Assembly: GCA_023266875.1 (NCBI GenBank) | Contig: JAHFOJ010000002.1 | Span: forward strand, 3,163-67,162 | From: Candidatus Giovannonibacteria bacterium | GTDB lineage: Bacteria > Patescibacteriota > Minisyncoccia > JACPKW01 > UBA11713 | DNA length: 64,000 nt | Direction: 5' to 3' | Part shown: one piece after another, positions 1-64,000 of the stretch | Numbering within the stretch: position 1 is the stretch's first letter | How the letters are laid out: the number at the start of each line of letters is the position of its first letter | Notes under the pieces: generated by a model | Told to the model about the DNA's origin: nothing | Database searches by the model: none | Seen by the model: the letters and a program-made list of their open reading frames with translations, nothing else | Position numbers and translations under genes: made by a program

Positions 1-1
1 T

Positions 2-847
2 AAAATGAGGCCGCACGTATTTGAGGCAATCCTTCACGACATTATTCATGAATATGGTGACTTCTATAAAGAACTTTTGGAAAAAAATGGAGCTATCCGT
101 TCGGAATTTTCATCCGAGCGCGATAAATTTTCTAAAACGCTATCGCGCGGCCTTAAGGAAATGGATAAGGTTGACATTATTGACGCAAAATATGCCTTAG
201 GCATTTCGACAACACATGGATTGCCCTACGAAATTATAAGAGAAATGGGCGGGGAGAAAGCAAGGGGTTTAAAGAAAGAAGACTTTGATCGTGAGTTTAA
301 AAAACATCAAGAGATTTCGCGAGCCGGAGTTGAAAAAAAATTTGGGGGGCATGGGCTTCTTTTGGATACGGGGGAACTCAAAGCTAAAAACGAGGAAGAG
401 CTTAAAAAAGTAACTCGGCTCCACACAGCCACGCATCTATTGAACGCAGCAATGCATAAGATTCTTGGAGACAGCATAGAACAGCGCGGCTCCGACATAA
501 CAGTTGAACGAACTCGTTTTGATTTTCTTTTTCCGAGAAAACTGACCGCAGACGAGATAAAAAAAATCGAAGAACTGGTAAATTATGTTATTCTTAAAAA
601 TTTTCCGGTTTCTTCTAAAGAGATGCTTCTAGAAGAAGCAAAAAAATCCGGCGCTCTTTTTTTCTCGAAAGGCCGTTATCCCGACAAAGTCAGGGTGTAT
701 ACTGTAGGTATGGGCGAAAAGATATTCTCCCGCGAATTATGCGGCGGGCCTCACGTTTCAAACACGGGGACGATAGGGCATTTTAGAATAATTAAAGAGG
801 AGGCTTCTTCGGCTGGCATCAGAAGGATTCGCGCGATTATAGAATAA
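2..847 (+). CDS. alaS: Alanyl-tRNA synthetase, 3' portion (editing domain); open at the window start
   Basis: The translation carries AlaRS editing-domain hallmarks: HTATHLLNAAMHKILG ... TRFDF and CGGPHVSNTGTIGHFRII...AGIRRIRA. The reading frame is open to the window edge. Confidence 0.8.
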   Translation, partial: KMRPHVFEAILHDIIHEYGDFYKELLEKNGAIRSEFSSERDKFSKTLSRGLKEMDKVDIIDAKYALGISTTHGLPYEIIREMGGEKARGLKKEDFDREFKKHQEISRAGVEKKFGGHGLLLDTGELKAKNEEELKKVTRLHTATHLLNAAMHKILGDSIEQRGSDITVERTRFDFLFPRKLTADEIKKIEELVNYVILKNFPVSSKEMLLEEAKKSGALFFSKGRYPDKVRVYTVGMGEKIFSRELCGGPHVSNTGTIGHFRIIKEEASSAGIRRIRAIIE

Positions 848-866
848 TTTGAAATAAAAGAATTTA

Positions 867-2045
867 ATGAACTTATTCGATAAAAAAAATAAAAGACATA
901 TTGTAATGTTCGATATCAGAACTTCGTCGATAGGAGCATTCGCGTTTAAAAAAGAAAGCGGCAAGTTGCCGGAAGTACTTGCTTTCTCAAAAATACCACT
1001 CCGACTCCTTGATGCCCCGGGATCATCGTCAATGGAAAATTCTGTTCTGAAAACCTTTGAAGACACCTCTAAAGCCCTGACATCCAGCTTTAAAGATGTC
1101 ATTCCTGATATGATTTTTGTTGTTCTATCTTCTCCTTGGTTTCAATCACAAACTCGTTCAGTAAAAATATCGCGAGAATCACCATTCATAGTAACCCAAA
1201 AATTTCTAGACGATATAATTCGGGACGAAACTGATCTTTTTATAAAACGCTCGGAAGAAACTTTCTCGAGCCGCGCAGATCAGCTTGAAGTTCTGGAATG
1301 TGCTATCATGAAAATAACTTTAAATGGATATAGAGTTACCGAGCCGATCAAAAAAAACGCGCGGGAGATGACTATGTCGCTATATTTAAGCGCGTCAAGG
1401 CGCGAGTTTATCGAATTAATTCGCGAATCTCTGATTCACAATTTTGGTCCTGTGAAAATAGAATTGAAGTCCGAACCGCTGGCTCTCTTCCAAATCTTAA
1501 AAGATATGATTGACTGCGAAGAAGGATTTTTGACGATAGATGTCGGAGGGGAAATGACCGAGGTTTCTCTTGTGCGAAACTGCGTCATAGAAGGAGTTGG
1601 AACATTTAACAAGGGAGGGAATTTTATTATCAGGAGGGTGGCTTCGTCCCTTTCAACTGGGCTTGAAGAAGCGCTGTCTTTTATAAAATCAAAAAGCCGC
1701 GGCGATCTGAAAGAAGATATTGACCAGAAAATTTCAAAAATACTCGAAATAGCCGGAAATGAATGGCGGGACGGGTTAGTCGAGGCGCTTAAAATTATCG
1801 GCAAATCAAATACGCTTCCGCAAAATCTTGTGTTGACCGGAGGAGCCTCGGGCATAGAAATGCTTAAACAAAAAAGCCAGTCCGCGGAGCTCACCCCACT
1901 CACAATTTTAGGAAAACCATTTAATGTTATTGTCTTTATGCCGCAAGATTTAGAATCTAGAATAAATCCTGGGGCGCTCGACAAAAAAGATACGCAGTTG
2001 ACACTTCCTTTATTATTGGCAACCGACCTAATCAAAAATGTCTAA
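867..2045 (+). CDS. Actin-like ATPase, FtsA-like cell-division protein (or PilM-like)
   Basis: 392 aa. The N-terminal, central IDVGGEMTEVSLV and C-terminal LVLTGGASGIEML blocks resemble the FtsA/PilM actin-fold phosphate and adenosine motifs. Confidence 0.5.
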   Translation: MNLFDKKNKRHIVMFDIRTSSIGAFAFKKESGKLPEVLAFSKIPLRLLDAPGSSSMENSVLKTFEDTSKALTSSFKDVIPDMIFVVLSSPWFQSQTRSVKISRESPFIVTQKFLDDIIRDETDLFIKRSEETFSSRADQLEVLECAIMKITLNGYRVTEPIKKNAREMTMSLYLSASRREFIELIRESLIHNFGPVKIELKSEPLALFQILKDMIDCEEGFLTIDVGGEMTEVSLVRNCVIEGVGTFNKGGNFIIRRVASSLSTGLEEALSFIKSKSRGDLKEDIDQKISKILEIAGNEWRDGLVEALKIIGKSNTLPQNLVLTGGASGIEMLKQKSQSAELTPLTILGKPFNVIVFMPQDLESRINPGALDKKDTQLTLPLLLATDLIKNV

Positions 2046-3495
2046 CTTAAATAAAAACCAATTAAATACTTCGACCGGGCGGCCACGAATAAGCGACGTT
2101 GTGCCCAAAAGAGCTCCATCCTCAAATGTCCGCGGCCTCGAGGAACAAAAGAAAATTTTGGGAATAGACGAGCGCGAATCAAAGCGCCAAACTGAAAAAG
2201 ATGCCGGAATCAAAATATCGAGATCAAAAACAAAATCAGCGCAAAAAATTTCAGGATCTCCGGTTACTTCAGGTTTTTTTGCAGAATTTAACCCAAAAAG
2301 AACTGTAAGCGAACCAGTTCGAGAAAAAACATCTATTATTTCGCGTATCCCTTGGGCTAGTTTTTTAAGTTCCAAAAAATACTTATACGCCGGCGGAGGA
2401 GTTATTGTAATCTTTGTTGGAGGAATTATCATACTAAATTCCGCATCCAATGTTAAAGTGGTAATTACGCCGCGCCAGATGGACATGAACATCGAGCAGA
2501 CAATCCGCGCCTCTGGGGCAAAGACTGGTGACGTCGCTCTAGATTTAATCAATTTTGAAGATTCTGGAACCGGATCGAGCGAAACAATTTCTGTCGCCAA
2601 AGCCGAGACAAAATCCTCCGGTCGAGTTGTTGTATATAACGCTTTCGACACTAATCCCCAACAACTGATCGCAAGCACGCGCTTGGAAGCGCCGAACGCA
2701 AAAATATATCGCATTCCGAGCGCTATAACTGTTCCCGGAGCCAAGATTGAAAACGGGAAAATAGTTCCGCAGGGCATCGAAATAGAAGTGGTGGCCGATA
2801 GAGCAGGAGCTGAATATAATCTAGGCCTATCCGATTTTACAATCCCTGGATTTAAGGGATCGCCAAAATATAATAAATTTTACGCGCGCTCAAAAACTGA
2901 AATTAGCGGTGGGCTTATTGGTTCCGGGAAAATTGTTACGCAAGATCAAATAAATCAATTGGTAGCCAAGGCCAAGCAAAACTTTATACAAAATTTTGAA
3001 GATAGGGCCGCTAAAGATCTGCCACAAGGGACATATTTGCCCGAAGGGGCTTCAAGCGTGGAAACAAGCGTGGAAAATATAGACCCGCCGATTGGCTCTA
3101 AGGCTGATAGCGTTAACATAAAAATTAAAGGGAAATTTACGGGACTCGCGCTCAAAAAGAGCGAACTTTTCCAATTTCTCGCCAAAATATACGCTAAGCC
3201 CGATCCCGGAGACGAAATAAGCATCTCGAATTGGGAAAGTCTAGGCGTGGAGTTAATTTCAAAGAGCATAAGCGATAAAACTTTAGTCTTAAAAGTCAAA
3301 GGCAAGGCTCACTTTGTTTGGGAATTTTCCGATGATTTATTGATCTCCGATCTTATTTCATCGCGAGCCAACCGCAAAGAAGCATTCAGTAAATATAAAG
3401 CGATAACAAGAGCAGAAATTATTTTCAGCCCGCCTTGGTGGCGAATTTTCCCGGAAGATAAAGAAAAAATTAAAATTGAAAGAGTAATTGATTAA
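2038..3495 (+). CDS. Hypothetical membrane-anchored protein
   Basis: 485-aa ORF that overlaps the FtsA-like gene by 8 nt. It has a single hydrophobic segment (YAGGGVIVIFVGGIIIL). I recognise no family. Confidence 0.45.
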   Translation: MSNLNKNQLNTSTGRPRISDVVPKRAPSSNVRGLEEQKKILGIDERESKRQTEKDAGIKISRSKTKSAQKISGSPVTSGFFAEFNPKRTVSEPVREKTSIISRIPWASFLSSKKYLYAGGGVIVIFVGGIIILNSASNVKVVITPRQMDMNIEQTIRASGAKTGDVALDLINFEDSGTGSSETISVAKAETKSSGRVVVYNAFDTNPQQLIASTRLEAPNAKIYRIPSAITVPGAKIENGKIVPQGIEIEVVADRAGAEYNLGLSDFTIPGFKGSPKYNKFYARSKTEISGGLIGSGKIVTQDQINQLVAKAKQNFIQNFEDRAAKDLPQGTYLPEGASSVETSVENIDPPIGSKADSVNIKIKGKFTGLALKKSELFQFLAKIYAKPDPGDEISISNWESLGVELISKSISDKTLVLKVKGKAHFVWEFSDDLLISDLISSRANRKEAFSKYKAITRAEIIFSPPWWRIFPEDKEKIKIERVID

Positions 3496-3509
3496 TACTG
3501 TACGACCCC

Positions 3510-3538
3510 TTGACGACATAATATCAATTGAATACAAT
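3510..3538 (+). promoter_or_regulatory. Sigma70-like promoter upstream of infA (TTGACG-17 nt-TACAAT)
   Basis: TTGACG at 3510-3515, a 17-nt spacer and TACAAT at 3533-3538. A CCGCC..GCGG hairpin plus T6 (3548-3571) follows before the infA ATG. Confidence 0.45.
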
Positions 3539-3579
3539 GTAATAACTGCCCGCCTGAGCGGACGGTTTTTTACTGGTAA

Positions 3580-3801
3580 ATGCCTGAAAATAAGGATAAA
3601 ATCATACGTCAGGGCAAAATAATAGAAGCCCTACCCAACGCAACTTTCCGAATCCTACTTGATGACGATAACCGTCCAATTCTGGGACATCTGGCGGGAA
3701 AGATGCGCCTTTTTTACATCAGGGTGCTGATAGGTGATAAAGTTAAGGTAGAATTATCGCCATATGACGAGACAAAAGGAAGAATTGTCCAACGGCTTTA
3801 A
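3580..3801 (+). CDS. infA: Translation initiation factor IF-1
   Basis: 73 aa. [59 protein letters not shown] matches the IF-1 S1-like fold sequence. Confidence 0.93.
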
Positions 3802-3818
3802 ATAGCGATTTTTTTATT

Positions 3819-3932
3819 ATGAAAGTTCGATCTTCTGTCAAAAAAATTTGTACTTCCTGTAAAGTCGTGCGCCGAAAGAGACGCCTTTACGTGATTTGCA
3901 AAAATCCGAAGCATAAACAAAGGCAGGGATGA
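3819..3932 (+). CDS. rpmJ: 50S ribosomal protein L36
   Basis: Manual translation gives [37 protein letters not shown], a canonical L36 zinc-ribbon sequence. It is absent from the ORF track because it is under 60 aa. Confidence 0.92.
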
Positions 3933-4048
3933 GCCCCGTTAGAAATCGCGGATGATTAAGTAATGATATATCATGGAAAAATTAGTTTTTATTAATAATA
4001 ATTTAAAGCGTATGGCGCATTTTGCGTCTCCGTCCTATTTCTAACGAG

Positions 4049-4432
4049 ATGAGAATTGCGGGCACAAACATACCGGATAATAAACGCCTCGAAGTGGCGT
4101 TAACATACATTTATGGCATTGGCCCATTTTCCGCATTAAAAGCTTTGGGCACTTCAAAAGTTTCTCCGGATAAGCGCGCCAGAGATATCACACCAGATGA
4201 GATCAACCGCTTGCGCGACGTACTCGAAAAACAATTTAAGATAGAGGGAGAACTTCGCCGAGAAATGATGATGAATATCAAGCGTTTGCGCGACATCGGG
4301 TCATATCGCGGCATGCGGCATTCAAGAGGCCTTCCTACGAGAGGACAGAGAACCAAAACCAATTCCCGCACGCGAAGAGGCAATGTTCGAAAAACTATGG
4401 GATCAGGTAAACGCAAGCTGGATAAAAAATAA
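4049..4432 (+). CDS. rpsM: 30S ribosomal protein S13
   Basis: [25 protein letters not shown]...[19 protein letters not shown]. The true ATG is at 4049; the track's TTG start at 4022 lies inside a conserved RNA element. Confidence 0.93.
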
Positions 4433-4553
4433 TCCCGTTAGAAATCGCGGACGAATAAAATAATAATTATGATATTTATGAAGCAATCGAAATTTATAAA
4501 AACTAATTTAGTACGTAAGGCGTATTTTGCGTCTGCGTTCTATTTCTAATGGG

Positions 4554-4979
4554 GTGGGCAAAAAACGCATAATACAAAAAGGTGGGACAGATGATATCCG
4601 CGCTCGGGCGCTGGCGAAACTCCCGAAGAAAAAACTTTCTTTCGGCATTTTAAACGTTCTTTCGACATACAATAATACTATTATTTCTCTCGCTGATGAA
4701 GCTGGAAACACGATCATATCTTCGTCTTCTGGGGCGATGGGCTTTTCTGGGGCGCGAAAGGGCACTCCATACGCCGCATCAAAAGTGGCAGAGGTTTTGG
4801 CGGAACGAGCGAAACTTATGGGGGTTAAAGATATTGGAATTAAAGTAAAGGGGATAGGCGCCGGCAGGGAATCTGCCATTCGTTCTTTCGCGGCTCATGG
4901 CTTTAACATTCAATTTATTAGAGACATCACGCCGATCCCGCATAACGGACCTAAACCGGAGAAACCGAGGAGAGTCTAA
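4554..4979 (+). CDS. rpsK: 30S ribosomal protein S11 (probable GTG start)
   Basis: The ...NNTIISLADEAGNTIISSSSGAMGFSGARKGTPYAA... S11 signature is present. The in-frame GTG at 4554 sits immediately 3' of the conserved leader stem. Confidence 0.88.
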   Translation: MGKKRIIQKGGTDDIRARALAKLPKKKLSFGILNVLSTYNNTIISLADEAGNTIISSSSGAMGFSGARKGTPYAASKVAEVLAERAKLMGVKDIGIKVKGIGAGRESAIRSFAAHGFNIQFIRDITPIPHNGPKPEKPRRV

Positions 4980-4980
4980 T

Positions 4981-5595
4981 ATGGCGCGAATTCCATGTAA
5001 AATCTGCAGGCGTCTTGGTGTCTCAATTTGTGGACGCGAAAAATGCGCGATGAGGCGCAAACCCTACCCGCCCGGAGAACATGGGAGAGGATCACGCCAT
5101 TCACGCCGTTCTTCTTCAGAATTCGGCGCCCAGCTTAGGGAAAAACAAAAGTTGAAATTTCTTTATGGTCTTCGCGAAACACAATTTAGGAATTATGTCG
5201 TGGAAGCCTCGCAAAGAACAGGGAGCACATCAGAAATTTTATACCAGTTATTGGAATCCAGATTAGATAACGTTGTCTATCGGCTTGGATTTGCTTTTTC
5301 GAGAGCGCGCGCGAGGCAAATTGTGACTCACGGCCATATCTGGGTAAACGGCAGAAGCGTAAACATTCCGTCTTTCAGAACACGCAAAGGAGACATAATT
5401 TCCATTAGGCCCCAAAGCGCCGGCAAAGGGCTATTTAAAGATTTAGATATCCAATTAAAAAAATATAACGCCCCAGCGTGGATTGAATTAGACCGCGAAA
5501 AACGCGAAGGCAAAGTTCTTGGAGCCTCGGCGATAGAGCTCGAAGGCGCACTCGAATTAAACGTGAACGCGATCGTCGAATTCTATTCGCGATAA
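4981..5595 (+). CDS. rpsD: 30S ribosomal protein S4 (zinc-finger type)
   Basis: MARIPCKICRRLGVSICGREKC... and the S4 domain LDNVVYRLGFAFSRARARQIVTHGHIWVNGRSV. The ATG at 4981 is 1 nt after the rpsK stop. Confidence 0.93.
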   Translation: MARIPCKICRRLGVSICGREKCAMRRKPYPPGEHGRGSRHSRRSSSEFGAQLREKQKLKFLYGLRETQFRNYVVEASQRTGSTSEILYQLLESRLDNVVYRLGFAFSRARARQIVTHGHIWVNGRSVNIPSFRTRKGDIISIRPQSAGKGLFKDLDIQLKKYNAPAWIELDREKREGKVLGASAIELEGALELNVNAIVEFYSR

Positions 5596-5625
5596 TTTAT
5601 TATTAGTTTAATTAACGATTGAGTT

Positions 5626-6591
5626 ATGATTTACGATATTATTAAGCCTTTAAAACCGCGAATCGTTTCAGAAGATGATACGAAAGCTGTTTTTGAAATT
5701 GATTCGCTGCATCCAGGATATGGCCACACAATAGGCAACAGCCTAAGGCGAGTGCTTTTATCATCGCTTCCGGGTGCGGCTATTACGTCCGTAAAAATAT
5801 CAGGCGTGCCGCATGAATTTACAACCATACCAAACATAAAAGAGGACATCATTAACTTAATCTTGAATTTAAAACAGGTTCGCTTTGAATTGTATTCCGA
5901 TGGACCATTGACCGGAAAACTTTTAGCATCCGGAATAAAAAAAGTAACAGCAAAAGATTTTGAATTGCCTACGCAAGTTTCCATCATAAATAAAGACCAA
6001 CTAATTGCGACTTTAAACTCAAAGGACGCCACTTTAAATCTTGAAATCACGGTGGAAAAAGGTCTGGGATATGTACCGCGCGAAGTTCTAGAAAAAGACA
6101 AAGTTGGCGTCGGCATACTTACGCTTGATGCGATTTTCACCCCGGTCAGGCGGGTAAACTATGAAGTCGAAAACATGCGTGTTGGAGATAGAACCGACTA
6201 TAACCGCCTGCGCTTAATAATTGAAACCGATGGCTCCATCACTCCAAGAAACGCGCTTAAGAAAAGCATAGAAATATTGATGAGTCAGCTGGGAGCTTTG
6301 ACGTCATTTGACGATGAAATAACGACGACGAGCCGCGAAGAAGTATCGGTAGCCGACGAGGAGGCTCCCAGCGTTGAAACGGAAACTTCAGACCCCCTAA
6401 AAATCAGAATTGACGACCTTAGACTCTCGAGCCGCACTTTTAACGCGCTCTCAAACGCTGGGATTCGGACAGTCGGAGGGATTGTTAAAAAAAGCCGCGA
6501 AGAACTTCTTGGGCTCGCCGGTGTTGGCGAAAAAGCGGTCACAGAGATAGAAGATTCTCTTCACGCCCTCAATTTAGAATTAAAAGTATAA
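5626..6591 (+). CDS. rpoA: DNA-directed RNA polymerase subunit alpha
   Basis: 321 aa. The N-terminal dimerisation domain (GYGHTIGNSLRRVLLSSLPGAAITSVKI) and a C-terminal alpha-CTD (RIDDLRLSSRTFNALSNAGIRTVGGIV) are both present. Confidence 0.93.
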   Translation: MIYDIIKPLKPRIVSEDDTKAVFEIDSLHPGYGHTIGNSLRRVLLSSLPGAAITSVKISGVPHEFTTIPNIKEDIINLILNLKQVRFELYSDGPLTGKLLASGIKKVTAKDFELPTQVSIINKDQLIATLNSKDATLNLEITVEKGLGYVPREVLEKDKVGVGILTLDAIFTPVRRVNYEVENMRVGDRTDYNRLRLIIETDGSITPRNALKKSIEILMSQLGALTSFDDEITTTSREEVSVADEEAPSVETETSDPLKIRIDDLRLSSRTFNALSNAGIRTVGGIVKKSREELLGLAGVGEKAVTEIEDSLHALNLELKV

Positions 6592-6592
6592 G

Positions 6593-6943
6593 ATGAGGCA
6601 TAATAAAACCGGAAGAAAATTTGGAAGAGTAAGAAAAGTCAGGCGCGCTCTCATAAAATCGCTCCTGCGTTCTTTGATTATCAAAGAAAAGATCCGCACG
6701 ACCGAACCGAAGGCAAAAGAAATTCGCCCAAGAATCGAGAAACTTATATCAAAAGGAAAGTCCGGCAATCTTGACCAGCGCCGCCAAATAGCCTCTAGAA
6801 TAGACGTTGAAAGCGCAAATAAGATTGTAAATGTCTTGTCACCTCGATATAAAGAACGCAACGGAGGATATACCAGAATCACGAAACTGCCGCCGCGAAG
6901 ATCGGACAATACTAAAATGGCGCTAATAGAGTTTGTGAAGTAA
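6593..6943 (+). CDS. rplQ: 50S ribosomal protein L17
   Basis: MRHNKTGRKFGRVRKVRRALIKSLLRSLI... is typical L17. It starts 2 nt after rpoA. Confidence 0.93.
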   Translation: MRHNKTGRKFGRVRKVRRALIKSLLRSLIIKEKIRTTEPKAKEIRPRIEKLISKGKSGNLDQRRQIASRIDVESANKIVNVLSPRYKERNGGYTRITKLPPRRSDNTKMALIEFVK

Positions 6944-6944
6944 A

Positions 6945-7319
6945 TTGGCTAAATTTATGAGCACCAAACAAGATATACTAAATCAAATACTTCTGGATGT
7001 CAAAGGCAAATCACTCGGACGCGCTGCGTCTGCGGCCGCTATTTTGCTTCGCGGCAAAGGCAAATCCTCATTTGAGCCCCACATTCGCCCGACTCACAGC
7101 GTCGTAATTCAAAACGTGGGAGATCTTAAGATTTTCCCTGGAAAATTCAATACTAAAACCTATACGCGTTACTCCGGATATCCAAGCGGGCTTAGGACAA
7201 GCACCCTCGGCGATGTTTTTATGAAAAATCCGAAAGAAGTGTTCCGCCGCGCGGTATGGGGGATGCTGCCTAAAAACCGCTCTAGAAAATTCATAATAAA
7301 TAATTTGAAATTCGATTAA
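6945..7319 (+). CDS. rplM: 50S ribosomal protein L13
   Basis: LGRAASAAAILLRGKGK...HSVVIQNVGDLKI... is an L13 pattern. Confidence 0.9.
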   Translation: MAKFMSTKQDILNQILLDVKGKSLGRAASAAAILLRGKGKSSFEPHIRPTHSVVIQNVGDLKIFPGKFNTKTYTRYSGYPSGLRTSTLGDVFMKNPKEVFRRAVWGMLPKNRSRKFIINNLKFD

Positions 7320-7320
7320 T

Positions 7321-7863
7321 ATGCCGCCAAAAAAGACAAAAACAAAGAAACCTGCTAAGCCCGCTGAATTGCCAAAGCGCCATGTAAAAAAATCGTCCGT
7401 TCCTCTGCCAGTAATCCCTAAAAAAATAGCCCCCCCAGTAAAACTCGAGGAAATTCCGCCTGCCGAATTAAATAAAGAATATATAGAAACAATCGGACGA
7501 AGGAAAACTTCCGTTGCTAGAGTTCGAATGAAAAATTCAGGATCGTTTAAGATTGTAATCAATAACCGAGCACTTGAAAATTATTTCCCAACTTTCGAAC
7601 TTCGCGATATTATTGAAGCTCCATTCAAAAAAGGGGGCGTTCCGCCGAAGTTTGATGTGTCGGTTAAGGTAAATGGTGGAGGAATTCACTCACAAGCCGA
7701 AGCAATCAGGCACGGCATCTCGCGCGCGCTTGAAGAACAAACTCCGGAACTTCGCAAAATCTTAAAACCTTTAGGATTCCTGAAGCGCGACCCGAGAATG
7801 AAAGAGCGCCGCAAATTCGGCTTGAAAAAGGCGCGCAAAGCTCCGCAGTGGGCGAAGCGGTAA
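7321..7863 (+). CDS. rpsI: 30S ribosomal protein S9 with a Lys/Pro-rich N-terminal extension of about 55 aa
   Basis: The C-terminal 125 aa are S9 (GRRKTSVARVRMK...GGGIHSQAEAIRHGISRAL...RDPRMKERRKFGLKKARKAPQWAKR). The N-terminus MPPKKTKTKKPAKPAELPKR... is an unusual extension. Confidence 0.9.
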   Translation: MPPKKTKTKKPAKPAELPKRHVKKSSVPLPVIPKKIAPPVKLEEIPPAELNKEYIETIGRRKTSVARVRMKNSGSFKIVINNRALENYFPTFELRDIIEAPFKKGGVPPKFDVSVKVNGGGIHSQAEAIRHGISRALEEQTPELRKILKPLGFLKRDPRMKERRKFGLKKARKAPQWAKR

Positions 7864-7916
7864 ATATAAAAACTTCAAGAACGCTTTAATTAAGGCATTT
7901 TCTGGTGATTATAAAT

Positions 7917-7943
7917 TTAGCACTCTTGACATTAGACTGCTAA
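7917..7943 (+). promoter_or_regulatory. CIRCE operator (HrcA binding site) upstream of hrcA
   Basis: TTAGCACTC-ttgacatta-GACTGCTAA matches the CIRCE consensus TTAGCACTC-N9-GAGTGCTAA with 1 mismatch. It lies 20 nt upstream of the hrcA ATG. Confidence 0.85.
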
Positions 7944-7962
7944 TTGGGATATCATCAGATTA

Positions 7963-8691
7963 ATGGAACGCTTGGCCGAGCGCGAGGAAGAAATTTTGAA
8001 TTTTATATTGCGGGACTATATACGTTCCGCCCAACCGATTTCATCTTCTCGTATTTCGGATGCAGGGCGCGTTGAAGTCAGCCCGGCAACCATACGAAAT
8101 ACAATGCTCGAGCTGGATGAGAAAGGATTTCTTGAAAAACCTCACACCTCCGCCGGACGCGTCCCTACAGATAAAGCTTACCGCTATTTTGTGGATTTTC
8201 TGATGGAACCACGCTCTGCGAATCGCAGGGCTGAACAGACAATTAACGCCGCCGCAAAAAAAATCAGGCAGTCTCACGAATTGATGTTTGAAAATTTAAG
8301 CAAGGCAATTTCTTCCGAATTGAGATTATTTACAGGGATCGCTTCTTTTGGTGACGAGGCGAGAGTTTCTGGCTTTGGCCTCGGTGATGTTTTGGAAGAA
8401 CCCGAATTTTCTTCTCATGACCTATCGGTTGAGTTTGCGAAATTGGTTGATAATTTACACGAGGTTGCCGAAAGCTATTTTGATAAAACCTCGCTTGGGG
8501 CGCGCGCATTTATCGGCAATGAAAATCCGACGCGCGATGCCAAATCTTTCAGCTCGGTTGCGCTGAAGTTTAAAAATGATGAATTAGGCGAATGCGTTGT
8601 GTTCTCTCTCGGGCCGAAGCGGATGAATTATGAGCGCGCCTTTGCGCTTTTGGATTTTGCGGTTGAAGATTTAATGGAATCATTTGATTAA
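7963..8691 (+). CDS. hrcA: Heat-inducible transcription repressor HrcA
   Basis: N-terminal wHTH ...SPATIRNTMLELDEKGFLEKPHTSAGRVPTDKAYRYFVD. A CIRCE element lies upstream and grpE/dnaK/dnaJ downstream. Confidence 0.9.
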   Translation: MERLAEREEEILNFILRDYIRSAQPISSSRISDAGRVEVSPATIRNTMLELDEKGFLEKPHTSAGRVPTDKAYRYFVDFLMEPRSANRRAEQTINAAAKKIRQSHELMFENLSKAISSELRLFTGIASFGDEARVSGFGLGDVLEEPEFSSHDLSVEFAKLVDNLHEVAESYFDKTSLGARAFIGNENPTRDAKSFSSVALKFKNDELGECVVFSLGPKRMNYERAFALLDFAVEDLMESFD

Positions 8692-9322
8692 AATGGATGA
8701 CGACTTAAAAGAAAAAGAAATAGAGGAAGAAACAATCGAGCCGGATGAGCCCGCCCAAAGCGATAGCATTGAGGCGGGCCCGCCTGACTACGAAGTTGTC
8801 GGCGGAGAAGATACAGCTGAAGAGGAGGGGCTTGGTGAGAAACTCAAGAAAGTACGGAAGGAATTGAAGGTTTGCCAAAAAGAGCGCGACGATTATCTCG
8901 CGGGCTGGCAAAGGGCAAAAGCCGATTTCATAAACGCGAGAAAAGATGAGGAAAAAATGCGCGACGAATCTTTTAAAATAATGAAAGAGCATATTTTAAA
9001 AGAATTTCTGGAGGTGGGAGATTCGCTTGAAATGGCGATCAGGGCCGCACCAACGGAAGGTTTGGAGAGGATATATGGTCAGTTTCTGGATTTATTGAAA
9101 CAGCACGGAGTTACGCCTTACGAATCAAGCGGAAAGAAATTCGACCCAATGATGCATGAGGCGATTGAGCGAGAAGAAACTGATGACGAATCCAAAGACG
9201 AGATGATATTGGAAGAATTAGCAAAAGGTTATAAGTTTAATGGGCGGGTCTTGAGACCCGCAAGAGTGAAGGTAGGAGTTCTTTCCGCCAAAGGCGGATC
9301 CGCCTCGGGCGGAAAAAAATAA
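8684..9322 (+). CDS. grpE: Nucleotide exchange factor GrpE
   Basis: An acidic N-terminus, a coiled-coil and a C-terminal domain (...GVTPYESSGKKFDPMMHEAIEREE...). It is positioned between hrcA and dnaK. The start may be the ATG at 8693. Confidence 0.88.
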   Translation: MIKMDDDLKEKEIEEETIEPDEPAQSDSIEAGPPDYEVVGGEDTAEEEGLGEKLKKVRKELKVCQKERDDYLAGWQRAKADFINARKDEEKMRDESFKIMKEHILKEFLEVGDSLEMAIRAAPTEGLERIYGQFLDLLKQHGVTPYESSGKKFDPMMHEAIEREETDDESKDEMILEELAKGYKFNGRVLRPARVKVGVLSAKGGSASGGKK

Positions 9323-9331
9323 AATAAAAAA

Positions 9332-9357
9332 CCGGGACGAGATTGTTCTCGTCCCGG
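9332..9357. terminator. Perfect 10-bp hairpin (CCGGGACGAG/CTCGTCCCGG) with T-runs on both strands
   Basis: Seen directly in the sequence. On the minus strand it is followed by TTTTTTATTTT, so it is a likely terminator for the minus gene 9377..9724, and it also ends the grpE transcript. Confidence 0.6.
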
Positions 9358-9376
9358 GCGATGAACGGAATTAATG

Positions 9377-9724
9377 TTAGATTTCGCGGATACTTGGTCG
9401 GATGCGGATTTGCATGTCAGTCGTATTTACTTCAGTTTCGAGATAGCGCTGTTTTTTGCGAACCTGAGTATCGAGTCTTACTTTTAGCTCCGGGCTGCAA
9501 GCCGGAAGCTGGTAGCGCATAATCGGCATTACAAAAGAGTCGGATGTACCGTACTCTTCCCATGACCGCATGAAGCGGTTAACTATCTTTTTTTGCGCGA
9601 GTTCGATCTTTCTACGCTTTTCTCCGACCTTCATGCCTATAGACTTTCTCAGCCTACCGATGATTTTTTTCCTACAGATCCCATTCTTCCCATTCCGCTT
9701 GTGAAAATTTAATGTTCCCATCAA
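9377..9724 (-). CDS. Hypothetical small basic protein encoded antisense between grpE and dnaK
   Basis: 115-aa ORF that is K/R-rich (KRNGKNGICRKKIIGRLRKSIGMKVGEKRRK...). Its own terminator sits just downstream. There is a weak L34-like N-terminal pattern but no confident family. Confidence 0.4.
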   Translation of the reverse strand: MMGTLNFHKRNGKNGICRKKIIGRLRKSIGMKVGEKRRKIELAQKKIVNRFMRSWEEYGTSDSFVMPIMRYQLPACSPELKVRLDTQVRKKQRYLETEVNTTDMQIRIRPSIREI

Positions 9725-9801
9725 TCCTCCTTCAAAAACGTTAATATACTAACCCAAACCAAGCTTAAAATATTATTAATTTTTAGTCAAAATATAGAAA
9801 T

Positions 9802-11688
9802 ATGCCAAAAATATTAGGAATAGATTTAGGAACAACTAACTCCGCCATGGCTATCGTCGAGGGCGGAGTTCCCCGCGTGCTTGAAAATGACGAGGGCGCG
9901 CGCACAACCCCGTCAGTCGTCGGGCTTTCAAAAGGAGGGGATCGCCTAGTTGGGCTTCTAGCCAAGCGGCAAGCCGTCACAAACCCGCAAAACACAATAT
10001 ATTCGGTAAAGCGTCTCATAGGGCGCAAGTTTACCGATAAGATGGTCGAAAAAGATAAAACGCTGATGCCCTACGAAATTAAAGAATCCGCAAATGGCGG
10101 CGTGCAGATTAAAATGGGAGATAAATCGTACCGGCCAGAGGAAATCTCCGCAATGGTTTTACAAAAATTAAAGAAAGACGCCGAAGCGAAACTTGGCGAG
10201 AAAATCGAAGAGGCGATAATTACGGTGCCTGCGTATTTTGATGACTCTCAAAGGCAAGCGACCAAAAACGCAGGAGAAATTGCCGGATTCAAAGTCAAGC
10301 GAATCTTAAATGAGCCTACGGCTGCAGCTTTGGCTTACGGATTTGATAAGAAAAAAGACGAGCAAATAGTCGTTTATGATTTCGGAGGCGGGACTTTCGA
10401 CGTATCCGTGCTCGAAGTGTCTGCCGACACTATTGAAGTCAAAGCTACAGACGGCGACACGCATCTTGGTGGAGACGATTTTGATCAAAAAATTGTTTAT
10501 TGGATAGCTGCTGAATTTAGAAAAGAAGAGGGGATTGATCTCTCGAAAGACCCGCTTGCACTCCAGCGCCTGCGAGAGGCCGCAGAAAAAGCGAAACATG
10601 AGCTCTCAAGCACCGTTGAAACAGAAATTAATATACCATTCATTTCTTCAACCGATTCCGGACCCAAACATCTCCTGATAAAATTCTCGCGATCAAAACT
10701 GGAGGGACTTGTCTCCGATGAAATTGAGCGGTCGATTGAAATTACGAAACGCGCAGTGGGCGCCGCAGGATTCAAACTTGCGGATATTGATGAAGTTATT
10801 CTTGTCGGAGGCCAAACCCGCATGCCGCTTATTCAGGAAAAAGTGAAGGCGCTTTTCGGCCGCGAGCCGAACCGCTCAATCAATCCGGACGAAGTAGTGG
10901 CCATTGGCGCCGCCGTGCAGGCTGGAATTTTGCAGGGTGATGTAAAAGATGTTTTGCTTTTGGACGTAACGCCATTGTCGCTTGGGCTTGAAACATTGGG
11001 AGGGGTTATGACAAAAATCGTGGAGAAAAATACTACGGTGCCTTATTCAAAATCGCAAGTTTTTTCTACGGCTGCCGACAATCAAACTTCGGTTGAAATC
11101 CACGTCTTGCAGGGCGAACGCGAGATGGCCGCGGACAATAAAACACTCGGCCGCTTTATTCTTGATGGGATACCCCCAGCGCCGCGCGGGTTGCCTCAAG
11201 TTGAAGTCGCCTTCGATATTGATGCGAACGGCATCTTGTCCGTCAAAGCCAAAGACAAAGCTACAAACAAAGAACAGTCGATAAGAATAGAAGCCTCCAC
11301 GGGACTGTCGAAAGAAGAGATTGAGCGTATGAAGCGCGACGCGGAGGTGCATGCAGATGAAGACAAACAAAAAAAGGAACTCATAGAAATTAAAAACCAG
11401 GCGGAATCTATAATTTATACAGCAGAAAAGGCGCTCCGAGACGCGGGCGACAAAGTCCCAGCAGATATCAGAAAAGATATAGAAGAAAAAATAGGATCTC
11501 TTAAGTCTTCCAAAGATTCAGCCACTTCAGCTTCAGATCTTAAATCAAAATTTGAAGAACTTTCATATGCTCTTCAAAAAATCGGTGAAGCGATGTATAA
11601 AGATACTAAAGGGAACGAGTCGCAGCAAGATGAGAAAAAGGCGAAAGATGCCGACTTTGAAGATCTAAGCGGCGATCAAAACAAATAA
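9802..11688 (+). CDS. dnaK: Molecular chaperone DnaK (Hsp70)
   Basis: [18 protein letters not shown]..., [24 protein letters not shown] and the C-terminal lid. Confidence 0.96.
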
Positions 11689-11706
11689 CAGTCCCTTTTG
11701 AAAGCT

Positions 11707-12759
11707 ATGAGAGATTATTATGAAGTTTTAGGAATTGCGAGAAACGCCTCCCAAGACGAGATAAAAAAAGCGTTCAGGAAACTCGCGCATAAGCATCATC
11801 CAGACAAAGGAGGATCAGAAGTGAAATTTAAGGAATTAAACGAAGCATATCAGGTCTTGTCAGATGATAAAAAACGCGCGGAATACGACCGTTATGGGCG
11901 CGTCTTTGGGGCAGGCGGAGGACCCGCAAACCAAGATTTTGATTTTGATTTCAGTCAATTTAACGGCGTCGATTTAGGAGATATATTCGAAGATTTTTTT
12001 GGTATGGGGGGCACTGGCCGTGGGAAAGCGCAAAGAGTCCGGCGTGGCCGCGATATTTCAATTGATGTTGAATTACCCTTCGAAGAATCAATTTTCGGCA
12101 CAGAAAGGCGAGTGCTTATAAATAAATCTATTTATTGTTCGATCTGCAAAGGTTCAGGCGCAGCTCCCGGAACTAAATCAGAAAGCTGCAAGAAATGCAA
12201 TGGGAACGGAACAGTACGCGAGACAAGGCAATCATTTTTAGGAAGCTTTTCATCTATAAAAGAGTGCCCGACATGTCTCGGACGCGGAAACATTCCAGAA
12301 AAAAAATGCGATACTTGCCGAGGCTCCGGGATTGAGCGCGGACAGGAAGAAATTCAAATTGCGATTCCCGCGGGAATTCGCTCAGGCGAGATGATAAAAA
12401 TGTCAGCGAGGGGAGAAGCGGTTTCCGGAGGGCTCGCGGGCGATTTATATGTTAGAATTCATGTTTTGCCGCATGAAATCTTCCGCCGCGAAGACCGTGA
12501 TTTAGTAATGGATCTAGAAATTCCGCTTTCTGATGCGCTCTTAGGCGCTGATAATATTATAAACGCACCCGACGGGCAGATTAAATTAAAAATCCCAGCG
12601 GGGATTGATTCTGGAGAACTTCTGCGCGTTCGCGGCCGCGGCGTTCCGACAGAATCAAAGCGGGGAGATTTGATAATCCACGTCATAGTGAAAACCCCAA
12701 AACGGCTTTCAAAAAAGGCGCGCGAACTTATAGACGAACTCAAAAAAGAGGGGATTTAA
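11707..12759 (+). CDS. dnaJ: Molecular chaperone DnaJ
   Basis: The J-domain (HPD: [12 protein letters not shown]), a G/F-rich region and four CxxCxGxG zinc-finger repeats ([32 protein letters not shown]). Confidence 0.93.
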
Positions 12760-12771
12760 GATATTAAAAAT

Positions 12772-12963
12772 ATGGCAGCTTTTAAAGAAAACATAATAGG
12801 GCGCCTAGATCCGGTCTGCGGGCTTCAAATTGACGCGTCAAAAGCCAAGTTCCAAAGCACATTTGAAGAAACAACCTATTATTTTTGTCCCAAAAATTGC
12901 AAGGATCGTTTTGAAGAAGAGCCTGCAAAATACGACGGAGATTCAAACAACCGCGAGGATTGA
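12772..12963 (+). CDS. YHS/TRASH-like metal-binding domain protein
   Basis: 63 aa. DPVCGLQIDASKAKF...TYYFCPKNCKDRFEEEP resembles the YHS domain pattern. Confidence 0.55.
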   Translation: MAAFKENIIGRLDPVCGLQIDASKAKFQSTFEETTYYFCPKNCKDRFEEEPAKYDGDSNNRED

Positions 12964-12989
12964 TTCGACAACGTCAGAATTTTTCTTGT

Positions 12990-13065
12990 TGGTCCGCCCA
13001 GTAGGAGTTGAACCTACAACCTTGTCCTTAAGAGGGACCTGCTCTGCCAATTGAGCTATGGGCGG
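12990..13065 (-). tRNA. tRNA-Lys (anticodon CTT)
   Basis: Manual cloverleaf: acceptor CCGCCCA/TGGGCGG, D-arm GCTCAATTGGCAGAGC, anticodon loop CTCTTAA, T-arm GTAGG-TTCAACT-CCTAC and an encoded CCA. Confidence 0.8.
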
Positions 13066-13177
13066 ATTTTTATGGAATTATTAACTGGTCGGCGGGTTTG
13101 AGATATTTTAGACATTTTCTTGGCATTTTGCAATTTTTTGACTGGCACTTTTTTAACATCATGTTATAATTAAGTTC

Positions 13178-13852
13178 ATGAAAAAAATGGATTCAAGCGA
13201 CTTTACGCCATGGATTTTTACCGGCATCATCGTCCTTTTAACGGTCGGACTAATTGTTCTGATTTTTGCTTACGGCAACGGCTCTTCAGGCACAGCAAAA
13301 GAAACTACTGTCCCTGCCCTCACTCAAGAGGACTGGACGCATGGTCCTAATGACGCGAAAGTGAGTATAATCGAATACGGCGATTTCCAATGTCCGGCAT
13401 GCGCCGCTTACTATCCTCTGTTCCTCGAACTTGAAAATTATTACAAAGATAAATCGGTTATTTTTGCCTTCCGTAATTTTCCTCTTTATCAAGTACATAA
13501 AAACGCGGAGATCAGCGCAAAAGCTTCCGAAGCCGCGGGGCTCCAGGGAAAATATTGGGAGATGCACGACAAATTATACAAAGACCAAATTTCCTGGGGA
13601 GATGCTCCACAAAAAAAAGCAATGGAACAATTTGACGACTATGCTAAGTCGCTTAACCTTGATCTGGATAAATTACATAAAGACATGGAGTCCGCCAGCG
13701 TAAAAAATAAGATCGAAAAAGATGTTAAAAGCGCGAGCGACGCGTTTGTGGACCACACGCCAACATTTTTTATAAATCTGAAACAAATTAAGAATCCCAC
13801 AAGCCTTGATGAGTTTAAGAAAATTATAGACGATGCCCTCGCCGCTTCCTAA
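13178..13852 (+). CDS. DsbA-family thioredoxin-fold thiol:disulfide oxidoreductase (membrane-anchored)
   Basis: An N-terminal TM segment and a CPAC active site within a thioredoxin-like context (IEYGDFQCPACAAYYP). Confidence 0.8.
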   Translation: MKKMDSSDFTPWIFTGIIVLLTVGLIVLIFAYGNGSSGTAKETTVPALTQEDWTHGPNDAKVSIIEYGDFQCPACAAYYPLFLELENYYKDKSVIFAFRNFPLYQVHKNAEISAKASEAAGLQGKYWEMHDKLYKDQISWGDAPQKKAMEQFDDYAKSLNLDLDKLHKDMESASVKNKIEKDVKSASDAFVDHTPTFFINLKQIKNPTSLDEFKKIIDDALAAS

Positions 13853-14291
13853 ATCAAAGATCTGGGGGCTCGCTATCGCCAGTTTTTTAGGATTTGCTGA
13901 TGCAAGTTATCTTACAGCAGAGCATTATCTGAAATTGCCTCTGCCGTGTTCCATCACGCAAGGATGCGATACTGTTTTAAACAGCAGATACGCAATGCTT
14001 GCCGGGCTCCCGATAGCGTTTTTCGGAGCAATTTACTATTTGCTTTTGCTTTTCTTGGCGGTGAGTTTGCTTACCAACAAGAACAGCTCCGGCGCGCCGC
14101 AAATTAAAGCGGCTCTAGCCCTTAGCTCCTTTGGACTGCTGGTATCAATAATGCTTGTCTATCTGCAATTTTTTGTAATTTACCAGCTTTGCCTTTATTG
14201 CCTCGCTTCAGCCACATTCACGCTAATAGCGTTTGTCCTGTCCATAAGTATTTATAGGGCTCTCAAAAAATCTATTTTAAGCCATGGCTAA
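13833..14291 (+). CDS. Vitamin K epoxide reductase (VKOR) family protein
   Basis: A multi-TM protein with a conserved loop Cys pair (LPCSITQGCDTV) and a CxxC in a TM helix (LCLYCL). It pairs with the upstream DsbA-like gene. Confidence 0.75.
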   Translation: MPSPLPKSKIWGLAIASFLGFADASYLTAEHYLKLPLPCSITQGCDTVLNSRYAMLAGLPIAFFGAIYYLLLLFLAVSLLTNKNSSGAPQIKAALALSSFGLLVSIMLVYLQFFVIYQLCLYCLASATFTLIAFVLSISIYRALKKSILSHG

Positions 14292-15249
14292 AATTAAAAT
14301 AGGCGTTATCCGCGGCGGGCCATCTTTGGAATATGAAATATCCCTCCTCTCCGGCGAAAGTGTGATAAATAATCTTCCGCGCGGAAAATATGACATAACA
14401 GATATCCTCTGGACAAAAGACGGCATATTCCATGAGAACGGTTTTGCAAAGCGGCCAGCGCAAATCTTAAAAAAATTGGATTTGGTTTTCAACGCGCTAC
14501 ACGGAGAATACGGCGAAGACGGGCGGATCCAGCAAATATTCGAGTTAAATTCTATTCCATACACGGGCTCGGGAATCTTCGCTTCAGCCGTCGCAATGAA
14601 AAAACATCTCGCTCTAAACGCGTTAGAAAAGAGAAACATTAAGATGCCAAGATCGATAATAGTATCGAAAGGAGATGATCTTGAAGCGCGCGTATCTGAA
14701 ATTTGCAAAACTCTTTTCCCGTGGTGGGTCATAAAACCGGCCTCGCGGGGATCGTCTGTAGGCGTGACCATAGCAAAAAGCGAAAAAGAAATTCTCGCTG
14801 GATTAAAAGTCGCTCTCAAATTGGATAAAAAGGCTATTGCGCAAGAACATATAAAAGGTAAGGAAGCCACTTGCGCTGTTCTTGAAAATTTCCGCGGCCA
14901 GAAATATTACGCGCTCCCGATAATCGAAATAGTCCCGCCAAAAGGAAAATTTTTTAATTACGAAGTTAAATATGACGGCTCGACTAAAGAAATTTGCCCG
15001 GGCCGTTTTAGTGAAAAAACGGCTCTCGAAATTAAAAATATATCTATTTTGGCGCACGAGGCACTGGGGCTTCGCCATTATTCGCGATCAGATTTTATAG
15101 TAAGTCCGCGCGGCATATTCTTTTTAGAGACAAACACACTGCCGGGGCTCACAAGCCAATCTTTGTTGCCGAAGGCCGCCCAGGCAGCTGGACTTCCGTT
15201 CCCTCTGCTTCTTGACCATATTGCATCTTTGGCTATTAGAGGCGCCTAA
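14284..15249 (+). CDS. ddl: D-alanine--D-alanine ligase
   Basis: An ATP-grasp pattern: [45 protein letters not shown] and a C-terminal ...[11 protein letters not shown]. Confidence 0.9.
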
Positions 15250-15250
15250 T

Positions 15251-15811
15251 ATGTTAAAGAAGTCTTTTTTTAAAAGCCCAACGCTAGATGTTGCGCGTCG
15301 TCTCATTGGCAAAACCCTTATACGTAAATTTAAGGGGAAACTAAATAAAGGAATAATAACAGAGACCGAAGCTTATGTTGGTCCGCAGGACCTGGCCTCT
15401 CATGCCTCACGTGGGCGAACAGCCAGAACCGCAGCGATGTTCGGGGAAGCGGGGCGCATTTATGTTTATCTTATTTACGGCATGCATTTTTGCCTAAATA
15501 TCGTAACGGAGAAAAAAGAATTTCCTGCCGCCGTGTTAATCCGCGCAATCCGCGCTGGGAATCTAGACATAAGAGGACCGGGCAGAATTACAAAATATTT
15601 TCATATCGACAAAAGCCTTAATGCCAAAAAACTTGGGCACGAAAGTGGTTTATGGATAGCCGCCCCTTTGGGACAAGCCTCGCCCAGAAAACTCAGGGCG
15701 CAAAAGCTAAAAATTAAGAGCGGGGCGCGAATCGGGGTCGAATACGCCGGAGCGTGGGCAAGTAAACCCTGGAGGTTTTATGTTAAACTAACCGCATGGC
15801 GCGGCTTGTAA
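15251..15811 (+). CDS. mpg: DNA-3-methyladenine glycosylase (Mpg/AAG family)
   Basis: [10 protein letters not shown]...[50 protein letters not shown] is diagnostic of the MPG family. Confidence 0.85.
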
Positions 15812-16176
15812 AATATTTTGATAAACTTGAAGATAAAGTCCGCCGGGCACTCTCACGGCGCCCTATTGTCTATACCCTAATCGGCGGCATAGGCATTGTG
15901 CTTTTTTGGCGTGGCGTATGGATGACAGCGGATCTTTTCCCATTCTTAAGCGGCCCTGTTTCAATAGCCTTGAGCGTGGCAATACTTATGATAACCGGGC
16001 TTTTCGTTTCTTTTTTTATAGGAGATGAGATCATCATTGAAGGTTTGAAGCAGGAGAAAAAAATCACGGAGAAAACCGAGTCTGAAATAAAAACTGAAGA
16101 AACAACGCTGCGCCAAATTAAAAAAGACCTGGACGCGATAAAAGTAAAATTGGAACAAATGTCGAAGTCAATATGA
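15796..16176 (+). CDS. Hypothetical small membrane protein with a C-terminal coiled-coil
   Basis: 126-aa ORF with two predicted TM helices and a K/E-rich tail. Confidence 0.45.
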
Positions 16177-17207
16177 ATGAATTTTTATTTGTTGTTCTTG
16201 GTATAATTGCCGGCGCCGTAAGCGTTTATTTCGTTCTGCAGAAACACGCCCCGAAAGAATCGGAGGGGATGCTTATGCTTCAAAACCAGATGAATGAGCT
16301 TTCGCGGAAAATGGATCAGAATGTCGGCCAATCAACCGAAGTCTTGCAGCGCCAGCATTCTGAATCCATCAAAGCGGCGCGCGAACTTGCCGAACGCCTG
16401 ACTAAACTCGACGAAACGAACAGACAAGTTGTCGGCTTCGCCGACCAGCTTCAAAATCTTCAGGACATTTTGCAGAACCCAAAACAGCGCGGGGTTTTAG
16501 GCGAATATTATCTTGAAACAGTTTTAAAAAATGTTTTGCCACCTGGTTCGTATGAAGTTCAATATCCGTTTAAAGACGGGACAATTGTGGATGCCATAAT
16601 CCATGTTAAAGATAAAATAATTCCGATTGATTCCAAATTTTCGCTTGAAAATTATAATAGAATTATTGGCGAGCGCGATCCTGCCGAGCGCGAACGATAC
16701 GAAAGACTTTTTCGCCAAGACCTAAAAAATAGGATTGATGAAACCGCAAAATACGTGAAGCCATCCGAAAGCACGCTTGAATTCGCGTTTATGTTCATCC
16801 CATCGGAGGCCATTTATTACGACCTTTTAATCAACCAGGTCGGCGCAGTCAAGGTCGCAACCCAAGACTTGATTGAATACGCTTTTAAGCAAAAGCACGT
16901 CATTATAGTCTCTCCCACGTCATTTTTAGCCTATCTGCAGACGGTTCTTCAAGGTCTTAAAGCCCTCCAAATCGAGGAATCAGCCAAGGAGATGAAGAAG
17001 TTCGTGGAAGCGTTGATGCGCCATTTAATCACCTACGAAGATTATTTCCAAAAACTTGGCAAGAATCTAGGCACGACGGTCGGAATGTATGACAAAGCAT
17101 ATAGCGAATTCCAAAAAATAGACAAAGATATCTATCGCATAACAGGCGAGGGGATTGAATCAGAGCCGGTTTTGATAGCAAAACCCCACGCGGATGAGAT
17201 AGAATAG
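16173..17207 (+). CDS. rmuC: DNA recombination protein RmuC
   Basis: An N-terminal TM segment, a coiled-coil and a RmuC core (GVLGEYYLETVLKNVLPPGSYEVQYPFKDGTIVDAIIHVKDKIIPIDSKF). Confidence 0.8.
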   Translation: MNEFLFVVLGIIAGAVSVYFVLQKHAPKESEGMLMLQNQMNELSRKMDQNVGQSTEVLQRQHSESIKAARELAERLTKLDETNRQVVGFADQLQNLQDILQNPKQRGVLGEYYLETVLKNVLPPGSYEVQYPFKDGTIVDAIIHVKDKIIPIDSKFSLENYNRIIGERDPAERERYERLFRQDLKNRIDETAKYVKPSESTLEFAFMFIPSEAIYYDLLINQVGAVKVATQDLIEYAFKQKHVIIVSPTSFLAYLQTVLQGLKALQIEESAKEMKKFVEALMRHLITYEDYFQKLGKNLGTTVGMYDKAYSEFQKIDKDIYRITGEGIESEPVLIAKPHADEIE

Positions 17208-17250
17208 ACCTTGCTTTAAATTTATAATTTTGATACTATGGTTTTTATCT

Positions 17251-17565
17251 ATGCCACAATTCGCAGTAATCAAAACAGGCGGGAAACAATATCTTGTTAG
17301 TCCCGGGCTTAAATTAAAAATCGAAAAACTTCCTTCCACAGAAGTCAAAATTTTATTTGACGTCTTAGCTCTAGGCGATGAAAGTGTTTTGAACGCAGGA
17401 AAGCCCATCGTGTCCGGCGCTAAAGTTGAAGCAGAGGTTTTACGCGAAGGCAGAGCGGATAAAGTTATTATCCAACATTATCATTCCAAAACTCGTTACA
17501 GAAAGAAAAAAGGCCACCGCCAGCCCTTCACTGAAATTTTGATAAAAGAGATAGTTGTAAAATAG
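17251..17565 (+). CDS. rplU: 50S ribosomal protein L21
   Basis: MPQFAVIKTGGKQYLVSPGLKLKIEKL...HYHSKTRYRKKKGHRQPFTEI. It is not adjacent to rpmA. Confidence 0.9.
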   Translation: MPQFAVIKTGGKQYLVSPGLKLKIEKLPSTEVKILFDVLALGDESVLNAGKPIVSGAKVEAEVLREGRADKVIIQHYHSKTRYRKKKGHRQPFTEILIKEIVVK

Positions 17566-17616
17566 ATTTCTAGTGCTTGAATCGGGAGCGCCTGCTACCC
17601 CCTATTTTTTTGCCAC

Positions 17617-17640
17617 TATTTACATATTCGTACGAGTTAC
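17617..17640. repeat. Copy A of the same motif, CTATTTACATATTCGTACGAGTTACCC, in the rplU/recR convergent spacer
   Basis: It carries the 20-nt stretch shared by copies A, B and D, at a locus 22 kb away from them. Confidence 0.5.
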
Positions 17641-17659
17641 CCTATTATTGTGGAAATTT

Positions 17660-18262
17660 CTACTTTCTATTCTCAAACGCGTGTTTCAGAGTATCTCTGT
17701 CTGAATACTCAAGTTCCGTTCCTGTCGAAAGGCCCCGGCCAAGATTCGAAATTTTAAACTTCCGGCTTTTAATAATCGGCTCAAGAATTTTTTCAATATA
17801 GCGTTTTGTCATATCACCTTCGGTTGTGGCTGATAGCGCTAAAACTATCTCGCCTAATTTTTTATTTGCCTCAACGCGTTTATAGAGTTCCTTCAAACGC
17901 AATTTTTCCTGTATCTCCGGACGCAAGGGGGAAAGAAGCCCGCCTAAAACATGATAGCGTCCGTCGAAAATCTGGTTACGCTCCATATTTTCAAGATCAG
18001 CGTCTTTTTCGATAACTAACAGCTTCGAATCATCGCGGTTGGGATTTGAGCAGACAACGCATTCATTGCTTTTTCCTTCAAAAATTCTAAAGCATGTTGA
18101 GCATCGAGAAACTTCTTTATGAAATCTCACAAGCAATTTTGAAATTTCTTCAAGCGACTTGGGTTCGGATCCTGCCAAATGATATACAAATCTACGAGCC
18201 TGCCTCGGTCCAATCCCGGGAAAGCTTTGAAAAAAATTAATTAAATCGGCGATTATGCTCAT
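17660..18262 (-). CDS. recR: Recombination protein RecR
   Basis: An HhH motif (FPGIGPRQARRF), a C4 zinc finger (CSTCFRIFEGKSNECVVC) and a Toprim domain. Confidence 0.92.
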   Translation of the reverse strand: MSIIADLINFFQSFPGIGPRQARRFVYHLAGSEPKSLEEISKLLVRFHKEVSRCSTCFRIFEGKSNECVVCSNPNRDDSKLLVIEKDADLENMERNQIFDGRYHVLGGLLSPLRPEIQEKLRLKELYKRVEANKKLGEIVLALSATTEGDMTKRYIEKILEPIIKSRKFKISNLGRGLSTGTELEYSDRDTLKHAFENRK

Positions 18263-18313
18263 ACTTAGAAATAGCAGATATTTAGTTAGCTTAGCAAATT
18301 TTAAGCGGGCGGG

Positions 18314-19717
18314 CTAGACTTCAAAAGATTCAAAACCGCTCGACGCTTCCATTGACATAAATGAAACGCTCTCTTGATTGAAATATAATGTGGCCCTGCC
18401 GACAGGCCCGTTTCTATGTTTGGCAATGAGCACATCTGCTTGGTTTTGGCGCTGAGAATTTTCGCGATATCTGTCCTCGCGATATAGAAACATCACAACA
18501 TCAGCGTCTTGCTCAATTGAACCCGACTCACGCAGGTCAGAAAGGCGCGGAATTGGTGGGTGACGCTGTTCAACCGCGCGCGAAAGCTGGGAAATAGCCA
18601 AAACCGGCACATTAAGCTCGCGCGCAAGCTGTTTTAAAGATCGGGAGATCTCTGTTACTTGCTGAACCATGCTGTCAGATGCGCGCTGGGGCATCATTAA
18701 TTGGAGATAGTCGATAATAATCAGCCCGAGGTTTCCGGAATCCGACTGGAGACGGCGCGCCATTGCCCGCATTTGTAGCACAGTGTTAGATGATTCGTCA
18801 TCAATATAGATAGGCGCGTTGGACAATCTGCCCATCGCGTCCCGGATCCGTAAAAAATCGTCGTTACTTTCAGAAAGTCGCCCCGTGCGAAGCTTCCAAA
18901 GCCCAACGCCGGATTCCGAGGCGATTAACCGGTCCACCAATTGCTGGGACGACATTTCGAGCGAAAATATGCCGACGGGCACGTTTTTTTCAACGGCAAC
19001 ATGCCGCGCCACATCAAGCGCGAATGACGTCTTCCCGAATGAAGGGCGCGCGGCCACAATAATTAAATCAGATTTTTGAAGGCCGGCTAAAATGTTGTCG
19101 ATGTCCGCAAAACCTGTCGGAACGCCGCGAAGCTCATTTTTATTTTTATGCAAATGATCGATCCGCTCCCAAGCTTCTTCAAGCTCTTGTCCTAGCACTA
19201 AAAATCGCTGGGAGAGCGAGCGCTGTGAGATCGCAAAAATCCTTTTTTCAGCATTATCCAAAAGCTGGTCAACGTCATCCCCCTCCCGATATCCTAACTC
19301 AGCAATATCGGCAGAGGCCTGAATAAGATCCCGCAATATTCTTTTTTTCCGAACTATCTCCGCATGATAGACAACATGCGAAGATGACGGAGAAGCATTA
19401 ACCAGATCGGCGAGATAGGCGGTGCCTCCAATAGCTTCCAATTTGTTCTGTTCCCGGAGCCGTGAAGACATTGAAATTACGTCAATCGGCTGGGAGCGCG
19501 AAAAAAGCTCAAGGGCCGAGGCGAAAATCACTTGGTGCTGGGGGCGATAAAAATCTTCGGGACGCAAAACGTCGATTATCTTAATTATCGCCTTGCCGTC
19601 AATCATCAACGCTCCGAGCGTCGCGATTTCAGCTTCGATATTTTGCGGAGGCACACGAACGGCAGCAGCAAAAGGAGACGGAGTAAGCGCGTCTTTAATT
19701 AATCTTTCATCAGCCAT
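18314..19717 (-). CDS. dnaB: Replicative DNA helicase DnaB
   Basis: An N-terminal DnaB domain (PQNIEAEIATLGALM), Walker A (RPSFGKTSFALD) and the RecA-like H3/H4 motifs. Confidence 0.93.
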   Translation of the reverse strand: MADERLIKDALTPSPFAAAVRVPPQNIEAEIATLGALMIDGKAIIKIIDVLRPEDFYRPQHQVIFASALELFSRSQPIDVISMSSRLREQNKLEAIGGTAYLADLVNASPSSSHVVYHAEIVRKKRILRDLIQASADIAELGYREGDDVDQLLDNAEKRIFAISQRSLSQRFLVLGQELEEAWERIDHLHKNKNELRGVPTGFADIDNILAGLQKSDLIIVAARPSFGKTSFALDVARHVAVEKNVPVGIFSLEMSSQQLVDRLIASESGVGLWKLRTGRLSESNDDFLRIRDAMGRLSNAPIYIDDESSNTVLQMRAMARRLQSDSGNLGLIIIDYLQLMMPQRASDSMVQQVTEISRSLKQLARELNVPVLAISQLSRAVEQRHPPIPRLSDLRESGSIEQDADVVMFLYREDRYRENSQRQNQADVLIAKHRNGPVGRATLYFNQESVSFMSMEASSGFESFEV

Positions 19718-19765
19718 ACACTAACTATAAAAACTTATTTCAAAATGCGCAAAGGTAAAAGTGAT

Positions 19766-21112
19766 CTATTTGTTACTTAACTGTGATTTAAAAACTCTTG
19801 GACCTTGCTCCGAGTCTGACACTTCAAATCCAAGCGCTTTTATCTCGTCACGCAAACGATCTGCTTGAAGCCAATCATGGGCGCGGCGATATTCTTCTCT
19901 TTTATTGACCAATTCTTCCACCCGGGCGGGTATCTTTAATTTTTCTAACGCAGATATGCCTAGCCCAAAAACTCTATCCGCAAAAATTAAATTATTATAT
20001 GTGGCCTTACCTGATTTTAATAATCTCCAGACAAGATCGAGCGCGCCCGGGATATTTAAATCATTATTAATTTTTGCCGCAAATGCTTTTTTAAACTCCC
20101 CCGATAGAAGTTTGCCTCCCTCGGCCTTCAGCTCAAGCGCCCGCCTTTCCATATTGAGGCGGGCGCTTGAAGCCGCTTCTAGCGAGCGCCAAGAAAATGA
20201 AAGGGGAGAGCGGTAATGAGCGGTTAGCGTAAGATATCTAAAATCAAGCGGAGAAAATCCGCGCTCCGCCATGTCTCGGAGTGTGAAAGTATTTTTAAGC
20301 GACTTGGACATTTTATGTCCCTCTACAGACATCATTTCACCTTCGATAAAAAACCGGGCGAATTTGTCGCCGCGCGCGCCCTCGGACTGGGCAATTTCAT
20401 TTTCATGGTGGGGAAAAATCAAATCGACTCCGCCAGCATGGATGTCTATTGGCATTCCTAAATATTTCACCGACATCGCGGAACATTCTATGTGCCAACC
20501 GGGACGACCGGCGCCGAATGAAGACGGCCACCACGGTTCATCGCCCCGCTTCTTCTTCCACAATACAAAATCTTTTGCCTGGTCTTTATCATATTCATCA
20601 GAGTTCACGCGGGCGCCAATTTTCAGCTCGCGTTTTTTGACTCTTGAAAGCCTCCCATAGTTTTTAAACTTCGAAATATCAAAATATACCCCGTCGTCGG
20701 TTTCGTAGGCCAATTTCTTTTTGACCAAGTTTCTTATCATTTTTACCATGTCGGGAACATGCTCAGTAGCTTTCGCGTATTTGGATGCTGGGAGAATATT
20801 TAATTTTTCTATATCGGAGAAAAATTCTTTAGTGTAACGCTCTGTGAAATCTTTCAGCCCTTCTCCAGATGCCTTGGAATCGCGAATCGTTTTGTCGTCA
20901 ACATCCGTAATATTCATGACTTTCTTCACCTTCAATCCAGCCAAAATAAGCGCCCTATGCAATAAATCTTCAAATATATAAGTACGGAAATTACCTATAT
21001 GCACAAATCCATATACGGTAGGCCCGCAAGCGTAAAAAGTAACGCGGCCCGCGTGTTTAGGCCTGAAAATCTCTTTTTTGCGCGTAAGTGCGTTAAAAAG
21101 CTTAATCGGCAT
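19766..21112 (-). CDS. cysS: Cysteinyl-tRNA synthetase
   Basis: A class I HIGH motif (HIGNFRTY) and KMSKS, with CysRS-specific blocks (YACGPTVY, WHIECSAMS). Confidence 0.93.
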   Translation of the reverse strand: MPIKLFNALTRKKEIFRPKHAGRVTFYACGPTVYGFVHIGNFRTYIFEDLLHRALILAGLKVKKVMNITDVDDKTIRDSKASGEGLKDFTERYTKEFFSDIEKLNILPASKYAKATEHVPDMVKMIRNLVKKKLAYETDDGVYFDISKFKNYGRLSRVKKRELKIGARVNSDEYDKDQAKDFVLWKKKRGDEPWWPSSFGAGRPGWHIECSAMSVKYLGMPIDIHAGGVDLIFPHHENEIAQSEGARGDKFARFFIEGEMMSVEGHKMSKSLKNTFTLRDMAERGFSPLDFRYLTLTAHYRSPLSFSWRSLEAASSARLNMERRALELKAEGGKLLSGEFKKAFAAKINNDLNIPGALDLVWRLLKSGKATYNNLIFADRVFGLGISALEKLKIPARVEELVNKREEYRRAHDWLQADRLRDEIKALGFEVSDSEQGPRVFKSQLSNK

Positions 21113-21149
21113 ATTCAGATTCTATCAACTTCTCAAATAAGCTTCTATC

Positions 21150-22070
21150 TTAAATCCACCTTCTGTATTTGAAGAAGGCGACCATAACCGCGACAACGCC
21201 AGCCATTATTCCTATGATCACCCAAAAATCGTTTGGTTGACCCACAATTGGGCGGGAAACTGCATCGATTGAAAATACCGTGGCGATAAGTGTGAGTGGA
21301 AACGTCAAAAGCGCGAGCATGGTGAACGCTTTGATAATTTCAGAAGAGCGGTGCGTTATCAATGAATTTGTCGTGTCATATAGCGTCTCAAGGGTATCTT
21401 TATTATTTAAGAGCAGGTTCGAAAGCCGGCGATATTGCGCGGCAAGCTCGGGAATTAAGCGCTTGAATGAATTGCCAAAAAAATCCGGGCCAATTTCCGC
21501 AAACGATTCCAAAAGAGAATCGTGCGGGCGGACCGCACGGGAAAAATCAAGCACGTCGCGGCGCAAATAGGAAATGTCTTCAATCAGCTTTTTTTCCTGC
21601 CCCGTAAAAATTCTCTCTTCGATTTGGTCTATTTTCTTTTGCAGAAAATCTATTTCAGCCAATAAATGATCATAAAGTTTTTTCCAAAGCATATAGAGCA
21701 GGGTATCAGTAGAGCCCGATACGCTAAAACAGCGTTCGCGAAGGGCCAAATTGAGCTCACAATGTTTGAAAAATTCTGCCATTGGCTCTATTGGCTCCTG
21801 GTGGACTGTTATTAAAAATTTTTTCCCGACAACTATGTCAAGCTCACGCGCCCGATGCGAACGGCCTTCAGGATCAAAAAGCGGAAGATGCAGTATGAAA
21901 TATAAGTGTGATCCATAATTTTCAGCGCGGGGTCTGAAAGACGGGCGGGAAAGCTCTTCTGCCACAAAATGAGAAAGTTCAAACTCCTTAGTGAGCGCCA
22001 AAATATCTTCAGGAGTCAGGCTCGGCACGTCAACCCACGATATGCCCTTGTAATCAATTCTTGAAATCAT
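21150..22070 (-). CDS. CorA-family divalent cation transporter with a variant pore motif (GMN replaced by SID)
   Basis: The N-terminal CorA cytoplasmic-domain pattern and two C-terminal TM helices are present. The loop reads ...IATVFSIDAVSRP where the canonical YGMNF is expected. The probable ATG is at 22070; the track used an upstream GTG. Confidence 0.65.
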   Translation of the reverse strand: MISRIDYKGISWVDVPSLTPEDILALTKEFELSHFVAEELSRPSFRPRAENYGSHLYFILHLPLFDPEGRSHRARELDIVVGKKFLITVHQEPIEPMAEFFKHCELNLALRERCFSVSGSTDTLLYMLWKKLYDHLLAEIDFLQKKIDQIEERIFTGQEKKLIEDISYLRRDVLDFSRAVRPHDSLLESFAEIGPDFFGNSFKRLIPELAAQYRRLSNLLLNNKDTLETLYDTTNSLITHRSSEIIKAFTMLALLTFPLTLIATVFSIDAVSRPIVGQPNDFWVIIGIMAGVVAVMVAFFKYRRWI

Positions 22071-22169
22071 GATGATTTTATACAGCACCTTTCAGATTAA
22101 TACTTTCCGGGGCTTTCACCCCTTGGAAAGGTGCTAAATTTATCTTACTATAGAAAGACTTAACTACAT

Positions 22170-23390
22170 ATGGAAATCAGAGGACGATCAAGAGCGATAT
22201 TTATAGCAATCACGGTAGCGGTCATCGTGGTTTCTTTTGCGCTTGGAGCATTTTTTGGCTATTCGCACCGCTCCGAACTTGAGAAAATAGGCGGTATAAA
22301 AAATGGCGCGTCAGGCAAACCGGACGATATTGATTTCGAACCGTTTTGGAATGCGTGGGCGATTATCGGAAATAAATTCGCCGGCTCCGACAATATAGAC
22401 AGGCAAAAAATGGTCTGGGGGGCGATTCAAGGCGCGCTCAACTCGCTTGGCGATCCTTATACAACCTTTTTCCCGCCTGAAGAGAAAAAACTATTCGATT
22501 CGGAGATTAAAGGGAGCTTCGCCGGCGTTGGGATGGAAATCGGGGTTAGGAAAGGAATACTGACTGTAATCGCCCCATTAAAAGATACTCCGGCCTATAA
22601 CGCGGGCATTAAGTCTGGAGATGCGGTTCTTAAAATAGACAGCAAAGAAACCGCCGGGATGACCGCAGATGAAGCCGTAAGATTGATCCGAGGAGAGCGC
22701 GGGACAAAGTTGAAATTGATAATACTGCCCTTAAATAAAGACAAAACCCGAGAGTTAACTTTAATCCGCGACATAATAAAAATACCAATCATTGAGACAA
22801 AAAAAGAGAAAAATAAAATATTTGTGATCAAGCTATACAGCTTTGCTGAAAATTCAGCGAACGAATTCAGAAACTCGATGCGCGACATGTATTTTTCCGG
22901 CTCAAATAAATTGATAATTGACCTGCGTGGGAATCCCGGAGGATATTTGGAAGCGGCAGTTGACATCGCTTCATGGTTTCTCGACACCGGGAAAGTGGTA
23001 GTCCGTGAAAAATTTAAGTCCGGCGAAGAACAGCTCTATCGATCACGCGGATATAAACCTTTCAGCAGCCTGATGATTGTCGTTTTAGTCGATAAGGGCT
23101 CGGCTTCTGCATCCGAGATTTTAGCTGGCGCTCTTCAAGATTACGGCGCGGCGAAGCTAGTGGGCGAAAAAACCTTCGGAAAAGGCTCGGTGCAGGAATT
23201 GGTGGATGTGACCAACAATACATCACTTAAAGTTACCATAGCGCGCTGGCTTACTCCGAACGGCCGAAGCATTTCCCAAAACGGCCTCGACCCAGATGTC
23301 AAAGTGGATCAAACTGAAAATGATGATACGAAGGGGATTGACAAGGCAATGGCGCGAGCGCTAGAAATACTAGAATCTTGGAATAAATAA
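22170..23390 (+). CDS. ctpA: Carboxyl-terminal processing protease (S41 family)
   Basis: An N-terminal TM segment, a PDZ domain (GVGMEIGVRKGILTVIAPLKDTPAYNAGIKSGD) and the S41 catalytic region (IIDLRGNPGGYL... VDKGSASASEILAGALQD). Confidence 0.88.
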   Translation: MEIRGRSRAIFIAITVAVIVVSFALGAFFGYSHRSELEKIGGIKNGASGKPDDIDFEPFWNAWAIIGNKFAGSDNIDRQKMVWGAIQGALNSLGDPYTTFFPPEEKKLFDSEIKGSFAGVGMEIGVRKGILTVIAPLKDTPAYNAGIKSGDAVLKIDSKETAGMTADEAVRLIRGERGTKLKLIILPLNKDKTRELTLIRDIIKIPIIETKKEKNKIFVIKLYSFAENSANEFRNSMRDMYFSGSNKLIIDLRGNPGGYLEAAVDIASWFLDTGKVVVREKFKSGEEQLYRSRGYKPFSSLMIVVLVDKGSASASEILAGALQDYGAAKLVGEKTFGKGSVQELVDVTNNTSLKVTIARWLTPNGRSISQNGLDPDVKVDQTENDDTKGIDKAMARALEILESWNK

Positions 23391-23403
23391 TTAATATCAT
23401 AAT

Positions 23404-23883
23404 ATGGCAAAAGTAATACTATTAAAAGACGTAATTAATCTCGGCCAAAAGGGCGACTTAAAGGAAGTAAAAGATGGGTACGTGAGAAATTTTCTTCTGC
23501 CAAGAAAACTAGCGGAACTTGCGACAAAGGCCAATATCCGCACACTTGAAGCAGAACAATCAAAAAGAGAAATTTTGAAAAGTGAGATATCATCTCGAAC
23601 GCAGGACGACTTAGAAAAGCTCGCCCGAGAAAAAATCATTTTCAAAATGCCAGCAAATGAAAAAAGACATCTTTTTGACAGTATTAGCATTTCAGAAATC
23701 GAGGCAAAGCTTCAAGAATTAGGAATTAAGAATATCAAAAAAGAGTGGATCAAACTTGCCTCACCGATAAAAGAAGTAGGGGAGAGCGAATTTGAAATTA
23801 AACCTCCTACGGGCGAAGCCGCAAGTTTCAAGATAACTGTAACCGAGAAAAAAACGCCCAAGAAAAGGTCTAGAAAAAAGTAG
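23404..23883 (+). CDS. rplI: 50S ribosomal protein L9
   Basis: MAKVILLKDVINLGQKGDLKEVKDGYVRNFLLPRKLA... is canonical L9, with a basic C-terminal tail. Confidence 0.9.
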   Translation: MAKVILLKDVINLGQKGDLKEVKDGYVRNFLLPRKLAELATKANIRTLEAEQSKREILKSEISSRTQDDLEKLAREKIIFKMPANEKRHLFDSISISEIEAKLQELGIKNIKKEWIKLASPIKEVGESEFEIKPPTGEAASFKITVTEKKTPKKRSRKK

Positions 23884-23905
23884 GTAGAAAAAAAATGGTA
23901 AGGGT

Positions 23906-24181
23906 TTATGCTACAATGCTTACCTTTTTTATACGTTTCGATCTTCCATCAAATCTCGTTTTTCTGACGTCAGAAAATTTAATAGTCCCAGGTGCGATTG
24001 CAAAAATCGTGTGGTCTTTGCCTATTGATGTGTTTTCTCCGGCAATAAAGTGTGTACCACGCTGGCGGATAATTATTGACCCCTTTTTCGCAGTCTCGCC
24101 CGCAAAAAGTTTAACCCCTAGATATTTAGGGTTAGAATCCCTGTTATTCTGTGTCGATCCTGTGGCTTTTGTATGTGCCAT
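23906..24181 (-). CDS. rpmA: 50S ribosomal protein L27
   Basis: [29 protein letters not shown]...[26 protein letters not shown] is canonical L27. The overlapping plus-strand ORF is spurious. Confidence 0.92.
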
Positions 24182-24225
24182 TTTAAGTTAGAATCTCTGG
24201 ATAAAACTCGTGCTATTATTTAACC

Positions 24226-24672
24226 ATGTTAAACGAGTGGGCGAGGAAAATCAAGTCCTGGTATAAAGACAACGAAAATGAGATCGTTTGGGTCGCGGTT
24301 GTTTTATTCGCTACGGGAGTCGGCTTTGGCGCCGGCCGTGTTGCAATTTTCAATTCAAATAAAACTCCTATAGAGATAAATCCGCCTGCAAGTAATCTTG
24401 GCGCAAACGCGATTAGCTCGCTTAATAGTTCTAGAGACGAAGCCGCCGCAGAAACAGAAAATAACTCTATAACTCAAATCACGGATAAAGAGCCCGTAAT
24501 CATGGAACAATCGCCTAAGATATATGTCGCCTCAAAAAATGGGAGTGTTTTTTATCTGCCAAGTTGCGGTGGCGTTAGATTAATTAAAGAAGCAAACAAA
24601 ATCTGGTTTTCGTCAAAAGAGGAAGCGTCGCGCGCGGGCTACAAACCGGCCGCAAATTGCAAAGGTTTATAG
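24226..24672 (+). CDS. Hypothetical membrane-anchored protein with a C-terminal two-cysteine module
   Basis: An N-terminal TM segment, a low-complexity linker, and a C-terminal KIYVASKNGSVFYLPSCGGVRLIKEANKIWFSSKEEASRAGYKPAANCKG. I cannot confidently place this small cysteine module in a named family. Confidence 0.45.
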   Translation: MLNEWARKIKSWYKDNENEIVWVAVVLFATGVGFGAGRVAIFNSNKTPIEINPPASNLGANAISSLNSSRDEAAAETENNSITQITDKEPVIMEQSPKIYVASKNGSVFYLPSCGGVRLIKEANKIWFSSKEEASRAGYKPAANCKGL

Positions 24673-25839
24673 ATCTTTTTCGATTTGTAATCGTTTGCGG
24701 CTTATGGTCAATGTTGAAACTTTTTTGATATCTTTTACTATGCCGTCAAACTTTTTTTGTTTTTGTTCCGGAAGTGTTTTTAAAATTTTCTCAAGTTTTT
24801 TCTCATCCACCTTCAAAACTTCCTGCCAAAGCCCCAAAGGCTGAAGCATAACGCGCGCGCGTTCCAAATCATAGTTTTTTTTCTCCGCCGTGCGCCGAGT
24901 TATATAACCATCTGGGCCAAATATGCGCTCGAGCCCTTTTTCATCTAAATAATGATGGATCTTAGCTTGAAGCATTTCAATCTTATCATATTGGCCTAGA
25001 ACGCTGTTTTTCGCCTCAAAATAATCCCTGATTATGCTTTTAATCTCTTCGTCTGAAGGCGCGTCTTCTTTTTTATACAAATGCTTCCACATCGGGCATA
25101 TAGGGCGATATGGACAAAATCCGCACCACGGACCCGGAGTAGGGGGAAATTCAGAAGACCTTTCGCGCTCTCTTATGTCTTTAATAGCCAAGAGTATCTG
25201 GTTTTTTGTTGAAGCAAGGTCGTCGCTACTTCTCTTTGAAGAAAGTTTTTCTCCATGCTCGAGAAAATAAAGCGAAAGCGTAACTTGATCCGGACTAATA
25301 TGAGTCCAGCGTTTCACCAAACCGAGATTATAAATGGAAAGTTGAAGATTTTTATCAACAAAATCTTGGCTTGGCATCCGGCGAGATGTTTTATAATCTA
25401 TGATCTCGTACGTATCGTCCGTAGGCTTATCTACCCGATCTATTATTCCCGCCAAAATATGACTTTCTTTCTGGTTTGGATCTTCAATAATCACTTCAAA
25501 TCTTGATTCTAGATCGACGATATTAAAATTCCACGGCTGATTTTTAAGAAAGAATTTCCTTAAAATCTTTTTTCCTTCTTCTAAATAAGAATCGGTTTGG
25601 TTTTCGGGAATTTTCAAAGTCAGTGACTCGCCTGACCAAATATCGGAAAAATAATTCAAAACCTCATCTATGGTAGGGAAGAGGGGATTCTTAGTGAACA
25701 TGAAACGGAGCGCGGAATGTATAACTGAACCAAAAACAGCTTCCTTGGATTTTTCCCCTTTGATCTTATCTATCTGGGAAAATTTATATTTTAGAGGGCA
25801 GATTTTAAATGTTTCGAGCGCGGAATATGATGTTCGCAT
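24667..25839 (-). CDS. PD-(D/E)XK nuclease, Cas4/RecB-like with a 4-Cys Fe-S cluster, plus a C-terminal extension
   Basis: N-terminal SYSALETFKICPLKYKF; motif II IIDRVD; motif III EIIDYKT; QLSIYNLG; and a C-terminal Cys triad WCGFCPYRPICP. Confidence 0.7.
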   Translation of the reverse strand: MRTSYSALETFKICPLKYKFSQIDKIKGEKSKEAVFGSVIHSALRFMFTKNPLFPTIDEVLNYFSDIWSGESLTLKIPENQTDSYLEEGKKILRKFFLKNQPWNFNIVDLESRFEVIIEDPNQKESHILAGIIDRVDKPTDDTYEIIDYKTSRRMPSQDFVDKNLQLSIYNLGLVKRWTHISPDQVTLSLYFLEHGEKLSSKRSSDDLASTKNQILLAIKDIRERERSSEFPPTPGPWCGFCPYRPICPMWKHLYKKEDAPSDEEIKSIIRDYFEAKNSVLGQYDKIEMLQAKIHHYLDEKGLERIFGPDGYITRRTAEKKNYDLERARVMLQPLGLWQEVLKVDEKKLEKILKTLPEQKQKKFDGIVKDIKKVSTLTISRKRLQIEKDL

Positions 25840-25975
25840 TGATAAATTATACTGCAGTTTGACGCACTGCGCTCAAGCGGGGAGACAAAGCCGCATATAA
25901 ATACAATGTCGCACAACATAGATTTTGCGTCATTCTAGCCGTATATAGTTGAAAGCCTTCATAGTATGTGATCTT

Positions 25976-26257
25976 TTAATCGCCCGTAACCGGTTTTAGC
26001 TTGTGTTCCACATTGAGAATCCACTCACCGAATGTATTTCGAAAATTCTTGATTATAAACTCGCGGGCAATCTTAAACCAGCTGGAAATATAATTATTCC
26101 AAACATATTGGATCCCTCGCCATAGAAATGAAAAATTGGACTTGAGGATTGGGTTTGTGACGAAATTAGATATGCTTACACCAAGAAAACTTAATATCAC
26201 CACGGATAAGATCAAAATAATTATGAGTTGTAGAAAACCCTGATTACTTGGGTGCAT
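25976..26257 (-). CDS. Hypothetical small membrane protein
   Basis: 93-aa ORF with one strong TM helix (LQLIIILILSVVILSFLGV). Confidence 0.35.
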   Translation of the reverse strand: MHPSNQGFLQLIIILILSVVILSFLGVSISNFVTNPILKSNFSFLWRGIQYVWNNYISSWFKIAREFIIKNFRNTFGEWILNVEHKLKPVTGD

Positions 26258-26510
26258 AATATATTTCCCTTAATTATAGGCATTTTCTTATGTTTTATAG
26301 GTGTGAATATCTGGCTTGACCAATTAACAATTGAATATGTATCATATAAGTAGCAATTCTCTTGCCGCATAGTTCTTTGTGTCGGGCATGCAACAAGACA
26401 AGCCCAGCAATTTTAAATCTAAATTTCGTTCTTTCTAACAACCAAATAGAATCATTACCGATTCAACAAACCCTTTAATTTGGAGGATCCTCGGTAAGAG
26501 AGCAATAAAA

Positions 26511-26547
26511 GCCCTAGCGGGGCAATCAATCAAAACCTGCCTAGGGC
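26511..26547. terminator. Hairpin GCCCTAG...CTAGGGC, a probable terminator for the M23 peptidase gene
   Basis: A 7-bp perfect stem with a 23-nt loop, flanked by T-rich runs on both strands. It lies 50 nt past the stop of the 26597..27856 minus-strand gene. Confidence 0.5.
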
Positions 26548-26596
26548 ATTTTTGTTTAAAGAATTATTATTCTTTATTAAAGTTATATATCTCAGC

Positions 26597-27856
26597 TTAT
26601 AAGTAAATTTTAGGATCTAAATATCCACCATATGGCAATACCCCGCAGACTCTGGATTTTCTCATTTCTACTGTTCTTGCGTCGTATACTGTGAAATGCA
26701 AATGCGGGCCTGTTGTATACCCGGTATTCCCGGAATATCCTATCAATTGTCCCCTATTCACCGATGCCCCTTGTGGGATACTTTGAAACGAGAGATGCGC
26801 GTATAAAGTTGCCAGATGGTTTGGATGTTCAATCAATATCCATTTTCCATATGATCCTCCTGGGCATACCAAATCGCTATTTCCTTCTGATTTTATAGTC
26901 CCACTCTCTGACGCTAAAATCGGCGTGCCGACTGAAGCCTTAAGATCAATACCGTTGTGGCCGGAATTCCCATAAACATCGCCTACAGATGACAGAGCGA
27001 AAGCTGTTAATCCGAAAGATTGAGTTATGATGGGATTTTGGACTGGCCAAGCTAAAACTCCTGATCTTGCACCCGGCAAGCTGGATGGATCAATTAGCAA
27101 TTTCAATTGATCTTCAATTTTAGAAATTTCCTGCTCAATTTCTGCTCGCTTATTTCGACGGGTACTAACAAGTTTTTGATATTCCGATTCTTTATTTTTA
27201 GTGTCGCGCAAAAGCTGATCCTTAGCTTTACGCGTGGACACCTCAATAGATTGCTCGACTTTCAGTTCAGAAAAATAATTTTGAAGGTCTGCTTTCGTGC
27301 TTTCCTCTTCCCGCTTATTTGACTCTAAATTATCTTTCAACCCCTTCAAGCGATCAAGATTTTCTCTGACTGAAGCTTGTAAATTTTCGATTCTTTCGAC
27401 ATCAGTGAAAAATTCCGAAAACTCGCTTTTTCTCACTAAGATTTCCAAAAGAGACTCCCCGTCTGTTTCACGAAGAGTTCTTATTATCTCCGCAAGAGCG
27501 GTTTTCCTGGAATCAATGTCTGAGGTACTTCTATTTATTTCGAGTGCCAAGCGCTTTAAAATTAGCTGGGATGTATTAATTTTGCTTTGTGTGAGCGTAA
27601 TTTTTGCGGCAAGCTGCTTTATTGAAACATCTCTTTTTTGAATTTCGTTTTTAAGAGTATTTACTTGGTTCTCTGCCGATTCGATTTGGGCTTGATACGC
27701 AGCGATCTCTTGCTCAATTTGCTTTATTTGATTCTGCCTTTCGGCTATGGAATTTTTTAGATCGTCAATAGGCGCGGCGAAACTCACCCGGCCATGGAAA
27801 ACTGCTAACGAGAAAAATAATAAAAAAATAGAAAATAGCTTGGGGCGGTTTTTCAC
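26597..27856 (-). CDS. M23-family metallopeptidase with an N-terminal coiled-coil (EnvC/LytM-like)
   Basis: A signal/TM segment and about 230 aa of coiled-coil. The C-terminal M23 motifs are HNGIDL, the AHLS section and PHLHF. Confidence 0.85.
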   Translation of the reverse strand: MKNRPKLFSIFLLFFSLAVFHGRVSFAAPIDDLKNSIAERQNQIKQIEQEIAAYQAQIESAENQVNTLKNEIQKRDVSIKQLAAKITLTQSKINTSQLILKRLALEINRSTSDIDSRKTALAEIIRTLRETDGESLLEILVRKSEFSEFFTDVERIENLQASVRENLDRLKGLKDNLESNKREEESTKADLQNYFSELKVEQSIEVSTRKAKDQLLRDTKNKESEYQKLVSTRRNKRAEIEQEISKIEDQLKLLIDPSSLPGARSGVLAWPVQNPIITQSFGLTAFALSSVGDVYGNSGHNGIDLKASVGTPILASESGTIKSEGNSDLVCPGGSYGKWILIEHPNHLATLYAHLSFQSIPQGASVNRGQLIGYSGNTGYTTGPHLHFTVYDARTVEMRKSRVCGVLPYGGYLDPKIYL

Positions 27857-27864
27857 TCTTATTA

Positions 27865-29172
27865 TTATACCTTATAGCTTGTGATATTTAGAGCAAAATC
27901 AATCCGCCTTAATGATTCCTCTTTCCCTAAAATTTCTGCGATCTCAAACGGTCCTGGAGATACTTTCCTACCCGTAAGAGCGACGCGAAAAGGCCATAAA
28001 ATTCTACCCTTATCCCCTTCCCCTATAGCCTTCAAGAATATACTCTCTAGTCTTTCCTTATCAAACCCGCCTGCCGAAACATCCTCTACTAATTTCTTAA
28101 TTTTGTTCAGAGCCTCCAAAACTTCGCTTGTGACCATTTGTTTCCAAACTAAAAGATTCTTGTCGTATTTTGGTGCTTCATAAAAATATTGGACTTTGTT
28201 CGGCAATTCGGATAACTTCTTCAGCCGCGGTTTTTCAAGCGCGATTATTTTCTCGTTATCTAGCCCGGATTCAAAAAATTCAATAGGCAGAAAAGGGCTT
28301 GCGATCTCCAATAATGCCTTATTATCTTTCTCTCTAATATACTCCCCGTTCATCCAATCCATTTTTTTATTATCAAATATCGCGCCCGCTTTGCCTACCC
28401 TTTCGAGTGAAAATGACTTAAAAAGTTCATCCTTTGACATAACCTCTTTATCTCCCTCTGGATGCCATCCCAAAAGCGCCAAAAAATTATATAAAGCCTC
28501 CGGCAAATAACCTTGGTTCTTGTATTCCTCTACCGATTCAGCGCTGTGCCGTTTTGATAATTTAGATCGATCTGGACCCAAGATCAAAGGGAGGTGAGCA
28601 TAAATAGGCTGAGGAAAAGTCAACGCGGATTGAAGTAAGATTTGGCGCGGGGTATTGGAAATATGATCCTCACCGCGAATGACATGCGATATTTTCATTT
28701 CCGCGTCATCAACAACCACCGCCAAATGGTAAAGCGGTTCATCTAAGCTCTTCGCCACCACAAAATCCCCGAGATCGGATGTATCAAATTCTATTTTACC
28801 GCGGACAATATCCTCAAACTCGACCCGCTTCTTGGGATTTTTAAATCTTATAACTTCAGATCGCTCGCCTTTCGACTCCTTCGATAAATAAGCATTTCCG
28901 GAATCTATAAGTTTTTTTAAATATTTCTTATGGATCTCTATCCGCTCAGATTGCCGATAAAATTCCCCCCAATTTATGCCGAGCCACGACAAACCATTCG
29001 TGATGCTTTTTTCGTATTGCTCAAGCGACCTCGCTTTATCCGTATCTTCAATGCGCAAAATAAATTTACCCGCAGGCGGCTTTGCGAATAATAAATTAAA
29101 TAAGGCAGTCCGAGCTCCGCCTAAATGAAAAGGCCCTGTGGGGCTCGGTGCGTAACGAGTTCTGATTTCCAT
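27865..29172 (-). CDS. gltX: Glutamyl-tRNA synthetase (short form)
   Basis: A class I HIGH motif (PSPTGPFHLGGARTALFN) and KMSKS (KLSKR), with the GluRS catalytic-domain pattern. It is 435 aa long with a reduced anticodon-binding domain. Confidence 0.88.
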   Translation of the reverse strand: MEIRTRYAPSPTGPFHLGGARTALFNLLFAKPPAGKFILRIEDTDKARSLEQYEKSITNGLSWLGINWGEFYRQSERIEIHKKYLKKLIDSGNAYLSKESKGERSEVIRFKNPKKRVEFEDIVRGKIEFDTSDLGDFVVAKSLDEPLYHLAVVVDDAEMKISHVIRGEDHISNTPRQILLQSALTFPQPIYAHLPLILGPDRSKLSKRHSAESVEEYKNQGYLPEALYNFLALLGWHPEGDKEVMSKDELFKSFSLERVGKAGAIFDNKKMDWMNGEYIREKDNKALLEIASPFLPIEFFESGLDNEKIIALEKPRLKKLSELPNKVQYFYEAPKYDKNLLVWKQMVTSEVLEALNKIKKLVEDVSAGGFDKERLESIFLKAIGEGDKGRILWPFRVALTGRKVSPGPFEIAEILGKEESLRRIDFALNITSYKV

Positions 29173-29174
29173 AA

Positions 29175-30299
29175 TTAATGCGACAATGCTAGTTTAAGTA
29201 TTTCTTCAGCAATCTTATCCGCAGCATCAAGCCGAGCAAATGCAGTCGCGGCCTTACGCATTCGTTCCACGGCCGCCTTATCCGCCTGCAGTTTTTTAAT
29301 TTCAAAAATAAGGAGGTGCGGTGTCAGATTTTTTTCTTCCATAACTATTGCCGCCCCGCATCTTGCATAGGCATAAGCGTTTTCGCGCTGTTCGTCCTGC
29401 GCGGCCGTCGGGAAAGGAATTAATATCGAAGGGAGCCCCCAGGCTGCAATCTCGAAAATAGCCCCCGCTCCCGCTCTTGAAACCACTAACGCGCTAACCA
29501 GCGCGGCATTTCTATACGCACCCTCATCTAAAAATTCGTAAACATGGTAGCGGTTTTTAGCATCCGTATTTTCAAAAACAATAGAGGCTCGCAATTTTGC
29601 TTCGCGAAAATTATTACGACCGGTAACGTGTATTATCTGGAAATCCCTGATTAATTCGGGCGCTATATCCAAGACAAAGTCGTTTAAAGCTTTGGCGCCA
29701 AGCGATCCTCCTAAGAATAAAATAGTGTCAACGCCGCTGTCTAAATTGAAAATTTCATTCGCTTCAACGACATTTCCGCCAATAATTTGTTTGCGCACTG
29801 GGTTCCCGGTAAGCGCAGTTCTTTCGGCCGGAAAATATTTTGCGGTTTCAGGGAAAGAAACCGCGATACGACTAGCGAACTTTGACGCCCATTTAGTGAC
29901 CTTGCCCGGAATTATATCCGACTCATGAATCACAAGCGGAATTTTGAATATTTTAGCCGCGACTAACGCTGGGAAACTATCATATCCGCCTTTCGCAAAA
30001 ATTACGTCCGGAAAATCAAGATAAATCTTAAATATAGCTTTTATAGCCCCCCAGAGCGTTTTAAAAGGATCGATTAAATTCATTATGGAAAAATACCGCC
30101 TAATTTTTCCTGACGGCAATTTCATGAATCTTATTTCCTCTTCAGAAAGCAATTGCGGATCGTATGGCTTGGATGCACCATATATCAGTTCCAGATCAAA
30201 TATCTTATCTCGTTCAGTTTTATCTTTAAGCGCCCGCGCTACGGCGATTAAAGGGTAAAAGTGCCCCCCAGTTCCACCTCCGGTTAAAAAAATTTTCAT
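29175..30299 (-). CDS. murG: Undecaprenyldiphospho-muramoylpentapeptide beta-N-acetylglucosaminyltransferase MurG
   Basis: MKIFLTGGGTGGHFYPLIAVARAL, the GT28 N- and C-domains and a C-terminal ...GAAIV motif region. Confidence 0.9.
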   Translation of the reverse strand: MKIFLTGGGTGGHFYPLIAVARALKDKTERDKIFDLELIYGASKPYDPQLLSEEEIRFMKLPSGKIRRYFSIMNLIDPFKTLWGAIKAIFKIYLDFPDVIFAKGGYDSFPALVAAKIFKIPLVIHESDIIPGKVTKWASKFASRIAVSFPETAKYFPAERTALTGNPVRKQIIGGNVVEANEIFNLDSGVDTILFLGGSLGAKALNDFVLDIAPELIRDFQIIHVTGRNNFREAKLRASIVFENTDAKNRYHVYEFLDEGAYRNAALVSALVVSRAGAGAIFEIAAWGLPSILIPFPTAAQDEQRENAYAYARCGAAIVMEEKNLTPHLLIFEIKKLQADKAAVERMRKAATAFARLDAADKIAEEILKLALSH

Positions 30300-30306
30300 A
30301 GATAAT

Positions 30307-31392
30307 CTATAATCTAGCCCTAGAAATATTCAGTAAAATTCCTATTTCAGCAAGCGTGATCGCGAGAGCCGAACCGCCTTGAGAAACAAACGGCAAAGGT
30401 ATACCCGTGAGCGGCAAAAGTCCGGACAGAGCCGCTATATTCACCAATGCTTGTACAATAATAAGTATAACAATTCCCGACCCAAAAAGTCTACCGAAAG
30501 AATCAGAAGCCTCGAGTGAAACCACAACTCCACGCCAAGCAAATAAAATAAATAAACTAACCAATATCGCGCTGCCCACAAATCCGAATTCTTCAGCGGC
30601 TACCGCGAAAATCGAATCACCCACCGGCTCCGGGAGATACTGAAACTTTTGCCTCGACATGCCAAACCCGCGCCCAAAAATACCGCCTGAACCAATGGCT
30701 ATAAGCGCTTGGCGCAATTGATATCCGGAACCCTGAGGATCGTGCGTCCGATCCGTAAAAACTTTAAAGCGCTCGAGGCGATACGGCTCAAAACGAACTA
30801 AAGCCGAAAAGAGCACTGCCCCAGCGAGAATTATTAAACAAATATGTTTAAGCGAACCACCCGCCGCTAGAAATAAAAAAAGTCCGGAGATGGCCATAAC
30901 TCCAAACGTCCCCACGTCCGGCTCTGATATTATAAGCGTGCCAGCCAAAACGCTGACTAAAATGAATGGCAATAACCCTTCTCTAAAAGTTTTTATGGCG
31001 GCGTATTTGGCTGAAAAGACGGCGGAAAGATAGGCGATATATGCGAATTTAATGAATTCCGATGGCTGAAAATTGACAGGCCCGAAGCCGATCCAGCGCC
31101 TCGCTCCGCCAAAAGATATTCCGATACTCGGGATAAGCACTAAAACTCCTAATATCAACCCTGCGACATATAGAGGAATAGCAAATTTTCGCCAAAATCT
31201 ATAAGGAATCCTTGAAGTTATGGCCATTGAAACAAGCCCCAAAGCTCCTCCCATGGCCAGTTGGCGCAAAACGTAATAGTAAGGAGACAGATCCTTCTTA
31301 GTAGTGAGGCCAATAGACGCTGAAGACAGTATAAAAAACCCAGCGAGCACTAGAATTAAAACAATCCATTTCAAAAGCGCGTCGGATCTCAT
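30307..31392 (-). CDS. ftsW: SEDS-family peptidoglycan glycosyltransferase FtsW/RodA
   Basis: A 10-TM profile with conserved blocks (PSEFIKF, SEPDVGT, AEEFGFVGS, TGIPLPFVSQGGSA). Confidence 0.88.
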   Translation of the reverse strand: MRSDALLKWIVLILVLAGFFILSSASIGLTTKKDLSPYYYVLRQLAMGGALGLVSMAITSRIPYRFWRKFAIPLYVAGLILGVLVLIPSIGISFGGARRWIGFGPVNFQPSEFIKFAYIAYLSAVFSAKYAAIKTFREGLLPFILVSVLAGTLIISEPDVGTFGVMAISGLFLFLAAGGSLKHICLIILAGAVLFSALVRFEPYRLERFKVFTDRTHDPQGSGYQLRQALIAIGSGGIFGRGFGMSRQKFQYLPEPVGDSIFAVAAEEFGFVGSAILVSLFILFAWRGVVVSLEASDSFGRLFGSGIVILIIVQALVNIAALSGLLPLTGIPLPFVSQGGSALAITLAEIGILLNISRARL

Positions 31393-32699
31393 TTAAGTTC
31401 GCGCACCCACCTTTTAAATTTGTTACCGCGGTCCTCATAATTTTTAAATTCATCAAAGCTTGTTGTACTTGGCTCTAATGCGACTGTGTCGCCTGGCTTT
31501 GCCAGTGTCGCTGCAGATTTCAATGCACCTTGAAGAGTTAACGCTACTTTAAAATTTTTCTTGCCCGATTTTTTAAAGTGGCGTGAAAGTTCTCGCCTCG
31601 CTTGCCCAAAGAATATTACGAATTTGACATCCGGATGAGCAAGCCGGCGCGCGAGTTGCCCGAGATTTAGATTTTTATTATGCCCGCCGGAAAGAACGAT
31701 CTTTTGGCCTCCAATAGAATTTATACCTTCGATTGCGGAGCCGACATTCGTCGCTTTCGAATCATTAAAATAATTAACACCATGTAATTCTCGCACAAAT
31801 TCATTTCGATGCGGCAAACCTTTAAAAGTTTTTAGCGCTTTTTGAATTGATTTTATTTTGACACCGAGGGCAATCGCCGCGAGAATCGCCGCCATGGCAT
31901 TTTTCAAATTATGATTTCCTACTAAGTGAAAATCGCTAAGCGGAAAAATCGCCCCCAATTTTTTATGGAAAATGTGATTTTCGCTCACATAGATATCCGC
32001 GTTCTTATTTTTTAGCGAGAATTTATATTTTTTTCCTTTTGAGTAGGAGGAGGCTCTTTGCGAACGGCGGTTGTCCAAATTATATATAACTGTATCCGAC
32101 CTTTCTTGGAACCGAGAAATGTTCGCTTTAGCGGAATAATATTCAGACAAGGTTTTATGCTTATCTAAATGCTCATCGTAAATATCAAGGATAACCGCGA
32201 TTTCCGGAGAAATTTCTAAGTCCTGAAGCTGGAAACTCGAAAGCTCAAGAATCGTAATATCTCTCTTGCTTAATTTACCCAAAAGCGGCAAAGGGTTTAT
32301 TCCAATGTTGCCAGCTAAATTAACACGCTTGCCTGATTCGCGAAGAATTTTGTAAATTAAAGAAACGGTGGTGGTCTTTCCTGCGCTCCCCGTTACGCCC
32401 ACGACCTTGCCAAGTTTTTTTGACATAAAAAGGCGAGTAAGACTAGAAACATTCCCACTTAGTTTATTTAATTGCGGAAGGTTTAACGGGATGCCCGGGC
32501 TTCTATAAACCACATCAAAGCTACCCAAATTATCGAGATAACGACTACCAAGTATGGCGTGCGTCCCTTTAGGCAATTTTATATTTTCATTCTTATCTCG
32601 AATTTCTATATTAACCTCATCTTTTTTCTTCAGATAAGAAAAGAGGGCTTGGCCCTCGAGCCCAAAACCCAGAATCGCGATCTTCTCCTTATTCTTCAT
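31389..32699 (-). CDS. murD: UDP-N-acetylmuramoylalanine--D-glutamate ligase MurD
   Basis: A Mur ligase Walker-like GVTGSAGKTTT and the central and C-terminal Mur ligase domains. It sits in dcw-cluster context. Confidence 0.88.
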   Translation of the reverse strand: MKNKEKIAILGFGLEGQALFSYLKKKDEVNIEIRDKNENIKLPKGTHAILGSRYLDNLGSFDVVYRSPGIPLNLPQLNKLSGNVSSLTRLFMSKKLGKVVGVTGSAGKTTTVSLIYKILRESGKRVNLAGNIGINPLPLLGKLSKRDITILELSSFQLQDLEISPEIAVILDIYDEHLDKHKTLSEYYSAKANISRFQERSDTVIYNLDNRRSQRASSYSKGKKYKFSLKNKNADIYVSENHIFHKKLGAIFPLSDFHLVGNHNLKNAMAAILAAIALGVKIKSIQKALKTFKGLPHRNEFVRELHGVNYFNDSKATNVGSAIEGINSIGGQKIVLSGGHNKNLNLGQLARRLAHPDVKFVIFFGQARRELSRHFKKSGKKNFKVALTLQGALKSAATLAKPGDTVALEPSTTSFDEFKNYEDRGNKFKRWVRELK

Positions 32700-34294
32700 A
32701 ATTTCCTGATTACCCGGCCTGCAAGTTTCCCTGTAACTTCTCCGGATTTCGCCGCAAGTTCTCCATTCACATAAACCGCCTCAACTCCTTCATTTCTTAA
32801 ATAAGGGTCCTTATAATCGGATGGGGCGTGAAGAGACGCCGGATCCAGTATAACCAAATCAGCATAATAGCCCTTCTCTATTTTCCCTCTGTTTTTAATC
32901 CCCAACACATCTGCTGGAAATTCCGTCAATTTATAAATGACTTCTCCAAGAGCTAATTTTGATTTTCCGCTGGCGTAATTCTCAATCGCCTTAATCATCG
33001 CGCCGAGCGATCTTGGATGGGGCGAATCAAAATCCATGCCGGTTTTCGGCCAACTTCGCCCTTCCCCGTCGGTAGCGAACATCGAATAATCTTTAGACGC
33101 GAGCGCGCTTAAATGATCTGAAGAAATTACTTCATTGAAAATGGATACGCCAAGCCCGTTGATTTCGATCATTTTTATCAGGCATTCTTCAGGAGAAATG
33201 CCAGCCCTCGATGCAAGATCAGAAATTGTCTTTCCTAAAACAGTTTTATCTTCAAACGCCGAAGCTACAATTATCTTATCGTAATGAAGCGTGAGCGAGG
33301 AAAGATAATCAATGACCTCTCGGCGTTTTGCCCTGTCGTGAAGTGAAAATAATATTTTTTCCTTGCCGTCTTCTAAGATCCAAGGCGGCAAGAGCTGATA
33401 GAGAAGCGAGCCCGTCTTGGTGTAAGGGAAAAAATCTATGGTCAGACGCGCGCCCTCAGAGCGGGCGCTTTCAATTAGCGCGAGCGCATCATTAAACGAG
33501 TTCCATGACTGTCGTCCCAGCACCTTAAAATGCGAAAATTGCATTTTTCCTCCCGATTCGTGGAAGACGTCTATTAATTCCACGATCGCGGGCATAATAT
33601 TTCGTCCTTCATCTTTCAAGTGATGTTTTGTAATTCCCTCTTCCTTCGATACCACCTTAAAAAGTCGTAGAAGTTCTTCTTTCGCCGTTCCCCGCCCATG
33701 CGCCGCTCCAAGAGCGGTAGACATGCCAAAGGCGCCTTCGTCCATAGACTCGCGGAGCAATATTTCCATCTCTGAAATTTCTTCTCTGTTAGCCGGGCGG
33801 GACTCGTCGCCTACGATGCCCCTCCTTAGAGTGCCATGCCCAACCAAAGCCCCAAAATTTACACCCAATGACCGACGGCTAAGCTCGCTTAAAAGTTCAG
33901 AAACACGACGCCAATTGATATTGATATCTCGAATATTAACCCATTTCTGGATTCCTTCTATATCTTCCCCCTTAACCAGCGGCGCGAGCGACGAACCGCA
34001 ATTCCCGCCAATTATGGTGGTTACCCCTTGAAGAAGCATGCTCTCCTGCCCGGGCGCGTTAAATAAAGTCCAATGCGTATCGGAATGATTTGTGATATCT
34101 ATAAAACCTGGCGTGATGATTTTTCCGGTCGCGTCAATAATTGTTTTAGCATTCGCGCCTGTAAGATCGCCTGTATCCGCGATAGCATCGCCTTTGATAG
34201 CGACATCCATGCGTGAAAATTTTCTATCCTTATGGACATCAGCGTTTTTTATCAATACCGAATATTCCGCCATATAATTATTATAGCAAATCAA
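32696..34294 (-). CDS. N-acyl-D-amino-acid deacylase (D-aminoacylase) family amidohydrolase
   Basis: PGFIDITNHSDTHW...QGVTTIIGGNCGSS is an amidohydrolase metal-binding pattern typical of D-aminoacylases. It is inserted between murD and mraY. Confidence 0.75.
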   Translation of the reverse strand: MICYNNYMAEYSVLIKNADVHKDRKFSRMDVAIKGDAIADTGDLTGANAKTIIDATGKIITPGFIDITNHSDTHWTLFNAPGQESMLLQGVTTIIGGNCGSSLAPLVKGEDIEGIQKWVNIRDININWRRVSELLSELSRRSLGVNFGALVGHGTLRRGIVGDESRPANREEISEMEILLRESMDEGAFGMSTALGAAHGRGTAKEELLRLFKVVSKEEGITKHHLKDEGRNIMPAIVELIDVFHESGGKMQFSHFKVLGRQSWNSFNDALALIESARSEGARLTIDFFPYTKTGSLLYQLLPPWILEDGKEKILFSLHDRAKRREVIDYLSSLTLHYDKIIVASAFEDKTVLGKTISDLASRAGISPEECLIKMIEINGLGVSIFNEVISSDHLSALASKDYSMFATDGEGRSWPKTGMDFDSPHPRSLGAMIKAIENYASGKSKLALGEVIYKLTEFPADVLGIKNRGKIEKGYYADLVILDPASLHAPSDYKDPYLRNEGVEAVYVNGELAAKSGEVTGKLAGRVIRKL

Positions 34295-34324
34295 ATAGAA
34301 AATTCTTGCATATCCAATATCAAG

Positions 34325-35377
34325 TCAGCGCCCCAATAGAGCCGTAACCATGCCGACTATGGCAGAGACAGCGGCGAGAACCCATGTCCTCATTACCACT
34401 TTGTACGAGGGCCATCCCAAAGCCTCAAAATGATGGTGCAGAGGGGCAACCAAAAAAACTTTGCGTCCTAAAAAACGCTTGGAGAAAAGCTGGATTATCA
34501 CAGATGAAGAATCTAGAACAAGGGGCAGGGCGATAATCGGAAGAACTAAAACTGCATCGGTTAAAAATGCTATGACCGTAAGCGCGGCCGTGAGTCCAAT
34601 TATGCCCGTCTCCCCCATATAAAATCTGGCGGGAGGAATGTTAAACCACAAAAAAGCTGAAATGGCGCCCGCGATAACCGCCGAAAGAGTCGCAAGGTCT
34701 ATTTGGTTTTGGAAAAAAGCGATGCCGGCGTAAGCAGAAAAAATCATAGCCATCACTCCCCCAGCAAGCCCGTCAAGCCCGTCAATTACGCCGCCTGAAA
34801 AAGTAGCGAGCATCACGAGCACAAAAAATATCGGGAAAAACCAGCCGAGCGAAAAATCTCCCTGAAATGGAATATAAATATGGTTAATATCGAGCTTCAC
34901 GAAAAACCACCACGCACCCACGAGTGCGATTAAAATAACCAAAAATATGCGCGCCGTTAGCCGCATGCCTCCGCCGGCATAACTTCCCTTGCCGAATACC
35001 TGCTCTAAATCGTCCGCCAAACCGACAAGTGACGCCGCAACAAGAGTGAAAAGCGGAAGCCATGTCTGCGAACGAGAAAGAAAATTCAACTTAGAAAAAA
35101 GCGGGCTGCCGGCGAGCGACAATGCCCAGATCGCAAGTGAAATAACAAGCGTCACTCCCCAAACTAAAATCCCGCCCATTCGGGGAGTCTTTTTTTCTTC
35201 GTCGTTATGCAAACGCTGGGAAATTTGCGCGACCTTGCCATCAATTGTTTTCGGAACGCTATGCTTCTTCCAAAGCTTATATTTGTAAAGATAATGCGTT
35301 AAAATCGGCGTGGTCAAAATGCCAACAATAAACGCCAGCGCCGAGAGTCCAAAAACTTTTAAGACATTTAAGATCAT
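34325..35377 (-). CDS. mraY: Phospho-N-acetylmuramoyl-pentapeptide transferase MraY
   Basis: A 10-TM protein with ...GLADDL..., ...VIDGLDGLAGG... and ...PLHHHFE... motifs. Confidence 0.92.
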   Translation of the reverse strand: MILNVLKVFGLSALAFIVGILTTPILTHYLYKYKLWKKHSVPKTIDGKVAQISQRLHNDEEKKTPRMGGILVWGVTLVISLAIWALSLAGSPLFSKLNFLSRSQTWLPLFTLVAASLVGLADDLEQVFGKGSYAGGGMRLTARIFLVILIALVGAWWFFVKLDINHIYIPFQGDFSLGWFFPIFFVLVMLATFSGGVIDGLDGLAGGVMAMIFSAYAGIAFFQNQIDLATLSAVIAGAISAFLWFNIPPARFYMGETGIIGLTAALTVIAFLTDAVLVLPIIALPLVLDSSSVIIQLFSKRFLGRKVFLVAPLHHHFEALGWPSYKVVMRTWVLAAVSAIVGMVTALLGR

Positions 35378-36429
35378 AATCCTACATTACTTCCATTTTT
35401 TTCTGATGCAAAATAAATTAAGACGGCGTTAGCAATCTGTGCAGCATCAAAAAAACGCCCCTCTTCGCTTGAACCTAAGATTGAAACAACAATGGGATGT
35501 TCAAAACCGGCATCGAAAATAAAAACTAAGTTTCCTCCCGCAAGATCAGTATATCCTGTTTTTGACGCGAGGATACGCGGAACTAAGCTAAATGATTTGT
35601 TCGTGCTTACGCCAGATATGACTCTATTCTTATCTGAAACAATTTTTATACTCTCGGCTCCAGTCGCAAGCATCATGCTGTTATGATTTTGAAACAAGTA
35701 CTCCATAAGTCCCGCAACATCTTTCGCGCTGCCTTCTGCCCCATCCGCATCACCGCCGCCATCTTTAATATCGAGTCCATTTGGATTTGAAAACGACAGG
35801 CTTAAAAAATCTAATTCTCTTGCGCGTTGGTTCATAAGCATTACAAACCTTGCCGGCGTGCTCCCGTTGCCATCAAGGCTAGAACCAACAAATCCGGCAA
35901 GGGCATATGCCGCATCATTTGAAGAGGAGACAAGCATATAGTTTAATAAGTCTTCTTTCTTAAATTTATCCCCGGCCCGGAAGCCATCATCGCCTTCTTC
36001 GCGTATCGCTTCGATTGAAATCGGGACATAAAATCCAGCGGGGATGCGCTCCTCGGATACAAGCGCGGTCATCAGTTTGGTTATGCTCGCAAGCGGCCTT
36101 AAAACATCGCTGTCTTTTTCAAATAAAACTTTATTTTCTTTCAGATCAAAAACATACGCGCTCTTTGCTTCAATATCCAGATTCTTGAAAGGATCAACTG
36201 ACTCTGTGTTTTCACGTTTCGCCCCTTCGCTTCTAGGCACGCTTAAATTAATAGACGAGAATGCACCTGCCTCTTGATCTTTAAATATCTTATAATCTAC
36301 CGCCCTAGCACCAGTGACAATCCCCAATTCTGGCACCGACGTCCTAAAAACGAAAAATGAGAACAAAAAGAAAATCCCGAGAACAATTATTTTCTGTAAC
36401 TTTTCATCCATTGTTTTTCTCTCCATTTT
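35374..36429 (-). CDS. D-alanyl-D-alanine carboxypeptidase (S11 serine peptidase, DacA-like)
   Basis: SxxK (SITKLM), SxN (SSSND) and KTG (KTGYT) motifs. The track start at 36474 overlaps scpB; the internal Met at 36429 or 36414 is more likely. Confidence 0.8.
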   Translation of the reverse strand, partial: KMERKTMDEKLQKIIVLGIFFLFSFFVFRTSVPELGIVTGARAVDYKIFKDQEAGAFSSINLSVPRSEGAKRENTESVDPFKNLDIEAKSAYVFDLKENKVLFEKDSDVLRPLASITKLMTALVSEERIPAGFYVPISIEAIREEGDDGFRAGDKFKKEDLLNYMLVSSSNDAAYALAGFVGSSLDGNGSTPARFVMLMNQRARELDFLSLSFSNPNGLDIKDGGGDADGAEGSAKDVAGLMEYLFQNHNSMMLATGAESIKIVSDKNRVISGVSTNKSFSLVPRILASKTGYTDLAGGNLVFIFDAGFEHPIVVSILGSSEEGRFFDAAQIANAVLIYFASEKNGSNVGL

Positions 36430-36958
36430 TTTCGCTTTTACGCAAATTTTCCATCTCGGTTCTGAATTCTTCAAAGTCCGGCAATTTTTTAATCTCCCCT
36501 ATTCCGACAAATTTAAGAAATTCAAAAGTCGGGCGATATAGCCACGCGCGCGCGTCTTTAGGGTCAGAAACTCGCTCTATAAGCCCGCGTATCATTAAAT
36601 TTCTCACAGTGAAACTCGAATTTACAGCTCTTATATAATCAATTTCGGAACGCGTAAGCGGGCCTTTGTAAACAATAATGGCGAGCGTCTCAAGCACCGC
36701 GCGCGATAAATCTTGCCCGATCTCATCTTTGGCGAAATCAGCTGTAAATTTTGCGAGTTCGGGTGCTGATGCCATCATAAATTCTCCGTCTTTTTTGACA
36801 ATGGCGAGCCCGCGGGATTGAAGCGACTCCTCTAGCTCTTTGATGCCGCGGTTTACCAAATCCTCTTTCACTTTTAGAAATAAGGCGAGACGCGAAAGAG
36901 ACATTGGCTCACCTTTTAGAAATAATATTGCTTCTATTTTTTTAGAAATGTCGCTCAT
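36404..36958 (-). CDS. scpB: Segregation and condensation protein B
   Basis: Tandem wHTH pattern (IEAILFLKGEPMSLSRLA...; LETLAIIVYKGPLTRSEID). It lies downstream of scpA. Confidence 0.88.
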   Translation of the reverse strand: MSDISKKIEAILFLKGEPMSLSRLALFLKVKEDLVNRGIKELEESLQSRGLAIVKKDGEFMMASAPELAKFTADFAKDEIGQDLSRAVLETLAIIVYKGPLTRSEIDYIRAVNSSFTVRNLMIRGLIERVSDPKDARAWLYRPTFEFLKFVGIGEIKKLPDFEEFRTEMENLRKSEKNGEKNNG

Positions 36959-37656
36959 TAATTCGTTTTTTCGAGCTCAATATTTCCAAACCGTTCCTCT
37001 TGGCTGACCAATAGCGCCCCTTCTTTCACAAGCTCGAGAAGCGCTAAAAATCCAATGATCACTTCCGTTTTGTTTTTCGCGCCTACCACATCCTTAAACG
37101 AAGCCTTTAAGCGCTCAGACAATCGCCTAATCAATTCCACCATTTTTTCTTCAATTGAGATTACTTTCTCAAGCGTTTTGGATGGCAATTCTTTTAACTT
37201 TGGGAATCCAGCGACTAAATTTTTCAGAGACAAATTAAGCGACCCAATCGAAACTCCTATTGGCTCAATAAACCCAAAATCCATGCCTTTGAAAGCTTCT
37301 CTTGAAAACATTTGGTTTAGCCCCCAAGCTTCCTTAATATTAAGCCCAAGTTCGCGCAGGCGCTGAAGCAGCTTCAATCTTGTTTCTAAATCATAAATCC
37401 CTTCCGTTTCTTCCTTTGTCAATTCAAGCGTTGGTAAAAGCGATCGGGATTTTATAAGCATCAAAGTGGAAGCAACCACAAGAAAATCAGCGGCTTCAGC
37501 GCGCGGGAAATCAGTCAACTTTCTCATGTGCTTGATATACTCATCCGTAACGGCCGACAAAGAAACAACTGATATCGAAAGCTTTTGCACCTCAATTAAA
37601 TCGAGGAGCAAATCAAGCGGCCCTTCAAATCCGCTAAGTTTTACGTTGAATTTCAT
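36958..37656 (-). CDS. scpA: Segregation and condensation protein A
   Basis: FEGPLDLLLDLIEVQKLSISVVSLSAVTDEY... is a kleisin ScpA pattern. Confidence 0.88.
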   Translation of the reverse strand: MKFNVKLSGFEGPLDLLLDLIEVQKLSISVVSLSAVTDEYIKHMRKLTDFPRAEAADFLVVASTLMLIKSRSLLPTLELTKEETEGIYDLETRLKLLQRLRELGLNIKEAWGLNQMFSREAFKGMDFGFIEPIGVSIGSLNLSLKNLVAGFPKLKELPSKTLEKVISIEEKMVELIRRLSERLKASFKDVVGAKNKTEVIIGFLALLELVKEGALLVSQEERFGNIELEKTN

Positions 37657-39071
37657 TTTTTGTCTTTTTTAATTTCGAGCCCCAATTCTTTCAGCTGCGC
37701 TTCTGATACTTCCGAAGGCGCCCCCATCATCAGATCTCGCCCTTCGCCTGTCTTTGGAAACGCGATCACTTCGCGGATATTCGGCTCATTCATTAAAATC
37801 ATAATGAGCCGGTCTATGCCAGGCGCGATCCCGCCGTGCGGAGGCACGCCAAAGCGAAATGCCTCAAACATATGTCCAAACTGGCGCTTGATATCTTCTT
37901 TTTTGTTGCCAAGTGCTTCAAAAACTGCTTTCAGAAGTTCCGGATCATGAACGCGGATCGACCCGCCTCCAACTTCAAAACCGTTTAGGACAAAATCATA
38001 TTGATCAGCAAGCATCTCCCCGGGGCGTTCCTTAAATTCCTTCCAAAATTCATCTACATTTTCCACTTGCGGTTTCGTGAATGGATGATGTGTCGCATCC
38101 CATCTCTTCTCCATTTCTCTCCATTCAAACGCCGGAAAATCCTCGACGAAAAGAAACGCAAGCTCATCGGGATTATTTTTGTCATTTCGAATATCAGGCT
38201 TGTCAGAACCATATTTTTTCATTGCTTCCTTATAAGTAATCCGCGGAATTTTGCCATCGGGATCGAGCGTAAGTTTTTTTTCTGGATACAGAGACCTGGC
38301 GAGAGCCAGGAACAAACCTTCAGTCAAGCGAAGCACATCTTCCTTTGTTACAAAACTCATTTCCAAATCCAGCTGGGTGAATTCGGGCTGGCGATCGCCC
38401 CGCGTGTCTTCGTCCCTAAAGCAGCGCGCAATCTGAAAATATTTTTCAAAGCCCGCGACCATTAATAGCTGCTTATATTGTTGCGGGGATTGCGGCAAGG
38501 CGTAAAAAGAACCCTGTTCAAGACGCGACGGCACAAGATAGTCTCGCGCGCCTTCCGGAGTTGACTTTGATAGAATTGGAGTTTCTATTTCTATAAAATC
38601 GCGCTCGGTCAAAAAATCTCGAATGAATTTTATTATCCTTGCGCGCTCGCGGAGATTCTTTGAAAGCCGTGGTCTGCGTAAATCTAGATATCGGTATTTC
38701 ATCCGAACATCCTCACCAATGTCATAGCCGGCGCTGGAAAGATCGAATGGCGGAGTATTTGCCTCGGCCAATATTCTTATCTCCGCGACCTTCATCTCAA
38801 TTTTACCCGTCGGGCTTTCAGAATTTATCATATCTGCCGGCCGCTCCTTGATCTCACCTGTAACAGAAACCACCCATTCCGGACGCAATTTCTGCGCTAA
38901 AACGCGCAGTTCTTCCGGTTTCGGAGCAACCACTAACTGGATTTTCCCCAAACTGTCGCGCAGGTCAAAAAAAATAAGCTTGCCGTGATCTCGTCTGACA
39001 TCAATCCATCCGCAAAGCTCTACTTTTTCGCCCAAATGCTCCGCGCTATCTGTGGTATATATCCTTGACAT
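37653..39071 (-). CDS. aspS: Aspartyl-tRNA synthetase (short type lacking the GAD insertion)
   Basis: An N-terminal OB domain and class II motifs (FYALPQSPQQYKQLLMV; FRDEDTRGDRQPEFTQLD; GGGSIRVHDPE...GIAPGIDRL). It is 472 aa. Confidence 0.92.
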   Translation of the reverse strand: MSRIYTTDSAEHLGEKVELCGWIDVRRDHGKLIFFDLRDSLGKIQLVVAPKPEELRVLAQKLRPEWVVSVTGEIKERPADMINSESPTGKIEMKVAEIRILAEANTPPFDLSSAGYDIGEDVRMKYRYLDLRRPRLSKNLRERARIIKFIRDFLTERDFIEIETPILSKSTPEGARDYLVPSRLEQGSFYALPQSPQQYKQLLMVAGFEKYFQIARCFRDEDTRGDRQPEFTQLDLEMSFVTKEDVLRLTEGLFLALARSLYPEKKLTLDPDGKIPRITYKEAMKKYGSDKPDIRNDKNNPDELAFLFVEDFPAFEWREMEKRWDATHHPFTKPQVENVDEFWKEFKERPGEMLADQYDFVLNGFEVGGGSIRVHDPELLKAVFEALGNKKEDIKRQFGHMFEAFRFGVPPHGGIAPGIDRLIMILMNEPNIREVIAFPKTGEGRDLMMGAPSEVSEAQLKELGLEIKKDKK

Positions 39072-39212
39072 AAAAAAATAATAGCATAATTAATTAATTT
39101 TTTACATATGCTAACTTTCTGACAATCATCTTCTTTAACTCATAATTGACTATCTTGCGTATTTCCTGCTAAACCTCAACTATCTTTAAATCATCTTAAT
39201 GCAAAATATTAT

Positions 39213-39239
39213 CTATTTACATATTCGTACGAATACATC
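39213..39239. promoter_or_regulatory. Copy B of the repeated motif CTATTTACATATTCGTACGAATAC (palindromic core ATTCGTACGAAT)
   Basis: A 14-bp perfect palindrome TATTCGTACGAATA lies in the aspS upstream region, downstream of arsR. Confidence 0.5.
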
Positions 39240-39279
39240 ACCAACATTAGCAACTAACAATTACACACAAGCAGTCATA

Positions 39280-39561
39280 TTATAGAATAAACGGAAATAT
39301 TTTCGTCAATACTCTCGGCACACTATCGGCAATCCTATATTCAATAATATTCATCCTTCTTTGATTTTCTAGAACGCCCGCGTTCAGAAGTGTTTTTAAA
39401 TGGTGTGAGGTAGACCGAAACGATAAATCAATCTCATCAGCAATCTCGCCGACAGACAGCTCTTTTTTAGATTTTAATGTTCTAATAATTGCAAGCCGTT
39501 TGTCATTAGCAAGCGCCTTTAAAAGGTTTTCTAGGTTTTTCATAATTGCATTATAGTCCAT
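39280..39561 (-). CDS. ArsR/SmtB-family transcriptional regulator
   Basis: 93 aa with a wHTH (LKALANDKRLAIIRTLKSKKELSVGEIADEIDLSFRSTSHHLKTLLNAGVLE). Confidence 0.85.
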   Translation of the reverse strand: MDYNAIMKNLENLLKALANDKRLAIIRTLKSKKELSVGEIADEIDLSFRSTSHHLKTLLNAGVLENQRRMNIIEYRIADSVPRVLTKIFPFIL

Positions 39562-39570
39562 GAAAGGTTA

Positions 39571-39590
39571 CTTACAAATTCGTACGAATA
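39571..39590. promoter_or_regulatory. Copy C, the palindrome AATTCGTACGAATA, immediately upstream of the arsR start
   Basis: Seen directly. It lies 10-30 nt upstream of the ArsR ATG on the minus strand, between a TATAAG -10-like box and the start codon. Confidence 0.5.
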
Positions 39591-39663
39591 CTTCTTATAA
39601 AATACTTCTACATAAGTTCGGCATCAGATAATTCTAAATCTGTCTGTCGCGCTGCCTCTCAAT

Positions 39664-39690
39664 CTATTTACATATTCGTACGAATTACCC
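39664..39690. promoter_or_regulatory. Copy D of the motif, CTATTTACATATTCGTACGAATTACCC
   Basis: The 20-nt stretch CTATTTACATATTCGTACGA is shared across copies A, B and D; A and D share the flanking TTACCC. It sits between the HK stop and arsR. Confidence 0.5.
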
Positions 39691-39719
39691 GTTTAATTAG
39701 AAGCTGGCTTTATACTAAT

Positions 39720-41354
39720 CTATGCCCCATATGGAGCTGGATTCGGAAGATTTCGGCGTAGCGGCAGTCGGATCAAGAACGTGCTGCCTCTGCCTACGCC
39801 TGGTGATTCTGCCCAAATTTCTCCTCCGTGATCAGATACTATTCGTTTCGCGAGATAAAGCCCAAGCCCTATTCCTTCCGCGTTCGCTTTCGCGCCCGTA
39901 TTTCCTCTGGTAAATCGGCTGAATATTCTTTCAAGATCTTCTTTCACCATGCCAACACCCGAATCGAGGAAAGTAATCAATAAAACCTCCCCCCCGCCGC
40001 TGCTTTTCGTTTCAATTTTTATTTTTACAAAACCTCGCGGGGTGTATTTGAGGTCATTGTCTATAATATTTGTAATAACTTGGCGGAACTTTTCCTTATC
40101 CACCGAAACATCTGGCAAAGTAGAGTCCGGCTTTTCGAAAATAAGTTCAATTTGCTTATCACGTGCTGGTCCTTGAAATTCGTCAACAACATTAGCGATC
40201 ATAGGAGCGATCTGGGTTGATTCAAAATTGTAATTCATGCGCCCCGATTCAATCCGTGACAAATTAAGAAAATCATTCACTAAATTAATTAAGCGCTCAT
40301 TTGAAAGATAAACTTTCGAGAGAGTTTCTCTGACTTTAGAAGATATTTCCCCAAAACTTCCCTCCTGAATCATAGAAATATATCCTTTAATAATTGAAAG
40401 CGGAGTCCGAAGCTGATGAGTGGCAAGCGAAAGAAATTCCGATTTCAGCTGATCAAGTTTCTTTAGTTCCACATTGGCTTTCTCCAAATCCTCCGCCAAC
40501 TTCTGAATCTGTTCTCTGGAGCGAACTTCTTGTAAAACACTGCGTATTAAAAGTAACCCAAAGAGAATAACCAATACCAGAAGGCCACCGTCAAGAAATG
40601 CATCCTGTAAAGTTCTAGCAATAACTGTTCTTACTAAAAGAAATACACAAATTGAAAAAACCAGTAGTTCGGTAGCAATAACACGCACATTAAATAAACG
40701 ATGCTTTATGACAGCATATCCAAGGAAAAAGGGAAAAAAAGAAACTAAAAAATTACCAAATGGCGGGATAGGAACTCCATACCATAAAAAAAAGTTCGTA
40801 GCCCCACCTCCGAATCCAAAAATCGCCCCAAGGACAACATAAGAGATCTGCCCTTTCTTTGATTTATCGGATAGCTTATAAGATTTTGCCAATAAAATGA
40901 AAGCATATAAAACCAGCACAAAATAGAAAAAGATTAGATAAAAAGTATAAAGCGGTCCAGGACTCGGCCAAAATGGGAAAAATAATTTTGGCCCTATGCT
41001 CTTTATAAATAAATTAGAGGTAGAAAAAAGGGTAAGTAAAATCGAAATAATATAAATTAAATATAAAAAACTGCGCTTATTTTTAGACTGACCCAACAGC
41101 TCTAAAACCCAGTGAAAGTAAAAAACTGGGATAAAAATTGATCCTATAGAGAAAAATCTTATCCAGAAAAGCGCTGGTTCAACACTTGCACTCGAAAGCC
41201 ACTGCCAATATCCAAAACTCCAGACTGCTATAGCAGCCGTCATAAGAAAAAACAATTGGTTAATTCTATCCCGGAAGCTTTTATAAATAAGAAGGAACCC
41301 AAAACTTAAAGCAAATATTCCGTTTACTAATCCAGATAAAGCAAAAATATTCAT
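39720..41354 (-). CDS. Sensor histidine kinase with an N-terminal multi-TM sensor domain
   Basis: About 7 predicted TM helices, a coiled-coil, HisKA (LSLATHQLRTPLSII) and HATPase_c (...DSGVGM...GLGLYLAKRIV...). Confidence 0.85.
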   Translation of the reverse strand: MNIFALSGLVNGIFALSFGFLLIYKSFRDRINQLFFLMTAAIAVWSFGYWQWLSSASVEPALFWIRFFSIGSIFIPVFYFHWVLELLGQSKNKRSFLYLIYIISILLTLFSTSNLFIKSIGPKLFFPFWPSPGPLYTFYLIFFYFVLVLYAFILLAKSYKLSDKSKKGQISYVVLGAIFGFGGGATNFFLWYGVPIPPFGNFLVSFFPFFLGYAVIKHRLFNVRVIATELLVFSICVFLLVRTVIARTLQDAFLDGGLLVLVILFGLLLIRSVLQEVRSREQIQKLAEDLEKANVELKKLDQLKSEFLSLATHQLRTPLSIIKGYISMIQEGSFGEISSKVRETLSKVYLSNERLINLVNDFLNLSRIESGRMNYNFESTQIAPMIANVVDEFQGPARDKQIELIFEKPDSTLPDVSVDKEKFRQVITNIIDNDLKYTPRGFVKIKIETKSSGGGEVLLITFLDSGVGMVKEDLERIFSRFTRGNTGAKANAEGIGLGLYLAKRIVSDHGGEIWAESPGVGRGSTFLIRLPLRRNLPNPAPYGA

Positions 41355-42232
41355 ATCTTACTAACCTTAGCAATAATATGGACTTTTAGTGGTTCAAATA
41401 TTATGTCTGGTTCACTCGAAAAACCGGCCTCAACCAATAGCTTCTTTAAATCCTTAGGTTCGCGATAATACATAAAAGGCCATCCTAAATTTGTGACAAA
41501 CGGCATTTCCTCATTTGGATGAACATTCGCCACAATAAAAACACCACCAGGCTTTAATATATTGTAAACACTTCTTATAAGTTCTGCTCCGCTTTCTTCC
41601 GAAAAATAATCTAAGAGCCCAACCATTTCTGCAATATCAAAAAAGTCCCCGCCCGATATTAACGTTTTTAAGTTACGTGCATCACCCCTAATCCAATCAA
41701 AAAGATCTGTGGAATCAAACTCCCCAGCGAGCTTTTTGCCAGCATCAATGGCGCGCTCATCCTTATCTATGTTTAAAACTTTTATATTTAAATGCCTCTC
41801 TTGGGAGATACGGTTTATAGATTGAATAAGAGCTCGCATCGAACCACCCCCAACGCTTATAATTTTGATTAAACGAGTATCGTCTATCCTCGTTAACCTT
41901 AAAATTTCTTCGTCCATATTCATTTCAACCAGCGCAAGCCGATTTCTTAAGGCTTTCGGCTGAGAGAAACAATGATGCCAAAATAAATCCGCCAAGCCCT
42001 GCATAATTCCTCTCGAAAATAAGCCACGTTGGTGTCTGGTATACATTGCATCTAAAGCAGCGGCAGTTCCTGTATTTTGAACTACAGTTTTAGAATCATG
42101 GCTTGTAGATCGCATCATCTTCTTTAGAAATTCCGGAGAAACATGATTCATAATTGGAACGCTAAAAATCCTGATAAACTTTGTCACCAGTCCATGAGTT
42201 TCCATTTCATTAGATATGGTTGTCGTTCCCAT
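41351..42232 (-). CDS. Class I SAM-dependent methyltransferase translationally coupled to the histidine kinase
   Basis: Motif I IISVGGGSMRA, an acidic motif II and motif IV in a Rossmann-fold MTase arrangement. It overlaps the HK gene by 4 nt. Confidence 0.65.
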   Translation of the reverse strand: MGTTTISNEMETHGLVTKFIRIFSVPIMNHVSPEFLKKMMRSTSHDSKTVVQNTGTAAALDAMYTRHQRGLFSRGIMQGLADLFWHHCFSQPKALRNRLALVEMNMDEEILRLTRIDDTRLIKIISVGGGSMRALIQSINRISQERHLNIKVLNIDKDERAIDAGKKLAGEFDSTDLFDWIRGDARNLKTLISGGDFFDIAEMVGLLDYFSEESGAELIRSVYNILKPGGVFIVANVHPNEEMPFVTNLGWPFMYYREPKDLKKLLVEAGFSSEPDIIFEPLKVHIIAKVSKI

Positions 42233-42287
42233 AAATCAAGGATAGATCATTAAGAAGATAAAACCTGACGCGAACTATACCCAAATT

Positions 42288-42325
42288 ATCCCACAAAAAG
42301 CCCTTGGGAATAAGGGATAAAAAAA
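42288..42325. repeat. Direct repeat copy 1, TATCCCACAAAAAGCCCTTGGGAATAAGGGATAAAAA
   Basis: About 38 nt with 34/38 identity to copy 2, 360 nt away. It contains a CCCTT/AAGGG hairpin plus A/T runs. Confidence 0.55.
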
Positions 42326-42352
42326 ATCGCTAGTTGATTTAAAACTTCTAAC

Positions 42353-42604
42353 CTATACCTCAACACCGAGTTTGTCTTTGAGAACTCTTTTTATATGCTC
42401 ATGCTCTATCTTCAGTGTTGTATATTCTAAAACCCTATCTAGCAGCTGGGGGAATTCTTCTCTATCCGGTTTTTTGTTAATTTCTTCGGTTAGTCTCTCA
42501 AATCTCTTATCAATATTAATAAGATCGGGATTTAATTCTTTCCTGATTTGTTTAGCAAATGTCTTCAATTCATCCTTTAGATCCTGCTTTGTGATTTGTT
42601 TCAC
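42353..42604 (-). CDS. Hypothetical small charged protein
   Basis: 83-aa ORF that is K/E-rich and predicted helical. It is flanked by the two direct-repeat copies. Confidence 0.4.
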   Translation of the reverse strand: MKQITKQDLKDELKTFAKQIRKELNPDLINIDKRFERLTEEINKKPDREEFPQLLDRVLEYTTLKIEHEHIKRVLKDKLGVEV

Positions 42605-42647
42605 TTTTTTATTCTATTATTTAAATAAAATTATTGCAAATTTATAA

Positions 42648-42685
42648 TATCCCACAAAAAGCCCGTGGAAATAAGGAATAAAAAT
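42648..42685. repeat. Direct repeat copy 2, TATCCCACAAAAAGCCCGTGGAAATAAGGAATAAAAA
   Basis: See copy 1. Confidence 0.55.
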
Positions 42686-42767
42686 TACATGTTGCGTCGC
42701 ATTTAGACCTGTTATAAAATGGGGACGAATTTAAATTCTTTAATAACCGAAAGGAGAACGGAAGATA

Positions 42768-44687
42768 ATGAAGACGAAGAAAGCACGATGGATAATCGGA
42801 GGTTTAATTTTTTGGATAGTTGGATTGCTTGAGGGAAAAACTGAAGCAAATTTTGGTGGGCTCCATAGGGAATTTTCCCCATGCGCCCCAGGCAACGGCC
42901 GCGCAGTCGCGTTCAGCCCGGAGAGCAAAAATATTTTCTACACGCTCTGGAACGATACGCGAATATTCATAACCGACCCTAACAACACCACTTGCTCGGC
43001 GATTAATACTGGAATTGTTTTCGGAGCGCTCGCATACGACGGAAAACGCAAACGTCTCTGGGGCGCCGGTTATGACTATGGCCACCGCGGCGGAATTTAT
43101 CTGATTGATTCAAATGGTGCGTCCTCGCTCCAATTCAGCTTCATCCCCAACGAAACAACCTGCCTTCAGAACCAATATCATGGATATTTCACCGGACTTT
43201 CATATGATGAAGGCCCGACTTCATCGAACAGCGATGACTCGCTCTGGCTCGTCGACAATGACGGGAAAACAATTTACCACATGAGTCTGCAAGGCAATTT
43301 AATATCAAGTTCGGTAATTCCAAAGGGACCTCGTACCGGTCTCGTCGGCTGTGCAAATGGCATCGCCTCTGACAGGGACTTCTTGTGGATCACACTTATA
43401 TCTGGGTTGCATGCAGACATAAGCGGCATAATGCCTTTTGACATCGTAAAAGTCAGAAAATCTGACCCATCCACGATCGTCGAAAGTTTTTCTGCGGACA
43501 ACATAAACAACAACAGTCCAATAGGAATAGCGATCGAACGAGGAAAAACCATTCCAGGAAGAACCGGCCTATGGGTCAATTTTACCGGCGGAAATAATAT
43601 TAGACTCTTTGAAGCCGATAAAATCACTCCGGTCATTCTCGTAAACGGCTTTAGTGGCAACGCGGAAAGTTTCGGTCAAATGGCAGAATATCTAGCGCTT
43701 GACGGTTTTCCGGTGTATGTATTTGACTACGGAGAATTTACCGGACTAAATAGCGACATCTCAATCGAAGAAATCGCGGCGCTGTTCGCAGGATATGTTA
43801 ACGACGTCTTAAGAGTGACAGGAACCGGTCAAGTTGATATTGTAGTCCACTCAATGGGCGGACTTGTGGCAAGAGCATGGATCGCCGGCCTTGCGACAGT
43901 TCCGGTAAAATACACAGGACAAATTCGACGTATGATAACGCTCGGCACACTTAATTACGGAGCAGTGGCGGCGTCAATCGCAGATTTGATTATGACCAAT
44001 AACTCACCGATTCAGGGAGACGAGATGGCCCTTGGCAGTAACTTTCTATTAAACCTCCACAAGAATTGGATGGCCTTGAAATCATCAGGCGCGATTCTTC
44101 CTGATATTCTTTTTGTTGCAGGAACAAGCGGCATCGAAAATACTATTGATGAATGCGGCGGGATCGGCTGCTCGGATCAGATTGTCGATATCACAAGCGC
44201 CATTATGCCGGATGCCCCAGCAAACATGGTTCGTTACGTCCCATACATCCACGCGCATATCATGCCGTTGCCGTTCTCTCCGACGTCGATCGCTGAAATA
44301 GATTCAAAGGATCACGCCAGTTACAGAATTGCGAAAGCCTTCCTTGACGACGTAGTCTTGGACCAATGCTGCGACTCCGCCTCAATCGGATACACCCCGC
44401 CCCACGAAAGAAATGTGCCTAAAGAAAAAACGGGGACTCTGATTTTCCAGCTGATTGATAAGAAAGCCCTCACCCCGATTCTCGGCAAAAAAATAACAAT
44501 AAAACTCGATCGCGCAGCAAAAGCCGCGCTAATAGACATCAATTCGGGCACAGCCGGTGTGACAATCTTGAATCTGCCGGAGGGTTTACGCAAAGTAACC
44601 GTATCGGTAAAAGGTCGCAAAAACATAATTCTAAACATTGCAATTAAAGCTGCATACCCAATCGTGATATCAGAAATTGCAATGTGA
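42768..44687 (+). CDS. Secreted multi-domain protein with a class-2 (Bacillus LipA-like) alpha/beta-hydrolase lipase domain
   Basis: A signal peptide and an N-terminal domain of about 280 aa, followed by PVILVNGFSGNAESF ... VDIVVHSMGGLVARAW (the lipase GXSXG nucleophile elbow AHSMGG) and a C-terminal domain of about 230 aa. Confidence 0.75.
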   Translation: MKTKKARWIIGGLIFWIVGLLEGKTEANFGGLHREFSPCAPGNGRAVAFSPESKNIFYTLWNDTRIFITDPNNTTCSAINTGIVFGALAYDGKRKRLWGAGYDYGHRGGIYLIDSNGASSLQFSFIPNETTCLQNQYHGYFTGLSYDEGPTSSNSDDSLWLVDNDGKTIYHMSLQGNLISSSVIPKGPRTGLVGCANGIASDRDFLWITLISGLHADISGIMPFDIVKVRKSDPSTIVESFSADNINNNSPIGIAIERGKTIPGRTGLWVNFTGGNNIRLFEADKITPVILVNGFSGNAESFGQMAEYLALDGFPVYVFDYGEFTGLNSDISIEEIAALFAGYVNDVLRVTGTGQVDIVVHSMGGLVARAWIAGLATVPVKYTGQIRRMITLGTLNYGAVAASIADLIMTNNSPIQGDEMALGSNFLLNLHKNWMALKSSGAILPDILFVAGTSGIENTIDECGGIGCSDQIVDITSAIMPDAPANMVRYVPYIHAHIMPLPFSPTSIAEIDSKDHASYRIAKAFLDDVVLDQCCDSASIGYTPPHERNVPKEKTGTLIFQLIDKKALTPILGKKITIKLDRAAKAALIDINSGTAGVTILNLPEGLRKVTVSVKGRKNIILNIAIKAAYPIVISEIAM

Positions 44688-44699
44688 CCCGCAAAGCAA

Positions 44700-44739
44700 A
44701 AGCCTGACTAGAGGACAGTTTACTCCTCTAGTCAGGCTT
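44700..44739. terminator. Perfect 15-bp stem-loop (AGCCTGACTAGAGGA/TCCTCTAGTCAGGCT), a bidirectional terminator
   Basis: Seen directly. It is followed by TTTTCAG on the plus strand and lies between the convergent lipase and plsC-like genes. Confidence 0.7.
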
Positions 44740-44745
44740 TTCAGA

Positions 44746-45378
44746 TTAAGCGCGAATATTTTCAAAAAGCGCAAGTATTTTTTCGTGTATAACCGCCGTC
44801 CCCTCTTCTACCGTAATCGAATTAGAATCGTCAAGCCTAAACGGCTCCCCGACGCAAATTTGAATATTTCGGCCTTGGGCTTTTATTGCGATGGGGATCA
44901 CCGGGACTTTCGCGCCTAGCGCGATTGCAGATGCCCCGTGGCGAAAAACTCCAAGCGCGCCGCTTTTTTGCACTCGTCCCTCTGGGAACATCACAACCGT
45001 CTCGCCTGACCTTAGAATATCGAGCGGGGTTTTTATGGCAGCGTCTATCCCTTCCCCGCGCTTCGACGGGAAAACCCCCATAATTCTGAACAGCAACGGG
45101 ATGAGGCCAATTTTCCGCAAAAAATCAAGAAATCTGTGATTAAATTTTATATATTCCCCCATATAACGAAGCGGAACGAGCGGCGAGAAAAGCGGCAAAG
45201 AAAGTCCGATTAAAAATGAGTCGTAAAACGCAATATGATTTGAAACTATAAGCACCGGCCCTGCGACGCGTTTAAACTCTTCGCGGCCCGAAATTTTGAC
45301 CTTACGAAAAATATGAAATAGCAGCCAAGAGCCGGGTTTTATTATAAAATTCTGACTAAATTTATACCAATATTTCAT
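44746..45378 (-). CDS. Lysophospholipid/glycerol-3-phosphate acyltransferase family protein (PlsC-like)
   Basis: The NHxxxxD motif (VSNHIAFYDS) and FPEGR motif. Confidence 0.8.
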   Translation of the reverse strand: MKYWYKFSQNFIIKPGSWLLFHIFRKVKISGREEFKRVAGPVLIVSNHIAFYDSFLIGLSLPLFSPLVPLRYMGEYIKFNHRFLDFLRKIGLIPLLFRIMGVFPSKRGEGIDAAIKTPLDILRSGETVVMFPEGRVQKSGALGVFRHGASAIALGAKVPVIPIAIKAQGRNIQICVGEPFRLDDSNSITVEEGTAVIHEKILALFENIRA

Positions 45379-45500
45379 TGCGCGACCTAATTGACGATGT
45401 TAGAAATTATTTAATTTTGTCTTTTAAATATGGTGAGTAAAAATTTCTATACTTAGATTGAAATTCAAAGTCTTTCCAACTATTAGAATCTATAATTTTT

Positions 45501-46646
45501 CTACATTTTAAACATTCCGGCTAGTAAATCTCGAACAATCTCCGCCGTGCCGGCCGCCAGTGAAAAAGCCTGAGAATCTTGCCGAACATGCGAAAGCCAA
45601 TGATCTTCTAAAAATCCCTCGGCTCCGTGTAGGTGAACACATTCGCTAATAATTTTTTGACAATTCTCGTAACTAAATATTTTCAGCATTAAAATTTCTT
45701 TATCCACCGGCTTACCTTCTGCAAAAGCATCACATACCAAGTAGGTAAACTGTCTAGCGGCTTCTATGGTGGTACGCAACTCGACCATTCTATGACGAAT
45801 GACCTGTTTTTTACTAAGCGCTTCGTCAAATCGATGGCGGCTTTGAAGAAAATTAAGAGTGTCCTCCCAAATATAAAGAGCCAAAGAATTCAGCGCCACA
45901 GCTCCAATTAAACGTTCTCTTTGTAATCCGCGTAATAAGTATAGAAACCCTCGCGTGGAATCTCCAAGTAAACTACCCTTGGAGATTGAACAATCCTTAA
46001 AGCAGATCGATGCGGTATCACTTGTCTTTAATCCAACAGTAACGAGTTTCTCTCTTTTTATACCCCTTGCATCACCTGGCACTAAAAACAAACCAAGCGC
46101 CCAAATATCTTTTTGAGTTTTAGTTCGCGCTAATACAACTGTATAGTTGGCAATGGATCCATTTGTTATATATCTTTTTTCACCATTCAATATATAATTT
46201 TTACCTTTTAGCAGAGCCACTGTAGTAATAGATGCTAAGTCTGACCCGCTACTAGGATCAGTGGCAGCAAGCGCAAGATAAAATTTCCCGGCAAGTGCGG
46301 GTTTTAATATTTTTTCCTTTTGCTCATTATTTCCTAATTGAAAAATTAAAGGAGCAACCATGTTGCTTTGCACTAAAATAGACAACGCCCAGCCTAGTAC
46401 TCTAGATCGAGCTAATTCTTCGGCCAAGATAACTTCATGCCAAAAATCTTTATTACCACCCCCAACACTTTCAGGCAGGGAAAGACCGATAAATCCATGC
46501 TCGCCGACTTTCTGAAGTAGATTTACAGGAATACTTCTTGTTTTTTCCCATTCGAGCGCGTGAGGAATTACTTCTTTTGCTATAAATTTTCTAACAGTTT
46601 GCCGGAAATTTTTATGTGGTACATCTTCAAAAATAATAGGCTCCAT
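45501..46646 (-). CDS. Acyl-CoA dehydrogenase family protein, a possible acyl/aminoacyl-carrier-protein dehydrogenase
   Basis: 381 aa with the ACAD N/M/C-domain pattern (...YITNGSIANY..., C-terminal ...GAEGFLEDHWLSHVRQDSQAFSLAAGTAEI). An ACP gene lies immediately upstream. Confidence 0.8.
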   Translation of the reverse strand: MEPIIFEDVPHKNFRQTVRKFIAKEVIPHALEWEKTRSIPVNLLQKVGEHGFIGLSLPESVGGGNKDFWHEVILAEELARSRVLGWALSILVQSNMVAPLIFQLGNNEQKEKILKPALAGKFYLALAATDPSSGSDLASITTVALLKGKNYILNGEKRYITNGSIANYTVVLARTKTQKDIWALGLFLVPGDARGIKREKLVTVGLKTSDTASICFKDCSISKGSLLGDSTRGFLYLLRGLQRERLIGAVALNSLALYIWEDTLNFLQSRHRFDEALSKKQVIRHRMVELRTTIEAARQFTYLVCDAFAEGKPVDKEILMLKIFSYENCQKIISECVHLHGAEGFLEDHWLSHVRQDSQAFSLAAGTAEIVRDLLAGMFKM

Positions 46647-46650
46647 AATA

Positions 46651-46908
46651 TTAAAAAGATTCTATTGGTAGCTTACGCTTACTACTACCCTTGTTCTGAA
46701 TTACATAATCCACAATATCGCCAACTGTCTTAATATGATTCATTTTACTAGGCTCTATTGAAACTTTATATTCATCACTCAAAACAGCAATTAATTCGAC
46801 TATATCCATTGAGTCCTTGGCGATATCTTCGAGAAGTGTAGAATCATTAACCTGATTCGGTTCTTTATATAACGTAGCTCTTATTATTTCTATAATTTCA
46901 TCTTTCAT
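46651..46908 (-). CDS. Acyl carrier protein (phosphopantetheine attachment DSMD)
   Basis: 85 aa with LEDIAKDSMDIVELIAVL, a PP-binding serine motif. Confidence 0.75.
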   Translation of the reverse strand: MKDEIIEIIRATLYKEPNQVNDSTLLEDIAKDSMDIVELIAVLSDEYKVSIEPSKMNHIKTVGDIVDYVIQNKGSSKRKLPIESF

Positions 46909-47456
46909 AATAAATCCTTAAAATAAGTCTTGAATGGCTCTGTGTTTGAAAGCTTGTCATAAACCTCCTCGTCCATTTTCTCCAATTTCTGCATAATCGC
47001 ATCCAATTTCCCCTGACCATTTTCCCGGGCATACTTATCTAATTCTTCGCGTATCCATCCGATGTGACCAGTCTCATCATCAATCATTTTTTGTAAGGCC
47101 TCTTTAACCAGAGGATTTGTATCGGGTAGGTTTAGATGTTTGGTGAATTGATTAAGTGTGCGTTTTTCAAAAACTTGGGTCAAGCAAAAAATCTCAAGGG
47201 TATTTTCCGGCATCCCGAATAATTTCCCATACTCAGTTTGATAAGTTTCCGTCACCTTAACTGGTATACGTCCAAGATCCTTAATCACTTTTGTCCAACG
47301 CCAAGCATGCTCGGCCTCCTCGAGGCAGTGTTCGGTTAGTGGAATTCGATATTCACCTATAGTGGTGTGAAAAGCAAGTTTACCAAACAAGATTGAGCCA
47401 GATAGTTCACACGCACGATAGTAACTGAGAATATATAATTCTTGGTCTGACATCAT
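46905..47456 (-). CDS. Ferritin-like or diiron-carboxylate protein (putative oxidase/oxygenase subunit)
   Basis: 183 aa with the paired EEAEHAWRW and DDETGHIGW (E..H) motifs typical of diiron sites. It overlaps its neighbours by 4 nt. Confidence 0.5.
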   Translation of the reverse strand: MMSDQELYILSYYRACELSGSILFGKLAFHTTIGEYRIPLTEHCLEEAEHAWRWTKVIKDLGRIPVKVTETYQTEYGKLFGMPENTLEIFCLTQVFEKRTLNQFTKHLNLPDTNPLVKEALQKMIDDETGHIGWIREELDKYARENGQGKLDAIMQKLEKMDEEVYDKLSNTEPFKTYFKDLL

Positions 47457-47458
47457 AT

Positions 47459-48157
47459 TTATATTTGTTTATCGGCAAGAGCTTCACTCGGTCGTTTGCC
47501 CACTAATCGTCCCACTTTTTCATTAAAACCTTGGATGATTCTTATATTATCTTCTTTTGCCGGTGAAACTTGTGGCATAACGTACTCTCCTATGTGTTGA
47601 TAGTTTAGTGCGTGTTCAAGTACCTGACCCTTAACCTTAGGGTCTGCTTTGATCATTTCTTCAAGTAAATCAAAAGCGAATTGAGAATGACTGACTTCTT
47701 CGGCAGAAAATCTTGGCAGAAGATTTTTTAAAACCGGCTCTTCGGTGAGTTGTATGAGGTCTCTAAAGAATTCGGCGGCAAAATGTTCGGTGCCCATAAA
47801 ATTTACTAACTCACGTACTTTGTCCGTATATCTTTTATCCTTATCTTTTGAACGCACATCTCTAACTTCTTCATCTGTTACTGGATTGTATCCGACAATT
47901 TCAAGGTATCGTCGTAAAATAAAATAATGACCATATGCCTCAAACGCCTCTATTGTAAAAATTGAAGTTGCCGCCACGTTGTCCCAAAATAGTTCGTTCA
48001 TTTTTCCTGTGTAAATGGGGAGGTAGCACTCCACAAGACAAGCTTCGCGCAACAAGTCTAAACATTTAGTGTTCTTTAATGCCAATTCTTTATTGATTGA
48101 TTTCCAATCAACCCTGCTATCAAAAATTTTACTATTAGCGAAGTCAATGGTTGTCAT
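47459..48157 (-). CDS. Diiron oxidase/oxygenase-like protein (ferritin-like or heme-oxygenase-like fold)
   Basis: 232 aa with EAFEAYGHY, TEHFAAEFF and AEEVSHSQF His/Glu helices. Confidence 0.5.
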   Translation of the reverse strand: MTTIDFANSKIFDSRVDWKSINKELALKNTKCLDLLREACLVECYLPIYTGKMNELFWDNVAATSIFTIEAFEAYGHYFILRRYLEIVGYNPVTDEEVRDVRSKDKDKRYTDKVRELVNFMGTEHFAAEFFRDLIQLTEEPVLKNLLPRFSAEEVSHSQFAFDLLEEMIKADPKVKGQVLEHALNYQHIGEYVMPQVSPAKEDNIRIIQGFNEKVGRLVGKRPSEALADKQI

Positions 48158-48158
48158 A

Positions 48159-48989
48159 TTAGTCTTTTACTCCAATTAGTATTGTTTGTAACTCATTTTG
48201 ATAAGCGTGAATTGTATTAAATCCGGCTTGATTAGCAAGGATTTTTAAAAAATCCTCTGAACGATAGTGGGTATAAAGTTCTGCAATATTTTTCATTAGA
48301 TATTCGGAAAATTTATGCGGCATCATTCCTGATGTAAAAAATATCCCACCTTCTTTTAAATTATTGTGGGCAATTTTATAAAAATGCAGAGTATCCTCAT
48401 CGCTTAAGAACTCAGTGAACCCCGTACAGATAATCATATCGTATTTTTTGTTTTTTCGGTAGCTCTCTTCATTAAACGCATCCCCTTGCCAAAAAAACAT
48501 TTGATGCTTGTGATGATCATTTTTCTTTCCTAATACCTCTATGAGTTCACGATCCAAATCAATTCCATGCCATCTGATGCGCTTATAAAATGGGTGACTC
48601 GCGATTTGTAGTTCATGGGCGACTTCAAAAATTTCTCTCCCGAGTCCACATGGCACTGCTAAAATATCAATCGGCTCTTTGTGACGCACGTTATCTATAA
48701 GATTGTAGATTTCTTCTTTAGCGTGAATATATCTTGATCGGAGGGAACGAGACGACTTTAAATTTAAGAGTATGGAATCAAGTATTTTTCCGATAACAAA
48801 TTTACCCTTGGGTTTATTGGCATAGATATGATCAGCAAATTGATAGCTTCCTGAATTTTTAATTCCTTCACGAGCCAGCTCACTTGTTAATAGTAAATAA
48901 TAAATAGGCAAAAGATAGGACTTTCCCTCTCTCAATAATTTTCTAGGGATCGAGGAAGATTGGCGAGTTTTATTGTAACATTTTGGCAT
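48159..48989 (-). CDS. Class I SAM-dependent methyltransferase
   Basis: Motif I ILAVPCGLGREIF and WHGIDLD, with a Rossmann MTase arrangement. Confidence 0.7.
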   Translation of the reverse strand: MPKCYNKTRQSSSIPRKLLREGKSYLLPIYYLLLTSELAREGIKNSGSYQFADHIYANKPKGKFVIGKILDSILLNLKSSRSLRSRYIHAKEEIYNLIDNVRHKEPIDILAVPCGLGREIFEVAHELQIASHPFYKRIRWHGIDLDRELIEVLGKKNDHHKHQMFFWQGDAFNEESYRKNKKYDMIICTGFTEFLSDEDTLHFYKIAHNNLKEGGIFFTSGMMPHKFSEYLMKNIAELYTHYRSEDFLKILANQAGFNTIHAYQNELQTILIGVKD

Positions 48990-49743
48990 ATTTTTTGAAT
49001 TTCTTTGGCCAGGTCTTTTGGTCGCCCCCCCAAACTTTTAAACTATAGGCGGTCAATCTTTCTATACCAAAAGCAACACAGAGAGAGTTTGAAAAAGTCT
49101 TGCCATTTTTTATGTCGAAGCGTTTCCCAAAAAAATCTTCGTGATTGTTTATTGAAGCTAACGCGATTTTTCTTTTTCCATCATGTACTATAAATTCTTG
49201 TTTGAGACCTTTAAGTTGCTGAATCATTTTTGCCCCCTCATCTTGTCCAAGAAAGAAAGCATCTGTGGCATTTTTAAACTCACCATTGAACCCGAAATCA
49301 GTAAGGGTTGTTTTTACTAAATCTTCAATCCTCTTAATTTTTTCGATAATCTCTTTTTCATTTCCAATAATTACCAATTCAACCATATGAAAATCTGGGA
49401 GACGATATGGTGATTGCCAATTTCCATTCTCATATCTTGCGCAATGAGCCATTCCAAATGCGGCGTACTTCTTTACGTCTTTACCTTTTAGTTCGGGATA
49501 TACATGTAGGCAAGCCGCCGGTGTTACAAATTGCTCTGTTGAATTAAGAGTATTCATTGCAGTAAAAAGTTGATTTGGAAAATGTTTAAAATATTTTGCA
49601 TCAAACAAAACCTTTTTCGAAATGAAAAGAGGCGGGTTGAAAACTGAATCATAATGGGGACGGAAAATGTTATGCAAAAATAACACCCACGCTTGGAATA
49701 AGCGTATTTTTTGCAACATCGATTTATTATGAGTTTTAGTCAT
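48970..49743 (-). CDS. Truncated seryl-tRNA-synthetase-like class II catalytic core, a putative amino acid:[carrier-protein] ligase
   Basis: 257 aa lacking the N-terminal tRNA-binding arm. Motif 2-like is ...HCARYENG...YRLPDFHMVELVI (compare SerRS CFRREAG...RVHQFEKVE). Motif 3-like is CVAFGIERL. It overlaps the downstream ACP gene by 8 nt. Confidence 0.65.
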   Translation of the reverse strand: MTKTHNKSMLQKIRLFQAWVLFLHNIFRPHYDSVFNPPLFISKKVLFDAKYFKHFPNQLFTAMNTLNSTEQFVTPAACLHVYPELKGKDVKKYAAFGMAHCARYENGNWQSPYRLPDFHMVELVIIGNEKEIIEKIKRIEDLVKTTLTDFGFNGEFKNATDAFFLGQDEGAKMIQQLKGLKQEFIVHDGKRKIALASINNHEDFFGKRFDIKNGKTFSNSLCVAFGIERLTAYSLKVWGGDQKTWPKKFKKYAKMLQ

Positions 49744-49969
49744 CGCTCTTCAAAAATGTTTCCACTATCTTCCGAACAGATTCAAAATTTGGCATTATAA
49801 CTTCATCGTCTGTTAATTTTCGTCCCAAATGCTTTTCTATATAGCCGATAAGATCGAGAATATTCATTGAATCTAATACTTTATCCTTAAATAGGAGGGT
49901 ATTTGAATCGATGGTTCGACCCTTATCACGACAAATGCTTTTTATAAATTTTAGAAGTTCCTGTTGCAT
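49736..49969 (-). CDS. Acyl/aminoacyl carrier protein (phosphopantetheine attachment DSMN)
   Basis: 77 aa with KVLDSMNILDLIGYIE, a PP-binding serine. Confidence 0.75.
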   Translation of the reverse strand: MQQELLKFIKSICRDKGRTIDSNTLLFKDKVLDSMNILDLIGYIEKHLGRKLTDDEVIMPNFESVRKIVETFLKSDD

Positions 49970-49970
49970 A

Positions 49971-51131
49971 TTATTGAATTTTACCCCATTTAGATTTTAT
50001 GCAGTACTCTATAACTTTTCCGTAGTAATCGCGAATACCCGGCAAATGCTTTTTATAATCTGGGAGCATCGCCAACAGACTGTTTTGGAAAAAGTTTTTT
50101 GGATAGAGAAGTTGATGGGCAAAATGATTAAGAGCGGATAATACGTTTTTTAAAACGGGATTATTTGCGGATACCGCTGAATTCATAAAGAGGTCAAAAG
50201 CCTCTTCTGATACAATAGCTGGTTTAGGATAGTTTTTTTCTACCCAGCTAGAGTCTGCTTCTGCCATGCCCTTAAAACTCTCATCTATGATTTCTTGCAG
50301 GGTTAGTGATCCTGATCCGTGTGTAATATGAAAAGTTTTATTTGGGGAAAAGTTATTCCAAAAGAGGTTAAAAAGAGTACTCGCCGTATAGTCACTCGAA
50401 ATGAGATCAACAGAGTAGTTAGGAGTACCAGGAAACATTGAAGCTAAGCCAAGATACATCATGCGTATTGCTTGGTGGGGTGCAGTAAAATGACTAACCT
50501 TTCCTGTTTTACTATCGCCAATTACCGTAGAAAGGCGGTATATAGCCACAGGAACACTTTTAGCCAAGTTCTTCAAAAATACCTCCGCTTCATATTTGGA
50601 TTGCTCGTATGTATTTACAAAACCAGCCTCATGTTCTAACTCGTTTTCTTTGATAATCCCTATTCTTTTGCCGCTTACGTAAGCTGTGCTTATAAAGCCA
50701 AATTGTTTGAGGTTAGAACACTTTTGACCAAAGTCAGCAACATTTTTTGTGCCGGTAACATTTATTTGTCTTGCTTCACCCAGCGGAAGATCAAATCTCG
50801 TAGAGGCGGCACAGTGAAAAATATGGGTCGTTTTACCAAGTAGATCGTTATAGTCGGAAGAACTTTCTACCCCCATATTCTGTTTTGTGATATCGCCCTT
50901 TATAATTTGTAATCTTTCCATGAATTCTTTTTTATTTTGCAATGCAAAAAATGATTGTAAAATCGTTTTTTTATCACCACCCGATCCCTTGTCATGTACT
51001 AAAAGATAGATATTTGCTTGAGTATTTTTAAACAAAAGAGAAACGAGCTCTCTCCCTACCATCCCCGTGCCACCGGTAATAAAAATTTGTTGCGCCATAT
51101 ACTCTAATGTTGCAAGATTAGACAAGACCAA
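49971..51131 (-). CDS. NAD(P)-dependent thioester reductase (fatty acyl-CoA/ACP reductase-like, NAD_binding_4/SDR fold)
   Basis: Rossmann ITGGTGMVG, catalytic YEQSK (YxxxK), and a length and organisation typical of terminal reductase (R) domains. Confidence 0.7.
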   Translation of the reverse strand: MVLSNLATLEYMAQQIFITGGTGMVGRELVSLLFKNTQANIYLLVHDKGSGGDKKTILQSFFALQNKKEFMERLQIIKGDITKQNMGVESSSDYNDLLGKTTHIFHCAASTRFDLPLGEARQINVTGTKNVADFGQKCSNLKQFGFISTAYVSGKRIGIIKENELEHEAGFVNTYEQSKYEAEVFLKNLAKSVPVAIYRLSTVIGDSKTGKVSHFTAPHQAIRMMYLGLASMFPGTPNYSVDLISSDYTASTLFNLFWNNFSPNKTFHITHGSGSLTLQEIIDESFKGMAEADSSWVEKNYPKPAIVSEEAFDLFMNSAVSANNPVLKNVLSALNHFAHQLLYPKNFFQNSLLAMLPDYKKHLPGIRDYYGKVIEYCIKSKWGKIQ

Positions 51132-52075
51132 TTGGCTCCAAAGCCAAACGTAAATAACGCCAGATAATCTCCTTTTTTAAGATAGCCATCTTTATCCATA
51201 TCTACGAGATTAATAATATGATCACAAGAAACGGTGTGACCAACTCGTGATATATTTTTTGACCAAATCTTTTCCATTGGAGTGTGAAGTAGCTTTGAGA
51301 GTATCTCCCAACTCCTTAAACTCACATTATGAGGTACAAACCATTTAATATCTGACATGGTTAATCCCGCCCCCTTAACTGCGTTTTCAATTGTCCGTTG
51401 TGCCATTGGAAAATAAGAAGCTAATAATTCGTTTTCATGTTGCGGGGTATCCCAGTAGTAGGATTGAAATTCTTGATGAAAATATACTATCCTATTCTTT
51501 TCGGAATTTTTGGTGACTACAAGTGCTGCCGTGGCATCACTCATAATGTTGTACATAATTTCTCTTTTGGTTCCAGCTGGTAATGCATCAACAGCTGCGC
51601 ATAGTATTGATTCTTGTTGCGTGTTTGAGTTAGAAAGCAATTGATCCGCCAGATCAATTGCAGATAACAATCCGCTGCAACCCTGTTGAGATAGACCAAT
51701 TGCGTTCGCATTAAAAAGCCCAAGCTTATGTCGAAGCTCTGCGGCCGGATAACGAAATAAATTCAATGCGTTACCCTCATCTTGGTTATTAGCACTGTTG
51801 ATTCCGGAGTATAAAAAAATTCGAGTAATACTATCACCGGTAGTTTTATTTTCGCGCAAGACTTCTTCGGCGCTATTTAATAAAAGACCCTCAATGCTCT
51901 CGTTGTTGCTTTGAACATAACATTCCCTAAATCCAAAATCGTGCAATACTGATACAGGCGAAGTGATCTTCTTTTCTTCCTCGAGTTGTTCAAGCGACTT
52001 CTTATTTCTGGGAAGCCGATATGCCAGCGCCGCTATACCAATTGATGTTTGGCTTTTGTCTATATTTTTTTTCAT
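51104..52075 (-). CDS. 3-oxoacyl-ACP synthase III (FabH-like) ketosynthase/acyltransferase
   Basis: The active-site Cys block GCSGLLSAIDLA, the His block WFVPHNVS and the C-terminal FGFGANWSCLIL, all in the thiolase fold. Confidence 0.75.
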   Translation of the reverse strand: MKKNIDKSQTSIGIAALAYRLPRNKKSLEQLEEEKKITSPVSVLHDFGFRECYVQSNNESIEGLLLNSAEEVLRENKTTGDSITRIFLYSGINSANNQDEGNALNLFRYPAAELRHKLGLFNANAIGLSQQGCSGLLSAIDLADQLLSNSNTQQESILCAAVDALPAGTKREIMYNIMSDATAALVVTKNSEKNRIVYFHQEFQSYYWDTPQHENELLASYFPMAQRTIENAVKGAGLTMSDIKWFVPHNVSLRSWEILSKLLHTPMEKIWSKNISRVGHTVSCDHIINLVDMDKDGYLKKGDYLALFTFGFGANWSCLILQH

Positions 52076-52694
52076 AAGCTACGCTGATATAAAAATCTTT
52101 TACCTTAAATGGCCAAACATACCAAATAGGCGATTTAAATTTATGCATCTTAACTTTAAAAGTTGTATTTTTAATCTTATCAATAATTTCTGCTTGTTTG
52201 GGAGGTATAGCAAAACCAACCCCGACTCCTTTCATAACTGACTCTTTGATAACCCAGATTAGGCTTATTATATCTGTTCTACTCCCAAAAAAATTTTGCA
52301 CTAAGTCTATCTCATTCTGGTCAGCAACATAGTTAAGAAGAGATTTTTTATGAGGTCTAATCTTCTCTATGTCGATACCTACTTTATATGGAGCGACAAC
52401 TCCAATTCCTCGATCATACGAATGACTCAATGAATAATAAATATTATACCGTCCTTCAATATACGGCAATCCATTTTCGGCATTTTTAATAGTTACATCC
52501 TTATCTAAATCCTCGGCGACATAGTTGGTCAGGGCTTGTTTTAATGCAATGCGTCCTAGCAAAAAATCTTTCTTTCTATTATTGGAGAGTTGGCGATATT
52601 GATGAAGTTCGTTTTTATTTAGCTTCGACTTGGCATTGGAATCGATTTTATTAATGCCGACTATACTGGATGTCATGCTTATATAATCACACAA
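52002..52694 (-). CDS. 4'-phosphopantetheinyl transferase (Sfp type)
   Basis: VGIDIEKI (GxDxE) and WVIKESVMKGVGVG (W..KEA..K motif). Confidence 0.75.
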   Translation of the reverse strand: MCDYISMTSSIVGINKIDSNAKSKLNKNELHQYRQLSNNRKKDFLLGRIALKQALTNYVAEDLDKDVTIKNAENGLPYIEGRYNIYYSLSHSYDRGIGVVAPYKVGIDIEKIRPHKKSLLNYVADQNEIDLVQNFFGSRTDIISLIWVIKESVMKGVGVGFAIPPKQAEIIDKIKNTTFKVKMHKFKSPIWYVWPFKVKDFYISVAYEKKYRQKPNINWYSGAGISASQK

Positions 52695-52713
52695 AATCTG
52701 TTATAATTCAACT

Positions 52714-53214
52714 ATGATTTTAACCTACATTTATTTGGGTTTGGTATTACTTGGACTTTGTTTTATTGCTTTTCGAAATAAGACTTCACTATTAAGGGGC
52801 GATAGATTTTTAAGATTCAACTTATTTTTTTTAATAATATCAGTGGTAATTGTTTTTGTAAGAAAAACATCCCTAGAAGACTTAATCATGATTGGTCTAG
52901 CATTTGTTGTAATAATTTCGTTTTTGTTTAGAAACAAGTGGCTGCTATTTAAATACTCATCTCTTAAAACATCGGCTGTTGTAGAAGACTCATTATCAAG
53001 AGTTTTGATACCATTTCAAAAAACAGAGAGTGGATATATACTTAAACCGACACCAGAAGGAAGTACTTATTTGCGATTGGCGAATTTTTGGCCAAATTGT
53101 GCTATTATTATTTTCGGAGGCGATTGGCATTTAAAAAAGGTCGAGGTGCTAAAAAACCTTCTCAAGAAAAATTTTTCTGGGGTATTCCCCAAACTAGTAA
53201 TTAAATTAAAATAA
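52714..53214 (+). CDS. Hypothetical integral membrane protein
   Basis: 166 aa with about 4 TM helices. It is divergent from the biosynthetic operon. Confidence 0.4.
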   Translation: MILTYIYLGLVLLGLCFIAFRNKTSLLRGDRFLRFNLFFLIISVVIVFVRKTSLEDLIMIGLAFVVIISFLFRNKWLLFKYSSLKTSAVVEDSLSRVLIPFQKTESGYILKPTPEGSTYLRLANFWPNCAIIIFGGDWHLKKVEVLKNLLKKNFSGVFPKLVIKLK

Positions 53215-53218
53215 CCTT

Positions 53219-53656
53219 ATGTCACGAGTTACTAAAGTAGCTTCAATAAAAGCAGAGCCAGCTAAGGTGATAGAGTACATTGCTAATGTAAAAAATCATC
53301 CAGCTTTTATTTCGGCACTAAAATCAATCGACAACCTCAATGGGGATCCAAAGCACATGGGTGAAAGCTGGGATTGGACATTCGTTATGGGCGGAGTTGA
53401 GATCAATGGTAAGGCAGAGACGGCTGACTATGTGGCAGGCAAACACTATTCGTTCAAAACCACCGGTGGTATAGTAAGCGCTTTTAGCTACAGTGTTGAG
53501 CCCGAAGATGGCGGTGCAAGACTGACTATGGATGTGAACTATGAAGTTCCACAAAATGTGCTTGCCAAAGCAATGGACAAAGCTGTTGTTGAGCGATTGA
53601 ACAATCAAGAAGGTGATCGAGCGGTTGAGAATCTTCAAGCTATACTCGGAGTTTAA
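53219..53656 (+). CDS. SRPBCC (START/Bet v1/polyketide cyclase-like) ligand-binding protein
   Basis: 145 aa with ...AEPAKVIEYIANVKNHPAF... and a fold-typical pattern. Confidence 0.65.
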   Translation: MSRVTKVASIKAEPAKVIEYIANVKNHPAFISALKSIDNLNGDPKHMGESWDWTFVMGGVEINGKAETADYVAGKHYSFKTTGGIVSAFSYSVEPEDGGARLTMDVNYEVPQNVLAKAMDKAVVERLNNQEGDRAVENLQAILGV

Positions 53657-53687
53657 TGAATTTCTTGTCCGGCATTGTTCCAATGCT

Positions 53688-54287
53688 ATGGTTGTATTTG
53701 CTCAATATTGCTTTTACCTTATCTCCCATCCTCTATTTAAGATATTTTTTCAACCAAAAATCGTTGGCATCGAACATATACCAACGAGGCCTTTCATTGT
53801 AGCGGCAAATCATACTTCAAAAATAGACCCGTTTCTTTTGTGTCTATTACCTTTTTCAGCAGCTAAACAATTGATGCCAATTTATTTTTTAACCAGTGAA
53901 TATTATTATAAAAAATGGTATCTCAAGCCTATATTAAAATTGTTTGGTTGTTATCCCGTAGCGAAAAGGGCATGGACAATGGAAGAATTTTTGTCCAGCA
54001 GTCTTAAGAAACTAAAGAATGGAAAGGTAATCATGTTTTTCCCTGAGGGGAAAATTATAAATGATGGCAAGAGAGATAAACCTCGGCCAGGGATTGGATA
54101 TTTAATCGAAAAATCAAGTAAGCCGATTTTACCCTTACACATAGAGTGGGGTAAAAACAAAGCCCTCGCTCCTAAAAAATTAAAACTTTCTTTTGGTAAG
54201 TTACTGTCATTCCAAAATGAGAGTGGACAACTAAATTCTTATGGAAAAACAGCAGAAAAAATAATGGCAAATATTTATTCATTATAA
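53688..54287 (+). CDS. Second PlsC-family acyltransferase
   Basis: The NHxxxxD motif (AANHTSKIDP) and FPEGK motif. The ATG at 53688 is more likely than the track start. Confidence 0.75.
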   Translation: MVVFAQYCFYLISHPLFKIFFQPKIVGIEHIPTRPFIVAANHTSKIDPFLLCLLPFSAAKQLMPIYFLTSEYYYKKWYLKPILKLFGCYPVAKRAWTMEEFLSSSLKKLKNGKVIMFFPEGKIINDGKRDKPRPGIGYLIEKSSKPILPLHIEWGKNKALAPKKLKLSFGKLLSFQNESGQLNSYGKTAEKIMANIYSL

Positions 54288-54376
54288 ACTATTAGCTATC
54301 GGAAAATCTCTCATAATTGAGCATATCGGTCGCGCAAGTGGGTTAGCCCACATACTTCCTCGATACAAAATGTTGT

Positions 54377-54454
54377 TGGCGCCCCCGCCGGGATTTGAAC
54401 CCGGGTTACATGGATGAGAACCATGCGTCCTGGACCAGGCTAGACGACAGGGGC
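54377..54454 (-). tRNA. tRNA-Glu (anticodon CTC)
   Basis: Manual cloverleaf: GCCCCTG acceptor, anticodon stem CATGG/CCATG with loop TTCTCAT, T-arm CCGGG-TTCAAAT-CCCGG and 3' GCCA. The 5' half resembles canonical tRNA-Glu. Confidence 0.8.
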
Positions 54455-54552
54455 ATTGTTTTTAAAATAATATCTTTTTCTGATTAAAAATTCAATAAAA
54501 TTATACCTCATAGACCTTTTCGTGCGAAAAGGTCTATGCTGTTTTGATCTAA

Positions 54553-55851
54553 TTAAATCTTCTTCCATTCCTCTTCCTGCCTCACCAAAAGTCCAGATTT
54601 TCGCTCCGGCTCTGCCATAATTTGCTCCACAACTTTTTCCATCCGCATCGATTGCGAGCCTTTCACTAAAATTAGATCGCCGGACTCAAGTTTTCTTTCA
54701 AGATCAATCCCCGCCTCTGCTGAATCGTTAAAATAAAAAATATTCTCCTTTATAAATCCTGAAGCAATCGCGCCCTCCGCGAAAAATTTAGAGCGCACTC
54801 CTACAATAAAAAGAATATTAGTATATTTTGATAGTTTCTCCCCTATCTCGCGGTGCGCTGGAATAGTGAAGCGACCGAGTTCGGTCATATCTCCCAAAAC
54901 AGCGATGCGGCGTTTCGCTTTAAGCGCCCGCAGAACCTCAAGCGACGCTAAAAGTGCCTTAGGCGAAGAATTATATGTGTCGTCCAAAACGTAAGAATCT
55001 TTTAGTCCGCGGATCAAGTTTAAGCGTCCGGGCGGAGATTCGAAACGTGACAATGCGCTTACCGCGTCCTCCAACTTTATTTTCATTGCAAGGCCGCATC
55101 CAAGCGCCGCAAGCGCGGCATATATTTGATGTTTGCCGAACGTATTTAAAATTTTTACAGGATATTCTTCTTCAAGATGCTTAACTTTAAATTCCATACC
55201 CTCAGGAACAGACATCCTCCCCTCTTTTCTTGTGAATATTTCATATTTAGATCCAGAAAAATCGGCTTTTTTTGAAAAACCGAAAGTTAAAATTTTCGCG
55301 CTTATTTTCTCGCGTATTTTCATAATCTCTTCGTCATCTGAATTCAACAGGACTGTATCATCCGGCCCTAAATCTTTAACCAATTCAAATTTTTCACGGA
55401 ACACTTCCTCAGGCCCAGAAAAAAATTCCACATGCACAGGAGTCGGCTGAAGCGCTGTTATGACCGCAATGTCTGGTTTAAGATATGTGCGAATTTTTTG
55501 GATATCGCCGGGGCGATCAGCTCCAATTTCAAGCACAAGCAACTTGGGATATTTCTCGCGAAATAAAATAAGCTTAAGCCCCTTAGCGATCGCATCGAGC
55601 CATTTGGAAACTGAATGCCATCCGGTTTCCGCTCCAATAATCGTAAGCGGAACGCCAAGTTCGCTATTGTAGCTTTTCTGGCTTTTGCGAATTTCTATAG
55701 ATTGGCCAAGCACCAAAGCGATAGCGTCTTTGGCAGAAGTTTTTCCAACCGATCCAGTCACCGCAACAATTTTTGGCTTATATTTCTTGAGAATTAGCCT
55801 CGATTCCCAAGTTAAAATAGCTACGACAATTTTCTTAAGGAAATCCCGCAT
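54553..55851 (-). CDS. murF: UDP-N-acetylmuramoyl-tripeptide--D-alanyl-D-alanine ligase MurF
   Basis: Mur ligase P-loop VTGSVGKTSAKD and the central and C-terminal Mur ligase domains. Confidence 0.88.
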   Translation of the reverse strand: MRDFLKKIVVAILTWESRLILKKYKPKIVAVTGSVGKTSAKDAIALVLGQSIEIRKSQKSYNSELGVPLTIIGAETGWHSVSKWLDAIAKGLKLILFREKYPKLLVLEIGADRPGDIQKIRTYLKPDIAVITALQPTPVHVEFFSGPEEVFREKFELVKDLGPDDTVLLNSDDEEIMKIREKISAKILTFGFSKKADFSGSKYEIFTRKEGRMSVPEGMEFKVKHLEEEYPVKILNTFGKHQIYAALAALGCGLAMKIKLEDAVSALSRFESPPGRLNLIRGLKDSYVLDDTYNSSPKALLASLEVLRALKAKRRIAVLGDMTELGRFTIPAHREIGEKLSKYTNILFIVGVRSKFFAEGAIASGFIKENIFYFNDSAEAGIDLERKLESGDLILVKGSQSMRMEKVVEQIMAEPERKSGLLVRQEEEWKKI

Positions 55852-55867
55852 ATCCCAATTATACCAA

Positions 55868-56374
55868 TTATACCAAGAATGGCTCTCTTTTGCGCTTGCG
55901 CGCGAAAAACCAAATATACAAAATAACAAGTAATATTACGTCGGGAATTAAAATTTCGGGCGAAGCCCAAGGGTGCCCATTTATTTCAAAATGCGAGAAA
56001 GGCCATAAAAATGGAGTTGGAAAAAATTTATAGGAGTGGGTTGGTATGTCCATTAAGATGTGAAGTCCCCAAGCGGAAAATTCCCAAAGCGGCCGCCTTA
56101 AAATAATCCACAAAAGACCGAACAGAAGCACAAAGACGAATAGACTGTGGCTTATATTGTAAACTTGATAGACAAACTGCGGAATAGAATCCGGCACCGG
56201 CGGCTCCGCTGAAAAATTTGGTCTCGGAACAATCCTCAAAAACATTAAAACAAAAAATGGCCCGAAGGCGATGAGGTCTGGCAGGATTCCGAACACAAAA
56301 GAAAGCCAGAAACTTTTTTTTGATTTCCGTCCGAACGCAACGCCTCCCCATAGGCCGTGCGAGATTATATCCAT
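55868..56374 (-). CDS. Membrane-bound metal-dependent hydrolase (YdjM/DUF457-like)
   Basis: 168-aa polytopic membrane protein with conserved His residues (MDIISHGLWG..., ...DIPTHSY...). Confidence 0.5.
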   Translation of the reverse strand: MDIISHGLWGGVAFGRKSKKSFWLSFVFGILPDLIAFGPFFVLMFLRIVPRPNFSAEPPVPDSIPQFVYQVYNISHSLFVFVLLFGLLWIILRRPLWEFSAWGLHILMDIPTHSYKFFPTPFLWPFSHFEINGHPWASPEILIPDVILLVILYIWFFARKRKREPFLV

Positions 56375-56422
56375 GTCTTAATCCTAAAAGTTTGTGACCT
56401 TAAAAAAATTTTAATTATTAGG

Positions 56423-56863
56423 CTAATTATTATTTTCCGGCATCTTTGGCCTAATTTGGATTGACTGGGCATTAATGCTGCCTTCCGAATTTACGCTTCC
56501 GTTTGCTGATACAGTTTCGCCAACAGCCAAATCGGCGATCGAGCCCCCGGCGGATTTTACTATCTGGGTTGAGGCAGATAAGAATACTATTTTTGATCCG
56601 CCGTTATTAGGAAGTTTTATTGTAATTGATTTATCGTCTTTTGCAATAATATCGCCGGCTATAAATCCAACTCCCGCTGTCCCGCCGCCCCTGCCAACGC
56701 GCGCACCGCCTCCTCCATTAGCATTAGGCGCAAACTGGCCATTTGCGAAATTGGCTCTGGAAGCGGCCCGAACGCTATCAGCATATTTCATACCGCAGTA
56801 AAATGAACCTCCGGCAATAACGATTGCTCCTATCACTAACCCTGTAATTATTTTCTTATCCAT
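56423..56863 (-). CDS. Hypothetical membrane-anchored Gly-rich protein, paralogous to 60553..61032
   Basis: An N-terminal TM segment, a G/N-rich linker and a C-terminal domain (...DIIAKDDKSITIKL...GETVSANGSVNSEGSINAQSIQIRP). Confidence 0.45.
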   Translation of the reverse strand: MDKKIITGLVIGAIVIAGGSFYCGMKYADSVRAASRANFANGQFAPNANGGGGARVGRGGGTAGVGFIAGDIIAKDDKSITIKLPNNGGSKIVFLSASTQIVKSAGGSIADLAVGETVSANGSVNSEGSINAQSIQIRPKMPENNN

Positions 56864-56902
56864 AATTAATAATAAATTATATTAATAAATTAACCTTTTC
56901 AA

Positions 56903-58126
56903 TTATTCGTACCTCAAAGCATCTATAGGATTCAGCCCCGCCGCGCGGCGCGCCGGATAAAAGCCGAATATAATTCCTATGGCGGCGGAAACTCCGAATG
57001 CAAGTAAAATCGAAGATATGGATACGCTCGTCTGAATAATTCCAAAATACGTTACCGCATATGATATAGTCCAGCCAAAAACAATCCCGATAAGTCCGCC
57101 AATAAATGTCAGCATGACCGCTTCCGTCAAAAATTGGAGGTTAATATCCCGCTTTGTCGCACCAATTGCTTTTCTAAGCCCGATTTCTTTAGTCCGCTCC
57201 GTTACCGTGGTCAACATCATATTCATGATCCCGATGCCCCCGACCAAAAGCGAGATCCCTGCAACCGCGCCCAAGAGAATCGTAAAAGTTTGAGTGACTG
57301 AAGATGCCGCCTGCACAATATCAGCTTGATTGAGCGTGTTAAAATCGGCCAGCTGTGGATCGGATATGCGATGGCGATCAAGCAGGAGATTTGTAATTTG
57401 TTCTTGAACTGTAGGCATCGACTGCTGATCTTGAGCTTGAATGCTGATCGTAGTTACATACGAGTCTCCCGCTAAAAAACGCTGGGCTGACGTAAGCGGG
57501 ACAAAAATCATATCATCTTGGCTCCCGAAACCAGATCCTCCTTTCGATTTGGTAATCCCGATTATCTTAAACTCGATACTTTTTATCCGAATTGCCTGCC
57601 CTATAGCGCTAGATCCTTCTCCAAAAAGATCATCGCGCGCCGTCGGCCCTAAAATCGCAACCTTTGAAAAGCTGAGCAAATTTTGCTCCGTGATAAACGA
57701 ACCTTCATCAATCTGGACATTCCGAACCTCCGGATAAAGAGAATTAGTTCCGATCACGGAGGTGTTTGTATTTTTTCCTTTGGCGGTTATCTGATAGCGT
57801 CCGGAGATTTCCGGGGCGACAGCACTCACTGAAGTAACATCTTTCGCTACAGCATCAGCATCCGCTTGTGTAAGCGTCCGCGCAGAGCCACGGCCTGAAG
57901 AAACCTGAAATCCAGGCCCCCGCTGAGCCCCCGGCATCACCAAAATGAGATTTGACCCAAGCGACTGTATAGATGATTGGATTGTCCCCTGCGCCCCCTG
58001 GCCGATCGCGACCAATGCGATAACCGAACTTATGCCGATTATGATGCCGAGCATTGTAAGTCCGGAGCGGGCTTTGTTCGCGGATAGCGCAGTATAAGTT
58101 TCCTCTAGAATATCGACAATAGTCAT
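56903..58126 (-). CDS. ABC transporter permease (MacB/FtsX family)
   Basis: An N-terminal TM segment, a periplasmic MacB_PCD-like domain and the C-terminal FtsX 3-TM domain. Confidence 0.85.
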   Translation of the reverse strand: MTIVDILEETYTALSANKARSGLTMLGIIIGISSVIALVAIGQGAQGTIQSSIQSLGSNLILVMPGAQRGPGFQVSSGRGSARTLTQADADAVAKDVTSVSAVAPEISGRYQITAKGKNTNTSVIGTNSLYPEVRNVQIDEGSFITEQNLLSFSKVAILGPTARDDLFGEGSSAIGQAIRIKSIEFKIIGITKSKGGSGFGSQDDMIFVPLTSAQRFLAGDSYVTTISIQAQDQQSMPTVQEQITNLLLDRHRISDPQLADFNTLNQADIVQAASSVTQTFTILLGAVAGISLLVGGIGIMNMMLTTVTERTKEIGLRKAIGATKRDINLQFLTEAVMLTFIGGLIGIVFGWTISYAVTYFGIIQTSVSISSILLAFGVSAAIGIIFGFYPARRAAGLNPIDALRYE

Positions 58127-58128
58127 TG

Positions 58129-58836
58129 TTATGTATGTTTTATGATTCTTTGCGAATGTTTTTTTGAATCACTTAAAATGAGCCCGTCTTTAATTTGGAT
58201 AATCCGATCCGCGTGCTCCGCCAAATCCTGCTCGTGAGTAATTAAAATTATCGTTCTTCCCTCGGTTTGATTCAGCTTTTGGAATGTGCCCATAACAATC
58301 TCTCCGGTTATTGAATCTAAATTTCCTGTCGGTTCATCCGCTAGAATTAGTTTTGGATCGTTAACAAGAGCGCGGGCGATTGCGACGCGCTGGATTTGTC
58401 CTCCAGAAAGCTGGTTCGAAAGATATTGGAAACGATCTTCATCAAGCCCCGCGGCCTTGAGCGCGATTTTCGCGCGTTCTTCGCGCTTCTCACGGTTCAC
58501 CCCGGTATAAACCAGCGGCAAGGTAGTGTTTCGCATTACTGTCGAGCGCGCCAAAAGATTGAAAGTTTGAAACACAAAACCGATCTTATCTTTTCTTATA
58601 TTCGCCAATTCATCATCAGAAAGTTTGGAAACGTCTTCGCCGTCAAGCAGATATGTCCCACTTGTCGGCGTATCGAGCGCGCCTAAAATATGCATCAATG
58701 TCGATTTTCCTGAACCGGACGGGCCCATGATAGCGACAAACTCGCCGTCGTCAATTTCAAAACTCACTCCGCGAAGCGCCCGAAATTCCACATCGCCCGT
58801 CTTATAAATCTTCGTTACGTTTTTAATTTCTATCAT
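58129..58836 (-). CDS. ABC transporter ATP-binding protein (MacB/LolD type)
   Basis: Walker [10 protein letters not shown], signature [15 protein letters not shown] and Walker [12 protein letters not shown]. Confidence 0.9.
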
Positions 58837-58837
58837 A

Positions 58838-60550
58838 CTATCGCCCTCCTCCAGTTGTTGGAATCCGCACGCCGCCGCCACCGATTCGAGCCCCTCCTCC
58901 AAGCAAACTTGGCGCTTGCTGGGTTGTCGTCACGGCCGCCGCAGCAATGATTCTTGTGACCACCTGATCGCCCTCCTTTAATCCGGATACAATTTCCGTG
59001 AAAGTATCATTCGAAAGTCCAATCTCGACTTGAAACTGTTTAGGCGGTATCGTCGATGGAGCGCCCTGAATTCTTTGGCTACCCTGGAGTGGCGCTTCAA
59101 AAATCTCAACATATTTAGTATTTCCTTGTGTCTTGACCGCGCTATTCGGAACCATCAAAACATCTTGTTTTATCTCGGTGATAATAGCTGCATTTACGCT
59201 CATGCCCGATTTCACTCTATCGTCTTGCGTATCAAAATTTATTTTCACGGCATAGGTTACGACACCCTGCGTAACAGCCCCGATAGAATCAATTTCAGAA
59301 ACTTGCCCTGCGATGCTTAAATTTTCGATAGCATCAAAAGTAAGCATAACCTTTTGCCCTGCGTTAATTTTTGCGGCATCGACTTCGTTTAAAGAAATTT
59401 CGGCGATTTTCTGTTTTGTGATAAGGGTCGCGACAATAGTAGCCGAAGAGATCGAGTCGGCTTTTTTAACACTGACTTTTGCCACTGTTCCCGAAAAGGG
59501 AGTACGGATTGAATAGTCAGCAAGTTTTTCTTTGGCGTCCGCTAGGGCATTTTCGCTCCTAGCAACTGAAAGTTCTCCGGATCGTACGTCTAAATCAGCG
59601 TTTAAAATAGAGTCTTTATCCGTTTTTATTTGATTTACGACATTGGCCAAATCAGCTAAGTGTGAATTGTTTTTAGAGGTATAGCTGTTGAGCGCAGTAA
59701 GATGTGTATTTGAAATAGAATTTGCCGCCGAGCCTTTTTGTGATAATTGATCCTGATAAAACTGAATAAAATTATTAGTATTCTTTGTGGCATCAGAAAT
59801 GCCAATCACAGTCGCGTATGTTTCGTTGATCAGTGCTTCAATTGCAGTGGGATCGGCAGCGCGCGAAGCGGATTGGAAATCCGCGAAGTTTTTGTCGTAG
59901 GCGATCCGCACTTTTTGATAGGCTGAAGTCGCAGCATTTCTATAATCAAGAATCTTGGAGTTAAAATTACTCACCGCGTCATTATAATAATCCACATTAT
60001 ACTGGCTCTTATTTAGATCATTTCCATAGAGAATATTCTGGATCCCCGTGATTACGGCCGGCAAATCCAAAAAAGAATTGGCGATAGCGGTATATCCTTC
60101 GTCATATGATTTTTTCAAACTATCTTGGGCATCCTGTTTATTTTTTGGCGTGGTTGCGCCTTCGGCTCCCCTCAATTTTTCAAGCGTGATCTTGGCGCTC
60201 TCGAGATTCGCTTCGGCGTCTCGAACAGCTTTTCTCGCATCAGCTTCGTCAATTTGTAAAATCAGCGCTCCTGCTTGGGCATAATCTCCATCCCTAACTC
60301 CAACAAAAATAACATCGCCGGATACTTTCGGCTTAATGTCAACCTGGCTTGTCGCCGAAACCTGACCCGATCCGGTTACAGAAACCGCGATGGTGCCCTT
60401 TTCTGCCATAGCCGTGACATAGCTCGTGACACTTTTCGCGCCGTATATTTTCTGATAGCCCCAATATGCGATCACGGCGGCAATAAGAATGATGACCGCG
60501 GAAAGTAATTTTCTTTTAGCCATCTTAGCTATAAGTTTTTTCATAAACAC
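58838..60550 (-). CDS. Periplasmic adaptor (membrane fusion protein, MacA/HlyD family) with a long coiled-coil
   Basis: An N-terminal TM segment, a beta-barrel/lipoyl pattern, an extended coiled-coil and a C-terminal Gly-rich tail. It is adjacent to the ABC components. Confidence 0.8.
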   Translation of the reverse strand: MFMKKLIAKMAKRKLLSAVIILIAAVIAYWGYQKIYGAKSVTSYVTAMAEKGTIAVSVTGSGQVSATSQVDIKPKVSGDVIFVGVRDGDYAQAGALILQIDEADARKAVRDAEANLESAKITLEKLRGAEGATTPKNKQDAQDSLKKSYDEGYTAIANSFLDLPAVITGIQNILYGNDLNKSQYNVDYYNDAVSNFNSKILDYRNAATSAYQKVRIAYDKNFADFQSASRAADPTAIEALINETYATVIGISDATKNTNNFIQFYQDQLSQKGSAANSISNTHLTALNSYTSKNNSHLADLANVVNQIKTDKDSILNADLDVRSGELSVARSENALADAKEKLADYSIRTPFSGTVAKVSVKKADSISSATIVATLITKQKIAEISLNEVDAAKINAGQKVMLTFDAIENLSIAGQVSEIDSIGAVTQGVVTYAVKINFDTQDDRVKSGMSVNAAIITEIKQDVLMVPNSAVKTQGNTKYVEIFEAPLQGSQRIQGAPSTIPPKQFQVEIGLSNDTFTEIVSGLKEGDQVVTRIIAAAAVTTTQQAPSLLGGGARIGGGGVRIPTTGGGR

Positions 60551-60552
60551 AG

Positions 60553-61032
60553 CTAACGACCAAATACGCGGATAAATTTCGCTTCAATCTGCCCCTTATC
60601 GTCAGGCGAGCCAATGATTACGATATTTTGGTCTACCTTTAGATCAGCAGGCTTAAGATTTTCCAGTCCGCTCCGGATGGCGGCTAAGTTAGAAACAATT
60701 ATAGTTTGTTCTTTATTGTTGCGTCCTTTAATAACGAGAGTTGTCTCTTGACCTGCTGCCACCGGATCAATTTTTATGATTACTCCAGAAATTCCGTGGG
60801 CGTTCATAAAATCCCCGTCGCCGTCGAGGTCTCCGAACATCATACCCATTGGGCCAATTCTCGGGCCTCCGAAATTACGGTGATAATTTTCCGCAAATCG
60901 ATAAGAAAAACCTGCCTTGCTAAACCCGACAAATTCTCCGGCTTTGAAAACCAAAAGAAATACGACAATAATCCCGATCGCAATAAGAATTTTTATAAAA
61001 AGTTTTGATTCAAAAAATGTTTTTATATCCAT
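60553..61032 (-). CDS. Hypothetical membrane-anchored protein, paralog of 56423..56863
   Basis: It shares an architecture and a C-terminal domain pattern (GISGVIIKIDPVAAGQETTLVIK...) with the gene at 56423. Confidence 0.45.
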   Translation of the reverse strand: MDIKTFFESKLFIKILIAIGIIVVFLLVFKAGEFVGFSKAGFSYRFAENYHRNFGGPRIGPMGMMFGDLDGDGDFMNAHGISGVIIKIDPVAAGQETTLVIKGRNNKEQTIIVSNLAAIRSGLENLKPADLKVDQNIVIIGSPDDKGQIEAKFIRVFGR

Positions 61033-61049
61033 AGTTTAATATGAATGGC

Positions 61050-61457
61050 CTATGCGCTTGCCCCGAACACGGCGTTTATATCGCGAACCAATAATTTAAG
61101 AGACCCTAGAAAAATAAATATTGCCGCAAGAACTCCTGTGACGCTGAAAATCGGAAGAGACTCCAAAGTTAACGACAAAGTGTCCGACCATGCCAGAAAC
61201 ACCTGGTCTAGATCGAAAAAAATAAGCGATAATAACTGCAGTAAACCTGAACGATAAAGCTCCGCCTGCATCAATTTAAAAGCAAGGACAAAAAGAAATA
61301 GCGAAACGGCTGATGTAAGTGAGTAAAGCCATACTCTCTGGCGCGCCGTCTTTCTATACTTTTCAGCCACAATTTTTTCCAAGATTCTCTCAAAAAGCCC
61401 ATTTGGCATTTTTGGCTTTTTAAGGTCTTTGTATGGTTTTGGCATATCTTTGGCCAC
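61050..61457 (-). CDS. Putative anti-sigma factor (membrane protein downstream of the ECF sigma)
   Basis: 135 aa with a short N-terminal cytoplasmic segment and 2-3 TM helices. It lies immediately downstream of the ECF sigma factor gene. Confidence 0.45.
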   Translation of the reverse strand: MAKDMPKPYKDLKKPKMPNGLFERILEKIVAEKYRKTARQRVWLYSLTSAVSLFLFVLAFKLMQAELYRSGLLQLLSLIFFDLDQVFLAWSDTLSLTLESLPIFSVTGVLAAIFIFLGSLKLLVRDINAVFGASA

Positions 61458-61533
61458 ACCTGGCTCTATATACTAATACGAAAGAAAAGGCGTATTTGGT
61501 GCGCTCTTTTGGTATAGCGTCAATTAGGCCTTA

Positions 61534-62094
61534 TTATTCGGACAAAAGACCTCTAAGAGCGGACATGGCTCTTCGGTGCCGGCTTTTAACCGTATGAATT
61601 GATTCGCCGGTTATTTTAGCAATCTCGGCAAAAGAAAGATCGCTATTGTAGCGGAACGCTAAAACATCGCGGTATTTGCGAGAAAGCGATCCGGCAACTT
61701 TACGAACAGAATCCATTAAGCTTTTTCTGTTAGAAACCATATCCGGCATAGGCGCTTCATCAATAAGCGTTTCCGCCAAGACATTTTTGCCAAGAACGTT
61801 TTCAAATGAAGAGAAAGAAACTGATGATTTTTTCTTCAAAAAATCAATCGCTGTATTTTTAGCAATGCTATAAACCCAAGTTTTAAAATTTTTTTCCTTG
61901 TCAAATTTTTTTATGCTTTTCCAGACTTTCACGAACACTTCTTGTGTCACATCTTCCGCTATTTCAGAAGTCCCAACCCAGCGATAAGCGAACCTATATA
62001 TCGGAACTAAATAGCGTTTAATTAAAATTTCAAGCGCCGATTCATCCCCTCTTAAGTATCTAGCCACAAGCTCTTTGTCTATAAATTCATACAT
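61534..62094 (-). CDS. RNA polymerase sigma-70 factor, ECF subfamily
   Basis: Sigma region 2 (YLVPIYRFAYRWVGTSEIAEDVTQEVFVKVWK) and region 4 HTH (LSFAEIAKITGESIHTVKSRHRRA). Confidence 0.85.
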   Translation of the reverse strand: MYEFIDKELVARYLRGDESALEILIKRYLVPIYRFAYRWVGTSEIAEDVTQEVFVKVWKSIKKFDKEKNFKTWVYSIAKNTAIDFLKKKSSVSFSSFENVLGKNVLAETLIDEAPMPDMVSNRKSLMDSVRKVAGSLSRKYRDVLAFRYNSDLSFAEIAKITGESIHTVKSRHRRAMSALRGLLSE

Positions 62095-62113
62095 ATACTG
62101 ATTATAACGTATT

Positions 62114-62710
62114 TTACTGAACTTTGTTTTTATATATTGCCGCACTCATCGCTCTTCGCCTCCAAAAATCGCCAGCGGAGTCGAGAATAAAACTTAAAAT
62201 AAGAACGGCGACCATCCCCGCGCCTATCATTTTAGTAAGATCATCTTCCCTTTTTTCAACTTCGCGCATATTGCGCCCTGAGGCAACAAACCATCCAGAA
62301 TTATCCGGCACAGGCCGAACCACCAGCGCGATGCGAGTGGAAGAATTTGGCTGCCACGTTACCTTATTTTCACCGTAAGATTTAGCATGCTCAAAAACTC
62401 CAGCCGGCGGTTTTGGCAGTGCATTATCAATTATCGCAGAAGATTCTAGAGGATTCCCGTCTTTATCAAAAATAGCTATGAACGGAGCAAGATCTTCTGA
62501 AATGTTAATTATAGTTCCGCGCGGCACAACATCAACCGGTTTTTTACCGGACGCAAGCGCCCTCGCTCCATCCTCTGCTATTTGAATTTGCGGGTCGTTT
62601 AGTGACTGACGGTAATTTTGCTGTACCGTAACATACAAAAGCCCGCATATTCCGATGATTGCGGCCCCTAGGGGTAGCCAGTGAAAAAATAGTCCGTTAA
62701 ATCTATTCAT
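62114..62710 (-). CDS. Hypothetical membrane protein
   Basis: About 199 aa with N- and C-terminal TM helices and no recognisable family. The start is chosen to avoid tRNA-Trp. Confidence 0.4.
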   Translation of the reverse strand: MNRFNGLFFHWLPLGAAIIGICGLLYVTVQQNYRQSLNDPQIQIAEDGARALASGKKPVDVVPRGTIINISEDLAPFIAIFDKDGNPLESSAIIDNALPKPPAGVFEHAKSYGENKVTWQPNSSTRIALVVRPVPDNSGWFVASGRNMREVEKREDDLTKMIGAGMVAVLILSFILDSAGDFWRRRAMSAAIYKNKVQ

Positions 62711-62725
62711 TATAAAGTTTAATTG

Positions 62726-62797
62726 CGGGGGCTGAGGGAATCGGACCCCCAACCGCGGTTTTGGAGACCGCTATTATACCATTTAACTAAGCCCCCC
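62726..62797 (-). tRNA. tRNA-Trp (anticodon CCA); the 3' CCA is not encoded
   Basis: Manual cloverleaf: acceptor GGGGGCT/AGCCCCC, anticodon stem GCGGT/ACCGC with loop CTCCAAA and T-arm GGGGG-TCCGATT-CCCTC. Confidence 0.7.
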
Positions 62798-62905
62798 GAT
62801 TTAAATTTTATTTAATCAACTTTGCTCCTTAATTAAAGCATATTTGTAATTAACCGCAAAAAATAGGCCTCAATATAAGCAATTGTTACAGAACCATAAG
62901 ATAGA

Positions 62906-63064
62906 TTATACCTTTGCTTCTTTGTGAGCTGTGCGTTTATCACACCACTTACAGAATTTTTGAAGCTCAATCTTGCGCTCCACCGTTTTCTTATTTTTGG
63001 TCGTATAATAGTTATCCCTCTTGCAAACCGAGCACCGCAATTTAAAAAGTTTATCCTGTGACAT
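62906..63064 (-). CDS. rpmG: 50S ribosomal protein L33
   Basis: Manual translation gives MSQDKLFKLRCSVCKRDNYYTTKNKKTVERKIELQKFCKWCDKRTAHKEAKV, an L33 zinc ribbon. It is absent from the ORF track because it is under 60 aa. Confidence 0.88.
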   Translation of the reverse strand: MSQDKLFKLRCSVCKRDNYYTTKNKKTVERKIELQKFCKWCDKRTAHKEAKV

Positions 63065-63113
63065 ATTAACAGATGTTAGCAGAGATGCTTTATTATTTCA
63101 AGAATTAAAACGC

Positions 63114-64000
63114 CTACCAAATCTTAGCCCGCGCTTCTGACTCGCGAAACATTTTATCGCCAATTTTTAATCCGAAAGTTTTGTAGAACGGCTCGAAGTT
63201 TGAAAGAGGAATATTGACTCTATAACGAGCCGGGGAATGAGGATCGATTGTAGCAAGCCTTCGCGCCTCTTCCGGGCGCTCGTGCCCGCATTCAGCGACC
63301 GCAAAGCCAAAAAAGAAAAGTTCTTCAGGATTATATTTTCCATGAGAACCGGAAATGTTTTTGCCTGACACCGCTTCCTTGAAAGCGTCATAAGCGATCG
63401 TAAGCCCCGCAAGATCCGCGATATTTTCTCCGAGCGTGAGCTCACCCTTTACATGGGCCTCATCAACCGCCATAAGCTCGTCAAATTGAGACACTAGGAT
63501 GCGCGCTCTATCTTCGAACTTCTTTCTATCTTCCTCGAGCCACCATTCATTCATATTGCCAAATTCATCAAATTTGCTTCCTTTATCATCAAACGCGTGG
63601 GAAAGTTCGTGTCCAATTATCGAACCTATTGCGCCGTAATTTATCGCTTCAAAAGCATCGGGATCAAAAAAAGGCGGCTGCAAAATTCCGGCTGGGAAAA
63701 CAATTTCGTTAAAGGTAAAATTGCAATAGGCATTCACTGTCTGCGGCGTCATCCCCCATTCCGTCCTGTCCACTGGTTTTCCTACTTTCGAAAGCCGGCG
63801 CCTTGATTCAAACTCTGATGCCCTGAAAATATTCTCTGCAAAAGAATCATTCATAATTTCAAGCGCCGAATAATCCCTCCATTTTTCCGGATAACCAAGC
63901 TTCCTCGTAATTGCCCCGAGCTTCAAAAGTGCCCTTTCCTTGGTTTCCGCTGTCATCCATTCGAGGACTTTAATTCTATTCTCAAAGGCATGGGTTATGT
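63114..64000 (-). CDS. M13-family zinc metallopeptidase (PepO/neprilysin-like), C-terminal part; the 5' end lies beyond the window
   Basis: HExxH (IIGHELSHAFD), ENIADLAG and the C-terminal M13 pattern ...NIPLSNFEPFYKTF...W. The frame stays open to the window end. Confidence 0.8.
   Translation of the reverse strand, partial: ITHAFENRIKVLEWMTAETKERALLKLGAITRKLGYPEKWRDYSALEIMNDSFAENIFRASEFESRRRLSKVGKPVDRTEWGMTPQTVNAYCNFTFNEIVFPAGILQPPFFDPDAFEAINYGAIGSIIGHELSHAFDDKGSKFDEFGNMNEWWLEEDRKKFEDRARILVSQFDELMAVDEAHVKGELTLGENIADLAGLTIAYDAFKEAVSGKNISGSHGKYNPEELFFFGFAVAECGHERPEEARRLATIDPHSPARYRVNIPLSNFEPFYKTFGLKIGDKMFRESEARAKIW

What the first reader, a model, noticed from the sequence alone, without database searches (positions are those of the whole stretch)
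42768..44687. Large secreted lipase with unusual N- and C-terminal domains
The 639-aa secreted protein has a central Bacillus LipA-type class-2 lipase core with the AHSMGG nucleophile elbow. It is sandwiched between an N-terminal domain of about 280 aa that looks repeat- or beta-rich and a C-terminal domain of about 230 aa containing a Cys pair. Class-2 lipases are normally minimal proteins of about 20 kDa. In an organism presumed to depend on host lipids, this could be the harvesting enzyme feeding the adjacent acyltransferase and ACP island.
Basis: partly seen in the sequence, partly recalled or inferred. Interest (0 to 1): 0.55.

Follow-up and report, generated by a model that had tools for sequence, protein, structure and literature searches.

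The report
Secreted three-domain lipase-family hydrolase
The gene encodes a real, probably secreted, lipase-type serine hydrolase built from a five-bladed propeller, a catalytic core related to Bacillus LipA and Legionella PlaB, and a small beta-sandwich. This exact fusion was seen nowhere else, but each part is a known kind and nothing ties the gene to the neighbouring acyl-carrier gene island.

Summary
The ORF is exactly where stated: 42768-44687, + strand, 639 aa.

- **Residues 1-27:** a Sec-type signal peptide, judged by rule of thumb.
- **Residues 286-535:** one alpha/beta-hydrolase domain of about 250 aa with a helical lid. It passes Pfam Lipase_2 and falls below the DUF7379 cut-off. The elbow reads VHSMGG, not AHSMGG. 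The triad is Ser362/Asp470/His495; Asp and His are invariant in 80 relatives.
- **Residues 536-639:** a seven-stranded beta-sandwich.

The hydrolase plus sandwich unit recurs in 75 of 119 relatives, whose median length is 607 aa. Its best solved match is the Legionella phospholipase PlaB.

The propeller belongs to an unnamed family that is elsewhere fused to M23, NlpC/P60, GH25 and cutinase domains. Only the window copy has lost that family's invariant acidic residues.

No other protein among the best 150 matches from 1.84 billion representatives combines all three modules.

The gene is monocistronic and convergent with the ACP island, and differs from it in GC content. The "feeds the island" idea is therefore unsupported.

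Verdict: a new domain variant of a known enzyme kind, of modest interest.

The parts
42620..42648 (+). Promoter-like site, TTTAAA-17-TATAAT, 10 of 12 matches
   Evidence: This is a consensus match only. The region holds 8 such sites against 5.6 expected by chance.
42753..42756 (+). Shine-Dalgarno GGAG, 11 nt upstream of the ATG
   Evidence: Read directly from the sequence (aaaggagaacggaagataATG).
42768..42848 (+). Residues 1-27: Sec-type signal peptide (MKTKKAR, hydrophobic W8-L21, TEA|N)
   Evidence: Hydropathy scan. There is no lipobox Cys. This is inferred by rule of thumb because SignalP was not available.
42849..43622 (+). Residues 28-285: five-bladed beta-propeller, a divergent member of an unnamed family
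43623..44372 (+). Residues 286-535: alpha/beta-hydrolase domain (Lipase_2 / DUF7379-like) with a three-helix lid at about 401-439
   Evidence: (pLDDT 94.8).
43851..43853 (+). Ser362 codon: the nucleophile in V-H-S-M-G-G
   Evidence: Ser in 74 of 75 relatives. It aligns to PlaB Ser85.
44175..44177 (+). Asp470 codon: the catalytic acid
   Evidence: Invariant in 80 of 80 relatives. It aligns to PlaB residue 203, which is Asn in the sequence of the solved chain; D203N is the inactive triad mutant described in the paper.
44250..44252 (+). His495 codon: the catalytic base
   Evidence: Invariant in 80 of 80 relatives. It lies 25 residues after the Asp. The comparable spacing in LipA is 23, taken from textbook knowledge, so this assignment is inferred.
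44373..44684 (+). Residues 536-639: seven-stranded beta-sandwich that travels with the hydrolase
   Evidence: Seven strands at pLDDT above 90. It co-occurs with the hydrolase in 75 of 119 relatives. Four of ten homologues give weak, sub-threshold CarboxypepD_reg or PEGA hits; the window copy gives none.
44698..44741 (.). 18-bp perfect hairpin between the convergent stop codons: candidate bidirectional terminator
   Evidence: -30.8 kcal/mol, z = -7.4, and 0 of 200 shuffles fold as well. The consensus terminator scan did not flag it.

Best explanation
The gene encodes an exported, three-module serine hydrolase of the lipase type.

- **Export (inferred).** After Sec export and signal-peptide cleavage, the mature protein consists of a five-bladed beta-propeller, an alpha/beta-hydrolase domain of about 250 aa, and a beta-sandwich.
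- **Catalytic core (shown by sequence and model).** The hydrolase has a helical lid and the triad Ser362/Asp470/His495. It forms a conserved two-domain unit with the C-terminal beta-sandwich. That unit is built like the phospholipase-plus-sandwich arrangement of Legionella PlaB.
- **Substrate (inferred).** It most likely cleaves fatty-acyl esters of extracellular or membrane lipids, such as acylglycerols or phospholipids, through the classical acyl-enzyme mechanism.
- **Propeller (inferred).** The propeller is a mobile accessory module that other secreted enzymes also carry. In this protein it has lost the polar pocket its family conserves. It therefore probably acts as a scaffold or as a re-purposed binding surface, not in its ancestral role.
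- **Transcription (shown by gene layout).** The gene is an independent transcription unit.
For: **ORF and translation signals:**

**Signal-peptide features:**

**Family assignment**
- Lipase_2 scores 40 bits, above its gathering cut-off.
- 73 of 81 relatives hit DUF7379 and 57 of 81 hit Lipase_2.
- The family profile matches the MAJ1 mono-/diacylglycerol lipase 7v3k at 1.6e-16, Lip_vut1 at 2e-14 and PlaB at 1.2e-13. In the PlaB alignment Ser362 falls on PlaB S85 and Asp470 on PlaB D203 (PlaB triad from bioRxiv 10.1101/2020.09.01.246603; MAJ1 activity from PMC4100168).

**Structure**
- The AF2 model has pLDDT 94.8.
- The top Foldseek hit is PlaB 6zti, with E = 1.5e-14 and TMq 0.69. Lipases without a C-terminal beta domain reach TMq of 0.48 or less. 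This implies that the sandwich superposes together with the hydrolase.
- The next 30 or so hits are all lipases.

**Conservation**
- Asp470 and His495 are invariant. H361, S362, G364 and R369 are conserved in at least 99 % of relatives, G365 in 97 % and H516 in 95 %.
- The lid motif Q416...G423-S424-x-F426...L430...W434 is conserved in at least 92 % of relatives and is shared with the PlaB lid region.

**Module co-occurrence:** the hydrolase and sandwich co-occur in 75 of 119 relatives.

**Propeller:** fold. Its family is fused elsewhere to secreted hydrolases.

**Independent transcription:**
Against: - No member of this hydrolase subfamily has been characterised. DUF7379 appears in none of the papers searched.
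- Sequence similarity to characterised lipases covers mainly the N-terminal half of the fold.
- The substrate is inferred only from relatives that share 14-20 % identity in structural alignments.
- The window protein deviates at two positions. P395, which is Pro in 77 of 77 relatives, is Leu here. The Ala before His-Ser is Val here.
- The signal peptide was not scored with a trained predictor.
Confidence: 0.62

Rival explanations
1. The enzyme harvests host lipids, and the released fatty acids feed the adjacent acyltransferase/ACP island.
For: - The lipase-type fold and likely export.
- Physical adjacency to a PlsC-like acyltransferase 58 nt downstream. That acyltransferase shares the lipase gene's higher GC: 0.455 against 0.471.
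Against: - The two genes are convergent and separated by a strong hairpin.
- The rest of the island has GC 0.34-0.40.
- The island carries its own KAS III-like enzyme, PPTase, aaRS-like ligase and reductase, so it looks like a de novo carrier-protein pathway.
- It contains no acyl-CoA or acyl-ACP synthetase to activate free fatty acids.
- No relative of the hydrolase was shown to share this neighbourhood.
- The host-dependent lifestyle is unverified.
Confidence: 0.1
2. It is an esterase for a non-lipid ester substrate rather than a lipase or phospholipase. Candidates are a PhaZ7-like polyhydroxyalkanoate or polyester depolymerase, a cutinase-like enzyme, or a deacetylase of cell-wall polymers.
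For: - Weak matches to PhaZ7: NCBIfam E = 1.1e-3, profile E about 6e-5 and Foldseek rank 36.
- The propeller family is elsewhere attached to peptidoglycan hydrolases and a cutinase.
- Five-bladed propellers are typical carbohydrate-active or carbohydrate-binding folds.
Against: - The PhaZ7 score of 18 bits is far below the 450-bit cut-off.
- Lipases and PlaB rank far higher both by profile and by fold.
- The window's propeller has lost its family's conserved pocket, so a partner-based inference is weak here.
Confidence: 0.18
3. It is an antagonistic, membrane-attacking phospholipase effector aimed at a host or competitor cell, and the propeller serves as the targeting module.
For: - The closest solved two-domain match, PlaB, is a surface-exposed virulence phospholipase.
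- The propeller family is shared with cell-envelope-degrading enzymes: M23, NlpC/P60 and GH25.
- The protein is probably exported.
Against: - No immunity-like gene lies in an operon with it. The neighbours are a divergent 83-aa protein without a signal peptide and the convergent acyltransferase.
- No secretion-system marker domain was found.
- The propeller's conserved pocket is ablated.
- The propeller family has no phage relatives.
Confidence: 0.12
4. The three-module ORF is an assembly chimera or a frame artefact that joins two unrelated genes.
For: The N-H-C combination is seen only in this protein among 158 proteins analysed. Its 90 % identity cluster has a single member.
Against: - The reading frame is continuous across the junction. 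Both AF2 models cover residues 280-290, though less confidently than the domain cores (block-mean pLDDT 72-79).
- GC and GC3 are uniform across the modules: propeller 0.478/0.508 and hydrolase 0.483/0.500.
- The same protein is recorded on a 77-kb contig in NCBI and ENA.
- Beta-propeller plus hydrolase-sandwich architectures recur with Kelch, NHL and PD40 propellers.
Confidence: 0.02

Closest known systems
Legionella pneumophila phospholipase A / lysophospholipase PlaB (PDB 6zth/6zti)
   Same: - An alpha/beta-hydrolase domain followed directly by a beta-sandwich domain. It is the best fold match (E = 1.5e-14, TMq 0.69).
- Profile match at 1.2e-13. The Ser and Asp of the triad align, and the two share the lid motif GS...L...W and the Asp motif D-G-V-V (the window reads D-Q-I-V).
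   Different: - PlaB has THSTG around its serine; the window has VHSMGG.
- PlaB has no signal peptide.
- The PlaB C-terminal domain is about 150 aa, bilobed, and carries a hook. PlaB also has beta6/7 and beta9/10 insertions and forms an NAD(H)-stabilised tetramer.
- Here the C-terminal domain is about 100 aa and Asp-to-His spacing is 25, against 48 in PlaB.
- An N-terminal propeller is present here and absent in PlaB.
- Structural-alignment identity is only 14 %.
Bacillus subtilis LipA and other class-2 (family I.4) lipases, Pfam PF01674
   Same: - Passes the Pfam gathering score.
- 32 % identity over 102 columns, covering the PVxxVHG and (A/V)HSMGG motifs.
- A Ser-Asp-His triad with similar Asp-to-His spacing.
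   Different: - LipA is a lid-less enzyme of 181 aa.
- Here the core is about 250 aa with a three-helix lid and conserved Cys pairs, and the alignment stops before the lid.
- Val replaces the Ala of the pentapeptide.
- Two extra domains are present.
Actinobacterial family I.7-type lipases MAS1 (5h6b) and MAJ1 (7v3k)
   Same: - Best sequence-level PDB matches: 2.7e-8 with the single sequence and 1.6e-16 with the profile. The alignment extends into the lid.
- TMt 0.55-0.66.
- MAJ1 is a characterised mono-/diacylglycerol lipase (PMC4100168).
   Different: They are single-domain enzymes of about 260-310 aa and share only 17-20 % identity in structural alignment. MAJ1 has S-Q-G-G where the window has S-M-G-G.
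Pfam DUF7379 (PF24096): uncharacterised multidomain hydrolases, e.g. the TIGR03437-family proteins of Acidobacteriota (P0004-P0006)
   Same: - 73 of 81 relatives match this model.
- P0004 aligns over residues 299-527 at 30 % identity, including the Asp and His.
- Relatives are typically large secreted multidomain proteins with propellers or Ig-like domains.
   Different: - The window protein scores 23-24 bits, below the 33-bit cut-off.
- The accompanying domains differ. Relatives carry TIG, Kelch, NHL, PD40 or CARDB domains, whereas the window carries this five-bladed propeller.
Five-bladed propellers: bacterial glutaminyl cyclase (3mbr, 3nok) and E. coli YjiK C-terminal domain (3qqz)
   Different: - 11-16 % identity.
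- No Pfam glutaminyl-cyclase hit and no SdiA-regulated-family hit.
- The function of the propeller family itself is unknown.

Membership tests
Pfam Lipase_2 (PF01674) | Whole-protein score at or above the gathering cut-off of 20.3 bits | tested here: met
   40.0 bits, E = 4.2e-10. Only profile positions 2-133 of 219 are matched.
Pfam DUF7379 (PF24096) | Whole-protein score at or above the gathering cut-off of 33 bits | tested here: not met
   23.1 bits for the full protein and 24.3 bits for residues 280-639. Even so, 73 of 81 relatives match at E <= 1e-3.
Bacterial lipase subfamily I.4 (B. subtilis LipA type) | A-H-S-M-G pentapeptide around the nucleophile | tested here: not met
   The window reads V-H-S-M-G. 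Ala is the consensus of the relatives (66 of 75).
Bacterial lipase subfamily I.4 (B. subtilis LipA type) | Minimal, lid-less alpha/beta fold of about 180 aa as the whole mature protein | tested here: not met
   The core is about 250 aa with helices at 401-408, 414-420 and 425-439, and two further domains are present.
Serine alpha/beta-hydrolases (general) | Ser-Asp-His triad in the canonical order, conserved across relatives | tested here: met
   S362 in 74 of 75, D470 in 80 of 80 and H495 in 80 of 80 relatives. The Ser and Asp align to PlaB S85 and D203. The 3-D geometry was not measured.
PlaB phospholipase family | Unusual triad motifs (THSTG around the Ser), described as unique to PlaB homologues | tested here: not met
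   The window has VHSMGG.
PlaB phospholipase family | Hydrolase domain followed by a bilobed beta-sandwich C-terminal domain with a hook that complements a partner monomer | tested here: inconclusive
   A beta-sandwich follows the hydrolase and the pair superposes on PlaB (TMq 0.69). However, it is about 100 aa against about 150 aa in PlaB, and the hook and bilobed shape could not be inspected.
PlaB phospholipase family | NAD(H)-mediated tetramerisation, and surface association without a signal peptide | not testable with these tools
   The window protein has a signal-peptide-like N-terminus. Oligomerisation and NAD binding would need experiments.
Unnamed five-bladed propeller family (N-domain relatives P0002, P0019-P0158) | Five-bladed fold, and sequence similarity over the whole domain | tested here: met
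   31-47 % identity to 38 sequences. The domain HMM scores E = 1e-89. The model has 20 strands.
Unnamed five-bladed propeller family (N-domain relatives P0002, P0019-P0158) | Invariant or near-invariant polar residues R45, D50, D142, D147, D164, N196, E252 and D257 | tested here: not met
   The window keeps R45 and D147. It has S50, T142, N164, A196, I252 and E257, plus Y90 and A100. All other members that cover these positions keep D142, D164 and E252, and only one lacks D50.
Bacterial-type glutaminyl cyclase | Sequence-family membership, not only a shared fold | tested here: not met
   No Pfam or NCBIfam hit for the domain. The profile scores E = 0.49 against 3mbr. The match is at fold level only.
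CarboxypepD_reg-like beta-sandwich (PF13620), for the C-terminal domain | Pfam score at or above 32.3 bits | tested here: not met
   The window's C-terminal domain gives no hit. Four of ten homologues score 15-20 bits, below the cut-off. A resemblance in fold class remains possible.
Sec-dependent secreted proteins | Cleavable N-terminal signal peptide | tested here: inconclusive
   The n-, h- and c-regions and a T-E-A cleavage motif are present. No trained predictor was available, so an uncleaved signal anchor cannot be excluded.

The most novel reading that the evidence does not exclude
The N-terminal module belongs to an undescribed family of five-bladed propellers with no Pfam or NCBIfam model. 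That family carries an invariant R/D/D/D/E pocket, and bacteria attach it to cell-envelope-degrading enzymes: M23, NlpC/P60, GH25, cutinase and trypsin-like domains. In this one lineage the module was fused to a PlaB-like phospholipase unit and its pocket was rebuilt. The result would be a new kind of exported, membrane-attacking or lipid-harvesting effector, with the propeller re-targeted to a different ligand on a host or prey surface.
Probability: 0.12. Interest if true: 0.6.

Novelty: new variant of a known kind. Interest (0 to 1): 0.3.

Why it matters
- **Annotation.** The ORF should be called a secreted multidomain lipase-family (Lipase_2 / DUF7379-like, PlaB-like) hydrolase, not a LipA-type minimal lipase with two unknown domains.
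- **A family worth characterising.** The hydrolase-plus-sandwich unit is a widespread but uncharacterised relative of the virulence phospholipase PlaB. It is found in Acidobacteriota, myxobacteria and other groups, usually behind a propeller. Characterising one member would inform more than 1000 proteins.
- **A natural contrast for the propeller.** The window copy has lost the pocket that its propeller family conserves. Comparing it with a canonical member would help work out what that unnamed family does.
- **What the finding does not show.** It gives no evidence for a lipid-scavenging pathway linked to the neighbouring ACP island.

Tried and rejected
1. **Word-indexed homologue search with the full protein.** It found only 9 hits and no full-length relative. 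The exhaustive representative search was needed.
2. **One MAFFT alignment of the full protein with all hits (A1).** It misaligned propeller proteins onto the hydrolase region and was discarded. Separate domain alignments A2 and A3 were used instead.
3. **Genome scan with the wide alignment A3.** The narrower alignment A4 worked. It did not recover the source genome, so taxonomy and lifestyle remain unknown.
4. **Exact-protein contig look-ups.** Neither the lipase nor the AspRS was on record.
5. **hhalign of the family profile against LipA.** It aligned only up to the lid, so Asp and His could not be mapped onto LipA this way. The PlaB profile alignment was used for Ser and Asp.
6. **Phage search with a canonical propeller.** No match, so the idea of a phage receptor-binding origin was dropped.
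7. **Plasmid search with the hydrolase.** Three weak partial hits only.
8. **Literature search for DUF7379 and for Patescibacteria phospholipases.** Nothing useful was found.
9. **Search for paralogues of any module in the window.** None were found.
10. **Triad geometry and disulfide partners.** These could not be measured because model coordinates are not exposed.
11. **P0073.** Its pairwise match ran from part of the propeller into the hydrolase, so it seemed to share both modules. Domain HMMs showed the hydrolase only.
Full report

Yes. An ATG-initiated ORF of 639 codons occupies 42768-44687 on the + strand. GGAG lies 11 nt upstream of the start, and a TTTAAA-17-TATAAT promoter-like site lies at 42620-42648. 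The N-terminus has the shape of a Sec signal peptide: MKTKKAR, then W8-L21, then T-E-A|N. It has no lipobox cysteine, and there is no other membrane-like segment except C-terminal beta-strands.

The core passes Pfam Lipase_2 with 40 bits against a cut-off of 20.3. It matches B. subtilis LipA and other solved lipases.

The nucleophile elbow reads VHSMGG at residues 360-365, not AHSMGG. Ala is the consensus of the relatives, in 66 of 75, but the window has Val.

**2. Anatomy**

An exhaustive HMMER search of 1.84 billion cluster representatives gave 1135 hits. None was full-length apart from the protein itself. Local domain mapping splits the protein into three modules:

| Module | Residues | Relatives among the 157 other proteins analysed |
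|---|---|---|
| N (propeller) | about 25-285 | 38 |
| H (hydrolase) | 285-535 | 119 |
| C (sandwich) | about 539-638 | 75, always together with H |

No other protein combines N with H.

Foldseek agrees.

*H and C modules.* The model has pLDDT 94.8. It shows an alpha/beta fold with three lid helices at full-length residues 401-408, 414-420 and 425-439, followed by seven beta-strands from residue 555 to residue 638.

It includes the second half of the hydrolase (lid, Asp and His) and a true beta-sandwich of about 100 aa. The Cys pairs C463/C468 and C534/C535 are conserved in the closest subfamily, and they belong to the hydrolase and its linker.

**3. Catalytic machinery**

- In 80 relatives, Asp470 and His495 are invariant.
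- H361, S362, G364 and R369 are conserved in at least 99 % of relatives, G365 in 97 % and H516 in 95 %.
- A profile of the family aligns to PlaB at E = 1.2e-13. Ser362 falls on PlaB Ser85, and Asp470 on PlaB position 203. Position 203 is Asn in the sequence of the solved chain, and the paper describes D203N as the inactive triad mutant.
- His495 lies 25 residues after the Asp. LipA has a spacing of 23, from textbook knowledge. Assigning His495 as the base is therefore an inference.
- The window deviates at P395 (Leu here, Pro in 77 of 77 relatives), at A360 (Val here) and at H293 (Asn here; 11 relatives share Asn).
- The solved relatives PlaB and MAJ1 also lack Pro at the position equivalent to 395, so this change is unlikely to be disabling.

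**4. What the catalytic unit resembles**

The best solved match for the H-C model is Legionella PlaB (6zti), with E = 1.5e-14 and TMq 0.69. Every lipase without a C-terminal beta domain gives TMq of 0.48 or less: MAS1, MAJ1, Pseudomonas and Burkholderia lipases, LipA, CalB and PhaZ7. By inference, the sandwich superposes together with the hydrolase.

PlaB is a surface-exposed phospholipase A / lysophospholipase whose C-terminal domain is required for activity. The family also shares the PlaB lid motif (GS..L...W) and the D-G-V-V motif around the Asp.

Membership in the PlaB family fails on several counts:
- PlaB has THSTG around its serine.
- PlaB has no signal peptide.
- The PlaB C-terminal domain is larger, bilobed and carries a hook.
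- PlaB has extra beta-hairpins.

By Pfam, most relatives are DUF7379 (73 of 81) and Lipase_2 (57 of 81). The window itself scores below the DUF7379 cut-off. No paper in the library mentions DUF7379.

Relatives of the core are typically large, with a median length of 607 aa. They often carry other propellers or Ig-like domains: Kelch in 8, NHL in 2, PD40 in 2, TIG in 9 and CARDB in 4. 'Propeller plus H-C' is thus a recurrent design. Only the propeller type is unique here.

In the GTDB species representatives, relatives are mostly Acidobacteriota (Bryobacteraceae), with myxobacteria, actinobacteria and others. The best match is 36 % identical, in a groundwater deltaproteobacterial MAG. The source genome was not recovered.

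**5. The propeller is a divergent member of its family**

Its relatives (31-47 % identity) have no Pfam or NCBIfam model. The only sign is a weak Phytase-like hit in 5 members.

The module occurs alone or fused to other domains:
- Peptidase_M23, in 5 members
- NlpC/P60
- GH25
- cutinase
- trypsin-like
- DUF3089-like hydrolase
- RCC1 and Ig-like domains

Every other member that covers these positions keeps R45, D142, D147, D164 and E252, and most keep D50, W90, G100, N196 and D257. The window protein alone has S50, Y90, A100, T142, N164, A196, I252 and E257.

On the strand map, R45, D142, N196 and E252 sit at the start of the innermost strand of blades 1, 3, 4 and 5. D164 sits in the adjacent B-C loop. 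By inference, they ring one mouth of the central channel, which is the usual ligand or active site of five-bladed propellers. This copy has therefore lost its family's conserved pocket while keeping the fold. It also gained a window-specific Cys pair, C39 and C76.

**6. Context**

- The gene is the only + strand gene in its neighbourhood.
- Upstream and divergent lie an 83-aa ORF with no family match, a methyltransferase, a 7TM histidine kinase, ArsR and AspRS.
- Downstream, 58 nt away and convergent, lies a PlsC-like acyltransferase.
- Between the two stop codons is an 18-bp perfect hairpin: -30.8 kcal/mol, z = -7.4.
- Behind the acyltransferase lies a carrier-protein cluster:
  - acyl-CoA dehydrogenase
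  - ACP
  - two ferritin-like proteins
  - a methyltransferase
  - a class-II aaRS-like ligase
  - a second ACP
  - an NAD_binding_4 reductase
  - a KAS III-like enzyme
  - an Sfp-type PPTase
- The cluster contains no fatty-acid-activating enzyme.
- Its genes have GC 0.34-0.40. The lipase gene has 0.471, uniform across its modules, which also argues against a chimeric assembly.
- No immunity-like partner gene is present.

**7. Conclusion**

- *Shown:* a real, intact ORF with three modules; a lipase-family core with a conserved triad; an H-C unit shared with many proteins and most similar to PlaB; a unique fusion to a degenerate five-bladed propeller; an independent transcription unit.
- *Inferred:* Sec export; lipid-ester (acylglycerol or phospholipid) hydrolysis; an accessory or re-purposed role for the propeller.
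- *Not supported:* a functional coupling to the ACP island.
- *Not testable here:* the substrate, the oligomeric state and the lifestyle of the organism.

This is a new domain variant of a known enzyme kind and is of modest interest. The more interesting by-products are the uncharacterised PlaB-related H-C family and the unnamed propeller family.

Noticed in passing
window 44746-52694 (- strand): A self-contained carrier-protein biosynthetic cluster. It comprises a PlsC-like acyltransferase, an acyl-CoA dehydrogenase, an ACP, two ferritin-like/di-iron proteins (weak AurF and rubrerythrin hits), a Methyltransf_20, a class-II aaRS-like amino acid:carrier-protein-ligase-like protein (48970-49743), a second ACP, an NAD_binding_4 thioester reductase, a KAS III-like enzyme and an Sfp-type PPTase. 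Apart from the acyltransferase (0.455), its genes have GC 0.34-0.40, against a window ORF mean of 0.425. It looks like an acquired small-molecule or lipid-modification pathway.
   Followed up: partly
window 39720-42232 and 48159-48989: Two Methyltransf_20 (PF12147) paralogues flank the lipase/acyltransferase pair. Both sit in low-GC blocks (about 0.35-0.385), while the lipase (0.471) and the acyltransferase (0.455) form a higher-GC pair between them. This may be a mosaic or an insertion.
   Followed up: no
proteins P0002, P0019-P0158 (relatives of window residues 25-285); loci L001 and L002: An apparently undescribed five-bladed propeller family. It has invariant R/D/D/D/E residues and no Pfam or NCBIfam model. 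It occurs alone or fused to M23, NlpC/P60, GH25, cutinase, trypsin-like, RCC1 and Ig-like domains, and P0061 has two tandem copies. In P0002 and P0003 it follows a different hydrolase-like domain (VSHSQGN).
   Followed up: partly
proteins P0010-P0156 (relatives of window residues 285-639): The hydrolase-plus-sandwich unit is a large uncharacterised family: 1135 representatives at E <= 1e-3 across all three modules, about three-quarters of the best 150 through the hydrolase. It is distantly but specifically related to the Legionella virulence phospholipase PlaB. It usually sits behind Kelch, NHL, PD40 or BNR-like propellers or Ig-like domains. Some proteins carry two or three hydrolase copies, for example P0157.
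   Followed up: partly
window 37653-39071 (- strand): The AspRS is only 472 aa, compared with about 590 aa recalled from memory for typical bacterial enzymes. It was not examined further. It might help place the organism.
   Followed up: no
locus L001 599-1521: Next to the propeller-containing homologue P0003, the contig carries ThsB_TIR and 8xMP genes, which look like defence-system genes. This is probably unrelated to the finding.
   Followed up: no

What the first reader, a model, noticed from the sequence alone, without database searches (positions are those of the whole stretch)
44746..52694. Eleven-gene carrier-protein-based biosynthetic operon in a reduced genome
This is a contiguous minus-strand operon whose genes overlap by 4-74 nt. 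In order it encodes an Sfp-type PPTase, a FabH-like ketosynthase, a thioester reductase, an ACP, a truncated SerRS-like amino acid:[carrier-protein] ligase, a SAM methyltransferase, two diiron-oxidase-like proteins, a second ACP, an acyl-CoA-dehydrogenase homolog and a PlsC-like acyltransferase. The logic resembles known pathways that load an amino acid on a carrier protein, oxidise and extend it, and release it reductively. Examples are prolyl-S-PCP oxidation by ACAD homologs, and aa:CP ligases feeding thiotemplate chemistry. Here, though, the aaRS-like loader and reductive release are combined with FabH, diiron oxidases and acyltransferases. CPR-like organisms are generally thought to lack secondary-metabolite and lipid biosynthesis. 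That makes this a candidate undescribed pathway, possibly for an N-modified aminoacyl aldehyde, alcohol or lipid.
Basis: partly seen in the sequence, partly recalled or inferred. Interest (0 to 1): 0.92.

Follow-up and report, generated by a model that had tools for sequence, protein, structure and literature searches.

The report
Amino-acid/carrier-protein biosynthetic cassette in CPR bacterium
A compact gene cassette that is unusual for an ultra-small, metabolically reduced bacterium loads an amino acid onto a carrier protein with a tRNA-synthetase relative and seems to turn it into a small, oxidised, methylated, lipid-like amino compound; the same cassette recurs in more than 80 environmental DNA fragments from at least three phyla and has not been described.

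Summary
All eleven minus-strand genes exist at the stated coordinates and all eleven family calls hold. Catalytic residues are intact and invariant across 9-60 homologues per gene.

Three corrections:
- The conserved unit is not 44746-52694 but about 45501-54287. It adds a divergent trio: a 3-TM membrane protein, an SRPBCC protein and a PlsC-type acyltransferase.
- The terminal PlsC gene (44746-45378) sits behind a 122-nt gap, has host-like GC and is essentially window-specific.
- The ACAD is an accessory gene, not core.

The host is a CPR bacterium (RpoA is closest to Giovannonibacteria/Paceibacterota). The cassette is flanked on both sides by housekeeping genes, has 36.8% GC against 43% for the rest, and abuts a tRNA-Glu. 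It looks like an acquired island, not contamination. The same gene order recurs in more than 80 loci from Paceibacterota, Chloroflexota, Dormibacterota and unbinned metagenomes.

It is not FAS II and not a true SerRS. The loader is a divergent Zn-dependent amino acid:[carrier protein] ligase, a family whose biological role is reported as unknown. The two diiron proteins have no Pfam or NCBIfam family. Their nearest relatives, all weak, act on thioester- or lipid-bound substrates.

The product is not determined. The best reading is a thiotemplated amino-acid-plus-acyl pathway with O2/SAM tailoring and reductive release. I rate it a new variant of a known kind.

The parts
52002..52694 (-). Sfp-type 4'-phosphopantetheinyl transferase (230 aa, TTG start); primes both carrier proteins
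   Evidence: PF01648 4.4e-14 and a weak PF17837 hit. Best NCBIfam hits are AusB, HetI, AcpT and EntD, i.e. Sfp-type. Found in 25 related loci, always first in the operon.
51104..52075 (-). Divergent KS-III (FabH-fold) enzyme with a Cys133 / His280 / Asn250 active site; condensing enzyme or acyltransferase
   Evidence: PF08541 9.1e-19. FabH NCBIfam models score 57-67 bits against cut-offs of 249-292. In the alignment to FabH structures, Cys aligns with Cys, and FabH Asn274 corresponds to His280. Cys133, Asn250 and His280 are 25/25 conserved. The FabH His244 equivalent is His in only 13 of 25 (Ser 11, Ala 1).
49971..51131 (-). Stand-alone NAD(P)H thioester reductase (TR, 386 aa)
   Evidence: PF07993 2.2e-52, TIGR01746 1.9e-30, NF005539 2e-37. 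Best PDB match is the MxaA R domain at 5e-18. Thr149, Tyr175, Lys179 and the glycines G20, G23 and G26 of the nucleotide-binding loop are conserved in 30-31 of 31.
49736..49969 (-). ACP1 (77 aa), probable aminoacyl carrier; overlaps the ligase gene by 8 nt
   Evidence: PF00550 9.7e-4. Weak DltC-, AsbD- and ACP-like NCBIfam hits. The Asp33-Ser34 Ppant site is 41/41 conserved.
48970..49743 (-). Amino acid:[carrier protein] ligase homologue (257 aa; truncated methanogen-type SerRS catalytic core)
   Evidence: NF005479 1.6e-25, which is 89.7 bits against a cut-off of 357. The family profile matches Bll0957 at 2.1e-31, against 5.5e-11 for type-2 SerRS. Zn ligands C78, E122 and C222, motif 2 (R103, E105) and motif 3 (R229) are 40/40 conserved.
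48159..48989 (-). Class I SAM-dependent methyltransferase (PF12147 type, 276 aa)
   Evidence: PF12147 1.9e-13 plus generic methyltransferase domains. Among the best-conserved genes: 80-88% identity in close CPR relatives; found in 66 loci.
47459..48157 (-). DiFe1: ferritin-like diiron oxygenase of an unnamed family (232 aa)
   Evidence: No Pfam or NCBIfam family. Ligand set E43, E70/E73, H77, E124, E154 and H157 is 60/60 conserved. The profile hits M. tuberculosis DesA2 at 2.4e-8. AF2 pLDDT is 96.1. Foldseek's top hits are R2lox, stearoyl-ACP desaturases and an ADO-like protein, with E >= 3e-3 and TM 0.5-0.58.
46905..47456 (-). DiFe2: second ferritin-like diiron protein of an unnamed, rare family (183 aa)
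   Evidence: Canonical ligands E17, E47xxH50, E97 and E128xxH131 are 44/44 conserved. Only 193 representatives at E <= 1e-3 among 1.84 billion. AF2 pLDDT is 95.5. Foldseek's top hits are PaaC/PaaA, ADO-like proteins, MiaE and ferritins, with E >= 8e-4. Weak AurF signal: Pfam 0.0045, and hhalign 1.2e-3 to a Streptomyces AurF-family protein.
46651..46908 (-). ACP2 (85 aa), AcpP-like acyl carrier protein
   Evidence: PF00550 8.6e-10, TIGR00517 2.6e-13. Ser33 is 49/49 conserved.
45501..46646 (-). Acyl-CoA/ACP dehydrogenase homologue (381 aa), LCAD/IVD type; accessory member of the cassette
   Evidence: All three ACAD domains are present. Best PDB matches are 2PG0 at 1e-65 and human LCAD at 9e-62. 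The helix-G catalytic Glu244 is present; the MCAD E376 position is Ala. Present in 12 loci, and absent in L001/2, L008 and L010 although there is room.
44746..45378 (-). PlsC-type acyltransferase 1 (210 aa); a window-specific neighbour, probably not part of the mobile cassette
   Evidence: PF01553 5.4e-17 with an HX4D motif at residue 48. Lies 122 nt after the ACAD and has 45.5% GC, which is host-like. One weak counterpart only among related loci.
52714..53214 (+). Small membrane protein (166 aa; three hydrophobic N-terminal segments plus a C-terminal domain), divergent from the operon
   Evidence: No Pfam or NCBIfam family. Found in 18 loci, always next to the SRPBCC gene. Co-directional with the operon in L082/L083.
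53219..53656 (+). SRPBCC / polyketide-cyclase-like small-molecule-binding protein (145 aa)
   Evidence: PF10604 2.2e-13. 80-83% identical in close CPR relatives; found in 20 loci.
53613..54287 (+). PlsC-type acyltransferase 2 (224 aa), the conserved acyltransferase of the cassette
   Evidence: PF01553 7.5e-19. Best NCBIfam hit is acyl-[ACP]--phospholipid O-acyltransferase at 1.2e-22. HX4D motif at residue 67. Present in 11 loci. In L082/L083 a PlsC gene directly follows ACP2.
54377..54454 (-). tRNA-Glu(CUC) abutting the low-GC cassette; a possible integration landmark
   Evidence: ARAGORN and Rfam. GC of 45501-54287 is 36.8%, against 43.3 +/- 1.2% in outside 8-kb windows. No boundary direct repeat was found.

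Best explanation
This is a self-contained, horizontally mobile thiotemplate cassette. It most likely builds a small lipophilic amino compound from one alpha-amino acid and an acyl unit, using two dedicated carrier proteins.

Proposed course:
1. The Sfp-type PPTase converts ACP1 and ACP2 to their holo forms.
2. The Zn-dependent aa:CP ligase activates a small alpha-amino acid with ATP and thioesters it to ACP1.
3. While the intermediate is thioester-bound, the two diiron proteins use O2 to oxidise it. They may work as a PaaA/PaaC-like pair. The chemistry is N-oxygenation of the tethered amine and/or desaturation or hydroxylation of the chain. The SAM methyltransferase then methylates it.
4. The KS-III enzyme uses Cys133 to join or transfer the ACP1- and ACP2-borne units.
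5. The stand-alone reductase releases the product as an aldehyde or alcohol.
6. The PlsC-type acyltransferase uses acyl-ACP2 to acylate the product, or a scavenged lysolipid. The SRPBCC protein and the small membrane protein bind or place the hydrophobic product. In the CPR branch, an LCAD-type dehydrogenase adds an alpha,beta-unsaturation.

Shown here: gene identities, intact catalytic residues, co-inheritance and the mobile-island character.

Inferred: the substrates, the order of steps 3-5, and the product.
For: Parts and residues:
- Catalytic residues are invariant across 9-60 homologues per gene.

Co-inheritance:
- The gene order is identical in L001-L079 wherever there is room.
- It holds in a version with only 32% DiFe2 identity. 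There all genes are co-directional and a PlsC gene follows ACP2.
- No other recurrent accessory gene appears: no FabD, no AasS, no aminotransferase.

Ligase:
- It matches the solved aa:CP ligase Bll0957 at 2e-31 and keeps the Zn triad.
- ACP1 overlaps the ligase gene by 8 nt.

Diiron proteins:
- Their nearest relatives act on thioester- or lipid-bound substrates: DesA2 and stearoyl-ACP desaturases, R2lox, PaaAC, and ADO-like proteins.

Recurring partners of aa:CP-ligase homologues elsewhere:
- ACP-ACAD-ligase-DUF1839 in B. gladioli.
- KS-III x3, ACAD and BtrH_N in B. wiedmannii.
- AurF-family N-oxygenase-ACP-ligase-PPTase in Streptomyces.

Lipid handling:
- The PlsC genes are closest to acyl-ACP--phospholipid acyltransferases.
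- The SRPBCC protein is a hydrophobic-ligand fold.

Island character.
Against: - No biochemical data exist. The amino acid is unknown.
- Nothing in the cassette obviously loads ACP2: there is no malonyl or acyl transferase and no acyl-ACP synthetase.
- The FabH His244 equivalent of KS3 is Ser or Ala in 12 of 25 members, so a FabH-type decarboxylative condensation is doubtful.
- All diiron similarities are weak (E >= 8e-4 by fold; 2.4e-8 by profile). They point in two directions: acyl-chain chemistry and N-oxygenation.
- The ligase scores far below NCBI's equivalog cut-off (89.7 against 357 bits) and lacks about 60-90 N-terminal residues of the characterised enzymes.
- The order of the steps cannot be derived from sequence.
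Confidence: 0.55

Rival explanations
1. pvf/ham-like signal pathway. The amino acid tethered to ACP1 is N-oxygenated by the diiron protein(s) to a hydroxylamine or nitroso species. It is methylated and then released reductively by TR as an N-oxidised amino aldehyde. That aldehyde cyclises or dimerises, or is acylated as in fragin, using ACP2, KS3 and PlsC. This would give a diffusible signal or metallophore.
For: - The ham/pvf clusters combine an NRPS A-T-R, an AurF-like diiron N-oxygenase that acts on tethered valine, and an SRPBCC 'polyketide cyclase' (HamE/PvfD). Fragin is N-acylated (PMC11659414).
- Here ligase + ACP1 + TR + diiron + SRPBCC are all core genes.
- A Streptomyces plasmid has AurF-family oxygenase-ACP-aa:CP-ligase-like-PPTase.
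- DiFe2 has its only oxygenase-type Pfam signal in AurF (0.0045), and it aligns both ExxH motifs with the Streptomyces AurF protein (E 1.2e-3).
Against: - Neither diiron protein reaches the AurF family threshold.
- DiFe1 is closer to acyl-ACP desaturases and R2lox.
- There is no HamA/PvfA-type haem-oxygenase-like protein, no cupin and no aminotransferase.
- The diiron genes sit next to ACP2, not ACP1.
Confidence: 0.2
2. Membrane-lipid remodelling for a fatty-acid auxotroph. ACP2 carries a scavenged fatty acyl chain. DiFe1/DiFe2 desaturate or hydroxylate it, the ACAD may dehydrogenate it, and Aas-like PlsC enzymes put it onto scavenged lysophospholipids. The ligase/ACP1/TR/MT arm supplies an amino-alcohol head group or starter.
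For: - DiFe1 matches DesA2 at 2.4e-8 and has desaturase and R2lox fold neighbours.
- The ACAD is closest to LCAD.
- The best PlsC hits are acyl-[ACP]--phospholipid O-acyltransferases.
- The window also has a lipase, a second PlsC and an OlsG-like methyltransferase next to the cassette.
- The literature reports that Patescibacteria lack fatty-acid synthesis and recycle lipids (PMC12455944).
Against: - There is no acyl-ACP synthetase or other loader for ACP2.
- The lipase, PlsC1 and MT20b are not conserved with the cassette.
- The cassette also occurs in Chloroflexota and Dormibacterota, phyla not known as fatty-acid auxotrophs (background knowledge, not tested here).
- This reading does not explain why an amino-acid loader and a TR are invariant core genes.
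Confidence: 0.12
3. PLP-independent route to a sphingoid-like long-chain amino alcohol. Seryl- or glycyl-ACP1 is converted to an aminomalonyl-type or activated glycyl nucleophile. KS3 condenses it with an acyl unit to give 2-amino-3-oxoacyl-ACP1. TR reduces the thioester to the alcohol, giving a 3-ketosphinganine analogue. MT N-methylates it and PlsC acylates it.
For: - The ligase-ACP-ACAD triad in B. gladioli resembles the ZmaJ/ZmaH/ZmaI logic for aminomalonyl-ACP. That comparison rests on established knowledge and was not tested here.
- The scheme finds a role for every core gene.
- The TR's best structural relative, MxaA, performs a four-electron reduction (background knowledge; the hit itself is).
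- SRPBCC/START folds bind lipids.
Against: - This is purely inferential.
- The ACAD is accessory.
- KS3 lacks a conserved FabH-type His.
- There is no evidence on substrate or chain length.
- There is no loader for the acyl partner.
Confidence: 0.07
4. Ordinary housekeeping paralogues: a FAS II set plus a true SerRS.
For: Generic FabH, ACP and SDR domain hits.
Against: - KS3 scores 57-67 bits against FabH cut-offs of 249-292.
- The loader scores 38.7 bits against 611 for SerRS and lacks the tRNA-binding domain.
- There is no FabD, FabG, FabZ or FabI in or near the cluster in any locus.
- The cluster is compositionally foreign to its host.
Confidence: 0.01
5. Contamination or chimeric assembly: the cluster belongs to a non-CPR organism.
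For: - GC is 36.8% against 43% for the rest of the window.
- The cassette also occurs in Chloroflexota and Dormibacterota.
Against: - The cassette lies in the interior of the contig, with CPR-type housekeeping genes on both sides. All window proteins map to one 77,226-bp contig.
- Its closest relatives (56-93% identity) come from independent Paceibacterota/Zambryskibacteria assemblies, including contigs of 205 kb and 503 kb.
Confidence: 0.03

Closest known systems
Amino acid:[carrier protein] ligases (Bll0957, Bll6282, Atu2573; Mocibob et al. 2010, 2013) and their loci
   Same: - Truncated methanogen-type SerRS catalytic core.
- Zn triad and class II motifs 2 and 3.
- A carrier-protein gene lies adjacent.
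- An ACAD next to ACP and ligase is also seen in B. gladioli.
   Different: - Only 25-32% identical to annotated homologues.
- About 60-90 residues shorter at the N terminus.
- Far below NCBI's equivalog cut-off.
- Embedded in a 12-14-gene cassette with TR, KS-III, MT, two diiron proteins, a second ACP, SRPBCC and PlsC.
- The role of the characterised enzymes is itself unknown (PMC9437257).
pvf / ham clusters (pyrazine N-oxides, valdiazen, fragin)
   Same: - An amino acid is loaded on a carrier.
- A diiron oxygenase acts on the tethered amino acid.
- Release is reductive.
- An SRPBCC protein is present.
- In fragin there is a later acylation.
   Different: - The loader is an aaRS homologue, not an A domain, and all parts are free-standing.
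- The diiron proteins are not AurF-family members.
- There is no HamA, HamB or HamG equivalent.
- KS-III, MT, ACP2 and PlsC are extra.
Aminomalonyl-/hydroxymalonyl-/methoxymalonyl-ACP cassettes (Zma, Fkb)
   Same: A free-standing loader, a dedicated ACP, an ACAD homologue and a methyltransferase act on a small ACP-bound unit. That unit is then used by a ketosynthase.
   Different: - There is no 3-hydroxyacyl-CoA-dehydrogenase homologue.
- The ACAD is accessory here.
- Diiron proteins, TR and PlsC are present.
- No modular PKS is nearby.
Soluble acyl-ACP desaturases / DesA2, R2lox, PaaAC epoxidase, AAR-ADO alkane pathway
   Same: - Ferritin-like four-helix-bundle diiron sites.
- Substrates presented as ACP or CoA thioesters, fatty acids or aldehydes.
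- A heteromeric pair of ferritin-like subunits, as in PaaA/PaaC.
- A reductase plus a diiron enzyme, as in AAR/ADO.
   Different: - Similarities are weak (TM 0.5-0.74, identity 12-20%).
- Both proteins are much shorter than the desaturases.
- Both keep full ligand sets, unlike PaaC.
- Neither matches the ADO Pfam family.
Aas / PlsC lysophospholipid acyltransferases
   Same: HX4D acyltransferase domain. The best NCBIfam hits are acyl-[ACP]--phospholipid O-acyltransferases.
   Different: Stand-alone proteins of about 210-224 aa, without the acyl-ACP synthetase domain. The acceptor is unknown.

Membership tests
Amino acid:[carrier protein] ligase | Class II aaRS catalytic core of the methanogen-type SerRS lineage, without the tRNA-binding domain | tested here: met
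   257 aa. The match covers model positions 337-506 of the 518-position SerRS model. The profile hits Bll0957 at 2.1e-31, against 5.5e-11 for SerRS.
Amino acid:[carrier protein] ligase | Active-site Zn ligands Cys-Glu-Cys plus the motif 2 and motif 3 arginines | tested here: met
   C78, E122 and C222 align with C131, E176 and C279 of Bll0957. R103, E105 and R229 are 40/40 conserved.
Amino acid:[carrier protein] ligase | Score above NCBIfam NF005479's equivalog cut-off | tested here: not met
   89.7 bits against a cut-off of 357. This is a divergent subfamily.
Amino acid:[carrier protein] ligase | ATP-dependent aminoacylation of the Ppant arm of a cognate carrier protein | not testable with these tools
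   Only an adjacent, overlapping ACP gene with a conserved Ser34 supports this.
FabH / KAS III (FAS II initiation) | Cys-His-Asn triad and a score above the FabH cut-offs | tested here: not met
   Cys133 is kept. The Asn274 position is His280. The His244 position is variable (His 13, Ser 11, Ala 1). Scores are 57-67 bits against cut-offs of 249-292.
NRPS/PKS-type thioester reductase (TIGR01746 / PF07993) | Rossmann glycine-rich nucleotide-binding motif and a Thr-Tyr-Lys triad | tested here: met
   PF07993 2.2e-52. T149, Y175 and K179 are conserved in 30-31 of 31. TIGR01746 scores 106 bits, below its cut-off of 213.
Sfp-type PPTase | About 230 aa, two-lobed, with the PF01648 domain | tested here: met
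   PF01648 52.9 bits (cut-off 25). 4PPT_N is sub-threshold. Best NCBIfam relatives are AusB, HetI, AcpT and EntD.
Ferritin-like diiron carboxylate oxygenases | Four-helix bundle with a six-residue carboxylate/His ligand set (E, ExxH, E, ExxH; in DiFe1 the second-helix pair is E70/E73...H77) | tested here: met
   DiFe1: E43, E70/E73, H77, E124, E154 and H157, 60/60. DiFe2: E17, E47, H50, E97, E128 and H131, 44/44. AF2 models have pLDDT 96 and 95.5.
Soluble acyl-ACP desaturase (PF03405) / AurF N-oxygenase (PF11583) / ADO (PF11266) | Match to the family model at its threshold | tested here: not met
   No hit to the desaturase or ADO models. DiFe2 against AurF scores 16.6 bits (cut-off 29.6). DiFe1 against DesA2 reaches only 2.4e-8 over 120 residues.
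Acyl-CoA dehydrogenase | Three ACAD domains and a catalytic Glu | tested here: met
   PF02771, PF02770 and PF00441 all lie above their cut-offs. Glu244 (LCAD/IVD position) is 9/9 conserved.
Prolyl-carrier-protein dehydrogenase (PigA/RedW/AnaB) | Closest relationship to that subfamily | tested here: not met
   PigA scores 148 bits (cut-off 500) and RedW 138 (cut-off 650). LCAD, IVD and 2PG0 are much closer (1e-65 against 3e-36 for AnaB).
PlsC / LPLAT acyltransferase | PF01553 domain with the HX4D motif | tested here: met
   PF01553 at 5.4e-17 and 7.5e-19. HIAFYD at residue 48 and HTSKID at residue 67.
pvf/ham-type cluster | AurF-family N-oxygenase + NRPS A-T-R + PvfA/HamA haem-oxygenase-like protein + SRPBCC | tested here: not met
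   Only the SRPBCC protein and functional analogues (ligase, ACP, TR, non-AurF diiron proteins) are present. There is no A domain and no HO-like protein.
FAS II operon | FabD, FabG, FabZ/A, FabI/K, FabF/B together with AcpP | tested here: not met
   None of these occurs in the cluster or its conserved flanks in any locus.

The most novel reading that the evidence does not exclude
The cassette would give the first biological role to the orphan aa:CP ligases. It would be a mobile pathway, independent of NRPS, PKS and PLP, in which an aaRS-derived loader, two new diiron oxygenase families and a stand-alone reductase turn an amino acid plus an acyl unit into a new class of N-oxidised or methylated long-chain amino alcohol or aldehyde. 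The product could be sphingoid-like or fragin-like. It would let ultra-small CPR bacteria make their own membrane-active lipid or signal despite lacking fatty-acid synthesis.
Probability: 0.12. Interest if true: 0.9.

Novelty: new variant of a known kind. Interest (0 to 1): 0.72.

Why it matters
[quoted passage not shown] These enzymes were first described in 2010. This cassette puts a divergent member into a tightly conserved 12-14-gene context, which makes the question directly testable by heterologous expression.
- It defines two diiron protein families with no Pfam or NCBIfam model. DiFe1 has about 180 clusters at 90% identity. DiFe2 has about 190 representatives at 50% identity.
- CPR/Patescibacteria are regarded as poor in secondary-metabolite and lipid biosynthesis. 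A self-priming, O2-dependent, horizontally shared pathway in them, also found in soil Dormibacterota and Chloroflexota, bears on how episymbionts build or modify envelopes or signal to hosts.

Tried and rejected
- Exact-sequence look-up of the window's ligase found no contig record. Related contigs were reached through homologues instead.
- The Minicystis rosea locus (L011, 32% ligase hit) gave no usable context. ORF calling in that high-GC DNA yielded no Pfam hits around the match.
- OlsH/OlsI ornithine-lipid pathway: I followed this because of a weak ACP1 hit. It proved unrelated (GH3-like enzyme).
- Prolyl-PCP dehydrogenase analogy: not supported, because the ACAD is LCAD/IVD-like and accessory.
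- tRNA-derived direct repeats at the island borders: none found.
- Promoter and terminator scans were not enriched over shuffles and gave no operon boundary.
- No DiFe1 homologue exists in the plasmid collection.
- The afdb50 fold library was unavailable.
- The original PNAS paper on aa:CP ligases is not held.
- A search for 'PF12147' in papers found nothing.
- DiFe1 and DiFe2 are not close paralogues (hhalign E 1.1e-3).
- Amino-acid specificity of the ligase could not be inferred from sequence.

Full report
**1. Observation**

Pfam and NCBIfam confirm each assignment:
- Sfp-type PPTase: PF01648, 4.4e-14.
- KS-III: PF08541, 9.1e-19.
- Thioester reductase: PF07993, 2.2e-52; TIGR01746, 1.9e-30.
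- ACP1: PF00550, 9.7e-4.
- Class II aaRS core: best NCBIfam hit is 'amino acid--[acyl-carrier-protein] ligase' (NF005479, 1.6e-25).
- Methyltransferase: PF12147, 1.9e-13.
- Two ferritin-like proteins: only sub-threshold hits.
- ACP2: PF00550, 8.6e-10; TIGR00517, 2.6e-13.
- ACAD: all three ACAD domains.
- PlsC-type acyltransferase: PF01553, 5.4e-17.

The operon is compact, but 'overlaps of 4-74 nt' holds for only five junctions. Four junctions have gaps of 1-4 nt. The last gene lies 122 nt after the ACAD.

**2. True extent of the cluster**

I compared sixteen window proteins by tblastn with 87 related loci. These came from GTDB genomes, ENA/JGI/NCBI contigs and a metagenome scan. The order PPT-KS3-TR-ACP1-ligase-MT-DiFe1-DiFe2-ACP2 is kept wherever the contig is long enough.

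A divergent trio precedes the operon: a membrane protein, an SRPBCC protein and, often, a PlsC acyltransferase. In the window these lie at 52714-54287.

A far relative has only 32% DiFe2 identity. There all twelve genes are co-directional, and the PlsC gene directly follows ACP2 (L082/L083).

The ACAD occurs in only 12 loci, mostly those whose proteins are closest to the window's. It is absent in other loci that have room for it.

The window's terminal PlsC1, the lipase (42768-44687) and a second PF12147-like methyltransferase (41351-42232) are not conserved with the cassette. No further gene recurs: no FabD, acyl-ACP synthetase, aminotransferase or transporter.

**3. Host and integrity**

The window encodes AlaRS, RpoA, DnaK/J, DnaB, CysRS, GluRS, AspRS, MurD/G, FtsW, an MraY-type glycosyltransferase and ScpA/B on both sides of the cluster. 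All tested proteins map to one 77,226-bp public contig. RpoA is 63-66% identical to Candidatus Giovannonibacteria, Patescibacteria and Paceibacterota proteins. The host is therefore a CPR bacterium.

The conserved cassette (45501-54287) has 36.8% GC. Outside 8-kb windows have 43.3 +/- 1.2%, with a minimum of 40.8%. PlsC1 and the lipase have host-like GC. A tRNA-Glu abuts the cassette. This is the signature of an acquired island inside a CPR chromosome, not of contamination.

The closest copies (56-93% protein identity) come from independent Paceibacterota and Zambryskibacteria assemblies. Others lie in Anaerolineaceae/Chloroflexota, Dormibacterota and Minisyncoccota contigs of up to 503 kb.

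**4. The parts**

*Ligase.* A profile of 18 family members hits the solved aa:CP ligase Bll0957 at 2.1e-31, against 5.5e-11 for type-2 SerRS. The Zn ligands (C78, E122, C222) and motifs 2 and 3 (R103, E105, R229) are invariant in 40 sequences. The protein is shorter than the characterised enzymes and scores far below NCBI's equivalog cut-off. It is a divergent subfamily.

*ACP1 and ACP2.* Both keep the Ppant serine in every homologue (41/41 and 49/49).

*TR.* It keeps Thr149, Tyr175 and Lys179, and is closest to the MxaA R domain.

*KS3.* It keeps Cys133. FabH's Asn274 position is an invariant His280. FabH's His244 position is His in only 13 of 25 members. It is a remodelled thiolase-fold enzyme that may condense or merely transfer.

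*ACAD.* It is closest to LCAD, IVD and 2PG0, and has the helix-G catalytic Glu244.

*DiFe1 and DiFe2.*
- Both have complete, invariant diiron ligand sets.
- Both have confident AF2 models (pLDDT 96.1 and 95.5).
- Neither has a Pfam or NCBIfam family.
- DiFe1's nearest relatives are M. tuberculosis DesA2 (2.4e-8), R2lox, stearoyl-ACP desaturases and an ADO-like protein.
- DiFe2's nearest relatives are PaaC/PaaA of phenylacetyl-CoA epoxidase, ADO-like proteins and MiaE. It also has a faint AurF signal.
- All of these similarities are weak.
- DiFe2 has only 193 representatives among 1.84 billion. DiFe1 has about 180 clusters at 90% identity, all unnamed.

*PlsC1 and PlsC2.* Their best hits are acyl-[ACP]--phospholipid O-acyltransferases.

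**5. What partners aa:CP-ligase homologues keep elsewhere**

Annotated plasmid records show three patterns:
- ACP-ACAD-ligase-DUF1839 in Burkholderia gladioli.
- A ligase-like gene with an ACP, three KS-III-like genes, an ACAD and a BtrH_N protein in Bacillus wiedmannii.
- AurF-family N-oxygenase-ACP-ligase-like-PPTase inside a type II PKS/FAS-like cluster in Streptomyces.

ACADs, KS-III enzymes and diiron oxygenases are therefore recurrent partners of these loaders. That argues they work on the aminoacyl-S-ACP or on what is built from it.

**6. Mechanism**

I commit to a two-carrier thiotemplate pathway:
1. The PPTase primes both ACPs.
2. The ligase puts a small alpha-amino acid on ACP1.
3. 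The diiron pair and the methyltransferase tailor the tethered intermediate.
4. KS3 couples or transfers between the ACP1 and ACP2 units.
5. TR releases an aldehyde or alcohol.
6. PlsC, SRPBCC and the membrane protein acylate and handle a hydrophobic product.

The parts, their residues and their co-inheritance are shown. The substrates, the order of steps and the product are inferred. My confidence in this is about 0.55.

Two more specific readings compete:
- A pvf/ham-like route. This involves N-oxygenation of the tethered amino acid, reductive release and acylation. It is supported by the shared A-T-R/diiron/SRPBCC logic and by the Streptomyces locus.
- A lipid route. This involves desaturation of acyl-ACP2 and transfer to lysolipids. 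It is supported by the DesA2, LCAD and Aas similarities, and by the reported lipid scavenging of Patescibacteria.

A third, more speculative reading is a PLP-independent route to a sphingoid-like base. The main unexplained point in every version is how ACP2 gets loaded.

**7. Comparison with known systems and novelty**

The cluster is not FAS II, not a SerRS, and not a member of the pvf/ham, Zma/Fkb, AAR/ADO or prodigiosin pathways (see the membership tests). It resembles each of them in part.

A 2022 review states that the biological role of aa:CP ligases remains unknown. The literature and family-library searches made here found no description of this cassette.

I rate it a new variant of a known kind, namely free-standing carrier-protein-dependent biosynthesis. 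It has two unnamed diiron families and an unusual host range.

**8. Limits**

There is no biochemistry behind any of this. Similarities for the diiron proteins are weak. The amino-acid specificity could not be determined. The rest of the host genome was not available, so I could not check for FAS II, CoA or acyl-ACP synthetase genes.

Noticed in passing
window 45501-54287 and 54377-54454: The conserved cassette has 36.8% GC (GC3 0.26-0.40) against 43% for the rest of the window. It abuts a tRNA-Glu(CUC) gene. This looks like a genomic island, but no boundary direct repeat was found.
   Followed up: partly
window 42287-42323 and 42648-42684: A 37-nt direct repeat (92% identical), with copies 361 nt apart, brackets the short intergenic/small-ORF stretch between the second PF12147-like methyltransferase and the lipase gene.
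   Followed up: no
window 41351-42232 (-), 42768-44687 (+): Window-specific neighbours of the cassette. One is a second PF12147-like methyltransferase, 24% identical to MT20, whose weak best NCBIfam hit is the ornithine-lipid N-methyltransferase OlsG; it overlaps the end of a 7TM histidine-kinase gene by 4 nt. The other is a 639-aa protein with a class-2 lipase / alpha-beta-hydrolase domain and an unassigned N-terminal region of about 280 aa.
   Followed up: partly
L001 and L002, 6900-8650: In two ENA contigs an IS (DDE_Tnp_1 transposase) sits just upstream of a KS-III gene truncated to 139 aa. PPTase, SRPBCC and the membrane protein are missing. This looks like a decaying copy of the cassette.
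   Followed up: no
L004, L017, L019 (Anaerolineaceae-type): The cassette stops after DiFe1. DiFe2 and ACP2 are replaced by a cytidylyltransferase-like gene and large membrane proteins. It is either a variant or a truncated form.
   Followed up: no
L013 5272-7448: A partial cassette lies beside ribosomal protein S5, SecY and Adk genes: ligase, a 500-aa gene call containing the MT domain, and a DiFe1-like match. It may be a fusion or a frameshifted remnant.
   Followed up: no
L080 and L081: A DiFe2 homologue (36% identity) occurs in a different mini-context: PPTase, DiFe2-like, ACP, then an ICMT-like membrane methyltransferase. The DiFe2+ACP+PPTase module may be used in other pathways too.
   Followed up: no
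protein P0192: One DiFe1 homologue (53% identity) is on a 221-kb contig that NCBI labels 'Candidatus Pacearchaeota archaeon'. This is either a mis-binned CPR contig or a transfer into DPANN archaea.
   Followed up: no
L086 (Streptomyces sp. NBC_00335 plasmid) 7732-10469: An AurF-family diiron N-oxygenase, an ACP, an aa:CP-ligase-like protein and a PPTase lie inside a type II PKS/FAS-like cluster. This is an apparently uncharacterised actinomycete pathway that may N-oxygenate a carrier-bound amino acid.
   Followed up: partly
window 52695-52713: Only 19 nt separate the divergent start codons of the PPTase (TTG) and the membrane-protein gene. Either the promoters lie within coding sequence, or the PPTase start is downstream (an in-frame ATG at codon 7).
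   Followed up: no
window 867-2045 and 2038-3495 (+): Two large adjacent ORFs (392 and 485 aa) downstream of the AlaRS fragment have no Pfam family.
   Followed up: no
window 54509-54538: A strong 13-bp-stem hairpin followed by a T-rich tail lies between tRNA-Glu and the Mur-ligase gene. It is a probable bidirectional terminator.
   Followed up: no

Follow-up and report, generated by a model that had tools for sequence, protein, structure and literature searches.

The window analysed here, a 64,000-nt stretch of a Candidatus Giovannonibacteria contig, contains two small genes, ferA and ferB, that lie side by side within a run of biosynthetic genes (Table 1). A preliminary description had placed two adjacent ORFs of 232 and 183 aa inside a biosynthetic operon: both ORFs lie at exactly the coordinates given there, on the minus strand, and the surroundings are confirmed as a carrier-protein-dependent cassette. 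Translation of these genes is coupled: the stop codon of the methyltransferase gene lies only 1 nt from the FerA ATG, the gap between the stop of FerA and the ATG of FerB is 2 nt, and the FerB and ACP2 genes overlap in the sequence ATGA.

Table 1. Cassette genes and metal-binding motifs in the window, with the basis of each assignment.
Feature	Position	Strand	Basis and remarks
PlsC-like acyltransferase b (HX4D)	44746..45378	-	PF01553 E 5e-17
Acyl-CoA/acyl-carrier dehydrogenase, optional member	45501..46646	-	three ACAD Pfam domains; after ACP in some loci only
ACP2, 85-aa FAS-type acyl carrier protein, overlaps FerB stop	46651..46908	-	PF00550 E 9e-10; TIGR00517 E 3e-13
FerB, 183 aa, minimal catalytic-type ferritin-fold diiron protein	46905..47456	-	
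FerB helix-D E128-T-G-H131, canonical ExxH	47064..47075	-	invariant 45/45; aligns to designed diiron 'due ferri' peptides
FerB helix-B E46-E47-A-E-H50, canonical ExxH	47307..47321	-	invariant 45/45
FerA, 232 aa, divergent small acyl-ACP-desaturase-like ferritin-fold dimetal protein	47459..48157	-	ORF; AlphaFold; Foldseek; profile match to DesA2
FerA helix-D, canonical E154-x2-H157	47687..47698	-	invariant; >=90% conserved even in distant tiers
FerA helix-B E70-A-F-E73-A74-Y-G-H77, non-canonical first metal motif	47927..47950	-	E70, E73, A74, H77 invariant 44/44
SAM-dependent methyltransferase (PF12147-like)	48159..48989	-	Pfam; collinear in all loci
Amino acid:[carrier protein] ligase homologue, SerRS-like class II core, Zn Cys kept	48970..49743	-	NF005479 E 1.6e-25; Bll0957 3mey E 9e-13
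CP1, 77-aa carrier protein (LDSMNILDL), directly upstream of ligase	49736..49969	-	PF00550 19.8 bits (slightly below the 20.8-bit threshold), E 1e-3; conserved in all loci
Stand-alone thioester reductase (NAD_binding_4)	49971..51131	-	PF07993 E 2e-52; TIGR01746 E 2e-30
KAS III-fold enzyme, Cys133-His249-His280 triad	51104..52075	-	Pfam; alignment to FabH 2ebd
4'-phosphopantetheinyl transferase	52002..52694	-	PF01648 E 4e-14
Membrane protein, conserved cassette member	52714..53214	+	no Pfam match; homologues in many loci
SRPBCC / polyketide cyclase-dehydrase-like protein	53219..53656	+	PF10604 E 2e-13
PlsC-like acyltransferase a (HX4D)	53613..54287	+	PF01553 E 7.5e-19

Acyltransferases, a condensing enzyme, a ligase and a reductase are all encoded within the cassette, together with two carriers and a phosphopantetheinyl transferase (PPTase) of its own. 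Of the approximately 30 loci retrieved, the large majority show one collinear gene order: PPTase, KAS III enzyme, thioester reductase, carrier protein, ligase, methyltransferase, FerA, FerB and ACP, with acyltransferases and an acyl-CoA dehydrogenase in addition, the latter being optional. This order extends to a copy with 34% (FerA) and 45% (FerB) identity, in which the key Glu and His residues of both proteins are kept. The triad of the KAS III enzyme is retained in 20 of the 22 loci for which all three positions could be read. All hosts are CPR bacteria, DPANN archaea or a few other MAGs, with no cultured member among them; a search of 72,556 plasmids returned no FerA or FerB homologue, and the island boundaries showed no direct repeat stemming from the neighbouring tRNA-Glu. 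The 12-gene cassette is horizontally shared among uncultured ultra-small bacteria and archaea, and it probably builds an amino-acid/lipid-derived molecule on carrier proteins. Its ligase is homologous to the Bll0957/Atu2573-type enzymes (E 9e-13), with which it shares the Zn-binding cysteines and an adjoining small carrier gene of its own, but it is N-terminally shorter (257 aa versus 346 aa) and sits within a fixed cassette that is much larger. What amino-acid:carrier-protein ligases do biologically is still described as unknown (PMC9437257).

FerB has a textbook site. In its AlphaFold model (mean pLDDT 93), helices span residues 4-30, 34-60, 86-108 and 115-146, and these bear the Glu and His residues E17, E46, E47, H50, E97, E128 and H131, all invariant among 45 homologues of 53-82% identity. 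They provide the full canonical set of ligands, E ... ExxH ... E ... ExxH, as E17, E47-H50, E97 and E128-H131. The motifs that had first drawn attention to the pair are present in both proteins: EEAEH (residues 46-50) and DDETGH (126-131) in FerB, and EAFEAYGH (70-77), TEHFAAE (123-129) and EEVSH (153-157) in FerA. Given their invariance across homologues, the Glu/His pattern lies far beyond chance. The nearest structural neighbours of FerB are the small catalytic enzymes ADO, MiaE and PaaC, which bears out the likeness to the ADO/MiaE class suggested in the preliminary description, and the similarity to ADO is close; at the sequence level, however, ADO and the MiaE/DUF455-type small diiron hydroxylases are only 10-14% identical to FerB and give no match. 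A search with the FerB profile returned close family members only, with no distant relatives among the best 120 matches listed.

FerA is divergent and desaturase-like. Its model (mean pLDDT 96) has helices at residues 30-56, 61-88, 113-137 and 141-171, on which its own invariant Glu and His residues sit, and its top Foldseek matches are R2lox and acyl-ACP desaturases. Both proteins fall into the four-helix bundles of clan CL0044, and all of their top fold matches are ferritin-like. No Pfam or NCBIfam family is matched above threshold by either protein. For FerA, the ancestry can be traced through profiles and intermediates: its family profile matches DesA2 (PDB 1za0) with an E of 1.2e-9, and in an alignment of FerA with distant relatives recruited by the FerA profile (A3, n=44), 30 of the 44 sequences match PF03405 (best E 4.7e-18). 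The window's FerA itself does not match PF03405, and among 44 close homologues three do so, at E 0.015 or worse; homology thus holds via intermediates and profiles, whereas the curated threshold of the family is not reached. In one of the distant relatives, a ferredoxin domain is present at the N-terminus. Judged by these sequence relationships, FerA is a shrunken descendant of the soluble acyl-ACP desaturases, an origin that the preliminary description did not contain.

Soluble acyl-ACP desaturases desaturate an ACP-bound acyl chain with ferredoxin as electron donor. FerA has in common with them, and with DesA2 in particular, the ferritin-like fold and the layout E...E-x-x-x-H...E...ExxH, and it likewise has carrier-protein genes in its own operon. 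It differs in length (232 aa versus ~275-360 aa), in a loop with conserved H188, G190, Y192, D203 and N204 that is specific to the cassette clade, and in its context, an aminoacyl-carrier/thioester reductase cassette rather than fatty-acid synthesis. The cassette contains no reductase or ferredoxin gene that could be assigned to electron transfer.

A further difference concerns the metal site. In 44 FerA homologues (50-82% identity), E43, E70, E73, H77, E124, E154, H157 and H188 are invariant. The second half of the ligand set is canonical (E124, E154-H157), but the first half is a variant, E43 plus E70/E73-x3-H77, so FerA has the E ... ExxH ... E ... ExxH set in altered form only. The ligand Glu of the 'EExxH' motif of desaturases, and of FerB, aligns with A74, an invariant Ala, and a new Glu appears one turn earlier. 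The two positions covary: where position 74 carries Glu, position 70 is Gln, Trp or Arg, and where position 74 carries another residue, position 70 is Glu (occasionally Asp). This covariation of the carboxylate indicates selection on the FerA site and has the look of a metal ligand relocated during evolution. Since the canonical bridging Glu is missing, FerA could bind metal differently, or bind one metal only. That the first FerA motif is not a canonical ExxH had also gone unremarked in the preliminary description. The possibility it named, that one ORF is a pseudogene fragment, can be set aside, both proteins being full length relative to their families, and conserved ligand sets of the kind it asked for are found in both, across 44 FerA and 45 FerB homologues.

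What links the two proteins to the carrier-bound chemistry around them? For FerB, the links are the ATGA overlap with the ACP2 gene, a gene fusion and joint absence. A 297-aa protein joins FerB to an ACP (PF00550 at residues 199-263, E 4e-15). This fusion is recurrent: at least 26 contigs carry it, in 9 sequence variants, and the longest of these contigs measures 76 kb. It ties FerB to ACP-tethered substrates. FerB and ACP2 are missing together in three loci (L004, L028 and L015), and one lineage, found in two independent samples, keeps FerA but has neither FerB nor the ACP. The FerA-only lineage and the FerB-ACP fusion argue for two separate enzymes rather than subunits, and the earlier picture of two small subunits is probably wrong. 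However, the FerA-only loci might have a FerB gene elsewhere in those genomes, and a FerA:FerB complex would fit the tight 2-nt coupling and the near-universal adjacency equally well. The two are not recent paralogues (hhalign E 0.057).

Building on the fold, the conserved ligands, the ancestry of FerA, the cassette membership and the FerB-ACP link established by the analysis, we consider it reasonably probable that FerA and FerB are distinct soluble ferritin-like dimetal-carboxylate tailoring oxidases, each acting on a carrier-held thioester intermediate, FerB on ACP2 and FerA on the core intermediate. Both would be made in fixed proportion from one operon. In FerB, E17, E47, H50, E97, E128 and H131 would coordinate a pair of metal ions, most likely Fe/Fe, and the enzyme would oxidise a substrate attached through the phosphopantetheine arm to ACP2, whose gene follows directly downstream. 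FerA would use its rearranged site (E43, E70 and/or E73, H77, E124, E154, H157 and possibly H188) for a separate O2-dependent desaturation or hydroxylation of the core intermediate. The ligase, CP1, the KAS III enzyme and the methyltransferase would together build this intermediate; the thioester reductase would release it by reduction, after which the PlsC-like transferases would acylate it. In this scheme, we infer the identity of the metals, the dependence on O2, the source of electrons, the types of reaction and the product. Many CPR and DPANN hosts are thought to be largely anaerobic fermenters, so O2-dependent chemistry fits them awkwardly.

A different kind of oxidation would place FerB, or the pair, with the AurF/PvfB/HamC-type N-oxygenases, oxidising the amino group of an amino acid on its carrier before this is released reductively; that would make the cassette a split counterpart of the pvf/ham pathway, whose products are hydroxylamines, pyrazine N-oxides and diazeniumdiolates. 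We regard this as possible but rather doubtful. AurF, CmlI, PvfB and HamC are likewise ferritin-like diiron enzymes, and weak matches to PF11583 are seen in 24 of the 45 members of the FerB family (best E 4.5e-7), with one fused FerB reaching 30.3 bits against a threshold of 29.6. The window's own FerB, however, scores only 16.6 bits against the same threshold. The family as a whole is borderline for PF11583 and stands, by sequence, at the edge of the AurF family, and the earlier suggestion of an AurF class is borne out for the family's position and not for the membership of this FerB. The genetic setting brings the two systems closer: the ligase, CP1 and the thioester reductase are functional equivalents of the A-T-R modules of HamD, the SRPBCC protein is that of HamE, and acylating enzymes are present too. 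PvfB and HamC work on carrier-tethered amino acids, with release by a thioester reductase and an SRPBCC protein alongside (PMC11659414), and in the lipothrenin cluster, too, an AurF-like N-oxygenase and an R2-like protein stand together with KASIII, an ACP and an ACAD (PMC10616846). Yet the cassette activates its substrate with an aaRS-like ligase and free-standing carriers rather than an NRPS, and FerB is fused to the FAS-type ACP2 and not to CP1, the likely aminoacyl carrier. Moreover, AurF is ~130 residues longer than FerB, and neither AurF nor CmlI was retrieved from the PDB chains with FerB or its family profile (phmmer). The sites also differ, FerB having apparently six ligands versus seven: in AurF and CmlI, which we take to have a seven-ligand site, the third His lies four residues before the Glu of the last ExxH, whereas FerB, in a register not aligned directly to AurF, has a nearly invariant M124 four residues before E128. 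At the equivalent position of FerA, four residues before E154, there is A150.

Could the two proteins instead be halves of one enzyme, an obligate heteromeric diiron oxidase like PaaA/PaaC or the yeast ribonucleotide reductase (RNR) pair Rnr2/Rnr4, with FerB as the catalytic subunit and FerA in a structural or substrate-positioning role with a degenerating site? The genes adjoin in almost every locus, 0-2 nt apart or overlapping, the proteins are kept together at deep divergence, and FerA has lost a canonical ligand Glu (A74). PaaA/PaaC of phenylacetyl-CoA epoxidase is also an adjacent ferritin-fold gene pair working on a thioester substrate, and PaaC is among the structural neighbours of FerB. 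However, PaaC and Rnr4 have lost most of their metal ligands, leaving PaaC without a metal site, whereas FerA and FerB both retain ligands: in FerA, five canonical ones stay invariant, together with the covarying replacement Glu. The cassette holds no equivalents of PaaB, PaaD or PaaE. The FerA-only lineage speaks against an obligate complex, as does the fact that the fusion partner of FerB is ACP and not FerA. The sole apparent FerA-FerB fusion (P0169) was discarded; it lies on a frameshift-ridden contig that has fragmented genes and lacks the rest of the cassette, the upstream genes included. On balance, we think an obligate heteromer unlikely.

Far less plausible is a role for FerB as an analogue of aldehyde-deformylating oxygenase (ADO), in which the thioester reductase would free a fatty aldehyde for conversion to an alk(a/e)ne and formate, as in the cyanobacterial AAR/ADO pair. 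A thioester reductase is indeed a fixed member of the cassette, but it belongs to the NAD_binding_4/TR family and not to AAR, and no ADO sequence was retrieved with the FerB sequence or its family profile. Furthermore, ADO acts on free aldehydes and MiaE on tRNA, whereas FerB recurrently forms a fusion with an ACP or is coupled to one, and the ligase, CP1, the methyltransferase and the acyltransferases would be left unexplained.

Rubrerythrin- or ferritin-like proteins for iron storage or peroxide detoxification, merely travelling with the operon, are a hardly credible reading: weak Rubrerythrin and Ferritin Pfam matches and public labels of homologues as 'rubrerythrin' or 'bacterioferritin' suggest it, but all matches are below threshold (PF00210 17.4 bits versus 24.5; PF02915 19.8 bits versus 22.8), FerB has no rubredoxin domain and neither protein a CxxC pair, the genes are fixed in a collinear biosynthetic operon across phyla and domains, FerB is ACP-fused and FerA desaturase-descended, and both exceed the bare four-helix storage fold with extra helices common to catalytic enzymes. 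We therefore rejected it, and view FerA and FerB as ferritin-like dimetal-carboxylate proteins that are more likely catalytic oxidases than storage ferritins. The preliminary description had left the choice between ferritin-like and heme-oxygenase-like diiron proteins; fold and ligands uphold the former, while the heme-oxygenase-like class (UndA, BesC, SznF) was rejected, as ferritin-like proteins dominate the fold searches and PF14518 matches 1/44 FerA and 1/45 FerB family members at E ~0.02. A VlmB homologue (6d9f) is present lower in the fold-match lists.

Finally, we would like to place the two families in the context of dimetal enzymes and of the organisms that carry them. Some of biology's hardest oxidations are the work of ferritin-like diiron enzymes, and new branches such as ADO, AurF, CylC and R2lox have time and again brought new chemistry. 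The FerA and FerB families are unannotated and confined to uncultured lineages; full-text literature searches turned up no account of the cassette or of either family, only analogues (the lit and ham clusters), and there is no solved relative besides the distant DesA2 match. The cassette is shared by ultra-small bacteria and archaea believed to be without most lipid and secondary metabolism, and it bears on three questions at once: the roles of the diiron proteins, the purpose of amino-acid:carrier-protein ligases, and the molecule made by these symbionts. At its most far-reaching, and as we see it improbably, FerA and FerB would be the founders of two new diiron (or Mn/Fe) families, FerA with a relocated carboxylate that gives new reactivity; jointly they would install an N-O, hydroxyl or alkene function on carrier-tethered intermediates of a new aminolipid or signal molecule, in a cassette exchanged between CPR and DPANN that would provide the first pathway role for amino-acid:carrier-protein ligases. 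The natural FerB-ACP fusion makes the substrate class of FerB directly testable.

Both small ORFs singled out in the preliminary description, FerA and FerB, are real genes; all five of the Glu/His motifs cited for them are present, and neither is a fragment. The methyltransferase stop lies 1 nt from the FerA start and the FerA stop 2 nt from the FerB start, while the end of FerB shares an ATGA overlap with the start of the downstream ACP gene; these four genes are translationally coupled. Homologue searches (E ≤ 1e-3) returned 180 clusters for FerA and 96 for FerB, the latter rising to 334 in a profile search, and nearly all of the homologue clusters lack a Pfam assignment. Invariant in the alignments are E43, E70, E73, H77, E124, E154, H157 and H188 of FerA (n = 44) and E17, E46, E47, H50, E97, E128 and H131 of FerB (n = 45), a Glu/His conservation that is far beyond chance. 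Confident AlphaFold models (mean pLDDT 96 and 93, respectively) show each protein as a four-helix bundle whose two pairs of helices bear the invariant residues.

Foldseek searches against the PDB gave only distant matches for both proteins (best E about 2e-3): R2-like ligand-binding oxidases, plant acyl-ACP desaturases, DesA2 and a protein with ADO activity for FerA; ferritins, ADO-active proteins, PaaC/PaaA and MiaE for FerB. No Pfam or NCBIfam model exceeded its threshold for either, and family members lean towards PF10118 and Rubrerythrin for FerA and towards Rubrerythrin, Ferritin, COQ7 and AurF for FerB. Both are members of the ferritin-like superfamily, one of the two classes proposed at the outset; the other, heme-oxygenase-like, is without support, as the Foldseek matches and Pfam leanings point elsewhere. 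FerB falls into no defined family and is borderline to AurF.

FerA branches off from the desaturases, and one of its ligands appears to have shifted position. Its family profile matches Mycobacterium tuberculosis DesA2 (E 1.2e-9), and soluble acyl-ACP desaturase (PF03405) is matched by 30 of 44 sequences in an alignment of FerA and 43 full-length hits from its profile search (best E 4.7e-18); FerA itself is homologous to PF03405, yet below the threshold for membership. When the profile was run exhaustively against 1.84 billion representatives, no more than 191 proteins reached E ≤ 1e-3. In the alignment with DesA2, as in that of the FerA and FerB profiles, the first Glu of the 'EExxH' motif corresponds to E73 of FerA, and the ligand Glu to A74, an invariant Ala. 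Across the wider family, residue 70 is Trp, Gln or Arg in sequences with Glu74 and Glu, occasionally Asp, in those with Ala74 or Gly74; the sole exception to this covariation is one sequence with Q70/S74. We infer that the carboxylate ligand may have been relocated by one helical turn, which would imply continued selection for metal binding. No electron-donor gene is encoded in the cassette; a distant relative of 338 aa, in which an N-terminal 4Fe-4S ferredoxin domain is fused to the desaturase-like domain, hints that a ferredoxin could be the donor in the wider family.

Do FerA and FerB form one complex? Their near-universal adjacency and tight coupling would suit this reading, which we nevertheless regard as unlikely, since FerB occurs fused to ACP and a FerA-only lineage exists. 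The natural FerB-ACP fusion (locus L030, 4443-5336; 297 aa, PF00550 at residues 199-263, E 4e-15) sits in a high-GC cassette version and is annotated by JGI as just 'acyl carrier protein'; it is real, since at least 26 contigs, the longest of 76 kb, carry it in nine variant sequences, and it links FerB to substrates tethered to ACP2, the FAS-type carrier. Conversely, three loci keep the cassette through FerA and lack both FerB and ACP2: L015, and L004 and L028, one lineage sampled twice and binned as Anaerolineaceae (FerA at 10001-10699 and 1163-1861, respectively). This lineage also lacks the acyltransferase and has a cytidylyltransferase after FerA, plus GNAT acetyltransferases in L028. The sole apparent FerA-FerB fusion was discounted for its error-ridden, truncated context. 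Taken together, the FerB-ACP fusion, the FerA-only loci and the confinement of a FerA-FerB fusion to that context favour two enzymes rather than one complex.

Features of the cassette and other features in the window
Feature	Position	Strand	Details
Main operon			PPTase, KAS III-fold enzyme, thioester reductase, CP1, aa:carrier-protein ligase homologue, methyltransferase, FerA, FerB, ACP2
Divergent arm			Membrane protein, SRPBCC, PlsC-like acyltransferase
FerB	46905-47456	minus	183 aa
FerA	47459-48157	minus	232 aa
aa:CP ligase homologue	48970-49743	minus	N-terminus about 90 residues shorter than Bll0957
CP1, divergent carrier	49736-49969	minus	77 aa, LDSMNILDL; between thioester reductase and aa:CP ligase
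KAS III-fold enzyme	51104-52075	minus	Triad Cys133-His249-His280
tRNA-Glu(ctc) gene	54377-54454		Adjoins cassette end
24-nt direct repeat	39211-39234, 39566-39589, 39662-39685		Intergenic, between 39071 and 39720
7TM-receptor histidine kinase	39720-41354		
PF12147-like methyltransferase	41351-42232	minus	Outside cassette, adjoins histidine kinase
37-nt direct repeat	42287-42323, 42648-42684		Intergenic, upstream of 639-aa secreted lipase-like gene

As two enzymes, FerB, with its canonical six-ligand site, would most likely activate O2 at a diiron centre and oxidise a substrate that the phosphopantetheine arm of ACP2 carries; C-H hydroxylation or desaturation are candidate reactions. N-oxygenation is a further candidate, given the borderline AurF similarity and a precedent: AurF-like HamC takes tethered valine as its substrate, and reductive release comes afterwards, in a cluster that also has an SRPBCC protein (PMC11659414), much as the cassette combines FerB, thioester reductase and SRPBCC. 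Another analogue is the lipothrenin cluster, with KAS III, ACP, ACAD, an R2-like protein and an AurF-like N-oxygenase, whose product is an N-hydroxylated N-acyl-threonine (PMC10616846). FerA, on account of its ancestry, would most likely desaturate or hydroxylate a thioester of the core branch, either acyl or aminoacyl. That the thioester reductase is followed by an ADO-like deformylation we consider improbable, and a non-biosynthetic ferritin or rubrerythrin role, for all the family's Pfam leanings, more improbable still.

A literature search found no description of the cassette. Of the roughly 30 loci fetched, the great majority share its collinear gene order, an acyl-CoA dehydrogenase following ACP2 in some only; one divergent collinear copy (FerA 34%, FerB 45% identical) has every gene on one strand. 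CP1 scores just under the PF00550 threshold (19.8 versus 20.8 bits), overlaps the ligase start by 8 nt and is kept in every copy, so that, alongside ACP2, the cassette has two carriers. The KAS III-fold enzyme has His in place of the FabH Asn, a KAS I/II feature unusual for the FabH fold; its triad recurs in 20 of the 22 loci with all three positions read, the other two having Ser249. The ligase, whose alignment spans Bll0957 residues 139-327, retains the conserved Cys residues by which characterised enzymes coordinate their active-site zinc, a class whose biological role was still unknown according to a 2022 review (PMC9437257). Elsewhere in the window lies another PF12147-like methyltransferase, distantly paralogous to the one in the cassette and about 19-24% identical to cassette methyltransferases (tblastn).

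The hosts are uncultured without exception: CPR bacteria (Paceibacterota, Zambryskibacteria, Minisyncoccota, Berkelbacteria, Buchananbacteria), DPANN archaea (Pacearchaeota, Nanoarchaeota) and a few MAGs labelled Chloroflexi, Dormiibacterota, Eisenbacteria, Rhodothermales or Gammaproteobacteria. On Pacearchaeota contig JAWCQE010000001.1 (3992-11494), a whole bacterial-type cassette (PPTase, KAS III, thioester reductase, carriers, ligase, methyltransferase, FerA, FerB, ACP, acyltransferase) adjoins a phage-type integrase. The contig is unmistakably archaeal (PolD DP1/DP2, Cdc6), which indicates that the cassette moved horizontally between domains. No FerA or FerB homologue was found among 72,556 plasmids; the FerB of the window shares a ≥90% identity cluster with a Paceibacterota protein. 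The cassette region (44000-54500) has a higher AT content than the DNA on either side (GC 0.35-0.39 versus 0.41-0.46), and no island-boundary direct repeat derived from the tRNA-Glu was found at the cassette in the window. Two other sets of direct repeats, a 37-nt pair (92% identical) and three 24-nt copies (two identical, the third 79% identical), may be regulatory sites.
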